Part shown: positions 1-64,000 of the stretch, in pieces | Layout of the letters: each line of letters starts with the position of its first letter | How positions within the stretch are numbered: the first letter of the stretch is position 1 | Position numbers and translations under genes: made by a program | Source of the DNA: Takakia lepidozioides | Lineage: Eukaryota > Plantae > Bryophyta | DNA: 64,000 nucleotides | Direction: 5' to 3' | Assembly: GCA_030704615.1 (NCBI GenBank) | Contig: CM060732.1 | Location: 186,001-250,000 of the forward strand | Notes under the pieces: model-generated | Told to the model about the DNA's origin: nothing | Database searches by the model: none | What the model saw: only the letters and a program-made list of their open reading frames with translations

Positions 1-1599
1 AGCAAGATAGTCGCACCGAGTCTTCAGGGAGCCGACCGTCACCAACAGCGAACCCCCCAGAAATTTCGCACGTGCGAACTGTAATGCGGCACCCCAATTG
101 AGTCGCAAACCTTTCCCGCCGAATACCCGAAGATGACAGATTTGTGAAGTACTGCACATTTTGGTGTAGACTCTATTGGTTCAATCGTGGCAGAAGGGTC
201 AGCTTCATTCCAATGTTAAGGCATGTAAAACCGCGGAATACTCTATACATGCCAGTATGCGACGTCCTTTTGTTGTGGTATACTGGAATTCTCGTTGCAC
301 GGTCACTCATTTTCATGAGCGGATCTAAAAAACCATGAGCGGAATTGTTACTGGCGACATATCTTCGCCGCATTACAGGATCTGGAACTTCCAAAACAGC
401 AAGGTCAAATAAAAAACTATTATTTTTATACTTTTTAATCTGCCGCATTTCCAAATTTGGAGGAGTCCGCTCATGAAATAATAAACCTCGTGAGCTAGAG
501 GCGGAGACCTCGAGAGACAACGGAGGAGAGAAAGTACTCTGTCCTAAAAACTCGGCTACAGTGCGTCTTTGTGTCAGAGCCCAAGGTAGAGGATGAATTT
601 TTCCACGGAGGGAAAGCGCACCAGCGCCTTAAAATAATGTAAAGGGGTGAAATCTGGCTTGGACCCACCAGTGATTATTTTATTATTTACGCATGCATGT
701 TCTGGACTAATGAATGTAGTGGCAGGGATGAGCTCTCAGCGAGATTCATTCATCCGATAGAGCCGCAGCAGTCCCCGTGGCAAGGAACGGTTCCCGGGTG
801 TTCCTCGGTTCTCATTGGGTTCCCATTGGGTTCCCAAGGGCATCTTTAGGCGCCAAGGAAATCTTTGGATTCCCCACATGATTTCCCATAGGGGAGGTTT
901 TTTTTTTTCTGATTTTCTTAATTTCTTTTATTTTCCAGCATTTCTGATTTGTGAAATTGCTTAAATAGGATAGATGCATGTGGTGCACGTTATAGCCTGA
1001 AGGGTGTTGATTAAACTTATTGAACTTATTGATTTGAGGGGCTTAAAAGCACCTTATTGAACTTGGTAAACCTATTGGATTATGATAGGTATTTTGGCCA
1101 CTCCTTTGCTGAGATAAAGTATTTTAGGCACTGGGGTAGGAAGCGTTGGCCATTCCATCAGAGATGACTTGAACTTAAGCACTTGGTGAAGGAGGGGCAT
1201 TGGGATAGGAAGATTTTCCCTCTTCTTCCTAGGCTCAGCAGGTGCCTTGTGAAGGGATTAAAACATGTCCCGGCTATAGGCGGCTCGGGGACCTAGGCGG
1301 TAGGAATTAGAGAATAAAACACAAAGACTTGGAAGGCAGTTACTGAGTAGATTGTAGGATATCGTAGGACTTAGAAACGCAAACTCGCCCTGTGAATAGA
1401 AGTACGTGATTTCTCTTTGTCGGTAGGACTTAGATAGTGATCATAGCCATCATGTACGACCACGGACCTCCTGCACTAACTGCAGTCGGGTAGGCGGTTC
1501 AGTGAGCCCAACCTACACCGCAACTTACCATGACCCCCCAGCTAGTATGTCGTCACCCTGACCCGCACGCTTAGGGCTCGTCAGCTGGACAGCCAAAAT

Positions 1600-2680
1600 G
1601 ACCAAGGTATCCATCTTGCTAGGAGAGCTGTGATTTGCCTCTCTGGATCAAGAATTCCCAGACCCCCTTCAGATTTGGAACGACAGAGCTGGGCCCATGA
1701 AACTAAGGCCCTTGATAGAATTGATGATGGTTGAGCCAGGGCTCCAAATAGAAGCGAAGAACCAAATTGCAGCCAGCAGGATCTGGCTGAGCCTCAGAGC
1801 ACGGCCAGCCAGAGAAAGTCATGTCGAGCTCCAATAAGCGAGGTTCCTGAGGAGCTTCCTTAGCACTTGCTCAAAGAGCTGGTCATTGAAAATGTCATGG
1901 CCAAACTGAAACCCCAGGAGAGTGTGCGCTTGTCCATCCTCTAGCCATCTCAGGCCTAGGTCAGCACCCCAAGGAGGGCAATGCAAAGCATTGGAGTTAG
2001 CAGGGAGCTTTGACAAGAGACCAACAGATTTAGGCTAATATACCTTGAGGCCAGAAGCCAAACAAAAAGTTTTCAGTGCAGAAATAGCCCAATCCACATT
2101 CTGAGCAGAGCTGTTATCAATCAACATCACCGTGTCATCAGCATATATGGAAGTTTTAATCGAGGAGGAAGGAAAAACCCCACGAGAAGGACGATTAAGA
2201 CCAATAAGATCGTCTTTGGAGGACAGAAAATGGCCCAGACAGTCAGCAGCCAGAAGAAAGAGAAACGGGGCATGGGGACAACCCTGCCTGACAGAGCGGT
2301 GAAGTGGGAAGGAGATAGAGATAAGACCATTAACCACAATCTTGCTGGAGGCAGAGTATAAGAGAATCTTCACCTATTCCAGGAAAGGCCCCCCAAAGCC
2401 CGCCTTCAGAAGCACCCTTTCTAGAAAGTCCTAGCTAACATTGTCAAAAGCTTTTTCAAAATCAAGCATTAGAAAGGCCAATGGTTGGGAGTTCTGGAGC
2501 GCCAAATGCAAGGCTTCTTTAGCAAAGAGGATATTGTCGAGGATCATACAACTTTTCACAAAACCTGTTTGTTCAGGTCTGATGATAGCTGGGAGCAGCG
2601 GCAAAATGTGCAGGGCAAGAGCCTTGGCGATTACCTTGTATGTGGAATTGAGCAATGTAATGGGCCGGTCTTCGGGTCCA
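1600..2680 (-). mobile_element. L1-clade LINE reverse transcriptase remnant with in-frame stops
   Basis: RPITLLNSTYKVIAK, LDFEKAFDNV, VRQGCPxAPFLF, YADDT and LSLAGR motifs across ORFs 2431-2655, 2035-2373 and 1819-2016. Confidence 0.92.
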
Positions 2681-3522
2681 CTGGCCCTCCCTTAACGGGT
2701 TGTATCCAGTGTCAACTTCCGTGTCTGAATTCATCCGTGCAAACAATGCTTCCGCCCCTGTTACAACTGCAGGCAATTGAAATAACTCATGACGAACCTT
2801 CCAATGTCAGATAACATGCAAATCTAGCCAAATATGTGAATGTACTAGAAAATCACATTCTGCCCCAAGAATCCCACTGGAAGGTGCAGGAAGAAATATC
2901 TTCAGACAAAGGTTGTTGCGCCACCTAGTTCAGAGTAACTGTGACAAAGGGATGGAAAAGATGGAAGTTGTAGCTTAAATGGTCCATGGTGATTGTCAAG
3001 ATGATCTACTCAATTTTGCTAGAAATTCACACCTTCAGCTTACCACACATGATTGTTAAAACCCCGTAAATGCACTTGCAGCTACATACATGGTCCTACA
3101 TTGCTAACCCAATATGAAAAGATTCACAATGCAATTGCTGTTGAAGCCTGTTGAAGAGGCTCTCAGAAGTAGTTGCTACCCTCATGAGGTAGGATTTGAA
3201 GTTACTCATGCTCACCTGTGATAAGAGGAATTATGTAGCCCACAGCCTGCATTCCAAGCATCCCAAGCGAGATGTAGGGCATCGACTCGGGATGGCGCTT
3301 GGTTGTATTGGTGACAACTGGGCACCAATACATATCAGCATTAGAGTTAGGGTTGCCACACCAAAAGGGAGTGAGGAAAACTACCTCTTTTCATCTCTGA
3401 GGGACGAAGCTTGTCAAAATAAGCATCCAATGCCTTGAGACCTTGCAAATCCTTGCATTTTTCCTCTGAATGGCCTTTTCCAGAACCCCTAGGGCATTCT
3501 TGGTTCATTTGCAAATTCAGTA

Positions 3523-4000
3523 TTATCTTGCGGTGACTTGCTGGTGGCAAGTAGCATGCAAAGGTTAGATGTTAGAAGTATCCCAGCCGCCACCTCTCGA
3601 CCGAGGTTCGATGTGGTGCAGATCCACCAGTTCCCCATTTTATAATGACTCTCCATAAACTATACACCGGTAATCACACCTGTGTGGTAGACTTCCTCCT
3701 TGTACGGAGATAGAATTATAAGCATTTTGCGCTTCTAATAATAGCTCTGGTCCTCACTTAGGAGGTATGGTCGAACCCTTGTTTCAGGGGTTTGACCATT
3801 ACGGATTTGAGAGTTGTGATGTTGAACAAAAGCTGCTTGTCTGACGCTCCCTAGTCGTTTTTTCCGGTGAGGGGACAAGAAAGTCTATTTTATTAGTAGG
3901 GAGTTTATTGTAAGCCCATCCAAGCATGCTGCACCAGACGTTAGTTCCCTCCCTGCTTGGTTTTATAGTTGCGGCGGATAAAATTTGCACGTAACTAGAC
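3523..4000 (-). pseudogene. Degenerate group II intron maturase C-terminus (domain X remnant plus HNH endonuclease)
   Basis: Manual translation gives ...CDYRCIVYGESL*NGELVDLHHIEPRSRGGGWDTSNI*PLHATCHQQVTAR*, preceded (with frameshifts) by FDPYL..YY*KRK, IKPSR and W..L.WA.NK.P. Confidence 0.7.
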
Positions 4001-4933
4001 TGACCTCTGAGGATAAGCTTAAAATATCGTGCAATTATAGCAATGTGGTTCTTCAACGCCACCAACTCGCGCACCCTGATACGCGCCAAACTTTGTGGGC
4101 TAGGTACCTGCTGACACCCTCTCATTCTTTGACTCTGAAATAGGTACAGACACCGAAGGTGGTCCAATTGCCACACCATTCCTTAAGTTGCTTCGGGTGT
4201 TGTGGACCCAATTAATTCTCTCTCGTGTGAGATCGTATCCAGTGCGTTAAGTTCCCTGCGAGCAACCCATCCTTGTGTCTCCCTAATGTTTTCGTCTGTT
4301 CCATCCTTGCTTGTGGTTTGGTCATTAGCCTCCAGCGTTGATGTTGACGGATTACTTTCAGTCTGTACCTCATTCTACTTAAGTACCTGACTTGGAGGTA
4401 GACAACACACAGGATGTAATGCTCTTCCCTAATGGGCTTCCTTGGATAGACATGTTGGAAGGTAACCAGGGGGTGTTTGTCTTTGGCAGCAGCAAGCGTC
4501 GACCTTGGGGCAGAATCTTTGAGTGGAGTGTCTTGAGTGTCTTGAGTGTCTTGTGCAATAATTGGGTTGAGGGCAATTCCAATATTGGCATCAGGGTCTG
4601 GTCACTTCAGAACCAACTTAGGTGTCACTCATCAAAAGCATCACAATCACAAATTGCAAAATGACAAAGACAAGTCGCGATTTGGAGAATAGAGAAAAAT
4701 GGACAATACCATAGAATGAGAGTAAAGCACACAAATTTTTGTAGCACTCAAACATCCACAACCTTGTCAGCTACACTGTGCTTTTGGAATTCAACCTTCA
4801 TGTTGATTTTATTGTCTTTTGAAATGAATGAGATTAAGAGAAACTGGGCTTTTCAGAATGTACTCATAAGATATAGTTTGTCGTAGCCTTGTGGCCATTG
4901 ACCCCGTGCCCAATTTGAAGAGGAACATGGGCC

Positions 4934-4934
<1 letters not shown>

Positions 4935-4962
<28 letters not shown>
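4935..4962 (+). repeat. (GA)n microsatellite
   Basis: Uninterrupted GA run. Confidence 0.95.
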
Positions 4963-4965
<3 letters not shown>

Positions 4966-5593
4966 CTCCGGCCAAAGCCGGCATAACTCAGAGCCACTTC
5001 GACTTGCGGCTACCCCACAGATTTCCCGTTTGAATGTTTGCACTTCCCTGAAATAGTATCCTGAGAAAAGAAGACATGTGTGGGCAAGTTACAAGATGAA
5101 CTCAAAACAGAGATCCCGTGCAAGGGAATGAACCCATTTCTCAAGGCTACTAAAAACAATGCCTCAACCTAAATCTAGCTAGATAAGCTCCACTCTACTT
5201 ATGAAGGTAGTCTCTCTCAGTCAGATGAGCTCAGTACACACCAAGTTTACCCGCATGCCAGATGCAAACAAATAGTGACCAGCCTAAAGATAAATTAACT
5301 GAAAGACTAAACTCCACTGTCCTTGTCATCAGTGGGTATCAGGGGGTCTGTAAAGGACCCAGATGAGTCAGAACTGTATATGTGACCCATCTTGTCAACG
5401 CTTTGTTTTGAGGTAGCGCTGATTCTCTTTGGTAATTGGAGATAAGACAGGGACTCAACCATTTACAGCCAATCCATAGCCCTTGAGCCCCATATATTTG
5501 GACGGACTATTGGTCATTAAACTCATAGTGCGCACCCCTACATCTCGCAATATCTGCATCATGCATGCCCCACCCATACATCGAAGCCTTGTA

Positions 5594-5821
5594 AGCTCCG
5601 CGCTTTGAGACTGTGGCAGCCAGCTCGCTCAAGCAATGGCTCGTATTGACAAAGTAGGGAGAAGATTGCTAGTCTACTTGCGCGGCCATGAAGGTCGTGG
5701 CATCGGTCTTGGACACAAGCTCCGAGCTTACAACATGCAAGATGCAGGCCGTGACATTGTGGAGGCAAATGTGGAACTTGGCCATCCAATCGACTCCAGA
5801 GAATATGGCATTGGTGCTCAG
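5594..5821 (+). pseudogene. RIBA: RibA GTP cyclohydrolase II exon, truncated, with TGA replacing a Zn-ligand Cys
   Basis: [56 protein letters not shown] followed by GT donor at 5822. Confidence 0.9.
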
Positions 5822-7798
5822 GTATCATGCGGCCATTGGTAGTGAGACAGAGGGAGAAGGGCGGAGAAGAGTTAGCTTTTAGAGTCTGTTGATGTACTGA
5901 TTGTGTTGTGCTGGCTATACCCTTGAGTGAGAGACATCTCCTAGTGTACCTCATTGGCGTCTTTGAATTCATTTGCTGCCCAACATTGATCGACATGTGT
6001 TTTGATAGATTGGGTGTGATTGGGGCTGTCTTCAGAGCTGACAGGGACCGTCACTGAAGATTGGGGGCCACTGAATGCCAGTGGGCGATTCCATGTTGCT
6101 GATGGCCAATTGGTGGGGAGGCAGGACCTTTGTAGCTTTGGCAGCACCTGAAATATTGGCATTGTCTTGAAGCAGCATCTAGGGTCCATAGGCCTGCAGT
6201 GTTTCTTTGCTACATGGGCCCTTGTAGAAGAAGGAAGCAGGTTGAGTGCCCAGCTATGGTGCTCCTTGCATTGAGCAGCTGTAGGTTGCTTTAGAGTAAT
6301 CGGGAAGATCCTATTGTTAATCATATTAGGCAGAGCTCTAGGAGCTGGAGAGGACATGTCAATCGGGGGGGGGGGGGATCCAATTTGATTGGCGAGTTTT
6401 GCTTCCTCTTTCCTTCCAGGTAGTCTGCCTTCATCAATTGGCAGCCTGATGTAGCATGGAATTGATATGTCCTCATTGGGCATCATAATATCTATCGTTG
6501 GTAACCCATTTTCCTTCATTTTTGAAGCAATTGTGACCCCCTTCCAAGCTTCCTCTTGCTACAGATTATCCATGCACATTTCAGGGTCAAAAACAGCAAG
6601 GCGACCCAGATAATAACCAAAAGCATTGCCAATGTTGGAAAGAAAGTATAGGTATTGATCAAGAATTCTTGAGACACTGGCGCCAACTGAAATACCAAAT
6701 ACCTTAAGATGATCCACTCTATTTCTTGGAAGAAAGACCATCATGTTAAACATGTCAAGTACTGGCAATATTGTGCAGAAGAGATTTTCAATGAAACAAA
6801 TATTAGGCAGGAAGCACTGAGCATGGTAGATGAAGCTGATTTGGAGGCTGAAGTGGCCAAGAGCAAGTTGGAAGCACATAAAATGTCCTTGCAAAATCAG
6901 GTGAGGCATTAAACTTTGTCGAGCGGCTTTTACTCACCCATCCCTTCGCTATCCGAGGTGGGAACAAGATAGAAGAGTTGGAAATCTCTAAGCACTCAGC
7001 CCGCTCAGAACAATCAGTCATGACCTACAGCTAGTGTATCATGGGGGTGTTTCCTATTTGTATTCCTTCTCGCATTCATGTTAGGGGAGCCCATATCTTG
7101 CCGTTCATGTTTCCCATCTCAGGCGACCAAGGGAAGATGTTAACATTGAGACCCAAACGATGAGGAATTCAACGCAAGAGCACGAGCAACAGATATTTTG
7201 ATTGGTTACCTTTGAATTAAATACCTTCGGATCTGTGTACTCTCCCCGTTCTTTGACAAGTTAATAAGAACCGGTTACATGAGTATACATCCGGATTAGT
7301 ATCCAGCGGAGATGAGGTCCCACAATCAAAGGTCCTCCCAACTCTGGTGACTACTTGGGTCAGATGAATTCATGAAAGATGTATGCTACTCAAGATGCGC
7401 GTGTATGATTGCACATTCAAGAATATGTTTTCAATTAGAGCATCTCACATGTATTGTTACAGGCAACTAAAGCTAGGGCCATTCATGAGAGGAACATCCA
7501 AGTCACTCGTGTTGACAAAGAATTGTGAATTTTAATTTAGCTTCAAACTCTTAAAGACAGGTTGCCTTGCATCTTTGACCATTGACTACTGATTTTGTTA
7601 GCTAAGATTTTTATTTTATTTTTTTCTATATACATATGATGTAACATTTGCATATGCAATAAATACGTCGTATTCTATGTTATATAACTCCACTGCATAC
7701 AATCTACAATGTGTGCATACAAATTTGTCACATGCATATATAATAAGGGATTTTGTGCATGCATGCACGCAACCTGTGCATATGGAATAGCAACCCCC

Positions 7799-8042
7799 AT
7801 GTGGGGGAGGAGGAAAAAGAAATTTCTCTTTGCCACCACTGTGAGAAGCTGGCCATTGGTTTTGGGCTGATCAGCACGACCCCTAGGACGGCTCTCCATC
7901 TCTTCAAGAATCTTCGAGTGTGTGGCGACTGCCACACCTCCACCAAATTCATCTCAAAGTTGGCCGAGCAATTGTTGTTTGGGACGCTAACCGCTTTCAC
8001 CACTTTGAAGATGGGATTTGTTGTTGTGGTGATTACTGGTGA
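7799..8042 (+). pseudogene. Isolated DYW cytidine deaminase domain of a PLS-class PPR RNA-editing factor, frameshifted
   Basis: [23 protein letters not shown], frameshift near 7965, then [25 protein letters not shown]. Confidence 0.95.
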
Positions 8043-8709
8043 AATGATGTTTTCTTAATAAGATGCAAGTGTCTTGCTTCATTCATTGATCTGTGTAGCT
8101 ACTCAGACCATCCACTATTTCCTTAGAGTCTTGACCATCATGTACTGCCAGAGAGGGCTGGAGGATCAGATGAGGGTTTGACAGATTCAACAAAAATCAT
8201 TAACGGAGGGTGGCTGAACACTGGGAATTCTACTGCTCACAGTCCCGAATGTGCATTGATTAAGAAATGGGAAGTCCAAAGCACTGGATGGGATGCCTTC
8301 CCTTCCTCACCCGTTCATTCTGTTCCTGTCAACAATGGCTGGGATGCTATCCCTTGTAGAAGAGCGTACCACACGAATCAGGTAGCATGATTTCACCCCA
8401 GAATCATCTGAATGCACTTACCAACTGAGCTACTGACTGTTGGTAAGAGCTTTTAATATAACAATGAGTGTGTTTAGCATAAAACATTTTGTGGAGTAAA
8501 ATAAAATAAGTGAAAAAATTAAATGGATTATATTGGTAAAATATAAAAGTATGTATCCAGTTAACCCTTTGTTGTTTACCAGGCTCAGATGGATCCCGCT
8601 AACTTTTGCATATGGCAATAATTTTCAGTCTTTCTTCAAGATCATTTAAAGCATCAGGCCCTACCTCTTCAAACAAAGGAAGACTCCAAGCCACTGGGAG
8701 AGCTAATAG

Positions 8710-8996
8710 AGAACTGATACATCTGGCAATGAAATGTTTATCATTTTTCTTGCAAAAAATAATAAAATTCAGGATGTATGTATGTAACACCATGGGGATG
8801 ACCCACCCCTTTTGTGAAAATTGAACATTGAAATGCAGAGATAGCTCCGACAGTACTCCATCATTTTTCTTCCAGAAATAAATAAAACATGGGATCTCTC
8901 CATCTAACACTGTGGGGATGACCCACCCTTTTTGTGCAAATTGAACGTAGTTCTCAGAATTCGTCGCTAGTAGTGCGGAGCAACGCAAAGCCCTAG
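8710..8996 (+). mobile_element. Dispersed repeat with Helitron-like 3' end
   Basis: Ends TTCGTCGCTAGTAGTGCGGAGCAACGCAAAGCCCTAG|T; same sequence recurs twice at 21390-21700. Confidence 0.5.
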
Positions 8997-9599
8997 TTCT
9001 AGCGACGACCGAAGGTCGGAAGATAGTTTAGCGTAGAGCAGGAATAGGGTGCCAAAGTGCCACATTTTCGTCGCCACGTTTCGTTGTCAAATTCTGTCGA
9101 GTCTGCCCGAACTGCCCGCCCGAGAAACGCGAATAGAACTCGTCACGCCAGTTTTTCAAACTGTCCAACCTGCCCGTGTCTTGATTTTCTTGAACCGCAG
9201 GAGGGGTTTCACAGGCCGATCGCGATTCGCAGATGGAGACGTTGGAGACGTTCACAGATTGTAAGTACACAGCAGCAGTTCTTGCACATGGTGGGACAAC
9301 CTCAATCGCAAGGTGTCGCTTTTCTGAATGTGCGATGTGAAGAAGTTTGTCCATCCTGCAAATGTGGGCTCTTAGTACCATGATTTGGTATTGTTCCTGA
9401 TGTTTACAAGGTTCTTGGGAGATTCAGCTTGGTCTTAGCAGGCCGTTTTTCAATCTCTGCCTGCTCAGCTGCACCTTGGTGGTTCTCACAGACCAACCCG
9501 ACATTACCTGTCTACAGACACAAGCAGCACACACAAGAGGTTTTTTTGGGGTGATGGTCGGCCAAATCCTGCATGGTTGATGACACAAGGTCATGACAA

Positions 9600-10170
9600 T
9601 GTGGTGAGGGCACCTTCTTCTTCGACCTATTTCAGCCTATTTTGCCCTTGCATCAGACTCGGCTCTGAGATGCATATTGAATTATGTAAGTTAGCTCGTT
9701 GGGTGGATCTGTGGTGGTTTAGAATGACTTTGACAAGTTACTGCCGATGTGGCAGCAGGAAAATATCCAAAAACAGATAGCAGAGATGAGGAGAAACTTT
9801 GGAGTGAACACTTTTCCGACCGCAGTCAACTGGAAACAGTAGCGGCAGCGGCACAATTGATAGAACGAGGCACTGCTAATGCAGGCACCTTCTTCAACAC
9901 ATATTTCACCCTGTTTTTCCCTCTTATCAGAATCGGCCCTAAATTTCCATGTTGAATTCTGCAAGTTAGCTGGTTGAGTGAACCTTTGATAGTTTGGAGT
10001 GACATTGACATGATACTGCCAATGTGACAACATGAAAGTATCCAGAAACAGGTAACAGAGACGAGGAGAAGCTGTGGAATGAATACTTTTCTGACACCCG
10101 TCAATGGTGGGACAATCGAGGCAAAAAGGTGAATGCCTGTTGGAGGTAACAGAGACGAGGAGAAGCCACA
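9600..10170 (+). repeat. Internally duplicated dispersed repeat; inverted homolog at about 60630-61010
   Basis: Shared GAGGGCACCTTCT...CATCAGACTC...GTAAGTTAGCTCGTTGGGTGGATCTG blocks. Confidence 0.8.
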
Positions 10171-10574
10171 GTATTCAGTAGCAGTTCCATAAAACTCTTT
10201 GCAGCTTCCAGACCCAATGTACATGACTACTTGTTCCTCTCCTAGATTGAAATAGGCTACTCAAGCTTTGGGTTACCAAAAGGTTGGTTCAAAATGGAGA
10301 CAGTAATCTTGTGAGCTTGGAACAACATCAGGCGACTGCTCACTGTCAGTTCCCTGAGCACCACAACTTGAGAATTTCGAGATAGACAATTCTGCCTTGA
10401 GATGCGTAGCAAGGCAAGGATTTATGCATGATTTGTGTAGAGGCATGGATAGCTGAAGGAGCAGGGATAGAGTGTGGGTCCAGATTCATCCAAGAGGACC
10501 GGACTTCAAGCTCTAGATTACCTATGATTCCCTGTGGATCAATAGCTACAAGAAACCTGCATGGGTAGATGGTC

Positions 10575-11530
10575 AACTAAAGGCACATTTGTTTGCATTT
10601 GGAGTGGGTGTGCAAGCCTGGCAGCCCTGGAAAAGTGGACAAAGGCCCATGGTGACATCGTCAAATCTGGAATTGTACCAGATGTCATTCTAAACACTGC
10701 CCAACGCAGGGTATGCACAGGAGGGGCGCGGGATGGAGGCTTTGGAGACCTATGAGCAAATGATGTGCGAAGGGGTGAAGCACGACTACATCACGTTTGT
10801 GTGTGTTTGCAGTGCGTGTGCAAGCCTGGCAGCTCTGGAAAAGGGCAAAGAGGTCCATGCTTGTACCAGATGTCATCTTGAACACCACCCTGGTTGACAT
10901 GTATGCCAAATGTGGGAACATTGAGGATGTGGAGGGAGTTTTCCACACTATGGCTGAACAAGATTTGGTGTCGTGGAACGCCATACTTGCAGGGTATGCA
11001 CAGCAGGGGCGCGGGATGGAGGCCTTGGAGATCTATGAGCAAATGATGTGCGAAGGGGTGAAGCCCGACCACATCACATTTGTGTGCGTTTGCAAGCCTG
11101 GTAGCCCTGGAAAAGGGCAAAGCGGTGCATGGTTGCATCGCCAAAGCTGGAATTGTACCAGATGTGATTATGAACAATACCCTCGCAGACATGTATGCCA
11201 AATGTGGGAGCATTGAGGATGTGGAGGGAGTGTTCAACAATATGGCTGAACGAGATTTGGTGTCATGGAACGCCATGATTGCAAGATATGCACAGCAGGA
11301 GCACGGGATGGAGGCCTGGGGGAAGGGGTGAAGCCCGACCACATCATGTTTGTGTGTGTTTGCAAGCCTGGTAGCCCTGGAAAAGGCAAAGAGGTGCATG
11401 GTGACATCATCAAAGCTGGAACTGTACCAAATGTCATTGTGGACGCTGCCCTGGTGGACATGTATGTGAAATATGGGTGCAATGAGGATGCAAAGGGAGT
11501 ATTTGACAATATGGCTGAATGAAATGTTGG
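10575..11530 (+). pseudogene. PLS-class PPR repeat array, frameshifted
   Basis: Repeated [36 protein letters not shown] and [12 protein letters not shown] units. Confidence 0.95.
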
Positions 11531-11681
11531 AAAGGGGGCTGTCAAAAACAGACTCACCACAAATGATTGTATCTCCTGAAGATCCACCGCTGCCTTTCCT
11601 GAAAGACAGCCTGAAAAAGTTATTACTGTAACTTTGATGTTATTGAGAAATTGAGTATGACTCCCAAAGTGGGTTTAGCAC

Positions 11682-13565
11682 TTACTCACATGAAAAGTCG
11701 TTGTCGACCTGCTTATCTTCGGGATCGTCATCATTTCGAATTTGAATCCGATCAGTCTGTGTGCCTGAAGTGGAGCCAGACAAAAGGGGGAGGAGCACTG
11801 TGTTGTAGAGGTCAAAATCACCCTCCATGCCAAAAAGGCTTCTTCCGCCTGCCTTGCATGCATGGTAAGTTGCTCCTGCACCAGACAGGAGGACATGAAC
11901 AATTTGGTGGGGGGGATTTAAGCAGATGGAACTAGTGAAAGAAAATCAATTCGGAAGGGAGAGAACGAACCTGTGGACACAGAAAGATCGACCACCCGTG
12001 CAGAGTGGTGGCTGCATGACTCCAGCAGTATTTGCATGAACGCTGGGGATTTTTCCTTTGCACCTCTCCAGGGAGTGCCATCTGGTCTCTTCAGAGTTTG
12101 ACTGGACTGCATGAAGTTGTACAAAATATCATCGACATGCGGCTCATAGGGGGGGTTGACGAAACAACCCTGGTCAGAAATCTCAAAACTGCGGATGGAG
12201 GATGGTGTCTTTGAGGTGCGAATCCTCCGCAGGCAGATCACCTCGAACATCCTCGTCTGCCAAAGATAGCAGGTTAGTGTGGTAAACACAATCTATAGTG
12301 GAAGTGTGTACATCGGCTATTCAGAACTCAGGCACAAAACAATCATTTTTATCACGAATCGGTGATGATCGGTGTCGATCATGACAAATTCTTCTAGAGT
12401 GGAGCAGCAGAGAACATTGAAACTCATCATGAAAGCACAAGCAGAAGGGAGACGGCATACCAGCTGACCAGGAAAACCCCCTTTCACAAAGTAGAGGCTG
12501 TTCACACAATTCCATGTGCGCAAAACTTCAAACCCTGAAGACTTCAGGTATGATGCCAATGCCCGACGACTATCTTTTTCACATGACTGAAAAAGCAGAA
12601 GTATCCCTGCATCAGAGAGGAAATTATTACAGAACCCGAACACCCAACTCCAGTAGTTGTCCTCGAATTTGTTCCAGCCTGGCGTCTTGCCCTTTGGAAG
12701 AACTTCTGGCATAGCCTGGCCATCCGGGATGTCGAGAATGACAATGTCAGCCGCATATGTTTTTTGCACACCGCACACGAAGGTGGGACATGTGCTCACC
12801 TACAACAGACATGTTTTTTTTAAGAACGATGGCAAGAATGTTTTCAAAGAACCAGACTGAAATACTGCCAATGAAACTTTCAGAGAAAAAGGAAAGAAAC
12901 TGGAATTCTCACCAGATTGAGGAATGAGATTATATTGTCCCAGGTAGGCGAAGGCACCCCAGTGTATCCTCTCTTTCGACTCTGCATCATCGACAGCCAA
13001 CCCTCATTGACAATTTTAATCTCTCCTGCCGAATCAGAACGGGAAGGGTGTGGCTTGGCATCGAACACGCACTGAACTGTGTGGGTATATCTTCCAGCAG
13101 TGAAGTCCTGCCCACTCTCCATCTCCTTTTCTTTCTCCTTCGCCTTGTCATTTTCCTTCTCTTTGGACTTGTCTTTGTCCTTTGGCTTTGCTGGTGAGAT
13201 GGCTATGACATCAAGAGCCTTGTCTTTTGGTTTGCGGCCCGCCTTCTTTCCCTTCTGTGGCGTTCCCTGAACATCAGGCTCCTTGGCAGCCAATGTTGCT
13301 ATGTTTCTTTGGTACTCTTTGTCAGTCAGAGGCGCCAGCATCTCAACATTATTGTTCAAATATTTCATATGCTGTTCTTGAAAGGTCGTGTGCTCCGATG
13401 GGCAGTCAAGGTACCAGCCACAGTCTTTGAAGTGAGAAGGACTCCAGTCCTTCAATATCCCTGCAGTATACATGGTTGGATCGTTTGCAGGGTCCGACCA
13501 CATGTCAAGATAGTCTGGAATACCGCTCAGGTGATTTCCTTCCATAAGCACATATTTCGTGTAGC
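11682..13565 (-). CDS. ParB-like/amino-methyltransferase family gene, copy 1 (3' half only, MTase domain; 5' part lost at the Gypsy insertion)
   Basis: Exons with GWYLDCP, ADIVILDIPDG..PGWNKFEDNYW, WRGAKEKSPAFMQILLESCS..RVVDLSVSTG|ATYHACKAGGRSLFGMEGD; the checked GT-AG introns match copy 2 positions. Confidence 0.75.
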
Positions 13566-13699
13566 TGTTAAACAGGAGATAAATCCCAACCCACCAAAGC
13601 GCGAAGTGAGTAAGATGCAAGTAGCACAAAATGAAAAAAACATGGAATGAAATGGCTCTGAGAACTGCTCCAAGGACCTTTCAGGACCACGCGACAGCT

Positions 13700-14299
13700 C
13701 CGGATGTGAATGTCGTCAACGCCATTCAAAACATTCCATTCAATGATACTGTAAATACACCCTAATCCACGTGAATGCAAACTCTCGCTTTGGAATGACA
13801 CAGACATAGAAGTGAATGTCGTCAACGACATTCACTTTGGATTTGTGAATACACTGCTAATCAAGCCTAATGATTTCTCAAAAGAGGCAAAATCATTGGA
13901 TAGAAATCAGAAACTCGAGTAAGGAACCCTCCCCAAAAACTCAATGGATATTCATAACGAACATAACACTGAGGACCTCATAATAACACTGGATATGAAT
14001 GGCGTCAATGCCATTCACAAAATTACGAACAAGGAACCAATTAATACACCTTTAGCTCCCAATCCATGTAAATTCAAATTGTCGCTGGTGAATGACACAG
14101 ACATAGAAGTGAATGTCGTCAACGACATTCACTTTGGATCTCTGATAACACAGCTAATCAAGCCTCAAGATTTCTCGCAAGAGGCAAAAGCAATGCAGAA
14201 CAACTGAATGTCTGCATTGACATTCAGCAAACTGAAGTGAGGAACCCTCACTGTAAACTCTATGGACATTACAAAAACTTACATAACTCTGAGGACCTT
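13700..14299. repeat. About 300-bp tandem duplication carrying the palindrome GTGAATGTCGTCAACGACATTCAC
   Basis: Palindrome variants near 13706, 13812, 13997, 14109 and 14206. Confidence 0.85.
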
Positions 14300-15899
14300 T
14301 GTCGCGCACCTCACTTCGGTAAGCTCCCCTTCAAGTCATAGTTACTCGCTTTGATGCGCGCGCCTGACTCCCAACCTGGCCGCCCGGGCCAACTTGGAGC
14401 TTCGGCTGCTCACCGGGACATAACGGTCCCCCTTCACTTCCCACTAAACCCTCCACCTATTTGGGACTAGGAGAATTCCCTTTGGTAGATGGCAGTCCGG
14501 AACAGCTCCCCACTCTTTGGTCGCTTTCCGGCTCGCTCGCTTACTCACTAGTTTTTGGTCACCAACGGGCTTGCACCGTTCTCGGGGTCACTACTCCCCT
14601 TATATATACTTATGTAGCTGTCCGCGGGGGTTTCACAACCAGCCATGCCATTTTATGGCGAACCACCACGAAAACCCTCGACTCCCGGTGATGAGTCGCG
14701 GTGAGTCTTGGCCCACTCACCACGGCCCCTATGGACCGTGATGAGTCCCAAGACTCCCCACGACTCCCACCACGAGATCTCCGCCCCCATGGTGAGTCCT
14801 ATGCCACCCCCACTAAGTCCCGCTAAGCTACCACCACCCCTTGTGGAGCCACCCCCACCGCAACCTGGTGTGCGGGGCTCCACCTAGTGAGCGCCTCCGC
14901 TTCCCTGAGTGCCTTGGGCACTCAAGGGTGCTTCAGCCCCCCATACCTATCGCTGCCGCTGCCCCCACCACAAGGGCAACCCCTCATGTGTCCCGACCCC
15001 CCTGCCCTCAAGGCAAAGGGCCGCGACACACACCCCTACCAATAGGGAGTCGATGTCCTCATCGACTTGTCCATTTTGTAGAAACGAACATCCAAGTTGT
15101 GGCGTCCCACATCAAGGAGTTTGTTTCCGTACCATGGCGTCCCATGGCAAAGAACCAAACCCCACACTTGATTCTACTCTCCACTAGGTAGTTCGGCCGA
15201 CTTCCTCCAAGTTCCGGCCAAGGGTGGAGCCTCTCCAGCTCCTCCCAGTGCACTCTTCTTGGCCTACTTCAAGGCCAAGGAACGATCCTCCCCGAGGATC
15301 GAATCGCCTTACTGCAACAACATTGCTTGCGATCGCTCATGATGCCGCTTTTGGCATCACCTTGAGCAAGGGTTCACCTGGAACCCTCTTTGACTAGGAA
15401 GATAACCTTGAATCAACCGTGCGCCCCAATCACTACAATTGGGTCCGCCTTGGAATGCTGGCCTGAGGTACGGGAACACGCCGAAGCCGCACTACGACTT
15501 TGTCCCGAGGCTACACGATTATAGTACGTGAACGGAAGCACGTAGCTTCCGCGTTAGCCCGCACTACAAGGCAACCCCTTCGGTAGCGCAGTTATAGTAC
15601 GCGCACGCGCCAGGTGCGCACTAGCACGTGAACTCCCAAAGAAGGCGCAAGTTTCCTTGCCCCTTGGATGGGGGTCACCCGATTTCGGCACTACGCAAAC
15701 ACACGATTAATCCAATTTACCTCTCCCACTTTTATAAGCTAGCATGCATTTTACACACTAGCCAACCATACCATGCATCACCATTCCAAACAAAATAGGA
15801 CGCACAACATTTGGAAGCCATTTCATTTATAGCACGTTTTGTACAATACATGTTTTTGCAATCGGATTCCTAAGCTAGCTAAGCCGGGCTAAGCATGCA
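14300..15899 (-). repeat. 3' LTR of a chromovirus
   Basis: On the minus strand, polypurine tract GGGGGAGGAAA followed by TG at 15899; terminal CA at 14300. Confidence 0.7.
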
Positions 15900-18157
15900 T
15901 TTCCTCCCCCACGCTCCAAGGTTGATGTCCCCATCAACGCTTCTTCCGCTTTTGAGGTCGCCCTTCGAAAGCTGCAACCGCCTCGGATGCGTTTCCCATT
16001 TCTGAGGCACGCACCCAAGATGCCTCCACATGATGATAGCCCTTCCATTTGACGAGATACTCCGTTTCTCGGTTCCTGAACTTCCTCGACTTAAGTATTG
16101 CCTCCACCTTGTACTCAGGTTCATTTTCATGATCCAACAGCATAGGTGGCGGACGCAACACTTGATGCCAATTCGGACGCGCTTCATCTTTGAAGTAAGG
16201 CTTCAAAAGGGAGACATGGAATACTGGGTGCACCTTGCTGTTTGCCGGCAGCTTCAATTCATACACATCCTCATTCATAACCTTCCGAATGCGAAAGGGT
16301 CCCGCATACGGAGGTACGAACTTCGGACTCACTTCCGGAGGTAGTCAGAAATTCTTGATGTTCAACCAGACCTCTGTGCCTGCCTCAAATTTCACTTCCC
16401 TCCGCTTCCGATTCGCCTGCCTTTCATACCGTTTCCTAGCTTTGGCAATATTGTACTTTGCGAGCTTCAACAAACGCTCGCGTTCTTCCACTACCGCCGC
16501 TACTGCCGGTTCCTCAACGTCCTGGGCAGCCCAACTTGTCGGCACCAGAGGTGCTTTTCCATAGACCAATACGAAAGGGAAACTCCCGTTGCGGAATGTT
16601 CTGTGTTATTATAACAGAACTGTGCCGCGTCTAAGTGTTCCACCCAGTCTGTTTGGTCTGCCGACACGTAATTCCGCAAGATCTGCTTCACTACGGAATT
16701 CACCCTTTCTGTTTGGCCGTCGGTCGTAGGTCGGAAGGCGGTGCTCATCTTCAGCCTCGTCCCCATCTTCTTCCAAAGTGCCCTCCAAAATTTACTCGTA
16801 AACTTTGGATCGCGGTCCGAGACAATATCCTTCGGGACTCCATGATGTTTTAAGACGTGGGCGAAGTAAAGTCGCCCTGTCTCCTACGCCGTTGCCGTCT
16901 CCTTGGTGGGGATGAAATGGCCCATTTTACTGAACCTATCCACCACCACCATGATTGCATCGAATCCTTTTGACAGCGGCATAGCAGTCATGAAATCCAT
17001 CGAGACGCTTTCCCAAGTCCCCTCTGGAATCGGCAAGGGTTGTAACAGCCCCGCTTGCTTTTTGTACTCGCTCCGGTTTTGTTGGCATGTGGTGCATGTC
17101 TTGACATACTCCTCTGCCTCCTCCCTCAGTTTGGGCCAGAAATACTCTTTCTTCAAGAGTGCCGCAGTGCGCTTGGCTCCGCCGTGGCCCGCAAGCGGGC
17201 TATCATGGCATTATCTCAAGAGGCTATCTCTGATCCCTCCCTTCGGCACGTAGAGACGTTTTTGCTTATACCGGAGCAGTCCATTTTGCAAGTGGAACTG
17301 CGATTTACCCCCCATCCTTAAGTCCTGCATCGCGGACTTTGCAAGCTCATCCTTCCGGCAAGCCTTCCGGATCTTCCTTTGGAGCGTTGTCTCGCCCTTG
17401 TACACCAACAAGAGCTGCTGCTTTCTACTTAAAGCATCGGCCACCACGTTGTCTCGTCCCGGTTTGTACTGGATATCCACGTCGAACACCGCCAAAGTAT
17501 CTTGCCACCTAAGTTGTTTTGGGGACAACTTGGGCTGCGTGGCAAAATACTTCACCGTGACATTGTTCGTGAACACCTTCACTGGGTTGGAACCAACATA
17601 GTGGCGCCAAAGCTCAAGACAATGCACCACCGCCTTCATCTCTTTCTCATGCGTCGGCCACCGTCGCTCCACTTCATTCAGTTTCTTACTTTCGTAAGCC
17701 ACTGGACGTCCATCTTGCATCAGTACACCCCCAATCGCGAAGTCCGACGCATCTGTATGTATCTCGAATGGACGATCGAACTCCGGGATTTTCAAGACTG
17801 GAGCTTCCGCCATCCGCTGCTTCAATTCAGCAAAAGCTTGGCCACACAAGGTGTTCCATGCCCAGACTTTAGATTTACACAGAAGGTCTGACAGCGGCCC
17901 CGCAATCTCGGCGAAATTTCTCACATACTTCCGGTAATAGGAGGTGAGTCCTAGGAAGGATCGCACTCCCGGGACCGAAGTCGGAGGCTCCCAGTCCAAG
18001 ATCGCCCTCACCTTTCTGTCATCCATTTTGATCCCATCCTGTGTAATCACATGCCCCAGGAACTCCACTTTTGTGACCCCGAATTCGCACTTTGAAGCTT
18101 TGGCATACAGCTTCCCTTCTCGCAATTTTTGGAACACCCTTTTCAGGTGCTCCAGGT
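14300..18157 (-). mobile_element. 5'-truncated Ty3/Gypsy chromovirus (RT end, RNase H, integrase, chromodomain, LTR)
   Basis: KCEFG..VEFLGH, HTDASDFAIGGVL, SMDF..VVVDRFSKM, TDGQTERVN, YAGPF..HPVFHVSLLKP, YKVEAIL..EYLVKWKGY. Confidence 0.96.
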
Positions 18158-19620
18158 GATATGTGTTCTCTCTGCACGCAGCCACACTGGCCTATTGAAT
18201 GAAGGAAATCAAGATCATGGTGTCACTCCGACAGTAAAGCACTTTGGCTGTATGGTGGACCTTCTTGGACAACTGGATGAGGCAATGGATCTGATTAATA
18301 AGATGCCAATCAATCCAGATGTTGTGGTGTGGAAGGCCTTGCTTGGTGCCGGCAGAATCCATGGCAATGTGGAGATGGCTGAACGTGCGGCGACATCTAT
18401 CCTCAAATGGGATGAACAAGATGCCTCGACTTATGTGTTGCTATCAAACATCTAAGCTGCAGCTGGCAGGTGGGATGATACTACAAAGGTGAGAAGAATG
18501 ATGAAGGTCAGAGGGGTTAGAAAGGAGCCAAATTGCTGCTGCATTGAGGTTGGCACATGCTTTGTATTGCATGATGTGGGGGAGGAGGAAAATGAATTTT
18601 GTCTTTGCCACTGTGATAAGTTGAGTTGGGTGTTTCCTAGAACAAATCATGCATAGGTCCTTGCCTTGCTGCTAGCAGTTGACAATGAAAGGAGCTCTAG
18701 AAAAGGGGAAGGAGGTCCATGGTGACATCGTCAAAGCTGGAATTGTATGAGATGTCATCTTGAACACTGCCCTGGTTGACATGATGCCAAATGTGGGTGC
18801 ATGAAGGATGCGAAGGGAGTTTTCAACACTCTGGCTGAATGAGATGTGGTGTCGTGGAACGCGATGCTTGTAGGGTATGCACAACAGGGGCACAGGATGG
18901 AGGCTTTAGAGACCTATGAGCAAATGATGGGGGAAGGGGTGAAGTCCACACTCCATATCACATTTGTGTGCATTTGCAATGCTAAGTTGTGCAAGCCTGG
19001 TAGGCCTGGAAAAGGGCAAAGAGGTGCATGGTGACATCATCAAAGTTGGAATTGTACCAAATGTGTTCTCTCTGCATGCAGCCACACTGGCCTACTGAAT
19101 GAAGAAAGACGCTACTTCGATTCCCCGAGTCAAGATCATGGTGTCACTCTGAAATTAAAGCACTTTGGCTGCATGGTGGACCTTCTTGGACGTGTGGGAC
19201 AACTGGATGAGGCAGTGGACCTGATTAATAAAATGCCAATCAATCCAGATGTTGTGGCGTGGAAGGCCTTGCTTGGTGCCTGCAGAATTCATGTCAATGT
19301 GGAGGTGACAGAACATGCGGCAAAATGCATCCTCAAGTAGGATCAACGGGATGCTGCAACTTATGTGCTGCTGTCCAACGTCTATGCTGCAGCTGACAGG
19401 TGGGATGATACTGCAAAGGTGAGATAAATGATGCAGGTCCATTAAGCTGTGAGAAAGGAGCCAGGTTGCAGTTGCATTGAGGTAGATAATGAGGTGCATA
19501 CATTCAGTTTAGGAGACCAGTTACATCCACGAATTCAGGACATCTATGCCGAGCTGGGGATAAATTGTCTAGGCAGATGAAGGAGGCAGGTGCTTCCAGA
19601 AATGAATATTGTCTTCAGGT
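18158..19620 (+). pseudogene. Scrambled PLS-E(+) PPR fragments (two E-domain copies plus PLS repeats)
   Basis: HFGCMVDLLG..MPINPDVVVWKALLGA..YVLLSN..AAAGRWDD; FVLHDVGEEE; VSWNAMLVGYAQQG. Confidence 0.93.
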
Positions 19621-20302
19621 TGCCCACACAATGGCAATTGCACTCTCCCTTTCCTCTCTGCTTCTGTTTGCTGCTCAAGGTAGGCTTCCAAGAGAGAGAG
19701 ACTGGTAGGTATGCTCCTCTGCAACCAGTGATTGACAAGAGTTCATGAATGTTAAAGGTAGCAACACATTTACTGTTGAGTCATGGCAATGCCATTAAGG
19801 AGGTCACCCGGACATATCACCATTGAAACCAGTGGATTATATCAGTTACAAATGTGACGTGTTTTCTCCAGATCTGCTAACCAACACCTATTTGAAGTAC
19901 TATTGGGAGGAATCCTGCAAGGCGTTTCTTGTTCAGAACTTCCTCTTGTGGCCCCCTCCTTCCTACTCTGCATTTTGGTACAATATAGTGCAGCATTGCT
20001 TTACTAGAAGAGTTCTGATATGGAAATTCATGGTGCCACATTCCTTGGCAGAGAAGAAGCCATGGTGTCTTGCTGTGCTTCCCTTTTCAGATGTGTTCTT
20101 GATGTTTCGGAAGAAGGTCACTCCCTGGTGAGAATACCCTGGACAATGTATCAGAAAATGGATATTGACAACAATCAAACAATTAGGCTCGCTCTCTGCC
20201 AGAGAGAGAAGCCCAATGTACCAATGTAGACAGCATGACCACCCAGACCACAAAGCTTGTGTGGAATATGCACATTAATGGCCAGCTGCATTATGCCAAC
20301 CA
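19300..20302 (+). repeat. Left arm of an inverted segmental duplication (partner about 44691-45790)
   Basis: Long collinear reverse-complement similarity, e.g. GGAAATTCATGGTGCCACATTCCTTGGCAGAGAA. Confidence 0.9.
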
Positions 20303-21389
20303 AATACACCACATAAACGCAGAGGCCCCAGAAAGTTCAAAGACATTATTTTTCTAAGCTCTTAAACATTTGATGTACACAAATGAAACAACTAAATAGG
20401 CTGCAAGAGAAAATAGAGTGATTGAAAAGGAGCTTGGAAAAAAATCAAGGAGTATCCAAGCTGTGTCTTGTCAATTCACTGCATGACCTTATATCCTATT
20501 TTGCCTCAAATAGTCCTACAGAGTTTATTATTATTATTATTATTTTTCAGAGTTTATTTTCCAGCTCAAAATAATCACCTTCTTTAAGATTAACCTAGGC
20601 CTGCATGCACTCAAGCTGGAAGAATGCATGTGGGAGAAGTAGGCAGTCTAGCAAACCAGGATAACCACCTTAGATGTGCTGGTACTTTTGAGTAGGTGTA
20701 CATGAGAATTCAATATTGTTCCGCTAAAACAAAAATAATAATATATTGCTTAACAAATTTAGTTGTTCCTTAATTTAAACATTAAAAAAACATATAGTAA
20801 AGCTGCATGGCCCAAGATTCAAGACACAGTGGCTACCACATACAACCAAGTGTTAGACCAGACTGTTTTGTAATATTCAGACTGACATACAAATCTCAGA
20901 TACTTCCTTTGGACATATACTGGCCCCAAGGATGGCATCCAATTCTGCACAGCTCGAGTGAAAATGATAGAGAGGTGGTATTGGAAAGTGGCAGAACAAA
21001 ATATCAATAAATTTTATCAAGACACAGGTTTTTATCAAAACAACTTGGGCATGTGTATAACTTCAAATAATATGGAAAAAAAATGTTAATCCAGAGAGCC
21101 GGATAAAATATGTTTTAATTAAAGACAAAATACATGATGAACGCTGGAACAAATATGCATTAACTAGAAAACAACAAAGCTTTTCATGAAACCGTGACAT
21201 TAAGTCAAAGTCCAAATAATTTGAAATCTAAACCATCTGAAAATAAAGATGAAAAGATATCATATAAACAACATTCATAATCCAAATTTACTAACTTGTT
21301 GTATCAAAATGAGTGACAGTCTTACACCGGACAAATTAATATAAATTTTCATCTTTTCATATAGACTTGAATACAGCCCCGTCTATCGG

Positions 21390-21700
21390 GACGTTGTTCT
21401 CAGAATTCGTCGTTAGTAGTGCGGAGCAACGCGAAGCCCTAGTGATAAATAATAAAAAAAGCGGTATATTTGCATGTGTGCACTTGTGAAAATTGAATGT
21501 TGAAATGCAGATCCGCCATTTTTCTTCCAGAAAAAAACAAATCACGGGATCTCTGCACGTAACACCGTGGGGATGACTCACCCTTTTTTTTTGAAAAATT
21601 GAACATAGTTCTCAGAATTCGTCGCTAGTGGTACGCACCCCAAGCAGATCAAAATCTTGTGCTTGGGGTACAAGTACGGAGCAACGCAAAGCCCTAGTGA
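21390..21700 (+). mobile_element. Tandem Helitron-like 3' termini
   Basis: CGGAGCAACGCRAAGCCCTAG|T ending at 21442 and 21697. Confidence 0.5.
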
Positions 21701-22619
21701 TAAATAATAAAAAAGCGATAAATTTTTGATGTGTGCATGTTTAGTGTAATGGTAATGCATGAGATTTTTGGCAAGGCAAGTCATGAGGTCGAATATGCAT
21801 GACATTTTTGGCATTGGAAGGGTAATAATTTCAATTTTTTCAGCAGCCTGTTTTTGGATTTAATTATGGTCGGACAGCGAAGGCAGGTACAGTATCATTA
21901 TCTATCAATGTAAAATCAAACTTGAACAAAAATCATATATTAATTTTTGGCCCATGGACTTCACATATGCCGTTTTTGAGCCACCTGATCCTACACTCAC
22001 CCTTAAGCAAGCAAGCCCACACTAGGCATTTGAGCATGGGCTGGTCAGTGATAATGTTAAACATAGGCAATAAGGGAGGGGGTCGATTGGAAGAGAGGCC
22101 CAGCAGGGTTAGAATTGAATGACCATCGTCAGACCCTATGAATTCTGGGGCAGCTCAGTAAAGGCAATGCTCCAATGATTTGAAGTTTCCAACACAGAGG
22201 GAAGAAGGGGAGTCATTTTGGTCCAATTGGGAGAATTCTGTGTGCGATCTTCCAAAGGAAGGCAGAGATCTTAGAAGATCTGTCTTTCCTCCACGTCCTT
22301 TCAAATGTGACCCCAAGAATCGTGCATCTGCAAACTGTTGGCCCATTTACTCTGCCATTTGCTAGTAAAGGACCGGGAGGGGAAGAGCAGGGAGTAGCCT
22401 AGCTTCATTGAGTAAGCAAAGAAGGGGGAACGATTTGGATTCATCCAGTGCCACTCCCCTGGGTCGGATGGCAGTCCCGCTCAAGAACCAATTTAGGTTA
22501 GTCTGCAAAGCCCACTGTAATTATATACCAGGCGTGGGGACAGGATTGGTAGTGCCGTTACCACCATACACTCTAATAAGAAAGAGAGAGCGTTTGCTCC
22601 TTTGAGCAGGGCCACAGAC

Positions 22620-23405
22620 TTGCAAGTCATGTCCAGGAGCGAGAAGCCCCCCACAAGAAGTTCCTCATCAGGGCTTTAACCTCCTTGATGAAGGAAGAGT
22701 CAGGGGCCAGACAGCCGAAAAAACCAGATGGAGGCTAGAAGGATCTGGTTGATAACGAGAGCTCTTCCGGCTATGGATAGCATAGAAGAGCTCCAGACAG
22801 CCGCGAGCTTCCTTTTCAGATTTGTGAGCACTTTTTGAAAACACAGCTCATTTGAAGTGTTAAGCCCTATGGAGTGTCCCAGCAATGAGTGGGTTTCACC
22901 CTCTGCAAGCCATTTGAGACCGAGGTCTTCTCCCCCAAGGTAATCAGTGAGAGGATAGAGCGCCCCCTTGCAGTTTTGACAGGATTCCCACAGATTTTCT
23001 CCAATTGATTTTCAATCCAGAGGTCAAACAGTACGTTTATAGCGCCAGTGAGGAGTTGTCAATGTTCTGTTTGCTGGAATTATCTAAGAGAAGGACTGTA
23101 TCATCCGCATACATGGAGAGCTTGACCATGTCAGGCAAACCTAGGAAGGGAAGGGGGAGGTGTAAGCCAACAATGTCATCTCTTTGTTTCATGAGGTGAG
23201 CCAGGCTGTCAGCAACAATGAGAAAGAGTAAGGGGGCTGGAGTACAACCCTGGCGAATAGACCGAGAAAGAGGGAAGGACTGGGAAATGGTGCCATCTAT
23301 GATAACCCTACTAGAGGCGGAGCTAAGCAAAATTTTAGTCCAAGCCAGAAAGGAGCCATTAAATCCAGTTTTGGCCATAGCCTGTAGGAGGAAATCCCAG
23401 TCTAT
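22620..23405 (-). mobile_element. L1-clade LINE RT remnant
   Basis: IRQGCTPAPLLF, MYADDT and LSIAGR..INQIL motifs; related to 1600-2680. Confidence 0.9.
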
Positions 23406-23595
23406 TCATACATCATAATATCTAGGTGTGCATACCACCAAATCACTCGTGCAGGTTTGGGAATGAAAAAGATATTGGAGATGCATTTATGCATGAATGA
23501 GGCTTAAGTAACACAGACAAGCTCAAGACCTTGAAGGCTTATCAGATTTTACAACTAGATTTATGAACTTGTGCGTTGTTAAATAAGTGGCAGAG

Positions 23596-25569
23596 CTACG
23601 CAAAAAGAGATCCAATTGATAGACTGCTGGCTAGAGCAGCCACTAAGAGGCGAAACGAGGGAGATACAACCCAGCCAGCAGAACCTGGAACTCCCCCTGG
23701 AGATGTGCTTGGAGAGGTCAGAGGAGTAGGAGAGGTGCTGCCACCAGACGCTATGGCAGGACTAGTTGAAGGAGAACCAGAAATCGCTGGACTCCTGGGA
23801 GCTGCAGTAGACAACGAACCTGATAAGCTTAAAGTGTCCAATATGCACATCGCATGAGTTAAGATTCTTGAAAAGATTATAACTTTATCCTTGGGCTTGG
23901 AGCTATGGGCAGACTCTTTGAACAATGAGGAGTAGGAATTCGAGATTTCAGTGACGTGAAATATTATAACTTAAGCAAAAACATCACTTTCGTGGACGCA
24001 TCACAAGGTGTTTACCAGTGTCGACGTAGTGGACCACTGGAGCACAGGATCTCTCTTTAACAGACTAGTTCTAACCTCTCGTCCCTAGGTATCTGCTAAA
24101 TAGGAATTTCTCGTGTTTGACTGTGAACTGTGGGGCCTATATGGGGGCAGGCCAGGTCCTCTTTGAATAAAGAACACAACTTCACGATAACTGCTGATGA
24201 CACTGGGTTGAACATATGATTACAGTTCATTTCACACTGAATGGTTTTTGGTAACACAAGATAAAAAGATACGACCCGTGGAACAAATCAATAACTTTCC
24301 ACTGACTGCATTGCATGGGCCTCTGAAGACTGCGGGTTGAGGACAGATTGTACCCTTGGGTTTCGCGGAGGGAGCCTTCGTAGGAGGAGAGGGCGCAGGA
24401 ATGGCCGTTCCGTTCAAAAGCGCTGCGACAACAAACAAATGGCAGATCATCAGTTGGAGAAAAGCTGTGTACAGTCTCCCACAGCTTCACCTTACTAGGT
24501 AGTCGTAATTCCAAAAATTACAATGGGATAATATCCAGTACTTAATGAACCAGACAGTCGGATTCAGAGAGCAGACATTCAGACGAAAAGAGAAGAATCT
24601 TGACAGGTGCAAGTACGTATAAAGAAATTCAGGGAATAAAAGGCCTGCACGATGCGCGACTATGGTGAGTGCTCAGCTTGCAAGAAAGAGATTCCAAATA
24701 CCAAGAACAGCGCACGTTGTGCAATTCCGAATAGAGGCCCTACAGTCCAAGATTTGAATAGACTTAACTTCAAGTGCAAAACTACCGACCATGATAGATT
24801 TAATCGTTGTACACTCCGAATTGTTACTTAAGACAGCCCAGAGAAAAATGGCAGCTTGTCGCTGACGATGCAGTTCACATGCATTAAGTTACTAAGATCT
24901 TTTATGCAGCTATCTGTATATCAGTTCTAGAATGTTACAGATCTTCACTTTCAAGAACCGTTGAAATGAAGGTGCATCTTGTGATGAACCTGTAGCGATC
25001 AACTGATAAGCAACAACAGTCAACGTGTCCACAATGAAAGAATAAAAATAAATATATATAGTAGCAATTCTTGGTAACAACTGCATTCACATGTATGCAC
25101 ATGATACAACAGGTGTAGCGAGGAAAAGAAAACAAGAACGCAGCCTGAACGCAGGCCTCCATGCAAAGAAAAGGGCGAAAACACAATGAGTACAGTCCGC
25201 GTGAGTGCATTGGAGAATAGGGCCTGAAGACTTACCAGTGCACTGGCTGGGATCAGCCTGGACCTTGCAGAGCCCAGGGAGCATCAAAGCCAACGTAGAA
25301 TTGATCCCAGAGCCTCCGGTACCTGCGCCACCGGGAGCGATCAGTTCACACAAGCAAATGGGGCTGGTCGTTCTAACGTCCTTGATGGCGGCACAACACG
25401 CTTCAGATGGGGACGTTCCCTCCCCACCCTCCACAAACGAGAGACAAGGTACCATCTCTGTAAACTGGTTACTACAGTCGGTCGGGGTACCGGTCGCCCC
25501 AGCAAAGCTCTTTACACTCCACATCATCATCGCCAGTACTGCAAACGTCCACGCAGCGGTTGCACCCAT
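23596..25569 (-). CDS. GPI-anchored non-specific lipid transfer protein (LTPG/xylogen-like); exons 25569-25236, 24422-24354, 23819-23596; about 208 aa
   Basis: Signal peptide, 8-Cys motif C-C-CC-CLC-C-C, Ser/Pro-rich linker, hydrophobic C-terminal tail; two phase-1 GT-AG introns join in frame (627 nt). Confidence 0.93.
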
Positions 25570-26149
25570 TCCTCTGCTCTCAATTGATGTGTGGTCCGAG
25601 ACAAAGATGAGCAACTTGTTGCTCAGATGACTGCTCCAACCACGATCTTGAACTGCACAGCACAGGGAGAAGGACGAGGGTGCCACGACTGAAAGGAGAC
25701 ACCTTCTTGGTTCTTGGGTCTCTGGAGAGAACCCACAAAAGACACACAGAGAAGATGCAGCAGCGCAGATGTGCGTGACTTGAAGAGAGTACTGTGGAGA
25801 AGCGTTCCCCGTCCCTTCCTTCCTCAATAAACGCTGGCAGTTTCGGGAAGTTGGAACACTTCACCGTCAGAATCCCTACCTTCGACCTCCTCAGATGGAG
25901 CATTCCGGATGTAATTGCCCACTCCAGGTGGATTTGTGAAGCAAACAGCTCGATAGAAGTAATACCCGTATCATGTAATATAATACCGTTCCGGATAACT
26001 TGCGCTGTAGATTAATTACTACGTGATTAGTGCATAATTTTGGACCGGAAGATAATAGGAATAATGTAAGAACTTAATGTGTCAGATGGTATGGCGGTTT
26101 CGGCATGTCAAATCTTCCACACCCTCTCTTGAGAGTGACATGGAACTGG

Positions 26150-26412
26150 AGGAGTGTCAACTCCAGTCTGGGTTACACGACGAGGTGTGTAACTCCACTT
26201 GTGGTTACATTGGGTTACACTACAATGTGTAACTCCACTCGGGGTTACACAGAATGGAATGTAACTCCACTCAGTGTAACTCACACTTGGTCTCGAAATT
26301 TGACTAAGTCCAAATTTGGCTAAGTATAAAATGGATTAGCTAGAGTTACATGAGAAACCGGGGTTACAGAGGGTTACACCAATAGAGGGTTACATCAACC
26401 AGGGTTATACAC
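26150..26412. repeat. Cluster of TGTAACTCCAC / GGGTTACAC motifs in both orientations (MITE or subterminal-repeat-like)
   Basis: e.g. GTGTAACTCCACTCGGGGTTACAC hairpin near 26227. Confidence 0.6.
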
Positions 26413-28799
26413 TACAAGAGCCTCCCATCAAGAGCCTCCCATCTCTGGTGGCAGACTAGCTTGTTGTGGTGAAAAATCAATTAGATGGTCTTTCGGGGTG
26501 GCACAAAGGTTTGTCATAGGCTGAGCGCAACACCCACCTGCTCGCTCTGTACCAAAATTTCAATAGTTAAATCCCTGTGATTGAACCTTTTCTTACATCT
26601 GTGATCCTGGATTGCACTGCCGGCAACGTTTGTAGCTAACTCTGATGAGATTTTAATTGCCCGAAAGAACTCCAATTTGTTTTGAGAAAACCTTTTTTTA
26701 GCAGTTGCACATGTGATTTTCAACACCCATCAGACCTAAACCGTAGAGCTTACCTTCAGTTCTTAACCAGGCCCAAATATTAACAAATATATGTCCACAA
26801 ATTCTTTATTTCCCCCACACCGAACGTTTGGGACTGTTGAGAATCGCTTAGGTTTGATTTTGTTGGAAGTATTATGTTGACTTAATCGGTGTAGTGACTC
26901 TATGCTCTGTTGCAACTGGCTAGGTATCTCTGAAGGTTGGAGAGTAGTGATACTACTTGGCTGATGCAGCGAGCAAGTTTATGTAAGGATCAGTTTGCGA
27001 GAGACACTATGAGCAAGATATTTGGGGCAAATCCTGGAAGAACTGTCAGAGGGCTGGTTGAATCCAGTCCTGGTTAATTCCACCACACTTGCTCTAACCA
27101 GTTAAAAGTGTTCGTTTCTGAAGGTCCAGAGGTTAAGTTATAGCCCAGTTCATCAAAATTGATGTCTGCAAGAGTAGTTTGCTGGATTACTAAGGGAGTT
27201 TTCATCTGGAAGGATTTTTGTGAAAATGATATTTGGCAAAGGGCAGCACTACTTGAGGGGGCAGAGAGAATTTTGTGTCGGAAGGAGTAGTAAAGAGGAA
27301 ATATAGAGTTTTTGCATGGTGAAGAATTGAGAACAGATCGACATGGGTCTTAACATGTTCATAAACAGTTCAGCAAGCAAGGTTTATCCTGTTTCAAAGG
27401 ACTGCAGCTCTTGGCTGGATCAGCAGTTCGAGATACTTGCAACCGAAGCGGCATTCCAAGGGCCTCCACTGTATCTGTCAGATGTGGAGCTGGCAATGGT
27501 GCCTATATAGGTGATGTCAATGGTGTGACTAGCAATACTGGGGTGGAATCAAGCTTTGGAGAGTTTCTGAGATGGTAAGAAGCGACAATTTTGAGACACT
27601 GACGGCACACGTCACGCCAACGACAGAGCAGTTCTTTGCTAGTGAGGCGGAGGATTGCCCATCAGAAGGGTTCTCATCAGTTGCGGAGGCTGTGGATGCA
27701 ATTCGGCAAGGCAAGGTGTGATTGTCACTTTGTGTTTCTCACTAATGTAGGGGATATTCCCTAGCTCTGCAATATGACAGAAAGTCGTGAACTATTAAAT
27801 TTTAAATAGAGAAGCTTTGGAAAATAACAGAGTTGACAAGTCTGGCCACAGTTTGTGGTAGTTGTAGATGACGAAGACAGAGAAAATGAAGGCGATCTGA
27901 TAATGGCGGGATCACTGGTGACGCCAAAGTATATATCTTTTCTGGTTAAGCATAGCACAGGTATTGTCTGTGTGGGCATGAAGGGTGAGATTCTGGATCG
28001 TCTGAACATCCCTCTAATGGTTCCGGACAAGGACAACGAGGAGGCGCTTCTCACTGCCTTTACTGTTACTGTGATAAGTATCTGTTCACTTTTTCAGTAT
28101 CCAGTATGCATATTTATAAGAATCTCAGTTGAAAATTCACAAAACCCAACCCAAGCTATTTTTCGGCCTATTGACGGTTCAGGTGATTCTGGCATCCCTC
28201 CCTCTCTTGCATTGGAATGGGTACTATTCTGAAGGAGGGACCCTCTTGGAAAGCATGAATCGTTATGCCCACTTCTTGCTAAGTTTCAGAACTGCAAGAT
28301 TTTTTTGCCCTCCCTGGGTCTGAGCTCTGGGGGATTACTTGCATCAAATTCATTCTATGGTGAGAAAATCTGGTTAAAACCAACTCCATAGTTAGTCTTA
28401 CTACTGGAGCATGTTTTCTTCAATAGCACTGCTGATGTTCTATTCTCCTCCTGCCCTGGCGAATCAGACCTGGGGTGTCTGCCACAAGACTAAAGCAGAC
28501 AAAGGCTTCTTATCAAACTCTTACTCTATCAACTTCCAACAGATACAAACGCCCCCCCCGGCCTCCTTGGTCTTTCTTTCTATTTTGTTCAATGGGCGAC
28601 AACTAACATTTAGTCCAGTGGTAAGGGCACAAGCCGCCTCACTGGTGTGTTGTATGTCATATGGGTGTCCACCTTCCCACCAGAAGGCAATAGTCCTTCG
28701 GGGTCAAGTGACACCATAAGTTACGGTTGCTTCGGCAACACGTTCACATTTACTTTCATTTTTATTTTGTTCAATCGCCCCTTGGGTTGGGGAATGCTA

Positions 28800-30760
28800 G
28801 AACGTGAGCGTGGCCCCGTGAGCGTGTGAGCGTACGCTCACGCTACGTTGGCTCACAGCCCAGCCCAGCCCAGCCGTGGACGGAATCGTGGAAGATGTTG
28901 GGCCTAATACCGTGGGTGCACACCTATATCCGCGGAGATATGTAACATCCAAAAGGAAAATGCATTATGTAAAGACTTTGTTTCCCTATTTCCGAGGATA
29001 TATATATTTTTTTGTGTGTGTTCATTCCAATAGTACCCTAGCCCTATAACCACGACGTTTCTTCCCTAGGCTGGCCCCGGGACTCGGGAGAGCTACAGGT
29101 CCCTTGCAAAGACATGAGTCTTGCAAATGCCTCCGCGTACATTGGCAGCTCAAAAGATGGGGGTAGGCTTGAAAGGAAGTTGTTGCTTTGATCAGCTGGG
29201 AAAAACGGGCTGGAACCCAGTGGTCTCTTGCACAGGAGCAGCCAAGCAGAAAACTTTACTGACCAGCAAAAATGAATGGAATTGGAGGATGAGTGGAATT
29301 TAACTATCATGGAAATTGTTAACATTAACTTGCTGACTTACTCACAATCAAGCATAATTCCTAGACGTGAAACATGTGCAAAACTCGAAATCTGATTGCA
29401 TGATAGACTATAAACCCTAAAACCTACAACCTAAAACCTAAACCCTAACACTAAGTTAGATCCCCAACCCCAAACCTTGATACCAACCTAAAACCCAAGA
29501 GCCCTGTGACCCCCAGACTTCCAGCAGGGGGCATGAAAATGACAACACTGCCTAGATGCGTACCGGAAGCATGAACACAAGAATGACCCCTATAAGTGGT
29601 GTGCGTTACCACACACCACTTTCAGTGGCATGTGCATTTGAGAAATGGACACACTGCAGAAATGTCCTTATACAATATACACACAAGGAAATCCTCCAAA
29701 AGTGGTGTGCGGTGTGTTAGAGGGCTGTCTGGGACTTAGACAGTTTTATGGGTTCTGTGGGGTACCCTTAATTTTGTGCAGACTTATGGATGGTAGGCTC
29801 AGACCAACAGAGGCCTTAGGGATGACAGACACAGGCCTTAAGGGTGGTAGGCAGGCTCACACAGTCAGTCACATGCTTACATAGCCTGACACAGCTTGTC
29901 ACAGTCTTACACAGTTAGACATAGCTTGACACAGCCTGTCACAGCCTACCACAGTCAGACACAGCCTGACACAGTCTGATACAGCTTGTCACAGTCTGAC
30001 ACAGTCTTATACAGCTTGACACAGCTTTACACAGCCTTACACAGCCTATCACAGCCTATCACAGTCAATTACAGTCTATCACAGTCTATCATAGCTCGAC
30101 ATAGCCCGACACAGCCAGTCACAGTCCGACACAGCTTGGCACAGCCCGTCACAGCGTTCACAGGGAACGGTTATCATTGGCAGGGAACAATTGTGTGGGA
30201 ACGACATCTGCAGAGGGAACGTGCATTCTGTCTTGGATGACAGTTAGTTAGTTAGGCGGTTAGAACAGCTTGCAGGTAGAATAGGCAGAGTAGCAACATG
30301 GAGGGGGGCACTTCTGGGGGCATTTTTGGGGTTATCAAGGAAGGAGATCAGGCGGAGAGCACGATCTTGAGCGCAAGGATGGAGAGCACGGTGAAGGAGG
30401 AGAGACAATCTATTGAGAGGAGGAGAGACAATCAGTGGCAAGTGCATGTGCGTCCATTTCCCTTGATGTGTCGTGCCACAAAGACCGAGTCCTCAGCTCC
30501 TTGCAAAGCATTTCAGACTTCAGGGGTGGGATAGATGATAAAGGTGAAGTCTGAAATGACTGTAAAGGGCAATTCATTCCGCGGAAATATGAACATCCCG
30601 CGGAAATACGTCCTCTATGTTCAAAATTAACACGCACACCACTTACAGGGGTCGTTCTTGTATTCAAATACTTCACGCTGACGTGGCGGGGGTACGGGCT
30701 CATGCTGACGTGGCGTGAGCGTACGCTCACACGCTACGCTCACACCGTAGCGTCGCTGCC
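28800..30760. mobile_element. Non-autonomous TIR DNA transposon in a RibA intron
   Basis: Inverted ends AGCGTGTGAGCGTACGCTCACGCYACGT at about 28820-28850 and 30703-30740; internal AAACCCTAA-like and CACAGCC repeats. Confidence 0.7.
29860..30160 (+). repeat. Degenerate 10-bp CACAGCCTGW minisatellite
   Basis: Tandem acagcctgac/acagcttgtc units. Confidence 0.9.
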
Positions 30761-31727
30761 TTGGGTTCCCTCGTGCGTGCATTATACCAGTCTTTTCTTT
30801 TGTTTCCTATCTCCCTGTAGTAGTTGGAGACTACCTGTCCACATATCTTTAGGAGGTAGTCTAAAAGTGTATTTTTGGGAATTCACTAAATGTGTCTCAC
30901 TATGCCACAAATATAAGCGGAAAAGGGAGAAGCTAGTAGAGCGGACAGTGGTGGCACGTCTGCCTACAAAATGGGGCACCTTCAAGGCCTACAGCTACAC
31001 TTCACACCTTGATGGCATGGAACACATTGCCATGGTTAAGGTATTATCCTTCTCTTGCTCACTCTTGTTCTATGCCTTATATTAGTGTGATATCTGATTC
31101 ACGTAGCACCCTACTTCCTTGTGTGGCTATCAGTGGCCTTCCCTTCCCTCGACTTAACTAGCACAGACCTGCCTAGCAAGGCTCCAATCATATCTTGACA
31201 ACAATTTATTTAGCCAAATGTAATCCCACTTATACACTTTGTGAGGTGGTCACAGAGCCGTGGCTGTCCTTGATTATTGTATTGTACGCAGTATAAAGAT
31301 TAGCTCAAGAACCCAAGCCCATTTTCTGAATAAGAATATGAAGCACTCCATCACTAACTCCAACTAATGCACCACCTTAAACTGAAGAGAATACAAGATC
31401 CCTGGCCAAAGTAATAGTTTGCAAACTTGTATTCAAGGAAAACAGTTTCATATTAACCAAAATATGGACTTTTGTACTAACAAATGCATATGTGTCATGT
31501 TTGGAACCACCACATTGCATGTCTGTTTGTAATGCCAAGCAGTTCTATAATTTGAAAACTTGTATGACAGGTACACAAGTTCCATTTTAACCAAAATAGG
31601 AACTTTTGTACTAACAAATGCTATGTGTCATGTTTGGAATAAAGTAGTAACAAGATAATTACATGTCACATGCATGAAAATGAACGGCACAAGTTAGAGG
31701 TTCTTTTTTTGTGCATTTCATGTGTCA

Positions 31728-32627
31728 CTAAGAAGTTGAACTAGGGTCCTTCTTTAGCATAGCCCTAACCTCTAACTGGCTAAGGGAAGGTTGGTGGATC
31801 TCATAAGCCCCGGCGCATCCTAGATGCACGTTGTACATGAAGTACATGTGCTTACAAGGTAGATATGTTTGTTTTTTCTTCTTGACAAATAGCTCATCAA
31901 AGTCGGGACAATCACAAGATGGAAACTGACCAATGTATACATTGTAAACCAATCCTGCTCTGGTAGATCCCTCTGTTTGTAGCTGGTAAATTTTCCCATA
32001 ACCTGGCTGAGGCACGTTTCTGAATCCACGAACCTCAGCAATAAGAGTCTCCGCTGACTCTTGGCGACTCAAGTGTCGAGGAGTCGGATCCCGACGCCGA
32101 ATGCGCACCCCATAGCGTGTAGTGGGATACTTACCCACAGGAAGGACAACACCTTGATGCATATGTTGTTCCACTGGAAGTGGTCCCACAGGAAAGTTCG
32201 GATCAGGAACGTTGGGAGGATGGACTGCTCTAAAACCAATAAATTGATTAAGACACCCATAACAAAATATTTAGTTACTTTATCACTTACTTTATATTGT
32301 ATTATGAAGGCGCCGCCACAAAGTAACATGTCAATCGTACAACCATCTTCTGAGGATCCACGTGTAACCCATGTAGTCCAAAAAACACTAACGCCAGAGT
32401 GTATAAAAAATGTTCACATTTCAAATTTGGCCAATTTGGCCTTTTTAAGGCCTTCGCCTTCGCGAAGGCCCCCCTTTCCCCCCGCTCTCCTTGGCGGGGG
32501 CAGGTTTGAACCCGCAACCTAGTAGAAAATACACCACAACCTTACCAACAAGCCATGCTCTATTCAATAAAACAACCTCTACTTTTTTGTTAATAAACTG
32601 TTTCTTTTCAGTTAAACTTGTTGCCAT
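31728..32627 (-). CDS. SWIM zinc-finger protein (MEKK1/ZSWIM2-like SWIM), probably multi-exon; 5' end uncertain
   Basis: EGST..YNVYIGQFPSCDCPDF...LPCKHMYFMY gives CxC-x-CxH in ORF 31728-32189. Confidence 0.75.
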
Positions 32628-32846
32628 TACTACATGACTAACCCGGTATCATTACTACACTAACGTAGTCTAGTATACTTGCACATTATCCCTTGCCACT
32701 CCCCCAAACAAACACACACAAACTACACAAGCACTTAACACGTCTCTAGTCTCTACACCCTGGAGACTCCCGTTGCGAAGAGGAGACGGAGGCGCCGCAT
32801 CTCGGCCTTATACTATACCACCCCGAGGCAACGAGCTGTTGCGGCG

Positions 32847-35800
32847 ATGGGGAGGAAGAAGGACACTCGAGGGGGAGGCGTTGCTGGTGGTGGTGGTGGT
32901 AGAGGCAAGCTGCGGACGGAGAAGGTAAGCTGTAGTTTTGTTTTTTTTCATGACCTGCACTTAGGCATATGCGCCATCGCATAAGCCCCACCAAGCTGCT
33001 CCTTATCTAGCACATCCGCCGGCGCAGATGCCTAAGTCACTTCAAGTCTCACAAGTTTGCGAATCTCCACACATACACACAACCGTCTCCGCCGGCGGAG
33101 ACAGCTCATTCCCCTTGGTTTTTTCTGATGCTTGGAAGGGCTGGGCTGCCACCTCCGCCGGCGCATACCGTTGGAGCTGGGATGCTCGCATGTTTCAGGA
33201 AGTGCTCCTCTACTCCCATCCCGTTTATTTTTTTGCATGCTCATACGTTGCTGATGCTCCGAGCGGGTTGGGCTGGCGTATCCGCTGGCGCATACCTGTG
33301 CAGCAGGGCTGCTCAAATGTTTCAGGAAATTCTCCCCTTTTCCATCTTCTTTGTTTTTCCGCATGCTGATGCTCCGAGTGGGCTGCGCTGGCATATCCGC
33401 CGGCGCATACCCATTGAGTACATTTTTTTTTCTGCTCAGATCATAGGTTTCAGGAACCTCCTGCAAGCGTCTCCACCGGCGGAGACACTTGGAGCTTGGT
33501 TATTTTTGCATATTCCCTGTGTTACGGAAGCTCCAAAGCGCCAAGGCTGCCACCTCTGTCAACACAGACCCGTGCAGCAGGGCTGCTCACATATTTCAGG
33601 AAGTTCTCCCCCCCTTCCATCTCTTTTGTTTCTCCGCATTCTCATAAGTTGTTGATGCTCCGAGCGGGCTGGGCTGCCATATCCGCCGGCGCATACCCAT
33701 TGAGCACAATCTTTTTTTGCTTAGCTCCTAGGTTTCAGGAACCTCATGCAAGCATCTCCGCCGGCGGAGATGCTTGGAGCTTGGTTTTTTGTTGTATATT
33801 CCTTGTGTTACGTAAGCTCCAAAGTGTCGAGGCTGCCACCTCCGTCGGCGCAGACGCCTGGGGAACCTTCCCTATTTTGGTTGATCACAGTATTCAAGTA
33901 TTTCAAAGCTTCTACGTTGCCACCTCCACAACTCCACATGCTTCCATAGGCCTAGTTTGATCTTTCAAGGTGCTCCTGTATGTTTGGCTACAACCTCCCT
34001 TCCATGGTATGCGCCGGCGCATATGCTTGGAGCTCCTTGAGCAAAAATTTCTTCAAGGGCCTCAAATTTTGAGTTGGTTGCACATATGTGTCATATGCGC
34101 CGGCGTAGGTGGTCGGAGGTCCTCTGTCAGGATGCTCACGCCTGTATTCTGCTGCAAGTTGTAAGCTTTGAAAGACAAGGATATTCATGGAATTAGTTGA
34201 CTATCCAAATTCATTTGTTTTCTTCATGCAACCATGACACTGAACTGCTCTTTTTACATATTATACATTCACACATGTGCTCTTCTCATACACTGACATC
34301 TTGAACTGTTTTGGTCTATGGAATTAGGAAATTACTACTACAACTAAAGCTGTGGAGGCCGGGACGCTTGCAACCATTATTGACGACATTGATGCAGGGA
34401 ATTGGGGGGCAGATGAGTATGAAGAGGATACAACATCTAGTGATCCTCTTTCTCTAGATGCCAAACAGGCAATTATTCTGGAAAAGAAACAAGATCTGAA
34501 TGTAACTTTCAGGTCCCTCCTCATTGAGGATGGAGTTATGGACATTCCATTGTGTCGCATGATTTCTATGCAGGTTGTTAGGCCCGCCCTTGCCAACGAC
34601 ATCCTAAAGCTTAGAGGAGACTTCTATTCTGGATACCATCCAGGAGCAGCCGTGTTCTATGTTTCTGTTGAGGGGATTGATGGATCTACTGTAGATGTAG
34701 GTCCTGATATCATCTCTACATGGGATAGTCATTGATGAGTTTGAGAAGTATCTTGAGTCCAAGCCAAAGTTGCATCATCTTCGGGGGAAGATGTTTCATG
34801 TCTGGGATGGGAATCATAGGCTTCAAGCATGGTATCCCTATATCAATGAAGTTCATGGGGCCAACTTGTCAAGACATGTCTGTGTGACAAGTTGGGTGCT
34901 CAATGCGGACATTGAAAATCGTGGTTCCCTCAGGTCCATCATGGATGGAGTGAATGTGTGAGTTTCCTTTCTATTCTTCATTTCTTTCATGTTCAATGTT
35001 GTCATGTTCTTGCTCAATGGATGTACATATACACATCTTCTTTCTAATGATCATATTTTATATGTGCAGGGCAACAGAGAGGGCACATGTTACATCCAAA
35101 TTTGTGCACTTGGTTTGCAAGGTCAATATGATTGGCCTTACACCTGTCTCTGAATGGAAGAATGTATTGAGGAAAGAGCAATACGACGAATGTATCAAGA
35201 AAGCAGGAAAGACTTGGTATAACCTGACAGTCCATGCAATGACAGAGATTTTGTACAAGGTAACATCATGTCTTAACCAAGTTTCATTCTTTGCATCCAT
35301 AGACAAGATTCACCTCTGGTTCATGTTATGAACTGTTTTGGTTCTTTTGGCAGCATGATATTGTTGAGGCCCAACGCATGGCGGGGGAAGCTTACAAACT
35401 TGCTGATGGGCCAAAGAGTCAAGAGGGCCTTGAAGATACAATGAGACAGGCTGGATTGAAAGCAAGGGAGCAACACAAGAGTCAGCTTGTGAAGTTGCTT
35501 CCTATTGCTGATCCAACCCTTGGAGAGGGGTTTCTCCAAGAACTTAAACTGCATTGGTCACGTGTAAAGGCAGGATAAGAGGAAATGACCCAAGAGAAAA
35601 TGGTGAACATTGCTACCGCCCGGGTGGATCCTGAAGAAAAGGTGGAATGGCTACATATATGGAATGGAGACCAAACACTTCACGACCGTAATTTTTTTCC
35701 ACCCGGGCCTATCAGTGGGCCAACACTTGATCCTTGGCTGAATAGAAGGACTTTTTGGTGGCAGGTACATATACAATCACTATCTTCTCAATGCAATTAA

Positions 35801-38464
35801 TTCATTTTGTTGATGACACATCAACATAGTTATTTAACTGACTGTATTTTCTGGCAGCTTCGCAAGGTTGCCTTGGCTCAGTTTGCCTTGTACACCACTC
35901 AGCTTGGCCAATTTCATGTTGCCTTGGAGGAAGGAGAGAGTGAGAGTCTGGGAGACTACATGGATACATGGAAGATGACTCATTTCAATGAGTTGTTTCA
36001 TAGAGAGTTCTCATTGCCAAAGGGGCCATTCAGAGGCAATGATTGGGAACAACAAACAGGTGGGGAGAAGGTGGTGAGACGGATTTTATTCAGGTACCAT
36101 CTTTCCATTGCATTGTACATGGATAGTGTATACACCTTGTAAGTCAAAAATGTCTATGCTTCAAGTATTTTTCTAGTACATTGGGATATACATGTTTCTT
36201 AATGTGCTTGTTCAATTGTTGAACAGGTTGCATAAATATTTGTCTCCACAATAACTTTGAATGTGTTTGTATTTTAGGTACATGAGATTTGTGCTTGTAC
36301 CGAGTGATCGACTTAAGGCTGAGCCCAAGTTTCTGATGGCCTGGAAGTTTGGTGCTCAACAAGCTTCCATGTACACACCTGCAATTGAGGAAGATTGGGG
36401 TGTGGAACACCAGGAAGGGGGGGGTTGGTATTTGGATATGCCCAAGGGTATTATCCCCTATGCAGAAATGGGACTTCATAAGGAATGTGTTTGCAGGCAG
36501 TCAGTGAGTGATGAAGGGGGTATCTCCACTGAAGTCCATGTTCTTGATCTGGAGCATGCAGAACAGATTGCTACACAGGCCGCTGACGCTGTAGCCCAAG
36601 TGGTCCATGCCGTTGTGGGTGTACCAAAACGCAAATCACGAAAAAGAAAAGGTGCGGATGTCAATGCAGGTGTGGCCCCCAATGCAGGTGTGGCTTCTAT
36701 TGCTGGTCCTATTGGTAGTTCTTCACATCCTTCAAATCAGTTGGTTGTAGTGCCTACACCTACTACTCGAGGAAACAAGCCAAAGGCAGGCGAACATCCT
36801 TACAGTGCAGTGTCATTTTCTGGTGGTGCACCTAGCATGTATCGCATGAAGATCATGCCTACTCATTTCATTGATATGGTGGAGGCCTCAAGTACATCTC
36901 CTGATGCGACCTTGAAAGAGCTCATGGAGTTCTTAAAAAATGTGAGTTTCCCCCAACAAACAAACTTGAATGTAAGGAATTCTTCGATGTTTTTATATCC
37001 TCATCATCCGGCTATTGACTCCTACATTTTCTGTATGTTGTTTGCAGTTGCCAGGAACTTGGTCTAGTGTTGTGGATGGAAAAAGCGTGCATGTGGCTGT
37101 GGACATGATCATCGTGGACTGCCCAACAGGAATGCCTGTACAGGGCTGTTTGGATGGTGTACAGGTTCCTCCCTGGAATGCTTTTGATAAACGGTATTGG
37201 GAGTATGCATTCTCCATTGCTAATGACCTGTTGGATGACAATGGATGCTTGGTGTTCTTGCAGGGCTCCGATGATTCATTTGCATTGGAGCTCTTTTCTT
37301 ACTCCAGGGGCAGCTCTATTTCGTATTATCAAGGAAATATACTTGCATCAATACCACCCCTCTACACACTCAGACAGGAAAGGTAAAAATCATCCCTCTT
37401 CAATATCTCATTGTTTGATGTTTCATCTTCCTACTCTCATACATATTATTAAACCATCCGGGTGCACTGTTTTTGTGGAAATGGCACGTCTAACAGACCA
37501 TGTTCTTCCACGCCCATGTCCTCACCAAGCAAGGAGGACTATTCAAACTGTGTGAGTCTGGCAAAGTTGTGGACCCCCTTGCAGACCCTGTTGAGTTGGA
37601 TGCCATCTACAACCACATTCCAGATGTTGCACTACCCATGCAAACTCCTCAACAAGCCTGGAGGGGTGCGCGAGACCGTAGTCCCGCCTTCATGCAAGTG
37701 TTGTTGGAGACATGCTCACCTCCTGGCTCCCGCATTTTGGATCTCACAGCTGGCACAGGTTTGCATTGGTCTCCATTTTGTAATTAAAATCTTCTGAGTT
37801 GATTCATGATCATTAACTGTTATCCGATATAATATCATCATTGCATGTTTTTTTCCTGCAGGTTCTACATTTATTGCTGCCCGCGAGTCTGGACGTCACG
37901 TATTTGGTCTTGAGGGGGACCAGACGTTGTATGCAGCACGTCTCTCTGCACTTCAAAATACTCAACCCGTTTTGGTTTCATCTGTGGTAACTCCAACCAT
38001 TCAACGTCCTATGAGTTTGTTGGAACCCCCCGCTCCTAAGGTGGCGCGCAAGCTTGGTCTTCATCTCGGCAGTACTTCCTAGTGAGTATGTCTCGCCTCC
38101 ATTCCCTTTGTTGCAATCTCTATATTATTTGCAAAGCAAACCATTCCCATTTGATTTGTTAACATAAGTATACATGTATGTGTGATGCAGTGATGGGATT
38201 GTGCGGACCATCTACGATAGTCTACCCCAAAGTCCTCTTTCATCGTTTTATCTACCTTCGTATGCCGAGTCCCAAGCTTTGCATTCAATACATCAACAAC
38301 GTGATGTAGGTCTTTCCAATGATCTCTTGTTTGACCGAAGAGCAGCTATTGTTGGACAATCCGTGGATAGGTTGCGTAGAGTTGAGGCTTTCATGGATGT
38401 GTATGCCTCTGAATCACAGGCTTATGACACGGATGATGAAGTATCAGCTGATGATGTTATGTAG
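32847..38464 (+). CDS. ParB/Srx-like plus beta-class N4C/N6A DNA methyltransferase-like fusion gene, copy 2 (about 10 exons; lesion near 34733)
   Basis: Approximate GT-AG exons 32847-32924, 34328-34957, 35070-35259, 35354-35764, 35859-36093, 36278-36941, 37049-37382, 37497-37758, 37862-38081, 38191-38464; motifs IPLCRM..VRPAL, WDGNHRLQAW, DMIIVDCPTG, RSPAFMQVLLETCSPPGSRILDLTAGTG|STFIAARESGRHVFGLEGD. Confidence 0.8.
33010..34110. repeat. Array of TCCGCCGGCGSA / ATGCGCCGGCGCAT palindromes in predicted intron 1 of copy 2
   Basis: About 11 copies, e.g. TCTCCGCCGGCGGAGA at 33086 and 33755. Confidence 0.85.
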
Positions 38465-39412
38465 GTAATTAGAAATTACATATACAATACATTGTCCTCA
38501 TTGTCAGTCCGAATTTTTTGTTATTTTTTATGATACATGTATTTCTCTCTAGTGTAAGGTAAAACAAATGGGGCAAATGACATGGTGTTGAAATCAGATT
38601 TCATGTTATCTTCCTGTCATTTGATTTATCTATGTAATAGTTTGTACATAGATCTCTACTGCATTTCATAGATCCCTTTACCTTAATGCAAGTTCGACAT
38701 GCACTTCAGCACTATCAAATTTCATCATTAGTAAGATCAACCCTTATGAGTATTGTGGCATGTTATGTACACACAGGGTGACTATCTTTATCTCATTAGT
38801 GTTTCATTTCATTAGTGTTTCAAGTCTGAATGGGTAGTGTAGTGGTATGAACTAGGCTTGATACCCGATAGGTTGTGGGTTCTATCTCTGATGGATATTA
38901 TGTTTTTGTAAAATAAAAATGTTTCAGAAGATAGATATATAGATACTGCAAAACCTATGTAACAAAGCTCCCTAGCATTGTCAAGCTCCCTAGCATTCCC
39001 TTAGCATTGCTCCATTCTGAACTTCAAACTAGACTCCCACCATTGGAAGAGCCCGTACCTTCACCATTTGTATCTAACAAGGAGCCGTGCCTCGTCACTT
39101 TTTAATTTTTCGATCTTTTTCTCATGTTGGAAAGCCATAAAAGCAACATGTTCATCTCCCATTCCTACACTCACCCATGTGGAATAATAATATAATGAAT
39201 ATGGAATATTCTATATAGAATATTCTTATTCCATCCTTTGATATTTTGACTATGGACCCTAAGATTAGATGAATCACAATTTTATTTTATTTTTTGGGTA
39301 CCCTTATTTAAGTGTTGTGCATATAAAATTGTTCCTATGCATATCTAAAATTTGTATGCACGCATACATTCCTCCATATGCATGCATTTGTGTGCACATA
39401 TAGTATAGGCTA

Positions 39413-40735
39413 CCTCCCCCACATCATGCAATACAAAGCGCGTGTAAGGCACATACCCCGCCTCCTTTCATCTGCCGACAATCTTCTCAGCTCAGCATGG
39501 ATTTCCTTAATTCTGGGATGCAACTTGTCATCTACAGCGAAGATATGCACCCTGTTGCCAACCTCAATGCAGCAGCGACCTAGCTCCTTTCTAACCCCTC
39601 TGACCTCCATTATTCTTTTCACCTTTGCAGATCATCCCACCTGCCAGCTGCAGCATAGCAACACGTAAGTTGCGGCATCCTGTTCATCCCATTTGAGGAT
39701 AGATGTTGCCGCACGTTCAGCCATCTCCAGATTGCCATGGATTCTACAGGCACCAAGCAAGGCCTTCCACACCACAACATCTGGATTGATTGGAATCTTA
39801 TTAATCAGATCCACTGCCTCATCCAGTTGTCCAAGAAGGTCCACCGTACAGCCAAAGTGCTTTACTGTCGGAGTGACACCATGATCTTGATTTCCTCATT
39901 CAATAGGCCAGTGTGGCTGCATGCAGAGAGAACATACACAGGCATTGCAAAGGGAAACAAACGTGATGTGATCGGGGTTCGCCCCTTCCCCCATCATTTG
40001 CTCATAGGTCTCCAAAGCCTCCACCCCGCGCCCTTGCTGTGCATACCCTGCAATCATCGCACTCCACGACACCGAATCTCGTTCAGCCATACTGTCAAAC
40101 ACTCCCTCCGCATCCTCGACGCATCCTCGACGCATCCACATTTTGCATACATGTCCACGAGGGTATTGTTCAGAATCACATCTGGTACAATTCTTGCTTT
40201 TGTGATGCAACCATGCACCTCTTTGTCCTTTTCCAGGGCTGCCAGGCTTCCAAACGCACAGACGTGATATGGTCGGGCTTCACCCCTTCCACCATCATTT
40301 GCTCATAGGTCTCCAAAGCCTCCATCCCACGCCCCTGCTGTGCATACCCTGCAAGCATCACGTTCCACGACACCACATTTCATTCAGCCATATTGTTGAA
40401 CACTGCCTTCGCATACTCGATGCTCCCACATTTGGCATACATGTCCACGAGGGCATTGTTTAGAATGACATCGGGTACAATTCCAGCTCTGACAATGTCG
40501 CCATGGGCCTCTTTGCCCTTTTCCAGAGCTGCCAGGCTTGCACATGCATTGCAAACGCACACAAACGTGATGTAGTTGGGCTTCACCCCTTCCCCCATCA
40601 TTTGCTCATAGGTCTCCAAAACCTCCACCCCACGTCTCTGCTGTGCATACCCTGCAAGCATCGCGCGCTCCACGACACCACATCTCATTCAGCCATATTG
40701 TTCAAAACTGCCTTTGCATCCTTAATACACCCATA
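39413..40735 (-). pseudogene. PLS-E+ PPR gene fragment broken just before the DYW domain
   Basis: PLS repeats, WKALLGACRIH, YVLL, V..RVHIFAVDDKLHPR..EIHAELRRL, FVLHDVGE then an abrupt end. Confidence 0.95.
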
Positions 40736-43608
40736 CCAGCAGGGACACGTCTTTCCTTTCTCCTCTCCTCCGCTTTCGTGTGCAGATCTTTCTCCGATTC
40801 GTCAACAAGTGTCGAGGTACCACGGGCATCCAACGAGATGCGCGGCATGCCATTGTTTCTGCATCTCTGGTAGGTAAACACAGCTTGGGCCTGCCACGGT
40901 CCAAGCCATGAAGAACAGTGGCTCTTGAGCCAGGGCCCCTATCTTAAGAAGCACGTATTTCATATACATGCAAGACAGTCAGCATGCGTGAGCACAAGTT
41001 ATGACCATGTATTCGCAGAGTGCAACCAAAAAGATAAAGTGCAAATGCGGTGCCACATTTCCCAGGCAAACCTCATAAACCAGCTTTTGCATACAACGGG
41101 AGCTGGGCTTCACCTGTACACAATTTGCATTGCAGCTTTTCCCGCCCCCTCCTGGTGCGTAAACTCCACGCTCCTTCTTGCTGTTTGCAGCTCCCTGGCG
41201 AAGAGGTTGTCCTTGTACGCACATCTGAAACGTGTCACGTAGTCTTCCATTGTCTGTGCTCCATCCCATTTGACATACAAGCGAACGAATTTGTATGCAT
41301 TACGACTTGCTCCTTCGCATTCGTCATTACCTGCGTTTCGAACATGCATTATCACGTAGCAGTTCACGAAATTCATTCCAGCAAAGCAAATTGGGGGAAG
41401 TACCTTGAATTACCTGGAACCACCAAGTCATGCGGTTGAGCCACACATCCACTGCAGGGTTGGAAACTTCGAGTGGAAAGACCACATGGTCCTTATACTC
41501 TCTGATACATTCCAGATCGACAGCCACCGTGCCTGCCATTTCCGATCCAATTTCAGGAGCAGGAAGAAGAGTGGCTATTGCTAGGAAGGAACTTCAATGC
41601 ATTGAAACCTCACCTTCTCTTTCGCCTCCATACATGCCGTTGAGAGGTGATGCAGTTTCTCCAACTGTATGGTCGGCTGCATGGCCCGAGAATAGTGTTT
41701 TGCAATCTCGGGGATGACGTCCTTTCCAAGTGTCGGATCTGCAATGGCCACCAGCTTCACAAGCTTTGACTTGTATTTGGTTCTGGACTTGACCCCGGCT
41801 TCCTTCAAGTGCTCGGTCAATGACTGCAATGTTTTTGTCTGCCCCTCACTTTCCATGAAGAAGCGTTTGGCATGGGCCAAATCCAGCTTGATGTTTGACT
41901 GCCAAGAAAAACATGCAGAAGCATTACATACGGTCCATGTGGAAAGATGACTAGAAATTGGGGAAGGATGAGCAGAGGAAAATGGGAGGACAACTTACTT
42001 CGTATATCACCTCCACCATTCCATCCATAGTGAGGCGATACCATGTCCGGTCTGTTTTTGCCAGGGCTTTTTGAATGAGCTCGGGCTCCAACATTTCGGC
42101 GAACATGTGCGGGTCAGTGAGACCAGTTTTCCTCACCCTGTACAACATATGTGCCATGTGGGTATGCACGTAAGCATTTTCAGTGACCCTGCAAGGCACA
42201 CTCTCCAGTTCAGTCCAATGAAGCATAGAAACAAAACTGATTGGAAACCGAAATGCGGCACCGCATTTCGGATGTGCTTGGGAGGGTATGAGAATCTTAC
42301 GAGTTGAGGTCCGCCATGGCATTCTTGAGCAGCCGCCTTCACCTTGAGGATGACACACTCCACCATGTAATGCCAGCCAATATGCTTGGAATGAGTCTGC
42401 TTGATGTACTCCCACCAGGCAAGAAGTCGGTGATTCCCGTCCCACGCAAAAAACATTTTGCCAGACATATGGCCGAAGTCTGGATCACCCTTCAGCATTG
42501 TCTCGAATTTGTCGTTGCGAGTGTGCCAGTGGGTATCCCATGCTGACAATTCATCCGCAGTGGGTCCACGAGTTTCGCCGTCCTCATTCTCAATGGAAAC
42601 GTAGAAGGCTGGCGAACCTAGACGGTACCCTTCTCGAAATGCGAACTTGAGCTTATCCACATCTCCTGGAAGAGCCTGCCTGATGATGGGAAGGGAGACC
42701 ATGCGACAGAGTGGAATTCGAAGAGTCCGCTGGAATACCCTGCTGCCCAGAACTCTACCAATGCTACTCTGTGTCTCCTCCAACATTGTATCCGCTGCAC
42801 TTTGGAATTCCTCCAGAGACATTTCTGCAGGTGGCGGTAGGGGCCGAGTAGCTGGAGCATCCCCAAATGCAGCTGAAGTCTGGGGAGTCTTTGCGGGCAA
42901 TTCTTGAATTGCAAAGGCCTCCTCCGGGCCTACAGTATTCTGAAGTTCTTCCTCAACGGTGGTCAAGTGCTGCTGCGAACGTTGAGCAGCAGCACCCTCC
43001 TCCGCTGACAGATCCACAAAATTGGTCAATCCCGTTGCCTTCGCTGCAGAAGAGATGCCCCCAACATCACCTGGCTGGAAATCAAGCAAGAACTGGGCTT
43101 CAGCTCGTGGAATCGGTTTTGCAGGAGACTGCTCCAACCTCCCCCTGTTTGCCTTCCGCTTCTTTATTCTTACAAGTGAAGGTGTCTGCTGCATTTGAAT
43201 CTGCACTGCACCCTTCTGCTTCATTCTCTTTGGGGGGGGGAGAACGGCCTGGTCCGGTTCAGAAACCAGTTCAAGGACGGGCTGCTTCTTCTTCGTCTTT
43301 GCTGGAGTAGGGCCCGACCCCTGCTGGCAATTCTCCATGACCTTCAAACGCGAGTCTTTCTCTGGGGCTTTGAACTGCAAAGACTTGCCTTTCCAAACCG
43401 CGTCCTTGAAACGCACAGGGCTAGGCCCGGCATGAAGACCCGTGCTCGTGGATCGGCTGGGTGTGCATGCTGCAGCTACCTCCACGGATTCTTCCTGCGG
43501 CTCTTCGGATTCGTGCGATCCCTCCACCACCACCACCTTTCGGCAGGCAACGCAGGCAATCCAGCCACCAATGAGAGCTCCGTGCGATGCGCGCAGCTGA
43601 TCGAGCAC
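40736..43608 (-). CDS. ParB-like/MTase family gene, copy 3 (5' two-thirds, truncated before the MTase domain)
   Basis: RIPLCRMVSLPIIRQAL..FYVS..GKMFFAWDGNHRLLAW; KTDRTWYRLT; YKSKLVKLVAIADPTLG; WLNRMTWWFQ, all collinear with copy 2. Confidence 0.8.
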
Positions 43609-43877
43609 CGAAACCCTCCCTCATTTTCGTTGTGCAATTCTTAGACTGTATGATAGGACACTTGAATGCAGAAGATGTTTGCATGCCTAACTGTCAAAGG
43701 TACGCTTGCCGTCCGCAAAACAAACATCATTAACCAACGGTCAGGCCGCGCCGCCTCCTGCCACTTCAGCCAGCATGAGTGCAAACATCAAAATGTGGTG
43801 ACGCAATTCCATTGGTCCACGTGTTCACATATCATGGCATTCCCGTCCCAGCGTCTGATGAGTTAGAGTGAAAACAT

Positions 43878-44342
43878 AAATGCGGCGCCGCATTTTCGTT
43901 AAGGCAACTTTGAGTTGCATCCCGAACGGAAATGCGGTTTCATGCCTAGCATACAAAAGTGCCGCATTTCAGTTGCAGTGTTTCATGATTTTCAATCACA
44001 ACGGAAATGCGGGACCGCATTTCCGTTCCACTGTCACATACCTTACTTGTTGGACGGAAATGCGGTGCCGCATTTCCGTCCCACTGCTGCATGCCTGAGA
44101 TACAAAACGGAAATGCGGCGCCGCATTTCCGTTCTGGAAAGTCCGAAGGTACGACTCGGACAGAAATGCGGTGCCGCATTTCAGTTGCAGTGGTTCATGA
44201 TTTTCAATCACAACGGAAATGCGGCGCCGCATTTCCGTTCTGGAAAGTCCGAAGGTACGACTCGAACGGAAATGCGGTGCCGGATTTCAGTTGCAGTGGT
44301 TCATGATTTTCAATCACAACGGAAATGCGGTACCGCATTACC
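43878..44342. repeat. Array of 22-bp palindrome GGAAATGCGGYRCCGCATTTCC with exact 53-bp period
   Basis: Starts at 44003, 44056, 44109, 44162, 44215, 44268 and 44321. Confidence 0.95.
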
Positions 44343-44589
44343 ATTCCACTGTTACAAATATGTAAAAATATAGCAATACACCCAAAAAAAAACACCCATC
44401 ATGACACATGTCAATTTGCTAAGGGACCACGGTAAAAACTGCAACGCGCCACGTGTTGCAACCGGATTAGCACACCCGCAGTCATGGAGAGCGAACACTT
44501 TGCCACGTGTCATTTCCTGTATGGAGCACGTGTCACTCTTGCACAGCCGCTGACATGGACTACAGTCATATCTGCCATGTCACAACTGA

Positions 44590-44690
44590 GTAGGCTTTTA
44601 CGTCTTCAGAGTCAAGAAGTCGTAAATGGCTTCCATAACTGCATTTGCAGTCATAACATAGAGACGTAAAAGCCGCAATCTGTAATAGTG
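44590..44690 (-). mobile_element. CACTA-type transposon terminus
   Basis: Reverse complement begins CACTATTACAGATTGCGGCTTTTACGTC; similarity to the 20-kb duplicate resumes exactly at 44691. Confidence 0.6.
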
Positions 44691-45790
44691 TTGGTTGGCA
44701 AAATGCAGCTGGCCATTATTGTGCATATTCCACACAAGCTCTGTGGTCTGGGTGGTCATGCTCTCTACTTTGGTACATTGGGCTTCTCTCTCTGGCAGAG
44801 CACGAGCCTAATTGTTTGATAGCTCTCAAGCTCACTTTTTCCAGAGTCCTTTGTTTCTTTCTCTCTGGTTGTATTACTAAGTGAGCAGCCTAAACACAAT
44901 ATCCATTTTTTGATACATTGTCCTGGGTATTCTCACCAGGGAGTGACCCTCTTCCAAAACATCAAGAACACAGCTGAAAAGGGAAGCACAGCAAGACACC
45001 ATGGTTTTTTCTCTGCCAAGGAATGTGGCACCATGAATTTCCATATCAGACTCTTCTAGTAAAGAAATGCTGCACTAAATTGTATCAAAATGCAGAGTAG
45101 GGAGGAGGGGGGCACAAGAGGAAGTTCTGAACAAGAGCGCCTTGCATGATTCCTCCCAACAGTACTTCAAACAGGTGTTGGTTAGTAGTTCTGGAGAAAA
45201 CCCATCACATTTGTAACTGGTATAATCACTGCTTCTAATGGTAATATGTCCGGGTGACCTCCTTAATGGTATCGCGATGACTCCACATTAAATGTGTCAA
45301 TGCTACCTTCAACATTCATGAACTCTGTGCAATGCCATTGTGTGGGCAAAACCTGACAAGATTTCATTTTCTCCCTAAATTCGTGGATTATAACTGGTCT
45401 CCTAAGTTCTGGAGAAAACCCATCACATGTGTAACTGGTATAATACTCTTCTAATGGTAATATGTCCGGGTGACCTCTTAATGGTATCGCGATGACTCCA
45501 CATTAAATGTCAATGTCAACTCATGACTCTGTGCAATGCCATTGTGTGGGCAACCTGAAGACAATATTCATTTTCTCCCTAAATTCGTGGATATAACTGG
45601 TCTCCTAAACTGAATGTATGCACCTCAGTATCCACCTCAATGCAACTGCTACTTGGCTCCTTTCTCATACCTCGGACCTGCATCATTTTTCTCACATTTG
45701 CAGTATCATCCCATCTGCCAGCTGCAGCATAGACGTTGGACAGCAACACATAAGTTGTAGCATCCTGTCGATCCCACTTGAGGATGGTCC
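44691..45790 (-). repeat. Right arm of the inverted duplication, including a PPR E-domain fragment at 45560-45790
   Basis: Reverse complement of about 19300-20302; YVLLSNVYAAAGRWDD..VHTFSLGD. Confidence 0.9.
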
Positions 45791-46987
45791 TCAATCTTGA
45801 AAGCGTTATTTCTTACTAGTCACCCTGCCGAGGCGTTTTGTACCACAAATACCTGCCAAAGCCACTGGTGGACAATGATATGAGTCAAGCTATAGGCTGA
45901 AAAGCTGGATTAAGGATCATGAATGCAATGCTGGATTGCAAGGAGATCCATCAATGACCATGACGCAAGGAACCAACTGAGAGCATCGTGCAAAATTTGC
46001 TTAGAGCTGTAATTTGCCATATGAGTCAATGGTTACGCCGGCTCAAGACTCTCTCTCTCTCTCTTGTTCCACCCAGACTGGGTGCGGGGTCTATGGCCAC
46101 ACAAGGCCACGGTTAACTATGTCTCATGAGACCTTACTGTAGCCTGGCACGGGCCTTTTACAGCGTCCATTGTCCTGACAGGTGACTTCAACAAAAGAAG
46201 ACAATAGAAAAGCGAACCAGGGGAGTGGTTAAGAAGGAAAACGGCCAGACCACGGAACGCGGTATAAGCGGCGTCACCGCCAGACCACGGCAAGGTGTGC
46301 AATGCCGCGAAGATGGTGGAAGTGTTGGTGGTGGCGACAACGGACTTGGCCAAGACAGGCCTGCGCGCGACTCATACGAAAGGAGCAACTGGGCGTTCTG
46401 CAACAGTGGGCCCCACACCAATCAGGAGGCCTCATTCGGCTCGTCTCTCAACTCGTTTAGCCCTGACGTCGTCCAGATAGCCAGCTTCAGCCCTGACGAG
46501 CGAGACAACCCCTCCCACAACCACCTTACGGCCAGGGGCTGCTATTTCATGAGCCATGAGCCATGAGCCATGAGCAGAGTCGTAAGTGTCGAAAAAAATA
46601 TGAGCAGGACTATTTTCCGGAAATGAGTGTCCGCGGGAATAGGTTTCAAGGTGTCACGGTCATAGGCGGAGAAGGACCTCCCGATGAAGGAGGTTCGGCA
46701 ATGTTTTTTAGAATTACATATTGAAAGACAATGTTTCGCGAATGGTAGGGTGGTACTACTCTGTACAATGGGGACCCATTTCAGCCTACCAGCCACTTGC
46801 AAAATCCACCCACACTCCCAATCCCAAACGAAATGAGGAATGATGCATTCTGGGAACGATGGATACAGAATAGAATAAAAAGAGGGCACAATGGGGTTTT
46901 TATTGATCCACATGAATTGCATTTGAAGCACGTCTACTGTGCTGATTGTGCAAACAAATCTTTAGCCATGTGCCTTCTGAATACAAG

Positions 46988-47701
46988 TCACGTTGTCAAT
47001 GGGACTTCGATTGCTCTGAAAACTAGCTCATGAGTCATCGGGCTCCTCCAGGTAAACTGGATTGCAGCCGTTGTACCGCCCCTGTTGATGTTCACCACAA
47101 TGTCGTGCCCTTCAATCATACCACCATCGAATATGGAATGCTTCACGTTTTCATCGTCCACACCAATGCGAATGTCCCCATACAATGGAGAAGAGGAGCA
47201 CACTCCTTCAGGAGTATACGTCTCTCCGATGGAGTCCACCCACGTCCACTGGCAGCAATTCCACCGCAACAGCATAGCAGTGCGCATTCTTCTGTATGGG
47301 TGCCCGTTGTAGCTGGGAAAATCAGAATCAAGGATGCGCAGGAGCCACGGACTCCTCAGACCAAGATTGTCACCCCGCTCGAAGGCGTAGTGGCCTGGGA
47401 TATACTCAAAAGCGGACAATGTTTCCACATTCGAACCAGTATCTTCTGTGTAAACTGTGTACCAGATAATGATGTCTCCCGATGTCGCCGAATACATTGC
47501 ATAATCAAAGCCTCCATAAGGGCAGTCATCCCGGTTCCAGAAGCACGACATCCTTGCAAAGGAGGACCTGAGGACGTCTTTGATGCCGATGACAATGACC
47601 TTGTGGACAGCAACGAAGCCCTTAGATTTTCGAAATGATGAGAAGCGGAAGAGCAGTGCAGGCTCCAATAATGGAACAGCTGGGTCCCACGTACCCACCA
47701 A
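46988..47701 (-). CDS. Hypothetical protein (237 aa ORF), paralog A
   Basis: Open frame with protein-level similarity to 48078-48676. Confidence 0.65.
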   Translation of the reverse strand: MVGTWDPAVPLLEPALLFRFSSFRKSKGFVAVHKVIVIGIKDVLRSSFARMSCFWNRDDCPYGGFDYAMYSATSGDIIIWYTVYTEDTGSNVETLSAFEYIPGHYAFERGDNLGLRSPWLLRILDSDFPSYNGHPYRRMRTAMLLRWNCCQWTWVDSIGETYTPEGVCSSSPLYGDIRIGVDDENVKHSIFDGGMIEGHDIVVNINRGGTTAAIQFTWRSPMTHELVFRAIEVPLTT

Positions 47702-48077
47702 TCATCGTGTAACGTGTTCATCACGCCAGCGGTGGATGAACCGATACCTCTTTCTCATCCACGGGGTATAGTTTGAAATCTGCAACCGAAGTCCATCCCC
47801 CGGATGGAAATTCGGCGCGGCATTTACATCAAAGGGGGGATGGACTTCGTCGTCTCGAGTGGCTATAGGCCCACCTGGCACTTACTACCCATAGTTTGCA
47901 TGGCACGGAAGGAAACTGAAACGGCTACATTCATGGAGCAACCAATCTTCATCCGTGCAGGTTCCTGTAGGGGGGGAATTTAAATGTGCCCTGGAGTGTT
48001 AGTGAGGAATTGCAGCGTTTGCTTGAACTTCTTCCAGCCACCGCGCTGCTGCCTCCTCCATCCGGGAGCTCCTGTTA

Positions 48078-48676
48078 TTGAGCGTACTCCACCAATCTTT
48101 TGCAAGGATGCCGTGCCGCCGCAATCCTGCTGATTGTCCTTACCATGGCCACGATTATGCTATGTTCAAACCAGAATCAAGAGACATCATTGTGTGGCTC
48201 TTTGTTTTCACAGACGCTTCTGGAATCAAGCGGGAGTCTTTGCACGCAATGGAGTATTTGGAGGGCTATAATTGCTTTGAGCGAGGTGAGGGCGAGGGTC
48301 AATGAGGTCCGTGGGTCCTGAAAATTGTTGACCTCGATATACCAAGCTGGAATGGGATGCTGGACAGATCACGCACGGCCTCGCTTTGGCGTGGGAACTG
48401 CTGCCAGTGGACCAGGGAGGACGGCACCGGGGAAAACTATATTTGTGGAGTTCAATCCGCTCTTCCAGTGTATGGAGACATTCGGCTGAGTTGCGAAGAC
48501 GAATCACATGGGCACATGAGGCCCACAGTCAGCTTGTCAATGATATCATTGATGGGCATGACATTGTCGTCAGCTCCACCAAGGGCACCAGAACGACCGC
48601 ATTGCAGATTACCTGGAGGTGCCGGTTCAGTAAAGAGCTTGTTTTGAGGGCCATCGAAGTTATGTCAACTTGGTGA
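48078..48676 (+). pseudogene. Hypothetical protein paralog B (one stop, one frameshift)
   Basis: Shares SFARM, DCPY..DYAM, DII.W, FERG, PW.L.I.D.D.PS.NG, NCCQWT, P.YGDIR, I.GHDIVV and ELV.RAIEV with paralog A. Confidence 0.7.
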
Positions 48677-48951
48677 CGCCCATGTAGAAGGCGGAAGGGA
48701 TTAGATTTGTCTGGAGTTGCTAAATGTGAGACACCGTGTTCGATCAATAAAACAATCCATCGTACCTCACTTCTGTGTGTTGTGTTTGATTGTGTTCAAG
48801 AACTGCTATAATTGGCCCACTGTCTACAATTTGTGGTCTAATTTCTACAATGTGTCTGTCCACATGAATATACCAGAGTCAGCGATATCAGAGTCCTGAG
48901 GTGAAGGAAATCCATGTATGAGTAAAAGGAAACATGTACATGCTCAAGCTC

Positions 48952-49915
48952 GGAAATGCGGCACCGCATTTCATTTTTCTCCATGCAGCGATTTCTGGCA
49001 GCTCCCTTTCCTCCGTTCTGGTCGTAACGGAAATGTTGTACCGCATTTCATTTCTTGACATGACATTACCATACTTCGAATTGGAAATGCGGCACCGCAT
49101 TTCCATATTGGACCTTGAATTGTCCAAGCATGTCCAATTGCCAATGCATGTCCATGTCCGTTCTGGAAATGCGGCACCGCATTTCCATGTCCGTCATCAA
49201 ATTTTCTTATTGGACAATGGAATACGGTGCCGCATTTCCGTCAAAGGGTCTGGAATTGGACAATCAACGATGTCTGTTCTGGAAATGCGGCACAGCATTT
49301 CCATGTCCGTCATCAAAATTTCGTATTGGACAATGGAATGCGGTGCCGCAATTCCATCCAAGGGTCTGGAGTTGGACAAACAGCGATGTCCGTTCTGGAA
49401 ATGCGGCGCCGCAATTTCTTATTGGACAATGGAATGCGGTGCCGCATTTCTGTCCAAGGGTTTGGAATTGGACAAACAACGATGTCCGTTCTGGAAATGC
49501 GGCGCCGCATTTCCATGTAAGTCATCGAAATTTCTTATTGGACAATGGAATGCGGTGCCGCATTCCCGTCTAGCATCATGGAATGCGGAGCCGCATTTCC
49601 GTGGATGGGTCTGGAGTTGGAAAAACGTCCATCTCCAAAATGGAAATGCGGCACCGCATTTCCATGTCCGCCATGTAAATAACGTGTTCGACCTCCGCAT
49701 GCGGGGTGGCATTTCCATTTCCCTAAAACTGTCGTGTCGAAAACGGAAATGCGGCACCGCATTTCCGTTCGGCCGAACAGTTTCTGATGTCCAAACCAGG
49801 AAGTGGAAAATTGTTCTTGCCCCGGTTTTGGAAATGCGGTGCCGCATTTCCAAACGAGGTTTTTGCAGTTCCCACATTTCCATTCCGACATGGAAATGAA
49901 GTGCCGCATTTCCGA
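48952..49915. repeat. Second array of the GGAAATGCGGYRCCGCATTTCC palindrome
   Basis: About 17 copies, many spaced about 54 or 62 bp. Confidence 0.95.
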
Positions 49916-51083
49916 TTTTGGGAGGGACGTGGTTTGGACGATGGTGTCGTTGAGAAGCACATGGGAGAGGGGACATGAAGGACGGTGAGAATTTCCTTTA
50001 TATACTCTGGAAGAGAATTTAAATGTACATAGAGTTAATTAAAATTCTACCAATCTTGAAAATCATCACTATCGTTGTCATGTCATTGACTGTCTGCTCC
50101 CCTTCCACCGCGTCATTGCCTTTCTCATGTCCAGCGGACTGCTCGTTGGCCAGGCTTTTGAAAATCCCATCTTCCCCTTGCGGAACCGACCATCTTACAT
50201 CCGTTGGGTCGTCGTCCTCCCTGTCTGCATCGCTCTCTTCCGCTGAATCCCCGGGGGGTGCACTCTTTATAAACTGTGCGTATCACGTGCGTTCGTCGCC
50301 TAATAAAAAAACCCCCTGTATACGGGTCCTTGGATAATTTATACCCCCTCTGTACATACTTTTTGAAGATTATAAAATCCCCTCCTGTAAATATACAAAA
50401 ATTTACAATTTTCGAAAAGTACCCCCTTCTGTATGTATATTCTCATTTTTCATCATTAAAAATAACCCTCCAATATGTATATGTATGTTTTTATATTATA
50501 TCGAATTTATTCATTTAAAACATAATAAAATCTAACAAATTAATTAAAAAAATTATTTGCCTGTGATAAAGTTGTCAAAGATAGCTATTTCCTAGCTAGT
50601 TTCACACTAGTGGTAAAATAACTTGACAGCTGTCGTGCGCATACATATCGCTACACAACTACATCGCTGTCCAAAACCACACAACACATGTGCACACCAC
50701 ACACTAGTATACCATAGTCTACCACTAGTCCCAGCCACTAGTCCAAACACTAGGCGACAGACTAAGTCCATCACTAGGCTGCCACTACGCTGCCCACTAT
50801 GGCAGTCACTAGTCCACACAATCGCCCCCCTAGCTGGTGCTTAGGTCCCTCTAAGTCCAGGTAGCCACAAGATGTTGATAGTGACCATAGCCTCACTAAG
50901 TCCTCCACCACTATCCCTACTACACTCAAACTCGATAGATCAAGAGGCCGGGTGCAAGAGTTGCCCCATCGTTAGTCGCCGTCTTGCAACCTGTGAACTT
51001 GAGCTTGGGATCTCATGTGTATTGACTCCTATGAGCTTGGCCTCCCATGTCTTGTTAGCTGCCTCCAGTCATGTCCACTGCCA

Positions 51084-51230
51084 CTATCCCAAGCAGTGTG
51101 GACACAACCAATCTCCGTCAGGAACCTTCTCAAGAGGTGGTGTCAAGCATCCCATATGCCAACCCCTTGAGCACCGATCACACACCAGCATGGTGGCTGC
51201 CCCTTTGGCAGACCCACAGAGCATGCACCT
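51084..51230 (-). CDS. PHD finger at the C-terminus of Gypsy Pol
   Basis: CMLC..MLVCDRCSRGWHMGCLTPPL..VPDGDWLCPHC matches C4HC3. Confidence 0.93.
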   Translation of the reverse strand, partial: RCMLCGSAKGAATMLVCDRCSRGWHMGCLTPPLEKVPDGDWLCPHCLG

Positions 51231-54200
51231 CAAACCTGCAGGTACCACTGCCAAGTTTGGGTCAACTCTGCCATCGACATTGGGAAGGTGACATGGCGCA
51301 CAATTACGCACATGGTCTTTCCAAGTCATGCCATCCCGACCCTCTAAGATCAGGACCCCTGAGGGCAACACCTCTCGAACCCTCAGAATAACACGCCCTG
51401 CAGTAACATCCAGAGTCGTAGGAGCAGTCTGCTGCAAATAAACATAGTCACCAGGGCTAAACCTCCGAACCCCAGGACGATATCCTCCACCACGTATAGT
51501 GGCATACCTCAACGTATCACGGTGCTGTGCAATGGCAAGGTTCTCAAAAGCCATGGGCATGACTTTCTTGAACAACTCTGCACGCTGATCACATGCACGT
51601 ACCCACACGTCCGGATCGTCAAGGTTAAGGACTTGAGCAGTGTCCCTACGAATGGCTGCAGGCAAATCCGGCTCCCGGCCAAAGAGAAGGAAATATGGTG
51701 AGAAGGAGGCAAGTGATGCTTGTTTGCTGAACCTGTAGCCCATGGCTAACCAAGGAACCTGAAGATCCAATCTCCTAGGTGTCCCTTCTGCAAGCCATAC
51801 TTGCGCAAACCCCTCTTCACCGTCTGAACAACTCTCTCTGCTAAGCCATCGGCCTCAGGATGATCCCGAGAAGTGGTGCGGTGGTCTATCAAGGCTTTAT
51901 CACACAAAGCCTGAAACTCCCCAAGAACTCTCTCCCTTGGTCCGTGAGTACCTCAGCTGGAGCACCAAATCGGCTAAGCACACGATCCAAGAATGCATAC
52001 GCAGCCCCCTCACTAGCCTTGTCAGGCAATGGAACCAACTCAATCCACTTGGAGAAGTGCTCCACCATCACCAACACATATCTGTGGTGGCGCATAGTCA
52101 GTGGCAACGGTCCTGCGAAGTCAAGACTCCACTTGTAGCCCAATCCCATGATAGGTAAAGGATGCAACTGTGGTGTAGGGGCGTTGAATGAAGCACGCAC
52201 CCTGTCACACACCATGCACCTAGCCACAAACTGTTGCACCTCTGTATGCATACCACGCCACCAATACTGCCCCTGCAGTAAACTGTGAGTGCGTCGCACT
52301 CCAAAATGCCCCAACTCCTCATGGGCATGCCGCACTAACCGTGCACGCTGTGTGGGGTGAGGCACAATCCTCACCCGACCATCCTCACACTCGAAGTAGG
52401 TGTATCCCCTCCCACTTGAACCTCTTGGCTCGTTGCAGGATCCGATCCCTCTCCCTGGCAGTCACAATGGCTGCCGTGTCTCCCGTGCGGAGGTAGTCCA
52501 ACACAGCCGAATCCTCATGTATATCTCTGGCACCACCTAGCTCATCACTAGCCTCAGGGTCCTCAGACACTCCGTCTACAGTCATCCCTGTTGTAGGTCC
52601 AATCTGACCTCCCGATGCCAAGATACACAAAAATGCAGATGCGTGCCATCCCGGCACCATCTCCTCGTCCGTCTCACCATGCCACCGAGCTCTAGTGTCA
52701 TCCTGCTGGCTCATGCATGGATTGCGACTAATCCATCCGCATCCCGATTGACCAAACCCGGTCGATGCACAACCTGAAAGTCATACTCCTGGAGTATAAG
52801 TGCCCACCGTGCAAGCTTCCCCGTAAGCTTGTCTGACTCCATCAACCACTTGAGTGGCTGGTGATCCGTGACAAGGGTGAAAAGATTGCCGTATAGATAG
52901 CACCTGAAGTGTGCCACGGCCCACACTGCAGCTAAGCACTCTCCCTCATATGAGCTGTACTTAGCCTCTGCAGCGTTGTTCGAGCGCTAACGTAAAACTC
53001 TCTCTTCCCTCATCATCCACCTGTGTGAGCACCGCTCCAAGCCCCAGCATGCTCCAATCCGTATGCAGCTGAAAGGGACGCCCCTGATAGGTCGTCTCAA
53101 GATAGGCGCCGAGGTCAACCTCGCTTGAGCTCTTGAAAAGCTCGTTCCTGCTCATCTTCCCACTGCCACTCCTGGTCCACCTTGGTCAGCTTGGTTAGAG
53201 CCTTTGCAATGGTACTAAATCCCTTGACAAACCGTCTATAATAGTTTGCCAACCCCATGAAAGCTCGAACTCGGCTCACATCCGTGGGGCGTGGAATTTG
53301 TGCAATGGCCTCTACCTTAGTCTGCTGTACCCCCAATCCTCCAGGATATATCATGTGACCCAGATACTCAATCTGGTTGTGGAAAAACTTGCACTTCCCC
53401 GGATGCAACTTCAATCCGTGCGCTCTCAAGCGCTCCAATACCACCTGAAGGTGTCTCTCATGCTCCTCCATCGTAACACTAAAGATGATGATGTCATCTA
53501 TGTAGCACCGAGCAAAGTCCACCCCTGCTAGAATCCTATCCATGACTCTCTGAAACTCTGCAGGAGCATTCTTAAGCCCAAATGGTAAGAACCGCCACTG
53601 ATATAGGCAATCCTTGCCGTGCTCATTGATCCCCAGAATGCCGTCTTCTGCTTGTCCGCCTCCTTTATTGGCAACTGGTGATATCCGGATCGTAAATCCA
53701 AAGTGCTAAAGGCCTTAGCATGCCCGATGGCATCAAAGATCTCCTCTGGTGTTGGCATGGCATACTTATCGGACTTGGTCTGACGATTTACAGGCCGGTA
53801 ATCACCGCACATACGTCTCTCCGTCCAATTGCCATAGACATCCTTCTTGGCTGGCATCACTGTGGCTGAAGCATACTCTCCACCAGAGAGCTCCACCAAA
53901 CCTGCCTCCCAGAGATCTTGAGTCCTCATCTGAATCAAAGACCTCTCCATGTCACTGTATCTATAGGGTCTCCGAAAGATTGGCGTGTCAGTGGCCAACT
54001 CAATACGGATCTCTTGACCCTTCAGTGCTCCCAAGTCCTTCAAACTGAAGGCAAAGCATTCATGTAAGCCCTCAGGAACCGCGTATACGCGTCTCGTCCT
54101 CCGGTTGACAATGGTCCAATGTCAGGCTCCCAATTGTCCTCCGTAACTACAACCTTAAGTCCAGTGGGCTTAGAGGTAGAGGACGCGTCCCGTGGTTGCT

Positions 54201-54479
54201 ATGCCCTGAAACTCTTGAGCAGTACTCCATGCCTGCTCATCATGAAAAGACCTCATCCTGACCCCATCATCTCATCATTGAGACCCTCCTCAACCGAAGA
54301 AGAATCCCCAACCTCATCTATCACAGCCGCCTTGGCTGCCAACCCCTCTGAACCTCGAGCACCTCCACGTGTGCCATGGATGCATGCACCCCGTGGTCCT
54401 CACATGCTCGCCCCCCACTCACTGCTGAACCGTCTCGGTAGGAGAGAGACCATTGAGGGAAGTGTACTCCGCACTCTGC

Positions 54480-55450
54480 GTTGCTCAGCCAGAGCCAAGC
54501 TGATAATCCAGGTCAAGCAATTGAGATCCATTGCTTGCCCCAAAACTTGACGACGTGATGCCTCAGAAAGAGACGACACCGCCGTGGTACCAGTGGTTTA
54601 AACCCATTGCCGCTCACGCTCGTCAGCATTAGGCTCCACTAACTGCTGCAACTGCGATCCCACAGGAGGGCCAGGTCCACTATCCCGAAAAGCATGCGAT
54701 CCTGGGAAGCTGAGCAGTGTAGGTAATGCTGCCCGTGGTTGACCCCACCTTTTTGACCACTGCCAAAGGCGAACGGCATCGTGTCTCACACGCTGAGACT
54801 GCCTCCTGCTGTGTCCAGATGTTATCCACTGTGAGATGTGCTGGCCGCTGCGCCCCATCAAATGCACTCTTGAGCAGTGCGGGTGGCATCAAGTTAGTCC
54901 ACCATAGGTGGACGATGAGCTCGTGACCCCACTGTAGTTGCATCTAGCAACACTGCTGACCCAAGCCACGACCGAATTGATGCACACTGGCCATCACCCT
55001 GGCCCGAGAATCGCCATCAGAGCACCTTCTCCAAGATGTATGCTGGAGATACAGCTTGATGAAGCTGCAAGTGGCGCAAAACCCGCACCATCTCCCAAAA
55101 CAGACCCGACCTCCTCGAGTCTCGCAATCCATTGCCATGCCGGCTGATGAATGCCCTTGCAGGCCAACCTGCCACTACCAGATCAATGGAGCCAACCCGC
55201 TCAAAATCCTGCCCCCCAGCAACGAAATGTCTGCTGGCAAGGCCTGCTGATATCCACGAATTGCAGACACCGACAACAACTCCGGGTACCGCTGCCACCA
55301 ACTGAGCAAATGGCAAAGTGAAACGCGTCGTGCAGTTCTCATCCCTCTCCACATACAGGTAACGCCGAACTCGTACACCTGCTTGTAACACAGCAGCCAT
55401 CCGGTGCCGATCCCGCCAAACAAGTCCAGAAGACAAATGCCTTCATCCGG
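54480..55450 (-). CDS. DNMT3/DRM-like C5 cytosine methyltransferase domain within Gypsy Pol (frameshifted)
   Basis: Motif I LLDLFGGIGTG; II YLYVE; IV DLVVAGWP(CQ)GHS..GLRD.RSGLFWE; VI YILE.V; VIII SRAHRP..WTNL; IX/X ERER..GF..TT..LSEASRRQVLGQAM. Confidence 0.88.
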
Positions 55451-58400
55451 ATACTGCCCACACAATAGGTGTGGTGTCCAATGGAGACAATTGGGTGGTC
55501 CTGGTGCAATCCCACCACTCTCCTCCTCTCCTGACGGTACAAAAGCCTCCACCCAGGCTTGTTGCACCCGTCGATCAGCATCCCGCTGCAAATCCTTGCT
55601 CGTGCCCCACAATGGAGTCTGAGCAGCCATGGTAGGCAACTCCGCCATACCATACATGTCATCCTGCTCTCCCGGAGGTGCGACCATCCTCTGAATGAGC
55701 ATTGCCCTCAAGCAACTCTCTAGGCAACTCACTGCCGTTGTGAATGCTGCTAGTGTCGGCATCTTGCCTCGCTGGGCAACCGCAACTCCTCCTATGAACG
55801 TCACAGGGAGCTGCACACGCCGGCCCTCCCCTGACTGCCATGCAGGCCTATAGGAAGCTGATTCCTCCCAAAAATCCAGGGGTGAAGCCCATGGGGTAAC
55901 ACTGCCCACCAACCAGGACATCGTATGAGACTGCGTCTGTCACAATGGCCTGGTGGCTCGCATACTGAGCCATCTGTAGGTGTTGATCCGGCCGTAGTCT
56001 GATAGCCAACTCACGCCGTGTCATGCCCCGAGCCTGCTCCGATCCTCCAAAGACGTCTGGATCTGGAAAGGACAAGCTCCATATCCGCCTCCGTGAGCCC
56101 CAAGCCTGCAATAGCAGCTCTGCCCAACATCAATGGCTGAGCTCCCGAGTCCAACAAGACCCGCCACAGTGGCCGGTACCTCTTGCCTGAGTCCACTCAA
56201 ACAGAAAATGCCATCTGGTGTTGTCTAACATGACAACTCCAGGTGTCACCATGGCGCGCTCAATGGCTGGCCTAAGCTTGGCAGCTCCATCAACCTGGCA
56301 GCTGCAGCTTGCCATGGCGCCGCCGTGGCAGTTTAACCCTCAAATCCGAGGATCCCTCCGGCACTATACCTCCTACTACTCCGCAGAAGATGAAGTAACC
56401 TCCCCACTCTTCACAGAGTTAGCTGCCAGCCTGAACACTCAGCTGGTCTTACCCCGGCGTCGCAATCATGGTAGCCGAGAACAATGAGCCTGGCACACAG
56501 ATGTGGCCGCTCCTAGCAGCACACTAGCTGCCGTAGCCTTGGCAACACTAGGTAGTGGTGCTACCCGTGTAGCTCTCCCCAATGGCATAGTAACCTCAGC
56601 CCTCCCCTCGGTAACAGTCGGGCGAGAACTAGGTGCCATGGATGGCGTCGACACTGTCTCCGCCAATGTGAATGACTGAGGAAGCCTAGCCTGACGGCTT
56701 GCCTCCCCACGCTGTGGATCCAACTCCACCTCTGCACCTCGTGGCTCAGGAACTCGTGCTGCTCCTCGAGTCACGGCTGCAGCAGACTCCACCTGCACTA
56801 GTGGTAGTGCTGCTCACACATGAATCCCATGCCTCCCATATCTCCTCCCTCAGGAGCAGGAGGTGGACCATCCGGCCTTAGAGCCGGTACCACCTGAGCT
56901 GTAGCCATGGCAGCGAGCCTCTGCTCTAGCTGCTGAAGCCGGGTGGCCATGCCTTGGTCAACACCCTGACCTCCGCGTCCTTGGCCACGTTGAGCTTGCC
57001 CTTGGCCTGCACCTCGTGGCTGGCCACCTCGTCCTCTCTGGGCTGCTCCACCTCGCCCCCGGCCACCATTGTTCCCTTGGAACTGGCCTGGGCGCAACTC
57101 AGGATGCAAACCATAACACTGGGCCTCTCCATGCCCGTGCTTGCCACAATGCCACACTGCAATTGTGCAGGCTGTGCATGTGCCGGCCCTTGCCTCCCTC
57201 TGGGCAATCCTTCTTGCATGGGTCCTCCACATGTCCAGCACACCACATCCGCCCGTTGTTGGCCAGCAAATGAAGGGAGAGACCCCTGCATCTGAGGTCC
57301 TCTCTGCCCTTCCCTGAGCTTCACCTGAGCCCCTTGTTGCCTTGAGCACGTTGAGGTAGTGGTGGCTAGGAGCACCACTACCCCGTGGGGTCTCCTTAGC
57401 AAATCCCACCTGACCACTCGTTCCTCCACCATGTGAGCTCTATCCGCTCTGCAGCAAAAACACATTTGCTAAGGTGGGTTGGGCGCTTGTAGGAGAGTTG
57501 CATCCCGCACCCTTCTCCTCAGCTCCTTGTCCAATATCCCATACCAGAATTGGACTGCCTGAGCTTCCGTAACCCCTTGGGTTACATTTATCAAGCGCCT
57601 CATGCGAGTGAAAGCCTCCCTCAAGCTCTCGGTCGGCTTCCGTTGGAACTCTTGCAAGCTCCGCAACTTCTCTGTCCTCACCCCTTGGTAGTTCCCTCTC
57701 AACTCTTCGAAGAACTCCACAACAGGGTTGAAGGCAGGCACGGGTGCTAGTGCTGGTGCGGTGGTAGTGGCTTGGGTGGACGTCGTAGCTACTGTACCAC
57801 CAGTCCCACTGCTGCTTGCTGAAGCTGCCGGTGCAGCGGCAGGTGTAGCCACTGCCTCGTGGCTCTAGTGCCCCTAGTGATGGAGACATAGTCGGGTGAC
57901 CAGTACATCCTCCACTCCTCGATCTCAACCTCATGCCCCGCCTGAACTCATGGTAATCATCCATAGGCGGCCCCTCAAGGTGCTGAAACAGCCCTTCCAT
58001 GCCATGAACGGCGTAAATAGTTGTGGATTGCGCATTTGCTGCAAATCACACCAACTATCAAACTCTTGGATAAAATCATCCAACTCAATGGTGCCCACCG
58101 CCCCAGAGTACCTTCGTGGCCCTTGGTAGCTCCATACATCTCCTCCATTGTGTCCCACAACAATGGCAAAAAAACAACTTGCACCGCCGGTATGAGTCCT
58201 CCCGATTCACAATCCGAATCAGAACCTTCCGTAGAAGACACAGGAGGTGAAGGTGGCCTAAACCGCACACCTCGTCTCGTGTACCCACTAGTATCGCTAG
58301 TGCTCGAACCGGCACTGTCCCCAGCAACTAGTGGCACCTCCGTGTTGACACTCAACCGGTCATGAACATGTCCCTAACCCCTCTTCACAAGGTAACCGGG

Positions 58401-59039
58401 TAGAGAACCTGTTGCGGCTTATGGTTTGGAATACTAAGTTCCTAACATAGCCTACACCTGTACCTGCATCCACCGCAAGCACTCCTATGGTTGGCTGGTC
58501 ATCACCTCCAACCTCACCACAGGAGAAACAATGATGGTCTGGCTGGTCATCACCCCAGCCTCACCATCGACAGCATGCTCTAGGACTGGCCGGTGATCAA
58601 ATCCGGACCAATCACCTATAAAAACAAGCGCCCACACAAAACTAGCATGGCGCACAGTCAAGCATGCAGGTATGGAGGGGATCCAAACACAAGAAATCAG
58701 ATCGACAACTCCCCCACACCAAAAAACAACTCCACGGTGTTGCTCCTGCAAGGACACCCCAGCCCAAACCCGGACTGACTCTTGCCTCCACCTACGGAAA
58801 GGTCTTGGCCTAATGAGAGGGTGGAAACTAGGAGGAAGAGAAGCTAAAGCAATGCCTAATCCCAGCATGCTCTCATCCCAACACTCTGCCTCTCCTCTCT
58901 ACCCTCACTTGCATGACCATGGGAATATCTTGAAGATACTCCTCAAACCGCCCTCCACGAGCTTCAAAATTCGGCCTTCCAGACCACATGCCAGTCCTTA
59001 GGCAGTCCACCAGTGCCTCCATGAGTCAGCACAGGCCGT

Positions 59040-60422
59040 CCACAGGTCAACACGGGCCACCACAGACCAGCACAGGCCCCACAGCTCACTGGTCACAGCC
59101 ATCACAGTCCCACAGGCCACTGGGCACAGCCTGTCGTAGGCCCTCACAGCCTGTCACAGCCTCAAAGGCCTCAGGCACGGCCTGTCACAGCCCCTCACAG
59201 CCCCTCACAGCCCAAAGGCCATGGGCACGGCCTGTCACAGCCCTCACAGCCCATCACAGCCTGTCACAGCTTGCCACAGCCTGTCACAGCCTCAAAGGCC
59301 TCAGGCACGGCCTGTCACAGCCCCTCACAGCCCCTCACAGCCCCTCACAGGCCCCACAGGCCTCAGGGCACAGCCTGTCACAGCCCCACACAGCCCGTCA
59401 CAGCCCCAAAGGCCACTGGGCACAGCCTGTCATAGCCTGACACAGCCCGTCACAGCCCCACAGGGCACAGGGCACAGCCTGTCACAGCCCATCACAGCCC
59501 ATCACAGCCTGTCACAGCTTGCCACAGCCTGTCACAGCCCGTCACAGCTCCACAGGGCACAGGGCACAGCCTGTCACAGCCCATCACAGCCCATCACTGT
59601 CTGTCACAGCTTGCCACAGCCCATCAAAGCCCGTCACAGCCCCACAGGCCACTGGGCACAGCCTGTCACAGCCCGTCACAGCTCGCCACAGCCTGACACA
59701 GCCCGTCACAGCCCCACAGGGCATAGGGCACAGCCTGTCACAGCCCCTCACAGCCCCAAAGGCCATGGGCACGGCCTGTCACAGCCCCTCACAGCCCGTC
59801 ACAGCCTCAAAGGCCTCAGGCACGGCCTGTCACAGCCCCTCACAGCCCGTCACAGCCCCAAAGGCCTCAGGCACGGCCTGTCACAGCCCCAAAGGCCATG
59901 GGCACGGCCTGTCACAGCCCCTCACAGCCCGTCACAGCCTCAAAGGCCTCAGGCACGGCCTGTCACAGCCCCTCACAGCCCGTCACAGCCTCAAAGGCCT
60001 CAGGCACGGCCTGTCACAGCCCCTCACAGCCCGTCACAGCCCCAAAGGCCATGGGCACAGCCTGTCACAGCTCGCCACAGCCTGTCACATCCCGTCACAG
60101 CCCCACAGGCCTCAGGGCACAGCCTGTCACAGCCCCACACAGCCCGTCACAGCCCCAAAGGCCACTGGGCACAGCCTGTCACAGCCCCACAGGGCACAGG
60201 GCACATCCTGTCACAGCCCATCACAGCCCATCACAGCCTGTCACAGCCCCACACAGCCCGTCACAGCCCCAAAGGCCACTGGGCACAGCCTGTCACAGCC
60301 TGACACAGCCCGTCACAGCCCCAAAGGCCACTGGGCACAGCCTGTCACAGCCTGACACAGCCCCTCACAGCCCCAAAGGCCACGGGCACAGCCTGTCACA
60401 ACCCATCACAGCCCCTCACAGC
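59040..60422 (+). repeat. About 1.4-kb CACAGCC-based minisatellite with higher-order units
   Basis: Tandem cacagcctgt/cacagcccgt/cacagcccct/aaaggcc units; related to 29860-30160. Confidence 0.97.
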
Positions 60423-61011
60423 TCTTTTCGGTCATTTGCATCAAGAACATATGTGTTTGACTTGACATTATACTTTAAACATGCTAACGCGATAATGGAA
60501 TCCAAATCAACCATCATGTTATCCGTCAAATCGTACGTATAGACCCCTCCTCGAATTTTTTGGTACCATGCTAACCCAATCTCCATATGAGAAGGACGCT
60601 CCAATAAATCAACAGAATCCCTACATTGAAATGTGTTGAAGAAGGTACCTTCATTAGCAGTCCCTTGTTCAATCTATTATCTTTTTTTAGGTACTGTCAT
60701 GCTACCACCTCGGCAGCAACTTGCAAAGTCACTCCAGAGCACCGCAGATCCACCCAACGAGCTAACTTACAGAATTCAATACATATGCTTCAGGGCTGAG
60801 TCTGATGAGAGGGAAAAACAAGCTGAAACAGGTCAAACCAGAAGGTGCCCTCAGGCTGAAATACGTTGAAGAAGGTACCTTTCATCTGCAGTGCCTTGCT
60901 TTATCAATTGCGTTGTTGCCGCTGCTGTTTCCAGTTGACCATCCACCCACATTGTCCCACCATTGACTGGGGTCAGAAAAGTGTCTCATTCCAGAGCTTC
61001 TCTTCATCTCT

Positions 61012-61630
61012 GTGGTGCTATTGTAGGGTGACTTCAATGCCCAAGTGGGCAAAGGGCTCCATCAGGACGATATCATTGGGTCTTCTGGTGAGGACGAGCT
61101 GAATTCTAATGGCAGACGGTTAATTAACTGTCTGGAAGAGCTTCAGCTTTTGACCTTGATTAACAAGACAAGAGGTGACCAAGTGCAGTGGACTCGTGAG
61201 AAATCCCAAACTGTGGAACGTTCCATTGTGGACTATATCATAATGGACAAAAATTTGTTCCCCCAGTGTGCCAATGTGTTGATCGACAGAACTGATATTG
61301 GTACCTCTGACCACTTTCTGGACTGAGATCAAAAGGTGTTTTCCCAAGGCCAGAGTAGAAGAGATTCTCAAGGACCTGGACCTGGATCCGCAAGTCTTGA
61401 CCCTGCTGGATAAATCAGACTTAGAGGCTGTAGTGTCCAAAGCCATGTCTATTGCCATGAGATTGTCTGATGAAAATGAAATTAGGCCTAAAACTTCCCT
61501 GAACTTGTTTCTAGTCAGTGACATGGGGGAGGACATCTTGGATGACCTCAAGGGTCCACCCACTCTCGGCACTAGACTGAAATTTAAACTCAGGGAAGGA
61601 AGCCTACCTTTGAACATGAAACATAAGTAG
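61012..61630 (+). mobile_element. RTE-like LINE fragment (APE endonuclease plus C-terminus), internally deleted
   Basis: GDFNAQVG, NSNGRRL, SIVDYI, TSDH; DLDLDPQVLTLLDKS. Confidence 0.85.
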
Positions 61631-62119
61631 AGAGGAAAGGGGAGTGCACTCTCCCAAGTGAACCTGCATCATTCAGTTGGCAAGACCGTGTCTGAAAAAT
61701 TGATGCATTTGAAGACACCACGGTGCAGCTGAGCACAGCCTGACACGACAACAATTAAACATCATACTGAGACAAGAGAAGCAGTCAAGGACACAGTCAT
61801 GCATATGGCAGCAAGTGATCACCCTTCAAACATGATTGAAAACATACATGAGGTCAAAGGCAATAAGAAATCAGCGAAGGGTACTGCAGCTAACAGTTGG
61901 AGTGTCTTTAAAGACAAAGGGAAGAGAAAGAAACACTTCACTGGCAATGAGGGGAGGCTGTGGAAACGCCAAGAGGATGGCACAAATGATAGAAATAACA
62001 GGGCTGGGCAAAGGATCATGCAGGAAGAAGAAAGGGTATGTCAGCATGGAAAGGACGTGCGGCTCATTCCAACAGAAAGGGGAACATTCGTGCAGTTAAG
62101 AACAACAACCAATTGCCCC

Positions 62120-63790
62120 TGCCTAACTTCATTTTCATCAGACAATCTCATGGCAACAGACATGGCCTCAGACACTACAGCCTCTAAGGCAGATTTATCC
62201 AGCAGGGTCAAGACTTGCGGATCCAGGTCCAGGTCCCTGAGAATCTTTTCTACTCTCTTCTGCCAGGACTTAGCCTGTTTGACAGGGCGGTCCTGTTTCC
62301 AAGATATAGAGTCAATCAACTTAGGATATCTGGTGTTGGGCATATGTTGCAGCTGACCCCACCATCTAACCTTGAATTCATCTCGTCGGGAGCTTAAGGA
62401 TGGAATGCCAAACTCACCCCGAACAGCCACATTGGCTGTTTTGGAGCATGCTGACATACACTCCTTAAGCACCCCCACTTGAATGGATTCTAGAGACTTA
62501 GCCTGGTTGGAGTTATCAACCCATATAGCAGATCCGTACTCCAAGGCAGGTCTAATAACGCGACAAAGCATGGTTTTCTTAACCTCAAAGATGACCCCTC
62601 TGCAGTGGAAAAATTTAGTGAGCCCCAGAGCTTTGCCCTTGCCAGTTCGAACAACTTTCCGGATATGTGCATCCCAATTACAATTGGAGGAAAACTCAAC
62701 GCCCAGGTAAGTGTAGGAAGGGAGGACCGGGATCTCTTGGCTACCCCACTGCCACTTAAGATCACTTCCTCCCTCTCCTCTGTCGTTGAATGCTACCACT
62801 GCACATTTGCTGACATTAGCCTCTAGCCCCCAAAGATCAAAGTATCTCTTCGCGCAATTAATCAACTCCTGAGTGTGATGCCACGGTAGTTCCCCGGTTC
62901 TTCTCTGTCACCCTTCTTGTATAGACTGACAATGACCCCCTGTCGCCAGCGAAAGGGGATCATTTCAGTCTTCCAGATAAGGTTAAAGAGGAGAACTAGG
63001 GCCTCTATCATGGGATCGCCACCATGCTTGATAAGCTCGTTGACAATACCATCAGGTCCACCAGCTTTATATCCATTTAAATGTTCAATTGCTTCCACAA
63101 TCTCAGAAGGACTAATGGGAGCGTTATAAGCCATTGAAATATACTCCAGTTCATCAGGGCTGTTTTGAATCATAGGAACAATTTTTCCAACTGTGTCCCT
63201 CCATTCAGTAGAAGACCCCTCACTGTTAGACCTAGAAGTTCTGCCAAGGATACTGTAGTGATTTTCAAAGGTTTTGACAATGTCAACCGATGAAGTCACC
63301 ACTGCACCTTTAGTAGTCTTCAGCGCTTGTACTTGCTGACCGTTTTTAGGCTTGTACAAACGTTGAAGGGCCAACCATAATTTCTTGTCATTACCACCAT
63401 GGTGGTTTGAGTTTATTTCACTGTATAACTTATCCCAGTATAATTTCTTCTGAGACCTAACAAGCTGATTGATATCTTTCCGGAGCTGATAGTACCTCGC
63501 CCACAATTCTCTGTTGGTTTTCAAATTGCAGCACTCTTTATAGAGGGCTCGTCCTCACCAAAAGGCCCAATGATATCGTCCTGATGGAGCCCTTTGCCCA
63601 CCCGGGCATTGAAGTCACCCAATAGCACTACCTGACCTTTGGCAAGGAACGAAGCACAGTCCAGCTTTACATCTTCGAAGGCTTTGTCTGCGTCAGCACT
63701 AAGGGTCCCCTCTGTGGGCATGTAAACACAACCCACAAAGAGGTCCTTCGTACTCATGCCGCCCTTCAGATTCAGTTTTAGCTAGATACT
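62120..63790 (-). mobile_element. RTE-like LINE (endonuclease and RT pieces; RT core deleted)
   Basis: LLGDFNARVG; KAGGPDGI.NELIK..LYKKGDR..PGNYRGITL; YTYLG; IRPALEYGS. Confidence 0.9.
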
Positions 63791-64000
63791 ATGTTCATAC
63801 CTCAAACCCTTGTTGATAATTTCACAATTATCAAACAAGAAATCACGGACAAAGAATCCCCCTTTTTGACCGCGTTTGGCAGAGGCTGCCTTGAGAGTAC
63901 ACATCCTACCTGCCCATTTATAACCATTGACATCTCCAACCAGTTTATCCGAAGTTTCCCATGTTTCTTGCCCGGCACAGATATGAATATCATTAGTCCG

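Follow-up and report, generated by a model that had tools for sequence, protein, structure and literature searches.

Copies of the gene in the window

Within the window, by which we mean the whole 64,000-nucleotide stretch of the Takakia lepidozioides genome that was analyzed, there are three copies of a gene with a ParB/sulfiredoxin-like (ParB/Srx-like) part and a methyltransferase-like part. Only copy 2 (about 34.3-38.46 kb, forward strand) has both halves. Its N-domain exon lies at 34350-34957 (WDGNHRLQAW at about 34800; donor GTGAGT at 34958; 5' limit uncertain) and is ParB/Srx-like. It is followed by exon 3 at 35070-35259 (ATERAHV...WYNLT...ILYK, with acceptor cag/G and donor AAG/gtaaca, and collinear with P0153 of the liverwort Riccia sorocarpa), exon 4 at 35354-35764 (IADPTLG...DPWLNRRTFWWQ), exon 5 at 35858-36093 (...GEKVVRRILFR), and exon 6 at 36278-36971 (YMRFVLV...GGGWYLD and a low-complexity linker). 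The methyltransferase-like domain begins in exon 7 at 37048-37382, with a variant motif IV (VDMIIVDCPTG) at 37102-37131, and continues through exon 8 at 37497-37758 (motif X and the first part of motif I, RSPAFMQVLLE...ILDLTAGTG) and exon 9 at 37862-38081 (the rest of motif I, then motifs II-III, GSTFIAARESGRHVFGLEGD). The last exon, at 38191-38464, encodes a conserved tail (YLPSYAE) and ends in a stop codon at 38462-38464. Copy 2 also contains RSPAFMQVLLETCSPPGSRILDLTAGTG. The introns that we predict from the sequence are canonical GT-AG with seven phase-consistent junctions, which agrees with the view in the initial annotation that the gene had been intronised.

That annotation placed the gene at 32847-38464. 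The 3' end stands, as it splices cleanly and the YLPSYAE tail is shared with Riccia. The start is doubtful: the GT donor at 32925, after the proposed first exon (32847-32924, forward strand, MGRKKDTRGG...), is incompatible in phase with the AG at 34348-34349, which is the sole AG before the N-domain exon. Copy 2 is a pseudogene: it has a frameshift near 34730 (at 34727-34734, from frame 2 to frame 3), an in-frame TAA at 35576-35578 in exon 4, and a clash between the 3' phase of exon 7 and that of exon 8. At the site of the TAA, copy 3 and the homologs on contigs L002 and L003 read through.

The other two copies are half genes. Copy 3 (40736-43608, reverse strand) has the N half only, in a 491-aa open reading frame that comprises the ParB/Srx-like domain (WDGNHRLLAW at about 42400, reverse strand) and the next exons; it ends past the WYLD exon, where it adjoins a PPR array. 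Copy 1 (11682-13629, reverse strand) begins at the WYLD exon and has the C half only, including the variant motif IV (ADIVILDIPDG), motif X-I (KSPAFMQILLESCS...VVDLSVSTG), and the last exon. The WYLD exon, which is exon 6 of copy 2, is the sole exon common to all three copies and is where copies 1 and 3 overlap. So, of the three fusion-gene copies described initially, one does have both halves, but the others have one half each, and all are truncated or dead.

The three copies, which lie within 32 kb and among retroelements, are highly diverged as well as broken. As had been reported, they share collinear protein motifs (tblastn gives collinear HSPs with E values of 1e-5 to 1e-25) but little DNA identity, and blastn finds none between them. 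All of the motifs that were originally quoted are present where they were placed. The shared intron positions hold up too: the intron after ...GVN(V)/ATERAHV is common to copies 2 and 3, L002, and L003, and a phase-1 intron within motif I (37759-37861 in copy 2) is common to copies 1 and 2 and L003.

The encoded protein

The protein's best-conserved part is its ParB/Srx domain. An AlphaFold2 (AF2) model of the N domain (pLDDT 88, pTM 0.81) is predicted to have the ParB/Srx alpha/beta fold, and the top 50 Foldseek matches to it are all ParB/Srx; ParB_N clusters in the Atlas match it with a TM of about 0.5. The modeled structure thus supports membership in the ParB/Srx fold, as first proposed. 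Members of this fold have a phosphate-binding GxxR motif at a strand-to-helix turn, which takes the form GERR in ParB, GCHR in Srx, and DGxHR in ParB-like nucleases and DndB. The N domain has it as DGNHR, which is near-invariant in the family: across 53 sequences, N126 never varies, and conservation is at least 90% at G125, H127, and R128. In the model, W-D-G-N-H-R-L falls where the strand at 120-124 meets the helix at 126-139. None of the 53 N domains matched the Pfam ParBc/ParB_N profile at E <= 1, the nearest related Pfam match was DndB (E = 0.059, in three members), and a PDB profile search with the N domain gave nothing.

In canonical ParB, parS is read by a DNA-binding helix-turn-helix (HTH) domain that follows the N domain, and the protein binds and hydrolyzes CTP and forms a sliding clamp. 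In the plant family, the N domain is followed by a linker of about 500-600 aa. The linker profile had no match in the PDB, the linker fell in no named Atlas cluster, and neither search identified an HTH or other DNA-binding fold in it.

The C domain has the class-I methyltransferase fold with the permuted motif order IV-VIII, X, I-III. Its profile matches M1.HpyAVI (E = 6e-9) and CcrM (E = 1.4e-7) across the full domain, and its AF2 model (pLDDT 81) matches beta-class N6A/N4C methyltransferases in Foldseek with E values of 1e-11 to 1e-7 (HpyAVI, CcrM, BceJIV, RsrI, MboIIA, PvuII, and N4CMT). These results confirm the initial assignment to the permuted beta class, so both halves have the folds that had been expected of them. 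Given Pfam's gathering threshold of 26.7 bits for N6_N4_Mtase (PF01555), two Riccia proteins exceed the cut-off, P0190 with 31.7 bits and P0196 with 27.0 bits (profile positions 16-217 of 221), while P0153, P0182, and P0180 score 23.7, 25.9, and 19.9. The window's single exons and the L002 and L003 open reading frames had no N6_N4_Mtase match.

Motif X is conserved, and the SAM-binding motif I (D-x-F-x-G-x-G-T/S-T) is present with its GxG kept: IDFAGGWGAT in Riccia, LDLTAGTG/GST in copy 2 (spliced), VDLSVSTG/..GAT in copy 1, and VDVAASTG/GNS in L003. Motif IV is another matter. The profile alignment places aDllilDlPtg on vDaIItDPPYN of a known methyltransferase, but the canonical (D/N/S)-P-P-(Y/F/W) is in no aligned member. 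Instead, the strand-4 loop is D-x-P-(T/S/D/E) or, across all aligned members, D-[LCIM]-[PS]-[TSDE]-[GRN]: DLPT, DLPS, DMPS, DMPT, DLSS, or DMSS in Riccia, DCPT in copy 2, DIPD in copy 1, and DLPD or DLPE in L003 and L002. This variant lacks the aromatic residue and first proline that amino-methyltransferases use, so it does not fit the catalytic consensus, and calling it a catalytic motif IV was an overstatement. Because the PP-aromatic is missing, DNA methylation activity is unproven and, judging from the sequence, catalysis by the C domain is doubtful.

The initial annotation also considered the gene to be a DNA-modification or DNA-clamp module derived from prokaryotes. In favor of this, the best Atlas cluster for the C domain consists of phage fusions of PF01555 and PF02195 (ParB_N + N6_N4_Mtase; TM 0.70), although the similarity to phage genes at the sequence level is limited to motif X-I. 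The modification part of the claim is weakened by the non-consensus motif IV.

Relatives in other plants

As had been suggested, we searched for relatives of the gene; at E <= 1e-3 the N domain has 451 of them, most of which are pieces. Liverworts and ferns have the family too. There are full-length collinear homologs in Riccia (P0153, 1207 aa), in Adiantum (contig L004), and on contigs L002 and L003, and the collinear homology with Riccia and the two other contigs spans about 1,000 aa. Dozens of family gene models are annotated in Riccia. Intact members are about 1,000-1,250 aa and have an N-terminal ParB/sulfiredoxin-fold domain, a conserved linker, and a C-terminal domain of the circularly permuted (beta-class) N6-adenine/N4-cytosine methyltransferase type. 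Between L002 and L003, pN is 0.14-0.4 and pS is 0.7-1.0 (saturated), so the protein has been kept under purifying selection across deep divergence.

Palindrome arrays and a transposon end

A private palindrome array, far above chance in each case, is present in four of the six upstream regions that we examined (those of copy 2, copy 3, L001 from Riccia, and L003); we found none in L002 or L004. The arrays are either intronic or lie 0.3-1.5 kb 5' of the gene. For example, 12 copy-2-type palindromes (TMTSCGCCGGCGSAKA) lie at 32968-34109, just 5' of the N-domain exon, versus 0.08 expected matches, with none elsewhere in the window. Upstream of copy 3, there are 8 palindromes of another type (GAAATGCGGNNCCGCATTTC, with a 53-bp period) at 43877-44341, and a second array of this type, with 16 palindromes, is at 48953-49912.

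Copy 3 lies about 1.1 kb inside a CACTA-type terminus (5'-CACTATTACAGATTGCGGC, at 44672-44690 on the reverse strand). The end at 44690 is fixed by a paralogous, uninterrupted sequence: 19738-20303 matches 45326-44691 at 91-93% identity, and the similarity ends exactly at the terminus. Upstream of copy 2 is a divergently oriented open reading frame with a SWIM zinc finger (31728-32189, reverse strand; 20.2 bits for Pfam SWIM versus a cut-off of 19.6), and the Adiantum gene has a homolog of it that is likewise upstream and divergent (L004:6442-6819, E = 4e-12). We identified no transposase beside copy 2, and we found no second terminus for either element. So the idea that the gene was spread by a DNA transposon has support from copy 3; for copy 2, we found neither a transposase nor a pair of termini.

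Discussion

All three copies in the window are defective, and the locus, copy 2, is a decayed member of a land-plant gene family with many copies that is probably carried by DNA transposons. We are confident about the identity and the architecture of the family. Our proposal for what the protein does, which is that it binds palindromes and modifies DNA, is tentative, and we would not be surprised if it were wrong. Taken as a whole, with identity, architecture, and mechanism together, the explanation seems to us moderately probable.

The main challenge to the mechanism is that the methyltransferase-like domain might be a pseudo-enzyme. The protein would then be only a ParB-like nucleotide-gated DNA clamp, a nuclease, or a binding factor, and the methyltransferase fold might be there to bind SAM or DNA, by analogy to METTL14, which supports METTL3. 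The absence of a PP-aromatic from every aligned member fits this, as does the greater conservation of the ParB/Srx domain. On the other hand, the GxG of the SAM loop and motif X are conserved, and in the strand-4 loop the D and P have been kept from the liverwort to the Takakia genome, suggesting an active-site loop under constraint, not a decaying one. We think that a pseudo-enzyme is rather unlikely, but it deserves to be taken seriously. Alternatively, the variant loop could belong to an active enzyme that methylates RNA or protein. In the view of Iyer et al. (PMC4738411), eukaryotes several times acquired members of this methyltransferase group that shifted to RNA and have unusual strand-4 motifs, and some Riccia members are named trimethylguanosine synthase in UniRef. 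However, this name is automatic and lacks Pfam support, the closest structures are all DNA methyltransferases, and both the fusion to ParB/Srx and the adjacent palindromic arrays point to DNA, so a substrate other than DNA seems quite improbable.

Could this instead be a domesticated host gene family of seed-free plants, with ordinary pseudogenized paralogs in the window? The many annotated gene models in Riccia, the purifying selection, and the lack of a transposase next to copy 2 are what we would expect of host genes. We would not expect the high copy number with so many fragments, three very diverged and broken copies among retroelements, a CACTA terminus so near to copy 3, or subterminal-type repeat arrays that are particular to each subfamily, and the algal counterparts are transposon genes (PMC12477816). 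We consider a host family to be improbable, if slightly less so than an RNA or protein substrate. Finally, Pfam's silence on the window's single exons might hint that the similarity is due to chance or composition, with no true family behind it, but that reading is refuted by the long collinear homology, two confident fold assignments that agree, and the seven canonical phase-consistent introns.

Our preferred reading, a transposon-borne family, has precedents. Transposon accessory genes that combine ParB-like and methyltransferase parts are in the literature on brown, green, and red algae (PMC12477816; bioRxiv 10.1101/2025.02.11.637652), so the architecture is already described in photosynthetic eukaryotes (Ectocarpus and green and red algae). 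Thus the statement that it was undescribed in plants needs to be narrowed: we found no report in the literature of such a transposon gene from a land plant. One of these precedents is the accessory protein of Sola1-1_Ec32 from Ectocarpus, which is transposon-borne, combines ParB-like and N4C/N6A methyltransferase domains, and is near the plant family in length (1104 aa); its authors suggest that it binds, and epigenetically modifies, the very transposon that encodes it (PMC12477816). Its host is a brown alga and its vehicle a Sola1 element, and we liken it to the plant family by its description and assume homology. In the red-algal Plavaka elements (EnSpm/CACTA superfamily), a ParB-like domain is also coupled to a nucleic-acid-modifying domain, and tandem inverted-repeat arrays adjoin the ParB-like gene, which matches the private palindromes and the CACTA end in plants. 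But there, the ParB-like and methyltransferase domains are on separate proteins with other partners (PAG2 has PF01555 and SET, and PAG3 has ParB-like and 2OG oxygenase domains) instead of being fused in one (bioRxiv 10.1101/2025.02.11.637652).

The phage and prophage fusions of ParB_N and N6_N4_Mtase (PF02195 + PF01555; the "ParB-Tls locus" methylases of Iyer et al.) resemble the plant family in having an N-terminal ParB/Srx domain and a C-terminal permuted beta-class amino-methyltransferase. They differ in being about 400 aa, with adjacent domains and a canonical DPPY, whereas the plant proteins are more than twice as long, with the long linker, spliceosomal introns, and D-x-P-T/S/D/E. The chlorophyte "ParB-HTH + Dam" family is another eukaryotic fusion, in which a ParB-type module is joined to an adenine-methyltransferase that derives from phage ParB-Tls (Iyer, Zhang & Aravind 2016, PMC4738411). 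It joins a group-2 (M.EcoKI/TaqI/Dam-like) methyltransferase to the ParB HTH, while the plant family joins a group-1 permuted PF01555-type methyltransferase to the ParB/Srx N domain. That study also noted few N6A-methyltransferases in land plants. The 4mC writers MpDN4MT1a/b of Marchantia and N4CMT of rotifers share the PF01555-type fold and a bacterial origin with the plant family, and N4CMT is among the Foldseek matches of the C domain. Unlike the plant family, they are single host genes with a canonical (T)SPPY, demonstrated activity, and no described ParB domain. VANC, from the VANDAL group of MULE transposons, is a functional analogy only. As cited in the Plavaka study, it is a transposon accessory protein that recognizes motifs in its own elements and alters their epigenetic state, but it has an unrelated fold, causes loss of methylation, and writes no mark.

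The family is real and interesting but not unprecedented, since algae were reported in 2025 to have comparable transposon genes. The copies in the window cannot carry out the mechanism that we propose below, because copy 2 is frameshifted and interrupted by a stop codon and each of the other two is only half a gene. For intact members, we infer each step of the following mechanism. The protein would dimerize on its element's own array of family-specific palindromes and would then act on the transposon's own DNA by amino-methylation. Should its variant motif IV prove inactive, the protein might instead coat the transposon DNA in a nucleotide-dependent, ParB-like manner. Either way, the element would be marked or protected, which could amount to self-recognition or anti-silencing.

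Three decayed copies of one gene family

The initial annotation recognized a family of genes in which a ParB-like N-terminal half is fused to an amino-methyltransferase (MTase) C-terminal half, and this family is a real feature of the window. All of the quoted motifs are present in the sequence, the three copies are collinear at the protein level (E = 1e-5 to 1e-25 in translated comparisons), and, as had been noted, they share little DNA identity: blastn between the three places gave no nucleotide similarity. The claim of three fusion genes is only partly right. Copy 2 (about 34.3-38.46 kb, + strand) has both halves, while copy 3 (40.8-43.6 kb, - strand) has the N-terminal half and copy 1 (11.7-13.6 kb, - strand) has the C-terminal half. 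Copy 3 ends about 100 nt past the "WYLD" exon, which is common to all three copies, against a PPR array; copy 1 begins at the WYLD exon and continues into the C-terminal half. A single split gene does not account for copies 1 and 3, as both hold the WYLD exon, with 34% identity there.

The exons of copy 2 lie at about 34350-34957, 35070-35259, 35354-35764, 35858-36093, 36278-36971, 37048-37382, 37497-37758, 37862-38081, and 38191-38464 (+ strand), and at seven of the junctions the splice sites are canonical (GT-AG) and the phases agree. The reported sharing of intron positions holds up. A phase-1 intron inside motif I (LDLTAGTG/GST) is at the identical site in copy 1 and in L003, and a phase-2 intron after "...MDGVNV" is common to copy 3, L002, and L003, where L002 and L003 are plant contigs from ENA that carry complete collinear genes.

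Nevertheless, copy 2 is a pseudogene. Its N-domain exon has a frame shift at 34727-34734 (WDSH-stop / DEFEKYL), where copy 3 has WDTHWHTRNDKFETML in a single ORF, and a TAA at 35576-35578 breaks an exon whose frame stays open in copy 3, L002, and L003. Also, the sole GT donor of exon 7 (37048-37382, counting from a proposed first exon at 32847) leaves phase 2, and exon 8 (37497-37758) requires a phase 0 start. That proposed first exon is phase-incompatible with the only AG preceding the N-domain exon, and 32847 is at most a putative start. The proposed end at 38464 is supported by the tail motif YLPSYAE, which is kept in the liverwort Riccia sorocarpa. The window copies are non-functional, and their value is only as markers of the family.

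Copy 2 is in a repeat-rich region between the end of RIBA (about 31.1 kb) and a PPR array (39.7-40.7 kb). The window as a whole is land-plant DNA and contains PLS-type PPR repeats, RIBA, a GPI-LTP gene (LTP_2; 25087-25827, -), and reverse transcriptases of LTR (RT/RNase H; 17211-18185, -) and LINE type (a fragment; 23037-23378, -), along with GT-AG introns and a PHD-finger ORF (51084-51770, -). The host RIBA-type gene (27855-31085, +) is of the bifunctional kind and encodes DHBP synthase followed by the beginning of GTP cyclohydrolase II. We did not find the remainder of the second domain, so this gene may be interrupted by a repeat block from about 31.1 kb. The RIBA region also holds arrays that repeat every 10 bp (CACAGNNTGA-like, 29822-30161), and related arrays (66-72% identity) are found near 59-60 kb (59145-60422). 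Three blocks of PLS-type PPR repeats (10574-11527, 18693-19069, and 39937-40735) are 75-86% identical to each other and lie, in opposite relative orientation, against the points where copies 1 and 3 break off. A segmental duplication or a rearrangement may have produced this arrangement, or the elements may have captured PPR fragments.

Predicted folds of the two domains

A ParB/Srx fold for the N-terminal half, as originally proposed, is supported by structure prediction. The AlphaFold2 model (pLDDT 88, pTM 0.81; alignment of 53 sequences) has weak Foldseek E-values against PDB (about 1e-2), and the best 50 PDB matches come without exception from a single superfamily: sulfiredoxin, ParB-CDP/CTPgS, Noc, PadC, KorB, SerK, SbnI, and Atu1540. 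The near-invariant DGNHR sits at a strand-to-helix turn of the model, the site of GERR in ParB and of GCHR in Srx. The Pfam ParB_N profile detected none of the 53 sequences, so the predicted fold rests on structure. A sequence-profile search of PDB with the N-domain alignment gave chance matches only, and Pfam searches with single window exons and with the 491-aa ORF of copy 3 gave nothing relevant.

For the C-terminal half, we built a profile from the Riccia paralogues, the window exons, and the L002 and L003 ORFs. Against PDB sequences, this profile matched M1.HpyAVI (E = 6e-9) and CcrM (E = 1.4e-7) across the whole domain, with weaker motif X-I matches to rotifer N4CMT, M.RsrI, TTHA0409, and M.MboIIA. 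The AlphaFold2 model (pLDDT 81) resembles beta-class N6A/N4C DNA MTases (Foldseek E = 1e-11 to 1e-7), so both approaches bear out the MTase fold. Two Riccia paralogues pass the Pfam threshold for N6_N4_Mtase, and the remaining ones are slightly under it. The best Atlas cluster for the model is a phage family (TM 0.70) with PF01555 in 100% of its members and ParB_N in 84%, which is the same two-domain architecture as in the plant family. In tblastn searches of phage genomes, the C domain had only a 46-aa match in motif X-I and the N domain had none, so the donor lineage cannot be named. The linker region had no match in a profile search of PDB, and its only match in the Atlas was an unnamed streptophyte cluster.

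The annotation of a catalytic motif IV is correct as to position but not as to residues. In the HMM alignment, the family's "aaDxhhhDxPxG" falls on "vDaIItDPPYN," yet no member has the PP-aromatic triplet. The D and P of this motif are kept from the liverwort to the Takakia genome. As motif IV is in the right place with variant residues, and as motif X and the GxG of motif I are conserved, we file the C domain as a divergent PF01555-type fold and a putative enzyme with a non-canonical loop.

Relatives and selection

An exhaustive HMMER search with the N domain of copy 3 (E <= 1e-3) found 451 proteins, mostly fragmentary and predicted from short plant contigs. Matches with a named source come from Riccia sorocarpa and two Adiantum ferns. 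The Riccia protein KAL3677308.1 (1207 aa) follows the order of the window exons from end to end: its matching blocks are the N domain, four linker blocks, FRY/YVW...WW, the motif IV block, motifs X-I-II-III, and the tail. Dozens of paralogous gene models exist in Riccia. Several of these carry the automatic UniRef name "Trimethylguanosine synthase," which has no Pfam support. In KAI5080717.1 from Adiantum capillus-veneris, the N domain is joined nearly straight to motif X-I (CPWRGGMERSPTLHEKLL...MYAGCG); the model may be mis-spliced, or it may represent a shorter isoform. Word-based protein searches added little: the motif IV exon of copy 1 had no match, and the Riccia queries found Riccia paralogues only, so these searches did not widen the taxonomic range beyond the HMMER matches.

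Intron content differs among lineages. Another ENA contig (L005; ERZ25073694 ctg131914, 5001-5774) has a genomic member in which no intron separates the N-domain exon from the one after it (the sequence reads continuously through ...MHDINRAIENSHVKTNLVH...), and the C-terminal half of the L003 gene, through to motif I, is a single intronless ORF of 420 aa. P0049 resembled a spliced transcript, but it sits on a 305-kb genomic contig and is thus a gene copy lacking the intron rather than evidence from RNA. Among the listed runs that contain the locus, none is RNA, and the contigs compared with it were DNA-like. A 1111-nt contig from run X8, a putative RNA run, matches just 37 nt of the DGNHR-coding segment (34784-34820) at about 92%. 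Its source is probably a paralogue, which may be transcribed.

Between L002 and L003, pN (0.14-0.4) is far below pS (0.7-1.0) in every domain exon; synonymous sites are saturated, so the statement is limited to pN << pS, and the window copies are too diverged for dN/dS. The comparison indicates that the protein has been under long-term purifying selection.

Private palindromes and a transposon end

Twelve TMTSCGCCGGCGSAKA palindromes precede copy 2 (32968-34109), and the window has 26 sites of another palindrome, GAAATGCGGNNCCGCATTTC: 8 at 43877-44341 (with a 53-bp period), 16 at 48953-49912, and 2 within copy 3. The Riccia locus has nine TCCGGCGANNNTCGCCGGA palindromes (L001:8508-9371), 0.6-1.5 kb upstream of the gene, and L003 has 15 AATGGTCGGNNCCGACCATT palindromes upstream of the gene and inside one of its introns (L003:4249-4892 and 7396-8726). 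By chance, we would expect no such arrays at copy 2, copy 3, L001, or L003. The palindromes of L001 and L003 are unlike both types in the window. We found no arrays in L002 or in the Adiantum nelumboides locus (L004). Thus, the gene subfamilies that have arrays each have a private palindrome adjoining the gene.

The segment at 19328-20303 is paralogous to 45786-44691 (reverse) and 90-93% identical to it (91-93% for 19738-20303 versus 45326-44691). The similarity ends exactly where 5'-CACTATTACAG starts on the copy 3 side (44690, minus strand), so the paralogous segment acts like an empty-site comparison. This supports the proposed CACTA-type terminus, and copy 3 with its array lies just inside that end. 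The larger, 16-site array is 4.6 kb past this end, and the ORFs listed there are repeat translations; the array could be part of a different element of the copy 3 subfamily.

Within the window, we found no second copy of either candidate terminus, no partner for the copy 3 end, and no terminus for copy 2. (We did not count CACTAACG at 32658, which lies upstream of copy 2, because chance accounts for it equally well.) Among window ORFs of at least 170 aa, we found none with a transposase domain, whether of MULE or another type. A small ORF with a SWIM zinc finger (31728-32189, -) lies upstream of copy 2 in divergent orientation. Its homologue in A. nelumboides (L004:6442-6819, -; E = 4e-12) has the same position upstream of a ParB-like gene, so the pair looks like a conserved two-gene unit. 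We found no SWIM ORF in L001, L002, or L003.

Discussion

The initial annotation was aware of no description of this architecture in plants, but similar transposon genes have been published for algae, so the claim of novelty needs tempering. An accessory protein of the Ectocarpus Sola1 transposon (1104 aa) combines a ParB-like domain with an N4C/N6A-MTase (Dinatale et al. 2025, PMC12477816). Among the accessory genes of red-algal Plavaka elements (EnSpm superfamily), PAG2 has PF01555 and SET domains, while PAG3, which is adjoined by tandem inverted-repeat arrays, has a ParB-like domain and a 2OG oxygenase; these elements had been mislabelled as MULEs owing to their accessory genes (Petroll et al. 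2025, bioRxiv 10.1101/2025.02.11.637652). Chlorophytes have a ParB-HTH + Dam family, and N6A-MTases are few in land plants (Iyer et al. 2016, PMC4738411). In full-text searches of the literature, we found no description of this ParB-like/MTase fusion from land plants. MpDN4MT1 of Marchantia has TSPPY and no described ParB domain, so it is a different thing. We regard the Takakia family as a probable land-plant representative of this recently noticed class of accessory genes in transposons, for which functions have been proposed.

What might these proteins do? We count as shown the architecture and its folds, the conservation of the protein, the private arrays, and, for copy 3, the transposon end. 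An intact protein would recognize the palindrome array of its own element, probably through a domain within the linker, and would then methylate or coat the element's DNA, as has been proposed for the algal proteins. The chief rival reading is a pseudo-enzyme in place of an active MTase domain, with the protein working solely via its ParB-like module. The fuller form of our self-recognition idea seems rather unlikely to us, but it can be stated: DNA transposons of land plants (CACTA/EnSpm-like, and perhaps MULE-like too) would bear an active module, made up of the protein and a private palindrome array that co-evolve within one element. The protein would either write a non-5mC mark there (6mA, 4mC, or a new one enabled by the D-x-P-T loop) or assemble a nucleoprotein coat of ParB type, and host silencing would thereby be escaped or redirected. 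Because Riccia is a near relative of the model liverwort Marchantia and its gene models look intact, this idea is directly testable.

In any case, a class that has so far been mentioned briefly for algae now extends to liverworts, ferns, and the Takakia genome. The pairing of gene and palindrome recurs across independent lineages, and the conserved non-canonical active-site loop deserves to be flagged. To our knowledge, few adenine and N4-cytosine methylases are known in land plants. If the self-recognition idea is correct, then a transposon-encoded epigenetic system would be common to algae through ferns, self-recognition via private palindromes together with modification or coating would be a new layer of the conflict between plant transposons and their hosts, and these elements would be a possible origin of non-5mC DNA marks in land plants.

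Follow-up and report, generated by a model that had tools for sequence, protein, structure and literature searches.

The minus strand of the 64-kb window (the whole stretch of Takakia lepidozioides DNA that was analysed) carries a Ty3/Gypsy element between about 58.7 and 50.6 kb. The element is arranged in the order Gag, protease (PR), DNMT3-type C5-methyltransferase (DNMT), reverse transcriptase (RT), RNase H (RH), integrase (IN) and a C-terminal PHD finger. The methyltransferase core spans the interval 54480-55450 when it is read on the minus strand. The following features were assigned.

58462-58723, minus strand: 5' leader blocks, conserved with the Marchantia and Calypogeia copies
56897-57979, minus strand: Gag with a degenerate CCHC zinc-knuckle region (PF03732, E 4.5e-4)
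55884-56273, minus strand: aspartic protease with the LLDSGAQ active-site stretch, aligning to the protease of Marchantia P0102 and P0090 and of Sphagnum P0125
54436-55432, minus strand: DNMT3-type C5 cytosine methyltransferase with motifs I to X unpermuted, inactivated (tblastn, frameshift-aware alignment)
54193-54201, minus strand: conserved in-frame stop with its context, TAG CAA CCA, at the boundary of the Gag-PR-DNMT and RT-RH-IN-PHD frames
53121-54198, minus strand: reverse transcriptase (PF00078, E 2.6e-25)
52714-53118, minus strand: RNase H (PF17917, E 4.6e-23)
51591-52461, minus strand: integrase, H2C2 zinc-binding domain (PF17921, E 5.1e-17) and catalytic core (PF00665, rve, E 2.4e-11)
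51093-51227, minus strand: C4HC3 PHD finger closing the integrase frame (PF00628, E 3.6e-11)
50620-50828, minus strand: 3' end region with purine tract, segment A1 and A/B junction, collinear with L004, L005, L006 and L009

Pfam placed RVT_1, RT_RNaseH, Integrase_H2C2 and rve in Gypsy order in the window, and the intact relatives were alike. From gag to the PHD finger the element was collinear with copies from Marchantia polymorpha and Sphagnum jensenii at 68-73% nucleotide identity. The Gag region showed 50.6% identity to residues 75-253 of Marchantia P0090 (E 4.5e-43), and the part of ORF1 of the intact copy L007 that is homologous to the window protease matched Asp_protease_2 (E 1.3e-4). 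The reverse transcriptase was 78% identical to the translation of Sphagnum L006 (2 frameshifts) and 75-77% identical to Marchantia P0102. The stretch from RNase H onward (53118-52379) contained 3 frameshifts and 1 stop, and the integrase was 84% identical to Marchantia L005 with 2 frameshifts. The leader blocks matched L005 and L009 by blastn with 74-78% identity in blocks of >60 bp (E down to 7e-17). Upstream of these blocks the similarity ended and a 10-bp tandem array started (59.0-60.4 kb). This array is unlikely to be part of the 5' leader, because the intact Marchantia leader has no internal repeat in a self-search and a similar 10-bp array is also found at 29.9-30.2 kb of the window.

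Elsewhere the window harbors fragments of PLS/E+-type PPR genes and a plant LTP_2 gene. A second Gypsy element is also present; its RT/RNase H ORF was at most 66% identical to the metagenome proteins found.

The methyltransferase could not be demonstrated from the window alone, since profile tools do not tolerate frameshifts. PF00145 matched one of ten stop-to-stop pieces with E 0.027 and 14.3 bits, compared to a cut-off of 22, and the best phmmer match of a window piece in the PDB was M.HhaI with an E value of just 0.4. Homology to PF00145 was established through the intact relatives, which passed Pfam (E 1e-9 to 2e-14) and were linked to the window by tblastn: P0007 with E 1.7e-35 over its residues 210-532, P0090 with E 2.8e-75 and P0125 with E 8.8e-37. 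The search with the PF00145 profile, for which the sequence-only reading had proposed a frameshift-aware form as a check, remained below threshold on the stop-to-stop window pieces and succeeded on the relatives. When the window piece 55020-55442 was used as sole query, 49 proteins among 1.84 billion were retrieved at E <= 1e-3. The frameshift-aware alignment of the window to the Calypogeia fissa relative P0253 showed 279 identical positions of 440 and placed the motifs as follows.

55429-55400, minus strand: motif I (LDLFGGIGTG)
55364-55338, minus strand: motif II
55184-55139, minus strand: motif IV, with the Cys codon lost at a frameshift near 55160
55043-55023, minus strand: motif VI, with EKV in place of ENV
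54929-54890, minus strand: motif VIII
54636-54601, minus strand: motif IX, directly followed by a stop at 54600
54555-54508, minus strand: motif X

The sequence-only reading had described a Gypsy element with an unpermuted, DNMT3-like C5-methyltransferase between protease and RT, and the Pfam order, the tblastn match of P0007 and the motif alignment all agree with this. The catalytic motifs (Pro-Cys, ENV, RxR) are no longer intact in the window copy. Since they are broken here and the corresponding residues are kept in the relatives, the family is a true member of the C5-methyltransferases and the window copy is a pseudogene.

The assignment to the DNMT3 class relies on a ranking against solved structures, which took the place of a phylogeny including host DNMT3 and DRM. 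A PDB search with a single family sequence returned only DNMT3A/B/C (about 1e-8), followed by DRM. The family profile scored 99 bits against DNMT3A (E 2e-27, three collinear stretches), compared to 55 bits for DRM, 35 for M.HhaI, 33 for DNMT2 and 13 for DNMT1. In the match to DRM the N-terminal part of the profile aligned to the C-terminal part of the chain, as is expected of a permuted enzyme, whereas the order I to X in the window is not permuted. The AlphaFold model of the family methyltransferase (pLDDT 92.7) was compared to the PDB by Foldseek, and all of the top 50 matches were DNMT3A/B/C (E about 1e-18, TM about 0.8). By sequence and predicted fold, DNMT3 is the closest class.

The same architecture was found in Marchantia (at least 17 gene models), Calypogeia fissa, Sphagnum fallax, Closterium and Mesostigma, and in 377 confirmed stretches from metagenomes. 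Intact copies occur in liverworts and near-intact copies in peat mosses. In a young copy on chromosome 4 of Marchantia Tak-1 neither reading frame is interrupted, and the terminal segments are 99-100% identical. An intact Marchantia copy lies at AP019869.1:10,225,128-10,244,964. The dN/dS of the methyltransferase in the family was 0.14 to 0.21. Among 31 family members no variation was seen at the catalytic Cys, at Glu in ENV, at His and the second Arg in HRxR or at the ERE...G of motif IX, and the Asn of ENV and the first Arg of HRxR were kept in over 90% of them. In the methyltransferase tree the window copy branched before the liverwort and moss copies.

The methyltransferase is therefore a family trait and not a one-off. 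A single capture, a nested fragment of a host DNMT3 or a chance resemblance of motifs in the window copy could be suspected from the sub-threshold Pfam score of the window alone. This reading is refuted, because collinear elements from two streptophyte algae and no fewer than four species of land plants have the domain in the same place, in frame with the protease in intact copies and under purifying selection; we regard the reading as practically without chance. The check for a one-off insertion that accompanied the sequence-only reading was answered by the family members of Marchantia, Calypogeia, Sphagnum, Closterium and Mesostigma, all with the domain. That the lineage persists in an embryophyte was borne out by the PLS/E+ PPR and LTP_2 sequences in the window and independently by the liverwort and moss copies.

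The window copy is a dead relic. Depending on which of three reference alignments is used, its methyltransferase region of about 1.37 kb has 12 to 17 frameshifts plus one or two in-frame stops. Up to 19 frameshifts and 4 stops were counted in the gag-PR region, where some frameshifts in poorly conserved gag and linker stretches may be artefacts of alignment scoring. The order of motifs I to X across single-base frameshifts, as first read, was correct, but the damage had been understated. It was unevenly distributed, with about one break per 100 nt in gag-PR-DNMT compared to 7 frameshifts in the 3.1 kb of RT-IN-PHD, and no frameshift at all over 51719-51087, the final 633 nt of the element coding region. 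We considered whether the frameshifts are sequencing or assembly errors in a copy that would in fact be intact and active. Most of the breaks are small shifts, seen as single-base slips in the first reading, and error-prone long-read assemblies are capable of producing such slips. Against this stand the very uneven break density, the other long ORFs of the window, which are unbroken (324 and 491 codons), the in-frame stops together with a substitution at invariant residues (EKV for ENV), and the missing terminal repeats, so that errors are a highly improbable explanation. The coupling of a methylation writer with a histone reader that had been claimed for the lineage has nothing functional to build on in this copy, given the lost Cys codon, the EKV motif and the many frameshifts and stops. 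The mechanism proposed below for the family cannot operate in the window copy, because the catalytic motifs of the enzyme are destroyed.

A pair of terminal repeats was not detected in the window by direct-repeat search, blastn self-search or short-word searches of both flanks. The self-searches also did not reveal a 5' terminal repeat of the window copy, and a motif search found the conserved 3'-end motif only once in the element region. At the 3' end, a purine tract AGGGGGG (about 50828-50821) is followed by the repeat segment A1 (about 50819-50631). Direct reading of the sequence gave the junction CGCACGACA-GC-TGTCA at 50640-50620, where segment B starts; this A/B junction has the same form as that of Marchantia L090. 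The expected segment B and second A were not recognisable at the 3' end of the window copy, which retains just the A/B junction of a DIRS-like layout. In full relatives the termini are DIRS-like, with segments arranged as B...A-B-A, TG...CA ends and target duplications of 4 bp. Full liverwort copies end in TGTCA...CGACA, and the 4-bp duplications were seen in three of them. An identical LTR pair was thus found neither in the window nor, as simple LTRs, in the full relatives. The search for intact copies with paired LTRs suggested at the outset did yield an intact Marchantia copy, but one with B...A-B-A termini. These data show that the window element is an old, inactivated and terminally truncated Ty3/Gypsy copy from a streptophyte family.

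In the intact relatives the methyltransferase forms the C-terminal domain of an upstream Gag-PR-DNMT reading frame. One conserved in-frame UAG separates this frame from RT-RH-IN-PHD, and it is kept in the window at 54201-54199. Placing the methyltransferase within Pol, as had been done before, is right for its position between protease and RT, but in terms of expression the domain lies at the end of the Gag-PR-DNMT frame before the UAG. The intact copies L007, L008, L044, L090 and L003 have two same-frame ORFs split by one TAG (both ORFs of L003 run off the contig ends), and L026 shows the same split with a broken ORF1. The same-frame ORF following the UAG in intact copies comprises about 1040 codons. 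Marchantia L004 and L005, and also L008 and L026, share TAG CAA CCA at the same position and in the same context as the window. Other contexts are TAG CAA TCA in L007, TAG CAG TTA in L044 and TAG CAA CCC in Sphagnum L006. In the window, L004, L005, L007, L008, L026 and L044 the hexanucleotide downstream of the stop conforms to CAR-YYA; TAG CAA CAA in L090, TAG GAA TTC in L003 and CAA CCC in the Sphagnum copies depart from it. A UAG with CAR-YYA context and a continuing ORF is thus conserved across diverged members. The UAG-CAR-YYA stop of tobacco mosaic virus and the gag-UAG-pol stop of murine leukaemia virus give an abundant upstream product and a rare extended product. The arrangement in the family resembles these leaky stops in that one in-frame UAG lies between an upstream and a predicted extended product, and differs from them in having a protease and a methyltransferase upstream of the UAG. 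We infer, only from conservation and context, that the UAG would be read through in this family.

No further domain lies between the PHD finger and the stop at 51086-51084, and the Pfam match of the finger covers the full profile. This agrees with the initial description of a C4HC3 PHD finger after the integrase. Two weaker PHD-variant models of Pfam also matched the integrase C-terminus of the window, while Pfam found no chromodomain there. The same PHD finger closes ORF2 in L007, L044 and L090. Its relatives in the PDB (E 1e-17 to 1e-9) were CHD4, KDM5B PHD1, PHF12, KDM5A PHD1, ATXR5, DPF3, PHF21A and AIRE. The nearest solved relatives are mostly readers of H3 unmethylated at K4. The acidic residues by which KDM5B/AIRE-type fingers contact H3K4me0 were not obvious in the window PHD.

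We consider it likely (probability about 0.75) that the locus represents a decayed copy of a family in which UAG readthrough, a Gag-linked methyltransferase and PHD tethering would act together, a model that derives from the intact relatives and not from the window copy. Normal termination at the UAG would yield Gag-PR-DNMT in Gag-like amounts, and occasional readthrough of the leaky UAG-CAR-YYA-type context would yield the full polyprotein with RT-RH-IN-PHD. Since the enzyme is part of the upstream Gag-PR frame that ends at the UAG, it would be produced with the capsid protein, and it may then be released by the protease of the element. The PHD finger occupies the position of the chromoviral chromodomain and would most likely tether the integrase, which carries out integration, to a state of the histone H3 tail. 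Self-methylation by a DNMT3 encoded in a retrotransposon was proposed by de Mendoza et al. 2018 (PMC5890265). That the methyltransferase of the present family methylates the new cDNA of the element, or its own copies, de novo is plausible at somewhat less than even odds. The CpG o/e of the element was 0.53 compared to 0.54 for the window background; as its CpG depletion equals the background, the window copy gives no sign of self-methylation. Both self-methylation and PHD-guided integration are put forward as hypotheses, by analogy to that proposal and to chromoviruses.

The enzyme may instead act on host chromatin or target DNA, for example in the neighbourhood of the insertion, or blunt or mimic host silencing. 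It belongs to the abundant Gag-PR product rather than to the rare RT-IN product and would therefore be plentiful in the cell, and the intact copies L007 and L008 are CpG-poor (o/e 0.31-0.44) like any methylated host DNA. However, Pfam detected only PF00145, protease and CCHC in ORF1 of the scanned members, with no reader or DNA-targeting domain, and production alongside Gag speaks for joint packaging with the template into particles. We therefore rate action on host DNA as rather unlikely. Methylation of the element RNA (m5C), or a non-catalytic role of the DNMT3-like domain in binding and packaging nucleic acid, has still lower probability. RNA methylation was raised by de Mendoza et al. for a LINE-borne DNMT (PMC5890265), and in the present family the fusion partner of the enzyme is Gag-PR, which packages the RNA. 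On the other hand, every one of the nearest structures is a DNMT3-class DNA enzyme and the score of DNMT2, which acts on tRNA, is one third as high, while the motif IV Cys, the motif VI Glu and the motif VIII His and second Arg are invariant, as in an active cytosine-C5 enzyme.

As the sequence-only reading had stated, DNMT-bearing retrotransposons are known from a dinoflagellate (the Symbiodinium elements) and from Klebsormidium (KnitGypsy-Dnmt3; PMC5890265). KnitGypsy-Dnmt3 of Klebsormidium nitens is an LTR/Gypsy element with an unrearranged DNMT3, conserved catalytic residues and Ka/Ks below about 0.2, and its repeat layout was described as "like a DIRS element", A-coding-B-A-B (PMC5890265). 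The Gypsy set with DNMT3, DIRS-like repeats and purifying selection on the methyltransferase are common to this element and the relatives of the window copy; the layout in those from Marchantia and Calypogeia reads B...A-B-A. The present family, unlike KnitGypsy-Dnmt3, has land-plant hosts, and a PHD finger or a stop separating DNMT from RT is not mentioned in the text of PMC5890265. We infer orthology of the land-plant family with KnitGypsy-Dnmt3 by comparison with the published description and not with Klebsormidium sequences; Klebsormidium proteins were not among the matches of the family homologue searches. Expression of the Klebsormidium enzyme in yeast led to no detected de novo methylation, a result the authors call inconclusive, and Marchantia and Sphagnum were outside the sampling of the 2018 survey (PMC5890265).

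The DNMT3-like enzyme of SymbioDIRS-Dnmt3 from Symbiodinium methylates CG de novo in yeast (PMC5890265). Like SymbioDIRS-Dnmt3 and SymbioLINE-Dnmt, the present family is a retrotransposon with a cytosine methyltransferase, but it has a retroviral-type integrase instead of a tyrosine recombinase or endonuclease, and it belongs to another host lineage with an independent acquisition. In chromoviruses, which are Gypsy elements, the integrase ends in a chromodomain (Gao et al. 2008, as cited in PMC6673714). They represent the best-known steering of LTR-element integration, and the present family shares with them a chromatin-reader module on the integrase C-terminus, which here is a PHD finger and not a chromodomain. 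PHD fingers in retrotransposons have been described as widespread (PMC6673714). Capture of an epigenetic reader domain is also shared with PHD-bearing elements (2005 report, cited in PMC6673714) and with CopiaMBD elements; these reports, as cited there, do not describe the pairing of a reader with a methyltransferase. A literature search for DNMT-bearing retrotransposons of land plants, with most subscription journals outside its reach, returned just the 2018 paper and papers citing it.

Transposons are normally targets of DNA methylation, and why some of them carry a writer enzyme has been a question since 2018. The only prior streptophyte example comes from an alga, in which activity of the enzyme was not demonstrable. 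The window copy is a fossil that extends the range of the family by one land-plant host. With the intact Marchantia copy the question can be addressed in a plant for which transformation, mutants and methylome data are available. The position of the enzyme upstream of a conserved, putatively leaky stop suggests that it may be needed in capsid-like amounts. An ancient Gypsy-DNMT3 lineage, inherited from streptophyte algae and potentially still active in bryophytes, with an enzyme made at capsid level via a leaky UAG, DIRS-like split repeats alongside a retroviral integrase, and PHD-steered integration, is a tentative picture with the odds against it. If the enzyme is active on the DNA of the element, the family would be a land-plant transposon that places an epigenetic mark on itself; within the literature that could be searched, such self-marking has not been described for land plants.

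Stop-to-stop translation together with Pfam searches identified the region from 58.7 to 50.6 kb as a single retrotransposon on the minus strand. Its parts, in the direction of translation, were:

Gag, upstream-most domain (PF03732, weak)
Protease, after Gag (LLDSGAQ stretch)
Methyltransferase region, between protease and RT (frameshift-tolerant alignment, motifs from 55429 to 54508)
RT, after the methyltransferase region (PF00078, E 2.6e-25)
RNase H, after RT (Pfam E 4.6e-23)
Integrase, after RNase H (H2C2 E 5.1e-17; rve E 2.4e-11)
51227-51093, terminal PHD finger (PF00628, E 3.6e-11)

The PF00628 match bore out the PHD finger that the sequence-only reading had placed behind the integrase. The methyltransferase was nearly missed by profile searching of a kind unable to cross frameshifts: PF00145 matched one stop-to-stop piece at a sub-threshold E of 0.027. 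The same piece, 141 residues long, nevertheless retrieved 49 proteins (E ≤ 1e-3) from a set of 1.84 billion, and the proteins it matched clear the Pfam DNA_methylase threshold. In the reverse search, the intact relative P0007 matched the window at E 1.7e-35 over its residues 210-532, and the proteins from Marchantia (P0090) and Sphagnum (P0125) matched at E 2.8e-75 and E 8.8e-37, respectively. In a protein-to-DNA alignment tolerating frameshifts, with an X in the window translation at each break, 279 of 440 residues were identical to the Calypogeia fissa protein P0253. Between 55429 and 54508, read along the minus strand, motifs I, II, IV, VI, VIII, IX and X followed each other in this sequence. 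The intact relatives and the ordered motifs across frameshifts confirmed that this Gypsy element carries a C5-methyltransferase, as had been proposed.

A single Marchantia DNMT domain compared to the PDB matched DNMT3A/B/C at about 1e-8, with DRM next and nothing else ahead of DRM. A profile of 31 sequences matched DNMT3A with 99 bits (E 2e-27) in three collinear stretches and DRM with 55 bits and swapped halves; M.HhaI (35 bits), DNMT2 (33 bits) and DNMT1 (13 bits) scored lower. The AlphaFold model of the Calypogeia domain reached a pLDDT of 92.7, and its top 50 Foldseek matches were all DNMT3A/B/C (E ~1e-18, TM ~0.8). We concluded that the family enzyme is DNMT3-like and unrearranged; the motif order read from the sequence thus held.

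The copy in the window is a fossil. Its DNMT region contains 12 to 17 frameshifts, about a dozen of them at positions common to three reference alignments, and in-frame stops at 54600 (3 of 3 references) and 54421 (2 of 3). The codon for the catalytic Cys of motif IV sits in a frameshift near 55160, and motif VI reads EKV instead of ENV. The 2.3 kb of Gag-PR held as many as 19 frameshifts and 4 stops, and the 3.1 kb from RT to PHD held 7 frameshifts and a single stop; in poorly conserved parts such counts are upper bounds. The final 633 nt of the element, including the PHD finger, had no frameshift. Per base, frameshifts were about 4-fold more frequent in the 5' half (gag, PR, DNMT; 55450-58400) than in the 3' half (51087-54200), and the way less conserved stretches are scored in the alignment may account for part of this excess. 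The breaks are unlikely to stem from assembly error, because the damage is uneven, invariant residues are substituted and long ORFs elsewhere in the window are intact. No terminal-repeat pair was found in the window. Other features of the window were:

10712-11520, plus strand, PLS-type PPR fragment with ~300-bp internal repeats, broken by stops
39413-40720, minus strand, PLS-type PPR fragment with ~300-bp internal repeats, running into E and E+ motifs, broken by stops
25090-25827, minus strand, exon 1 of a gene for a lipid-transfer protein (LTP_2 E 4.5e-15), beginning like a signal peptide
14000-18300, minus strand, second, unrelated Gypsy element without DNMT (RT/RNase H ORF of 324 codons; CpG o/e 0.82)
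59000-60422 and 29868-30155, arrays of CACAGCCYGT-like 10-bp units, giving long artificial PSQPVTA-rich ORFs
48900-49900 and 43959-44348, arrays of 53-, 106- and 116-bp units built round the palindrome GGAAATGCGGYGCCGCATTTCC
46988-47701 (minus strand, 237-codon open frame) and 48078-48676 (plus strand, broken), related inverted ORF pair

PLS-type PPR repeats with E and E+ motifs and an LTP_2 gene are hallmarks of land plants, so the window is of land-plant and not human origin; the two PPR fragments are the chief evidence for this. The LTP_2 gene was the sole clear host gene noticed. The nearest database proteins to the RT/RNase H ORF of the second Gypsy element were 66% identical, and the inverted ORF pair had no Pfam match. 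One 10-bp array adjoins the truncated 5' end of the DNMT-bearing element, and one palindrome-unit array lies just past its 3' end.

The DNMT domain is a family trait and not a one-off insertion, as it was present in collinear relatives across bryophytes and algae. From gag to PHD the element was collinear with loci of Marchantia polymorpha (L004, L005) and Sphagnum jensenii (L006) at 68-73% nucleotide identity, and RT proteins were 75-78% identical. Named relatives of the domain comprised at least 17 Marchantia gene models, Calypogeia fissa, Sphagnum fallax, S. jensenii, Closterium and Mesostigma, with weaker matches in the chlorophytes Monoraphidium and Cymbomonas. In JGI metagenomes, 377 stretches encoding the family DNMT were confirmed. 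The closest of these (L010-L089; Ga0116226-Ga0116231, Ga0209208, Ga0209611 and others) came from a few projects, shared the stop context of Sphagnum (TAG or TAA CAA CCC) and often had numerous TAA/TAG stops; their probable source is the DNA of host plants in samples taken from plants.

The dN/dS of the domain was 0.21 when two Marchantia copies were compared and 0.14-0.16 for Marchantia versus Sphagnum. In 31 members the Cys of motif IV, the ENV Glu, the HRxR His and second Arg and the motif IX ERE...G were invariant; more than 90% retained the ENV Asn. Synonymous divergence between L005 and L006 was only ~1.1, which seems low for a split in the early land plant radiation. Possible reasons are a slow rate in bryophytes, the saturation limit of the method, or horizontal transfer. 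In the DNMT-domain tree, the window copy was the first branch of a strongly supported clade with liverwort and moss copies. Sister elements (L002:629-5819; P0045, P0278-P0283, P0096, P0098) showed the order RT-RH-DNMT-IN-PHD, and their DNMTs formed a separate well-supported clade. Since the domain lies between RNase H and integrase in this sister group, it was either moved within the polyprotein or captured twice.

Simple LTRs are lacking in this family. Full liverwort copies (L005:7181-17469, L009:6855-16429 from Calypogeia, L090:4826-15656) start with TGTCA, finish with CGACA and have a B...A-B-A layout (A-B-A-B-A in Calypogeia). Each of the three lies between 4-bp target duplications (GGTT, AATT, AGGT). 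L090, with the GGTT duplication, is located on chromosome 4 of Marchantia polymorpha Tak-1 (AP019869.1:10225128-10244964). With B segments of 298 bp (99.0% identical), A segments of 113 bp (100% identical), an ORF1 of 1278 residues and an ORF2 of 1045 codons whose last domain is the PHD finger, it looks like an intact, young copy. Intact copies with paired LTRs had been suggested for the search; an intact copy was found, but its ends are not simple LTRs. The internal A|B junction looks as if one end of the element were fused to the other. Retained in the window are the purine tract, A1 and this junction (50640-50620), beyond which nothing was recognisable. A DIRS-like layout is odd for a Gypsy element with an integrase. 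KnitGypsy-Dnmt3 combines DIRS-like repeats with Gypsy domains (de Mendoza et al., PMC5890265), and the ends of the liverwort relatives match this reported layout, which argues for the same lineage.

DNMT-bearing retrotransposons have already been described (PMC5890265), a 2025 survey restates them for 'streptophytes and dinoflagellates' (PMC12344493), and PHD fingers in retrotransposons were termed widespread (PMC6673714). Land plants in the 2018 survey included Physcomitrella, Selaginella and Sorghum; neither Marchantia nor Sphagnum was found in its supplement (PMC5890265). Our literature search for DNMT-bearing retrotransposons in land plants found no description.

Intact copies contain two ORFs in the same frame parted by one TAG: Gag-PR-DNMT (ORF1, 1278-1451 residues) and RT-RH-IN-PHD (ORF2, ~1040-1047 codons). 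This applied to loci L007, L008, L044, L090 and L003, both ORFs of L003 running off the contig ends. The single in-frame TAG between the two domain sets was located at L007:4799, L008:5408, L044:5083, L090:11835, L005:13672 and L006:12068. The stop was TAG in all copies whose downstream frame stays open for at least 700 codons, most of which continue with CAA CCA, CAA TCA or CAG TTA as the next six bases. Deviating contexts were CAA CCC (Sphagnum), CAA CAA (L090) and GAA TTC (L003). UAG-CAR-YYA is the leaky stop context of tobamoviruses (TMV-type), and the usual family context fits this motif. The window retains TAG CAA CCA at 54201-54193 on the minus strand. As the DNMT lies upstream of the TAG, it would be part of the abundant upstream product and not of the rare Pol part.

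The architecture, the conservation and purifying selection, the DNMT3 fold, the conserved stop and the integrase-type ends with target duplications are established. The closest solved relatives of the PHD finger were CHD4, KDM5A/B PHD1, PHF21A, AIRE, ATXR5 and UHRF1, which mostly read unmodified H3 tails; acidic contact residues were not evident in the finger of the element. By analogy to chromodomains, the PHD finger would guide integration. Readthrough of the stop would set the ratio of Gag-PR-DNMT to the extended product. CG methylation was demonstrated only for dinoflagellate DIRS enzymes, and the result for the Klebsormidium enzyme was inconclusive (PMC5890265). The DNMT might alternatively act on host DNA or on RNA. 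Following the earlier proposal (PMC5890265), we favor the view that the enzyme would be packaged with Gag and may methylate the cDNA of the element.
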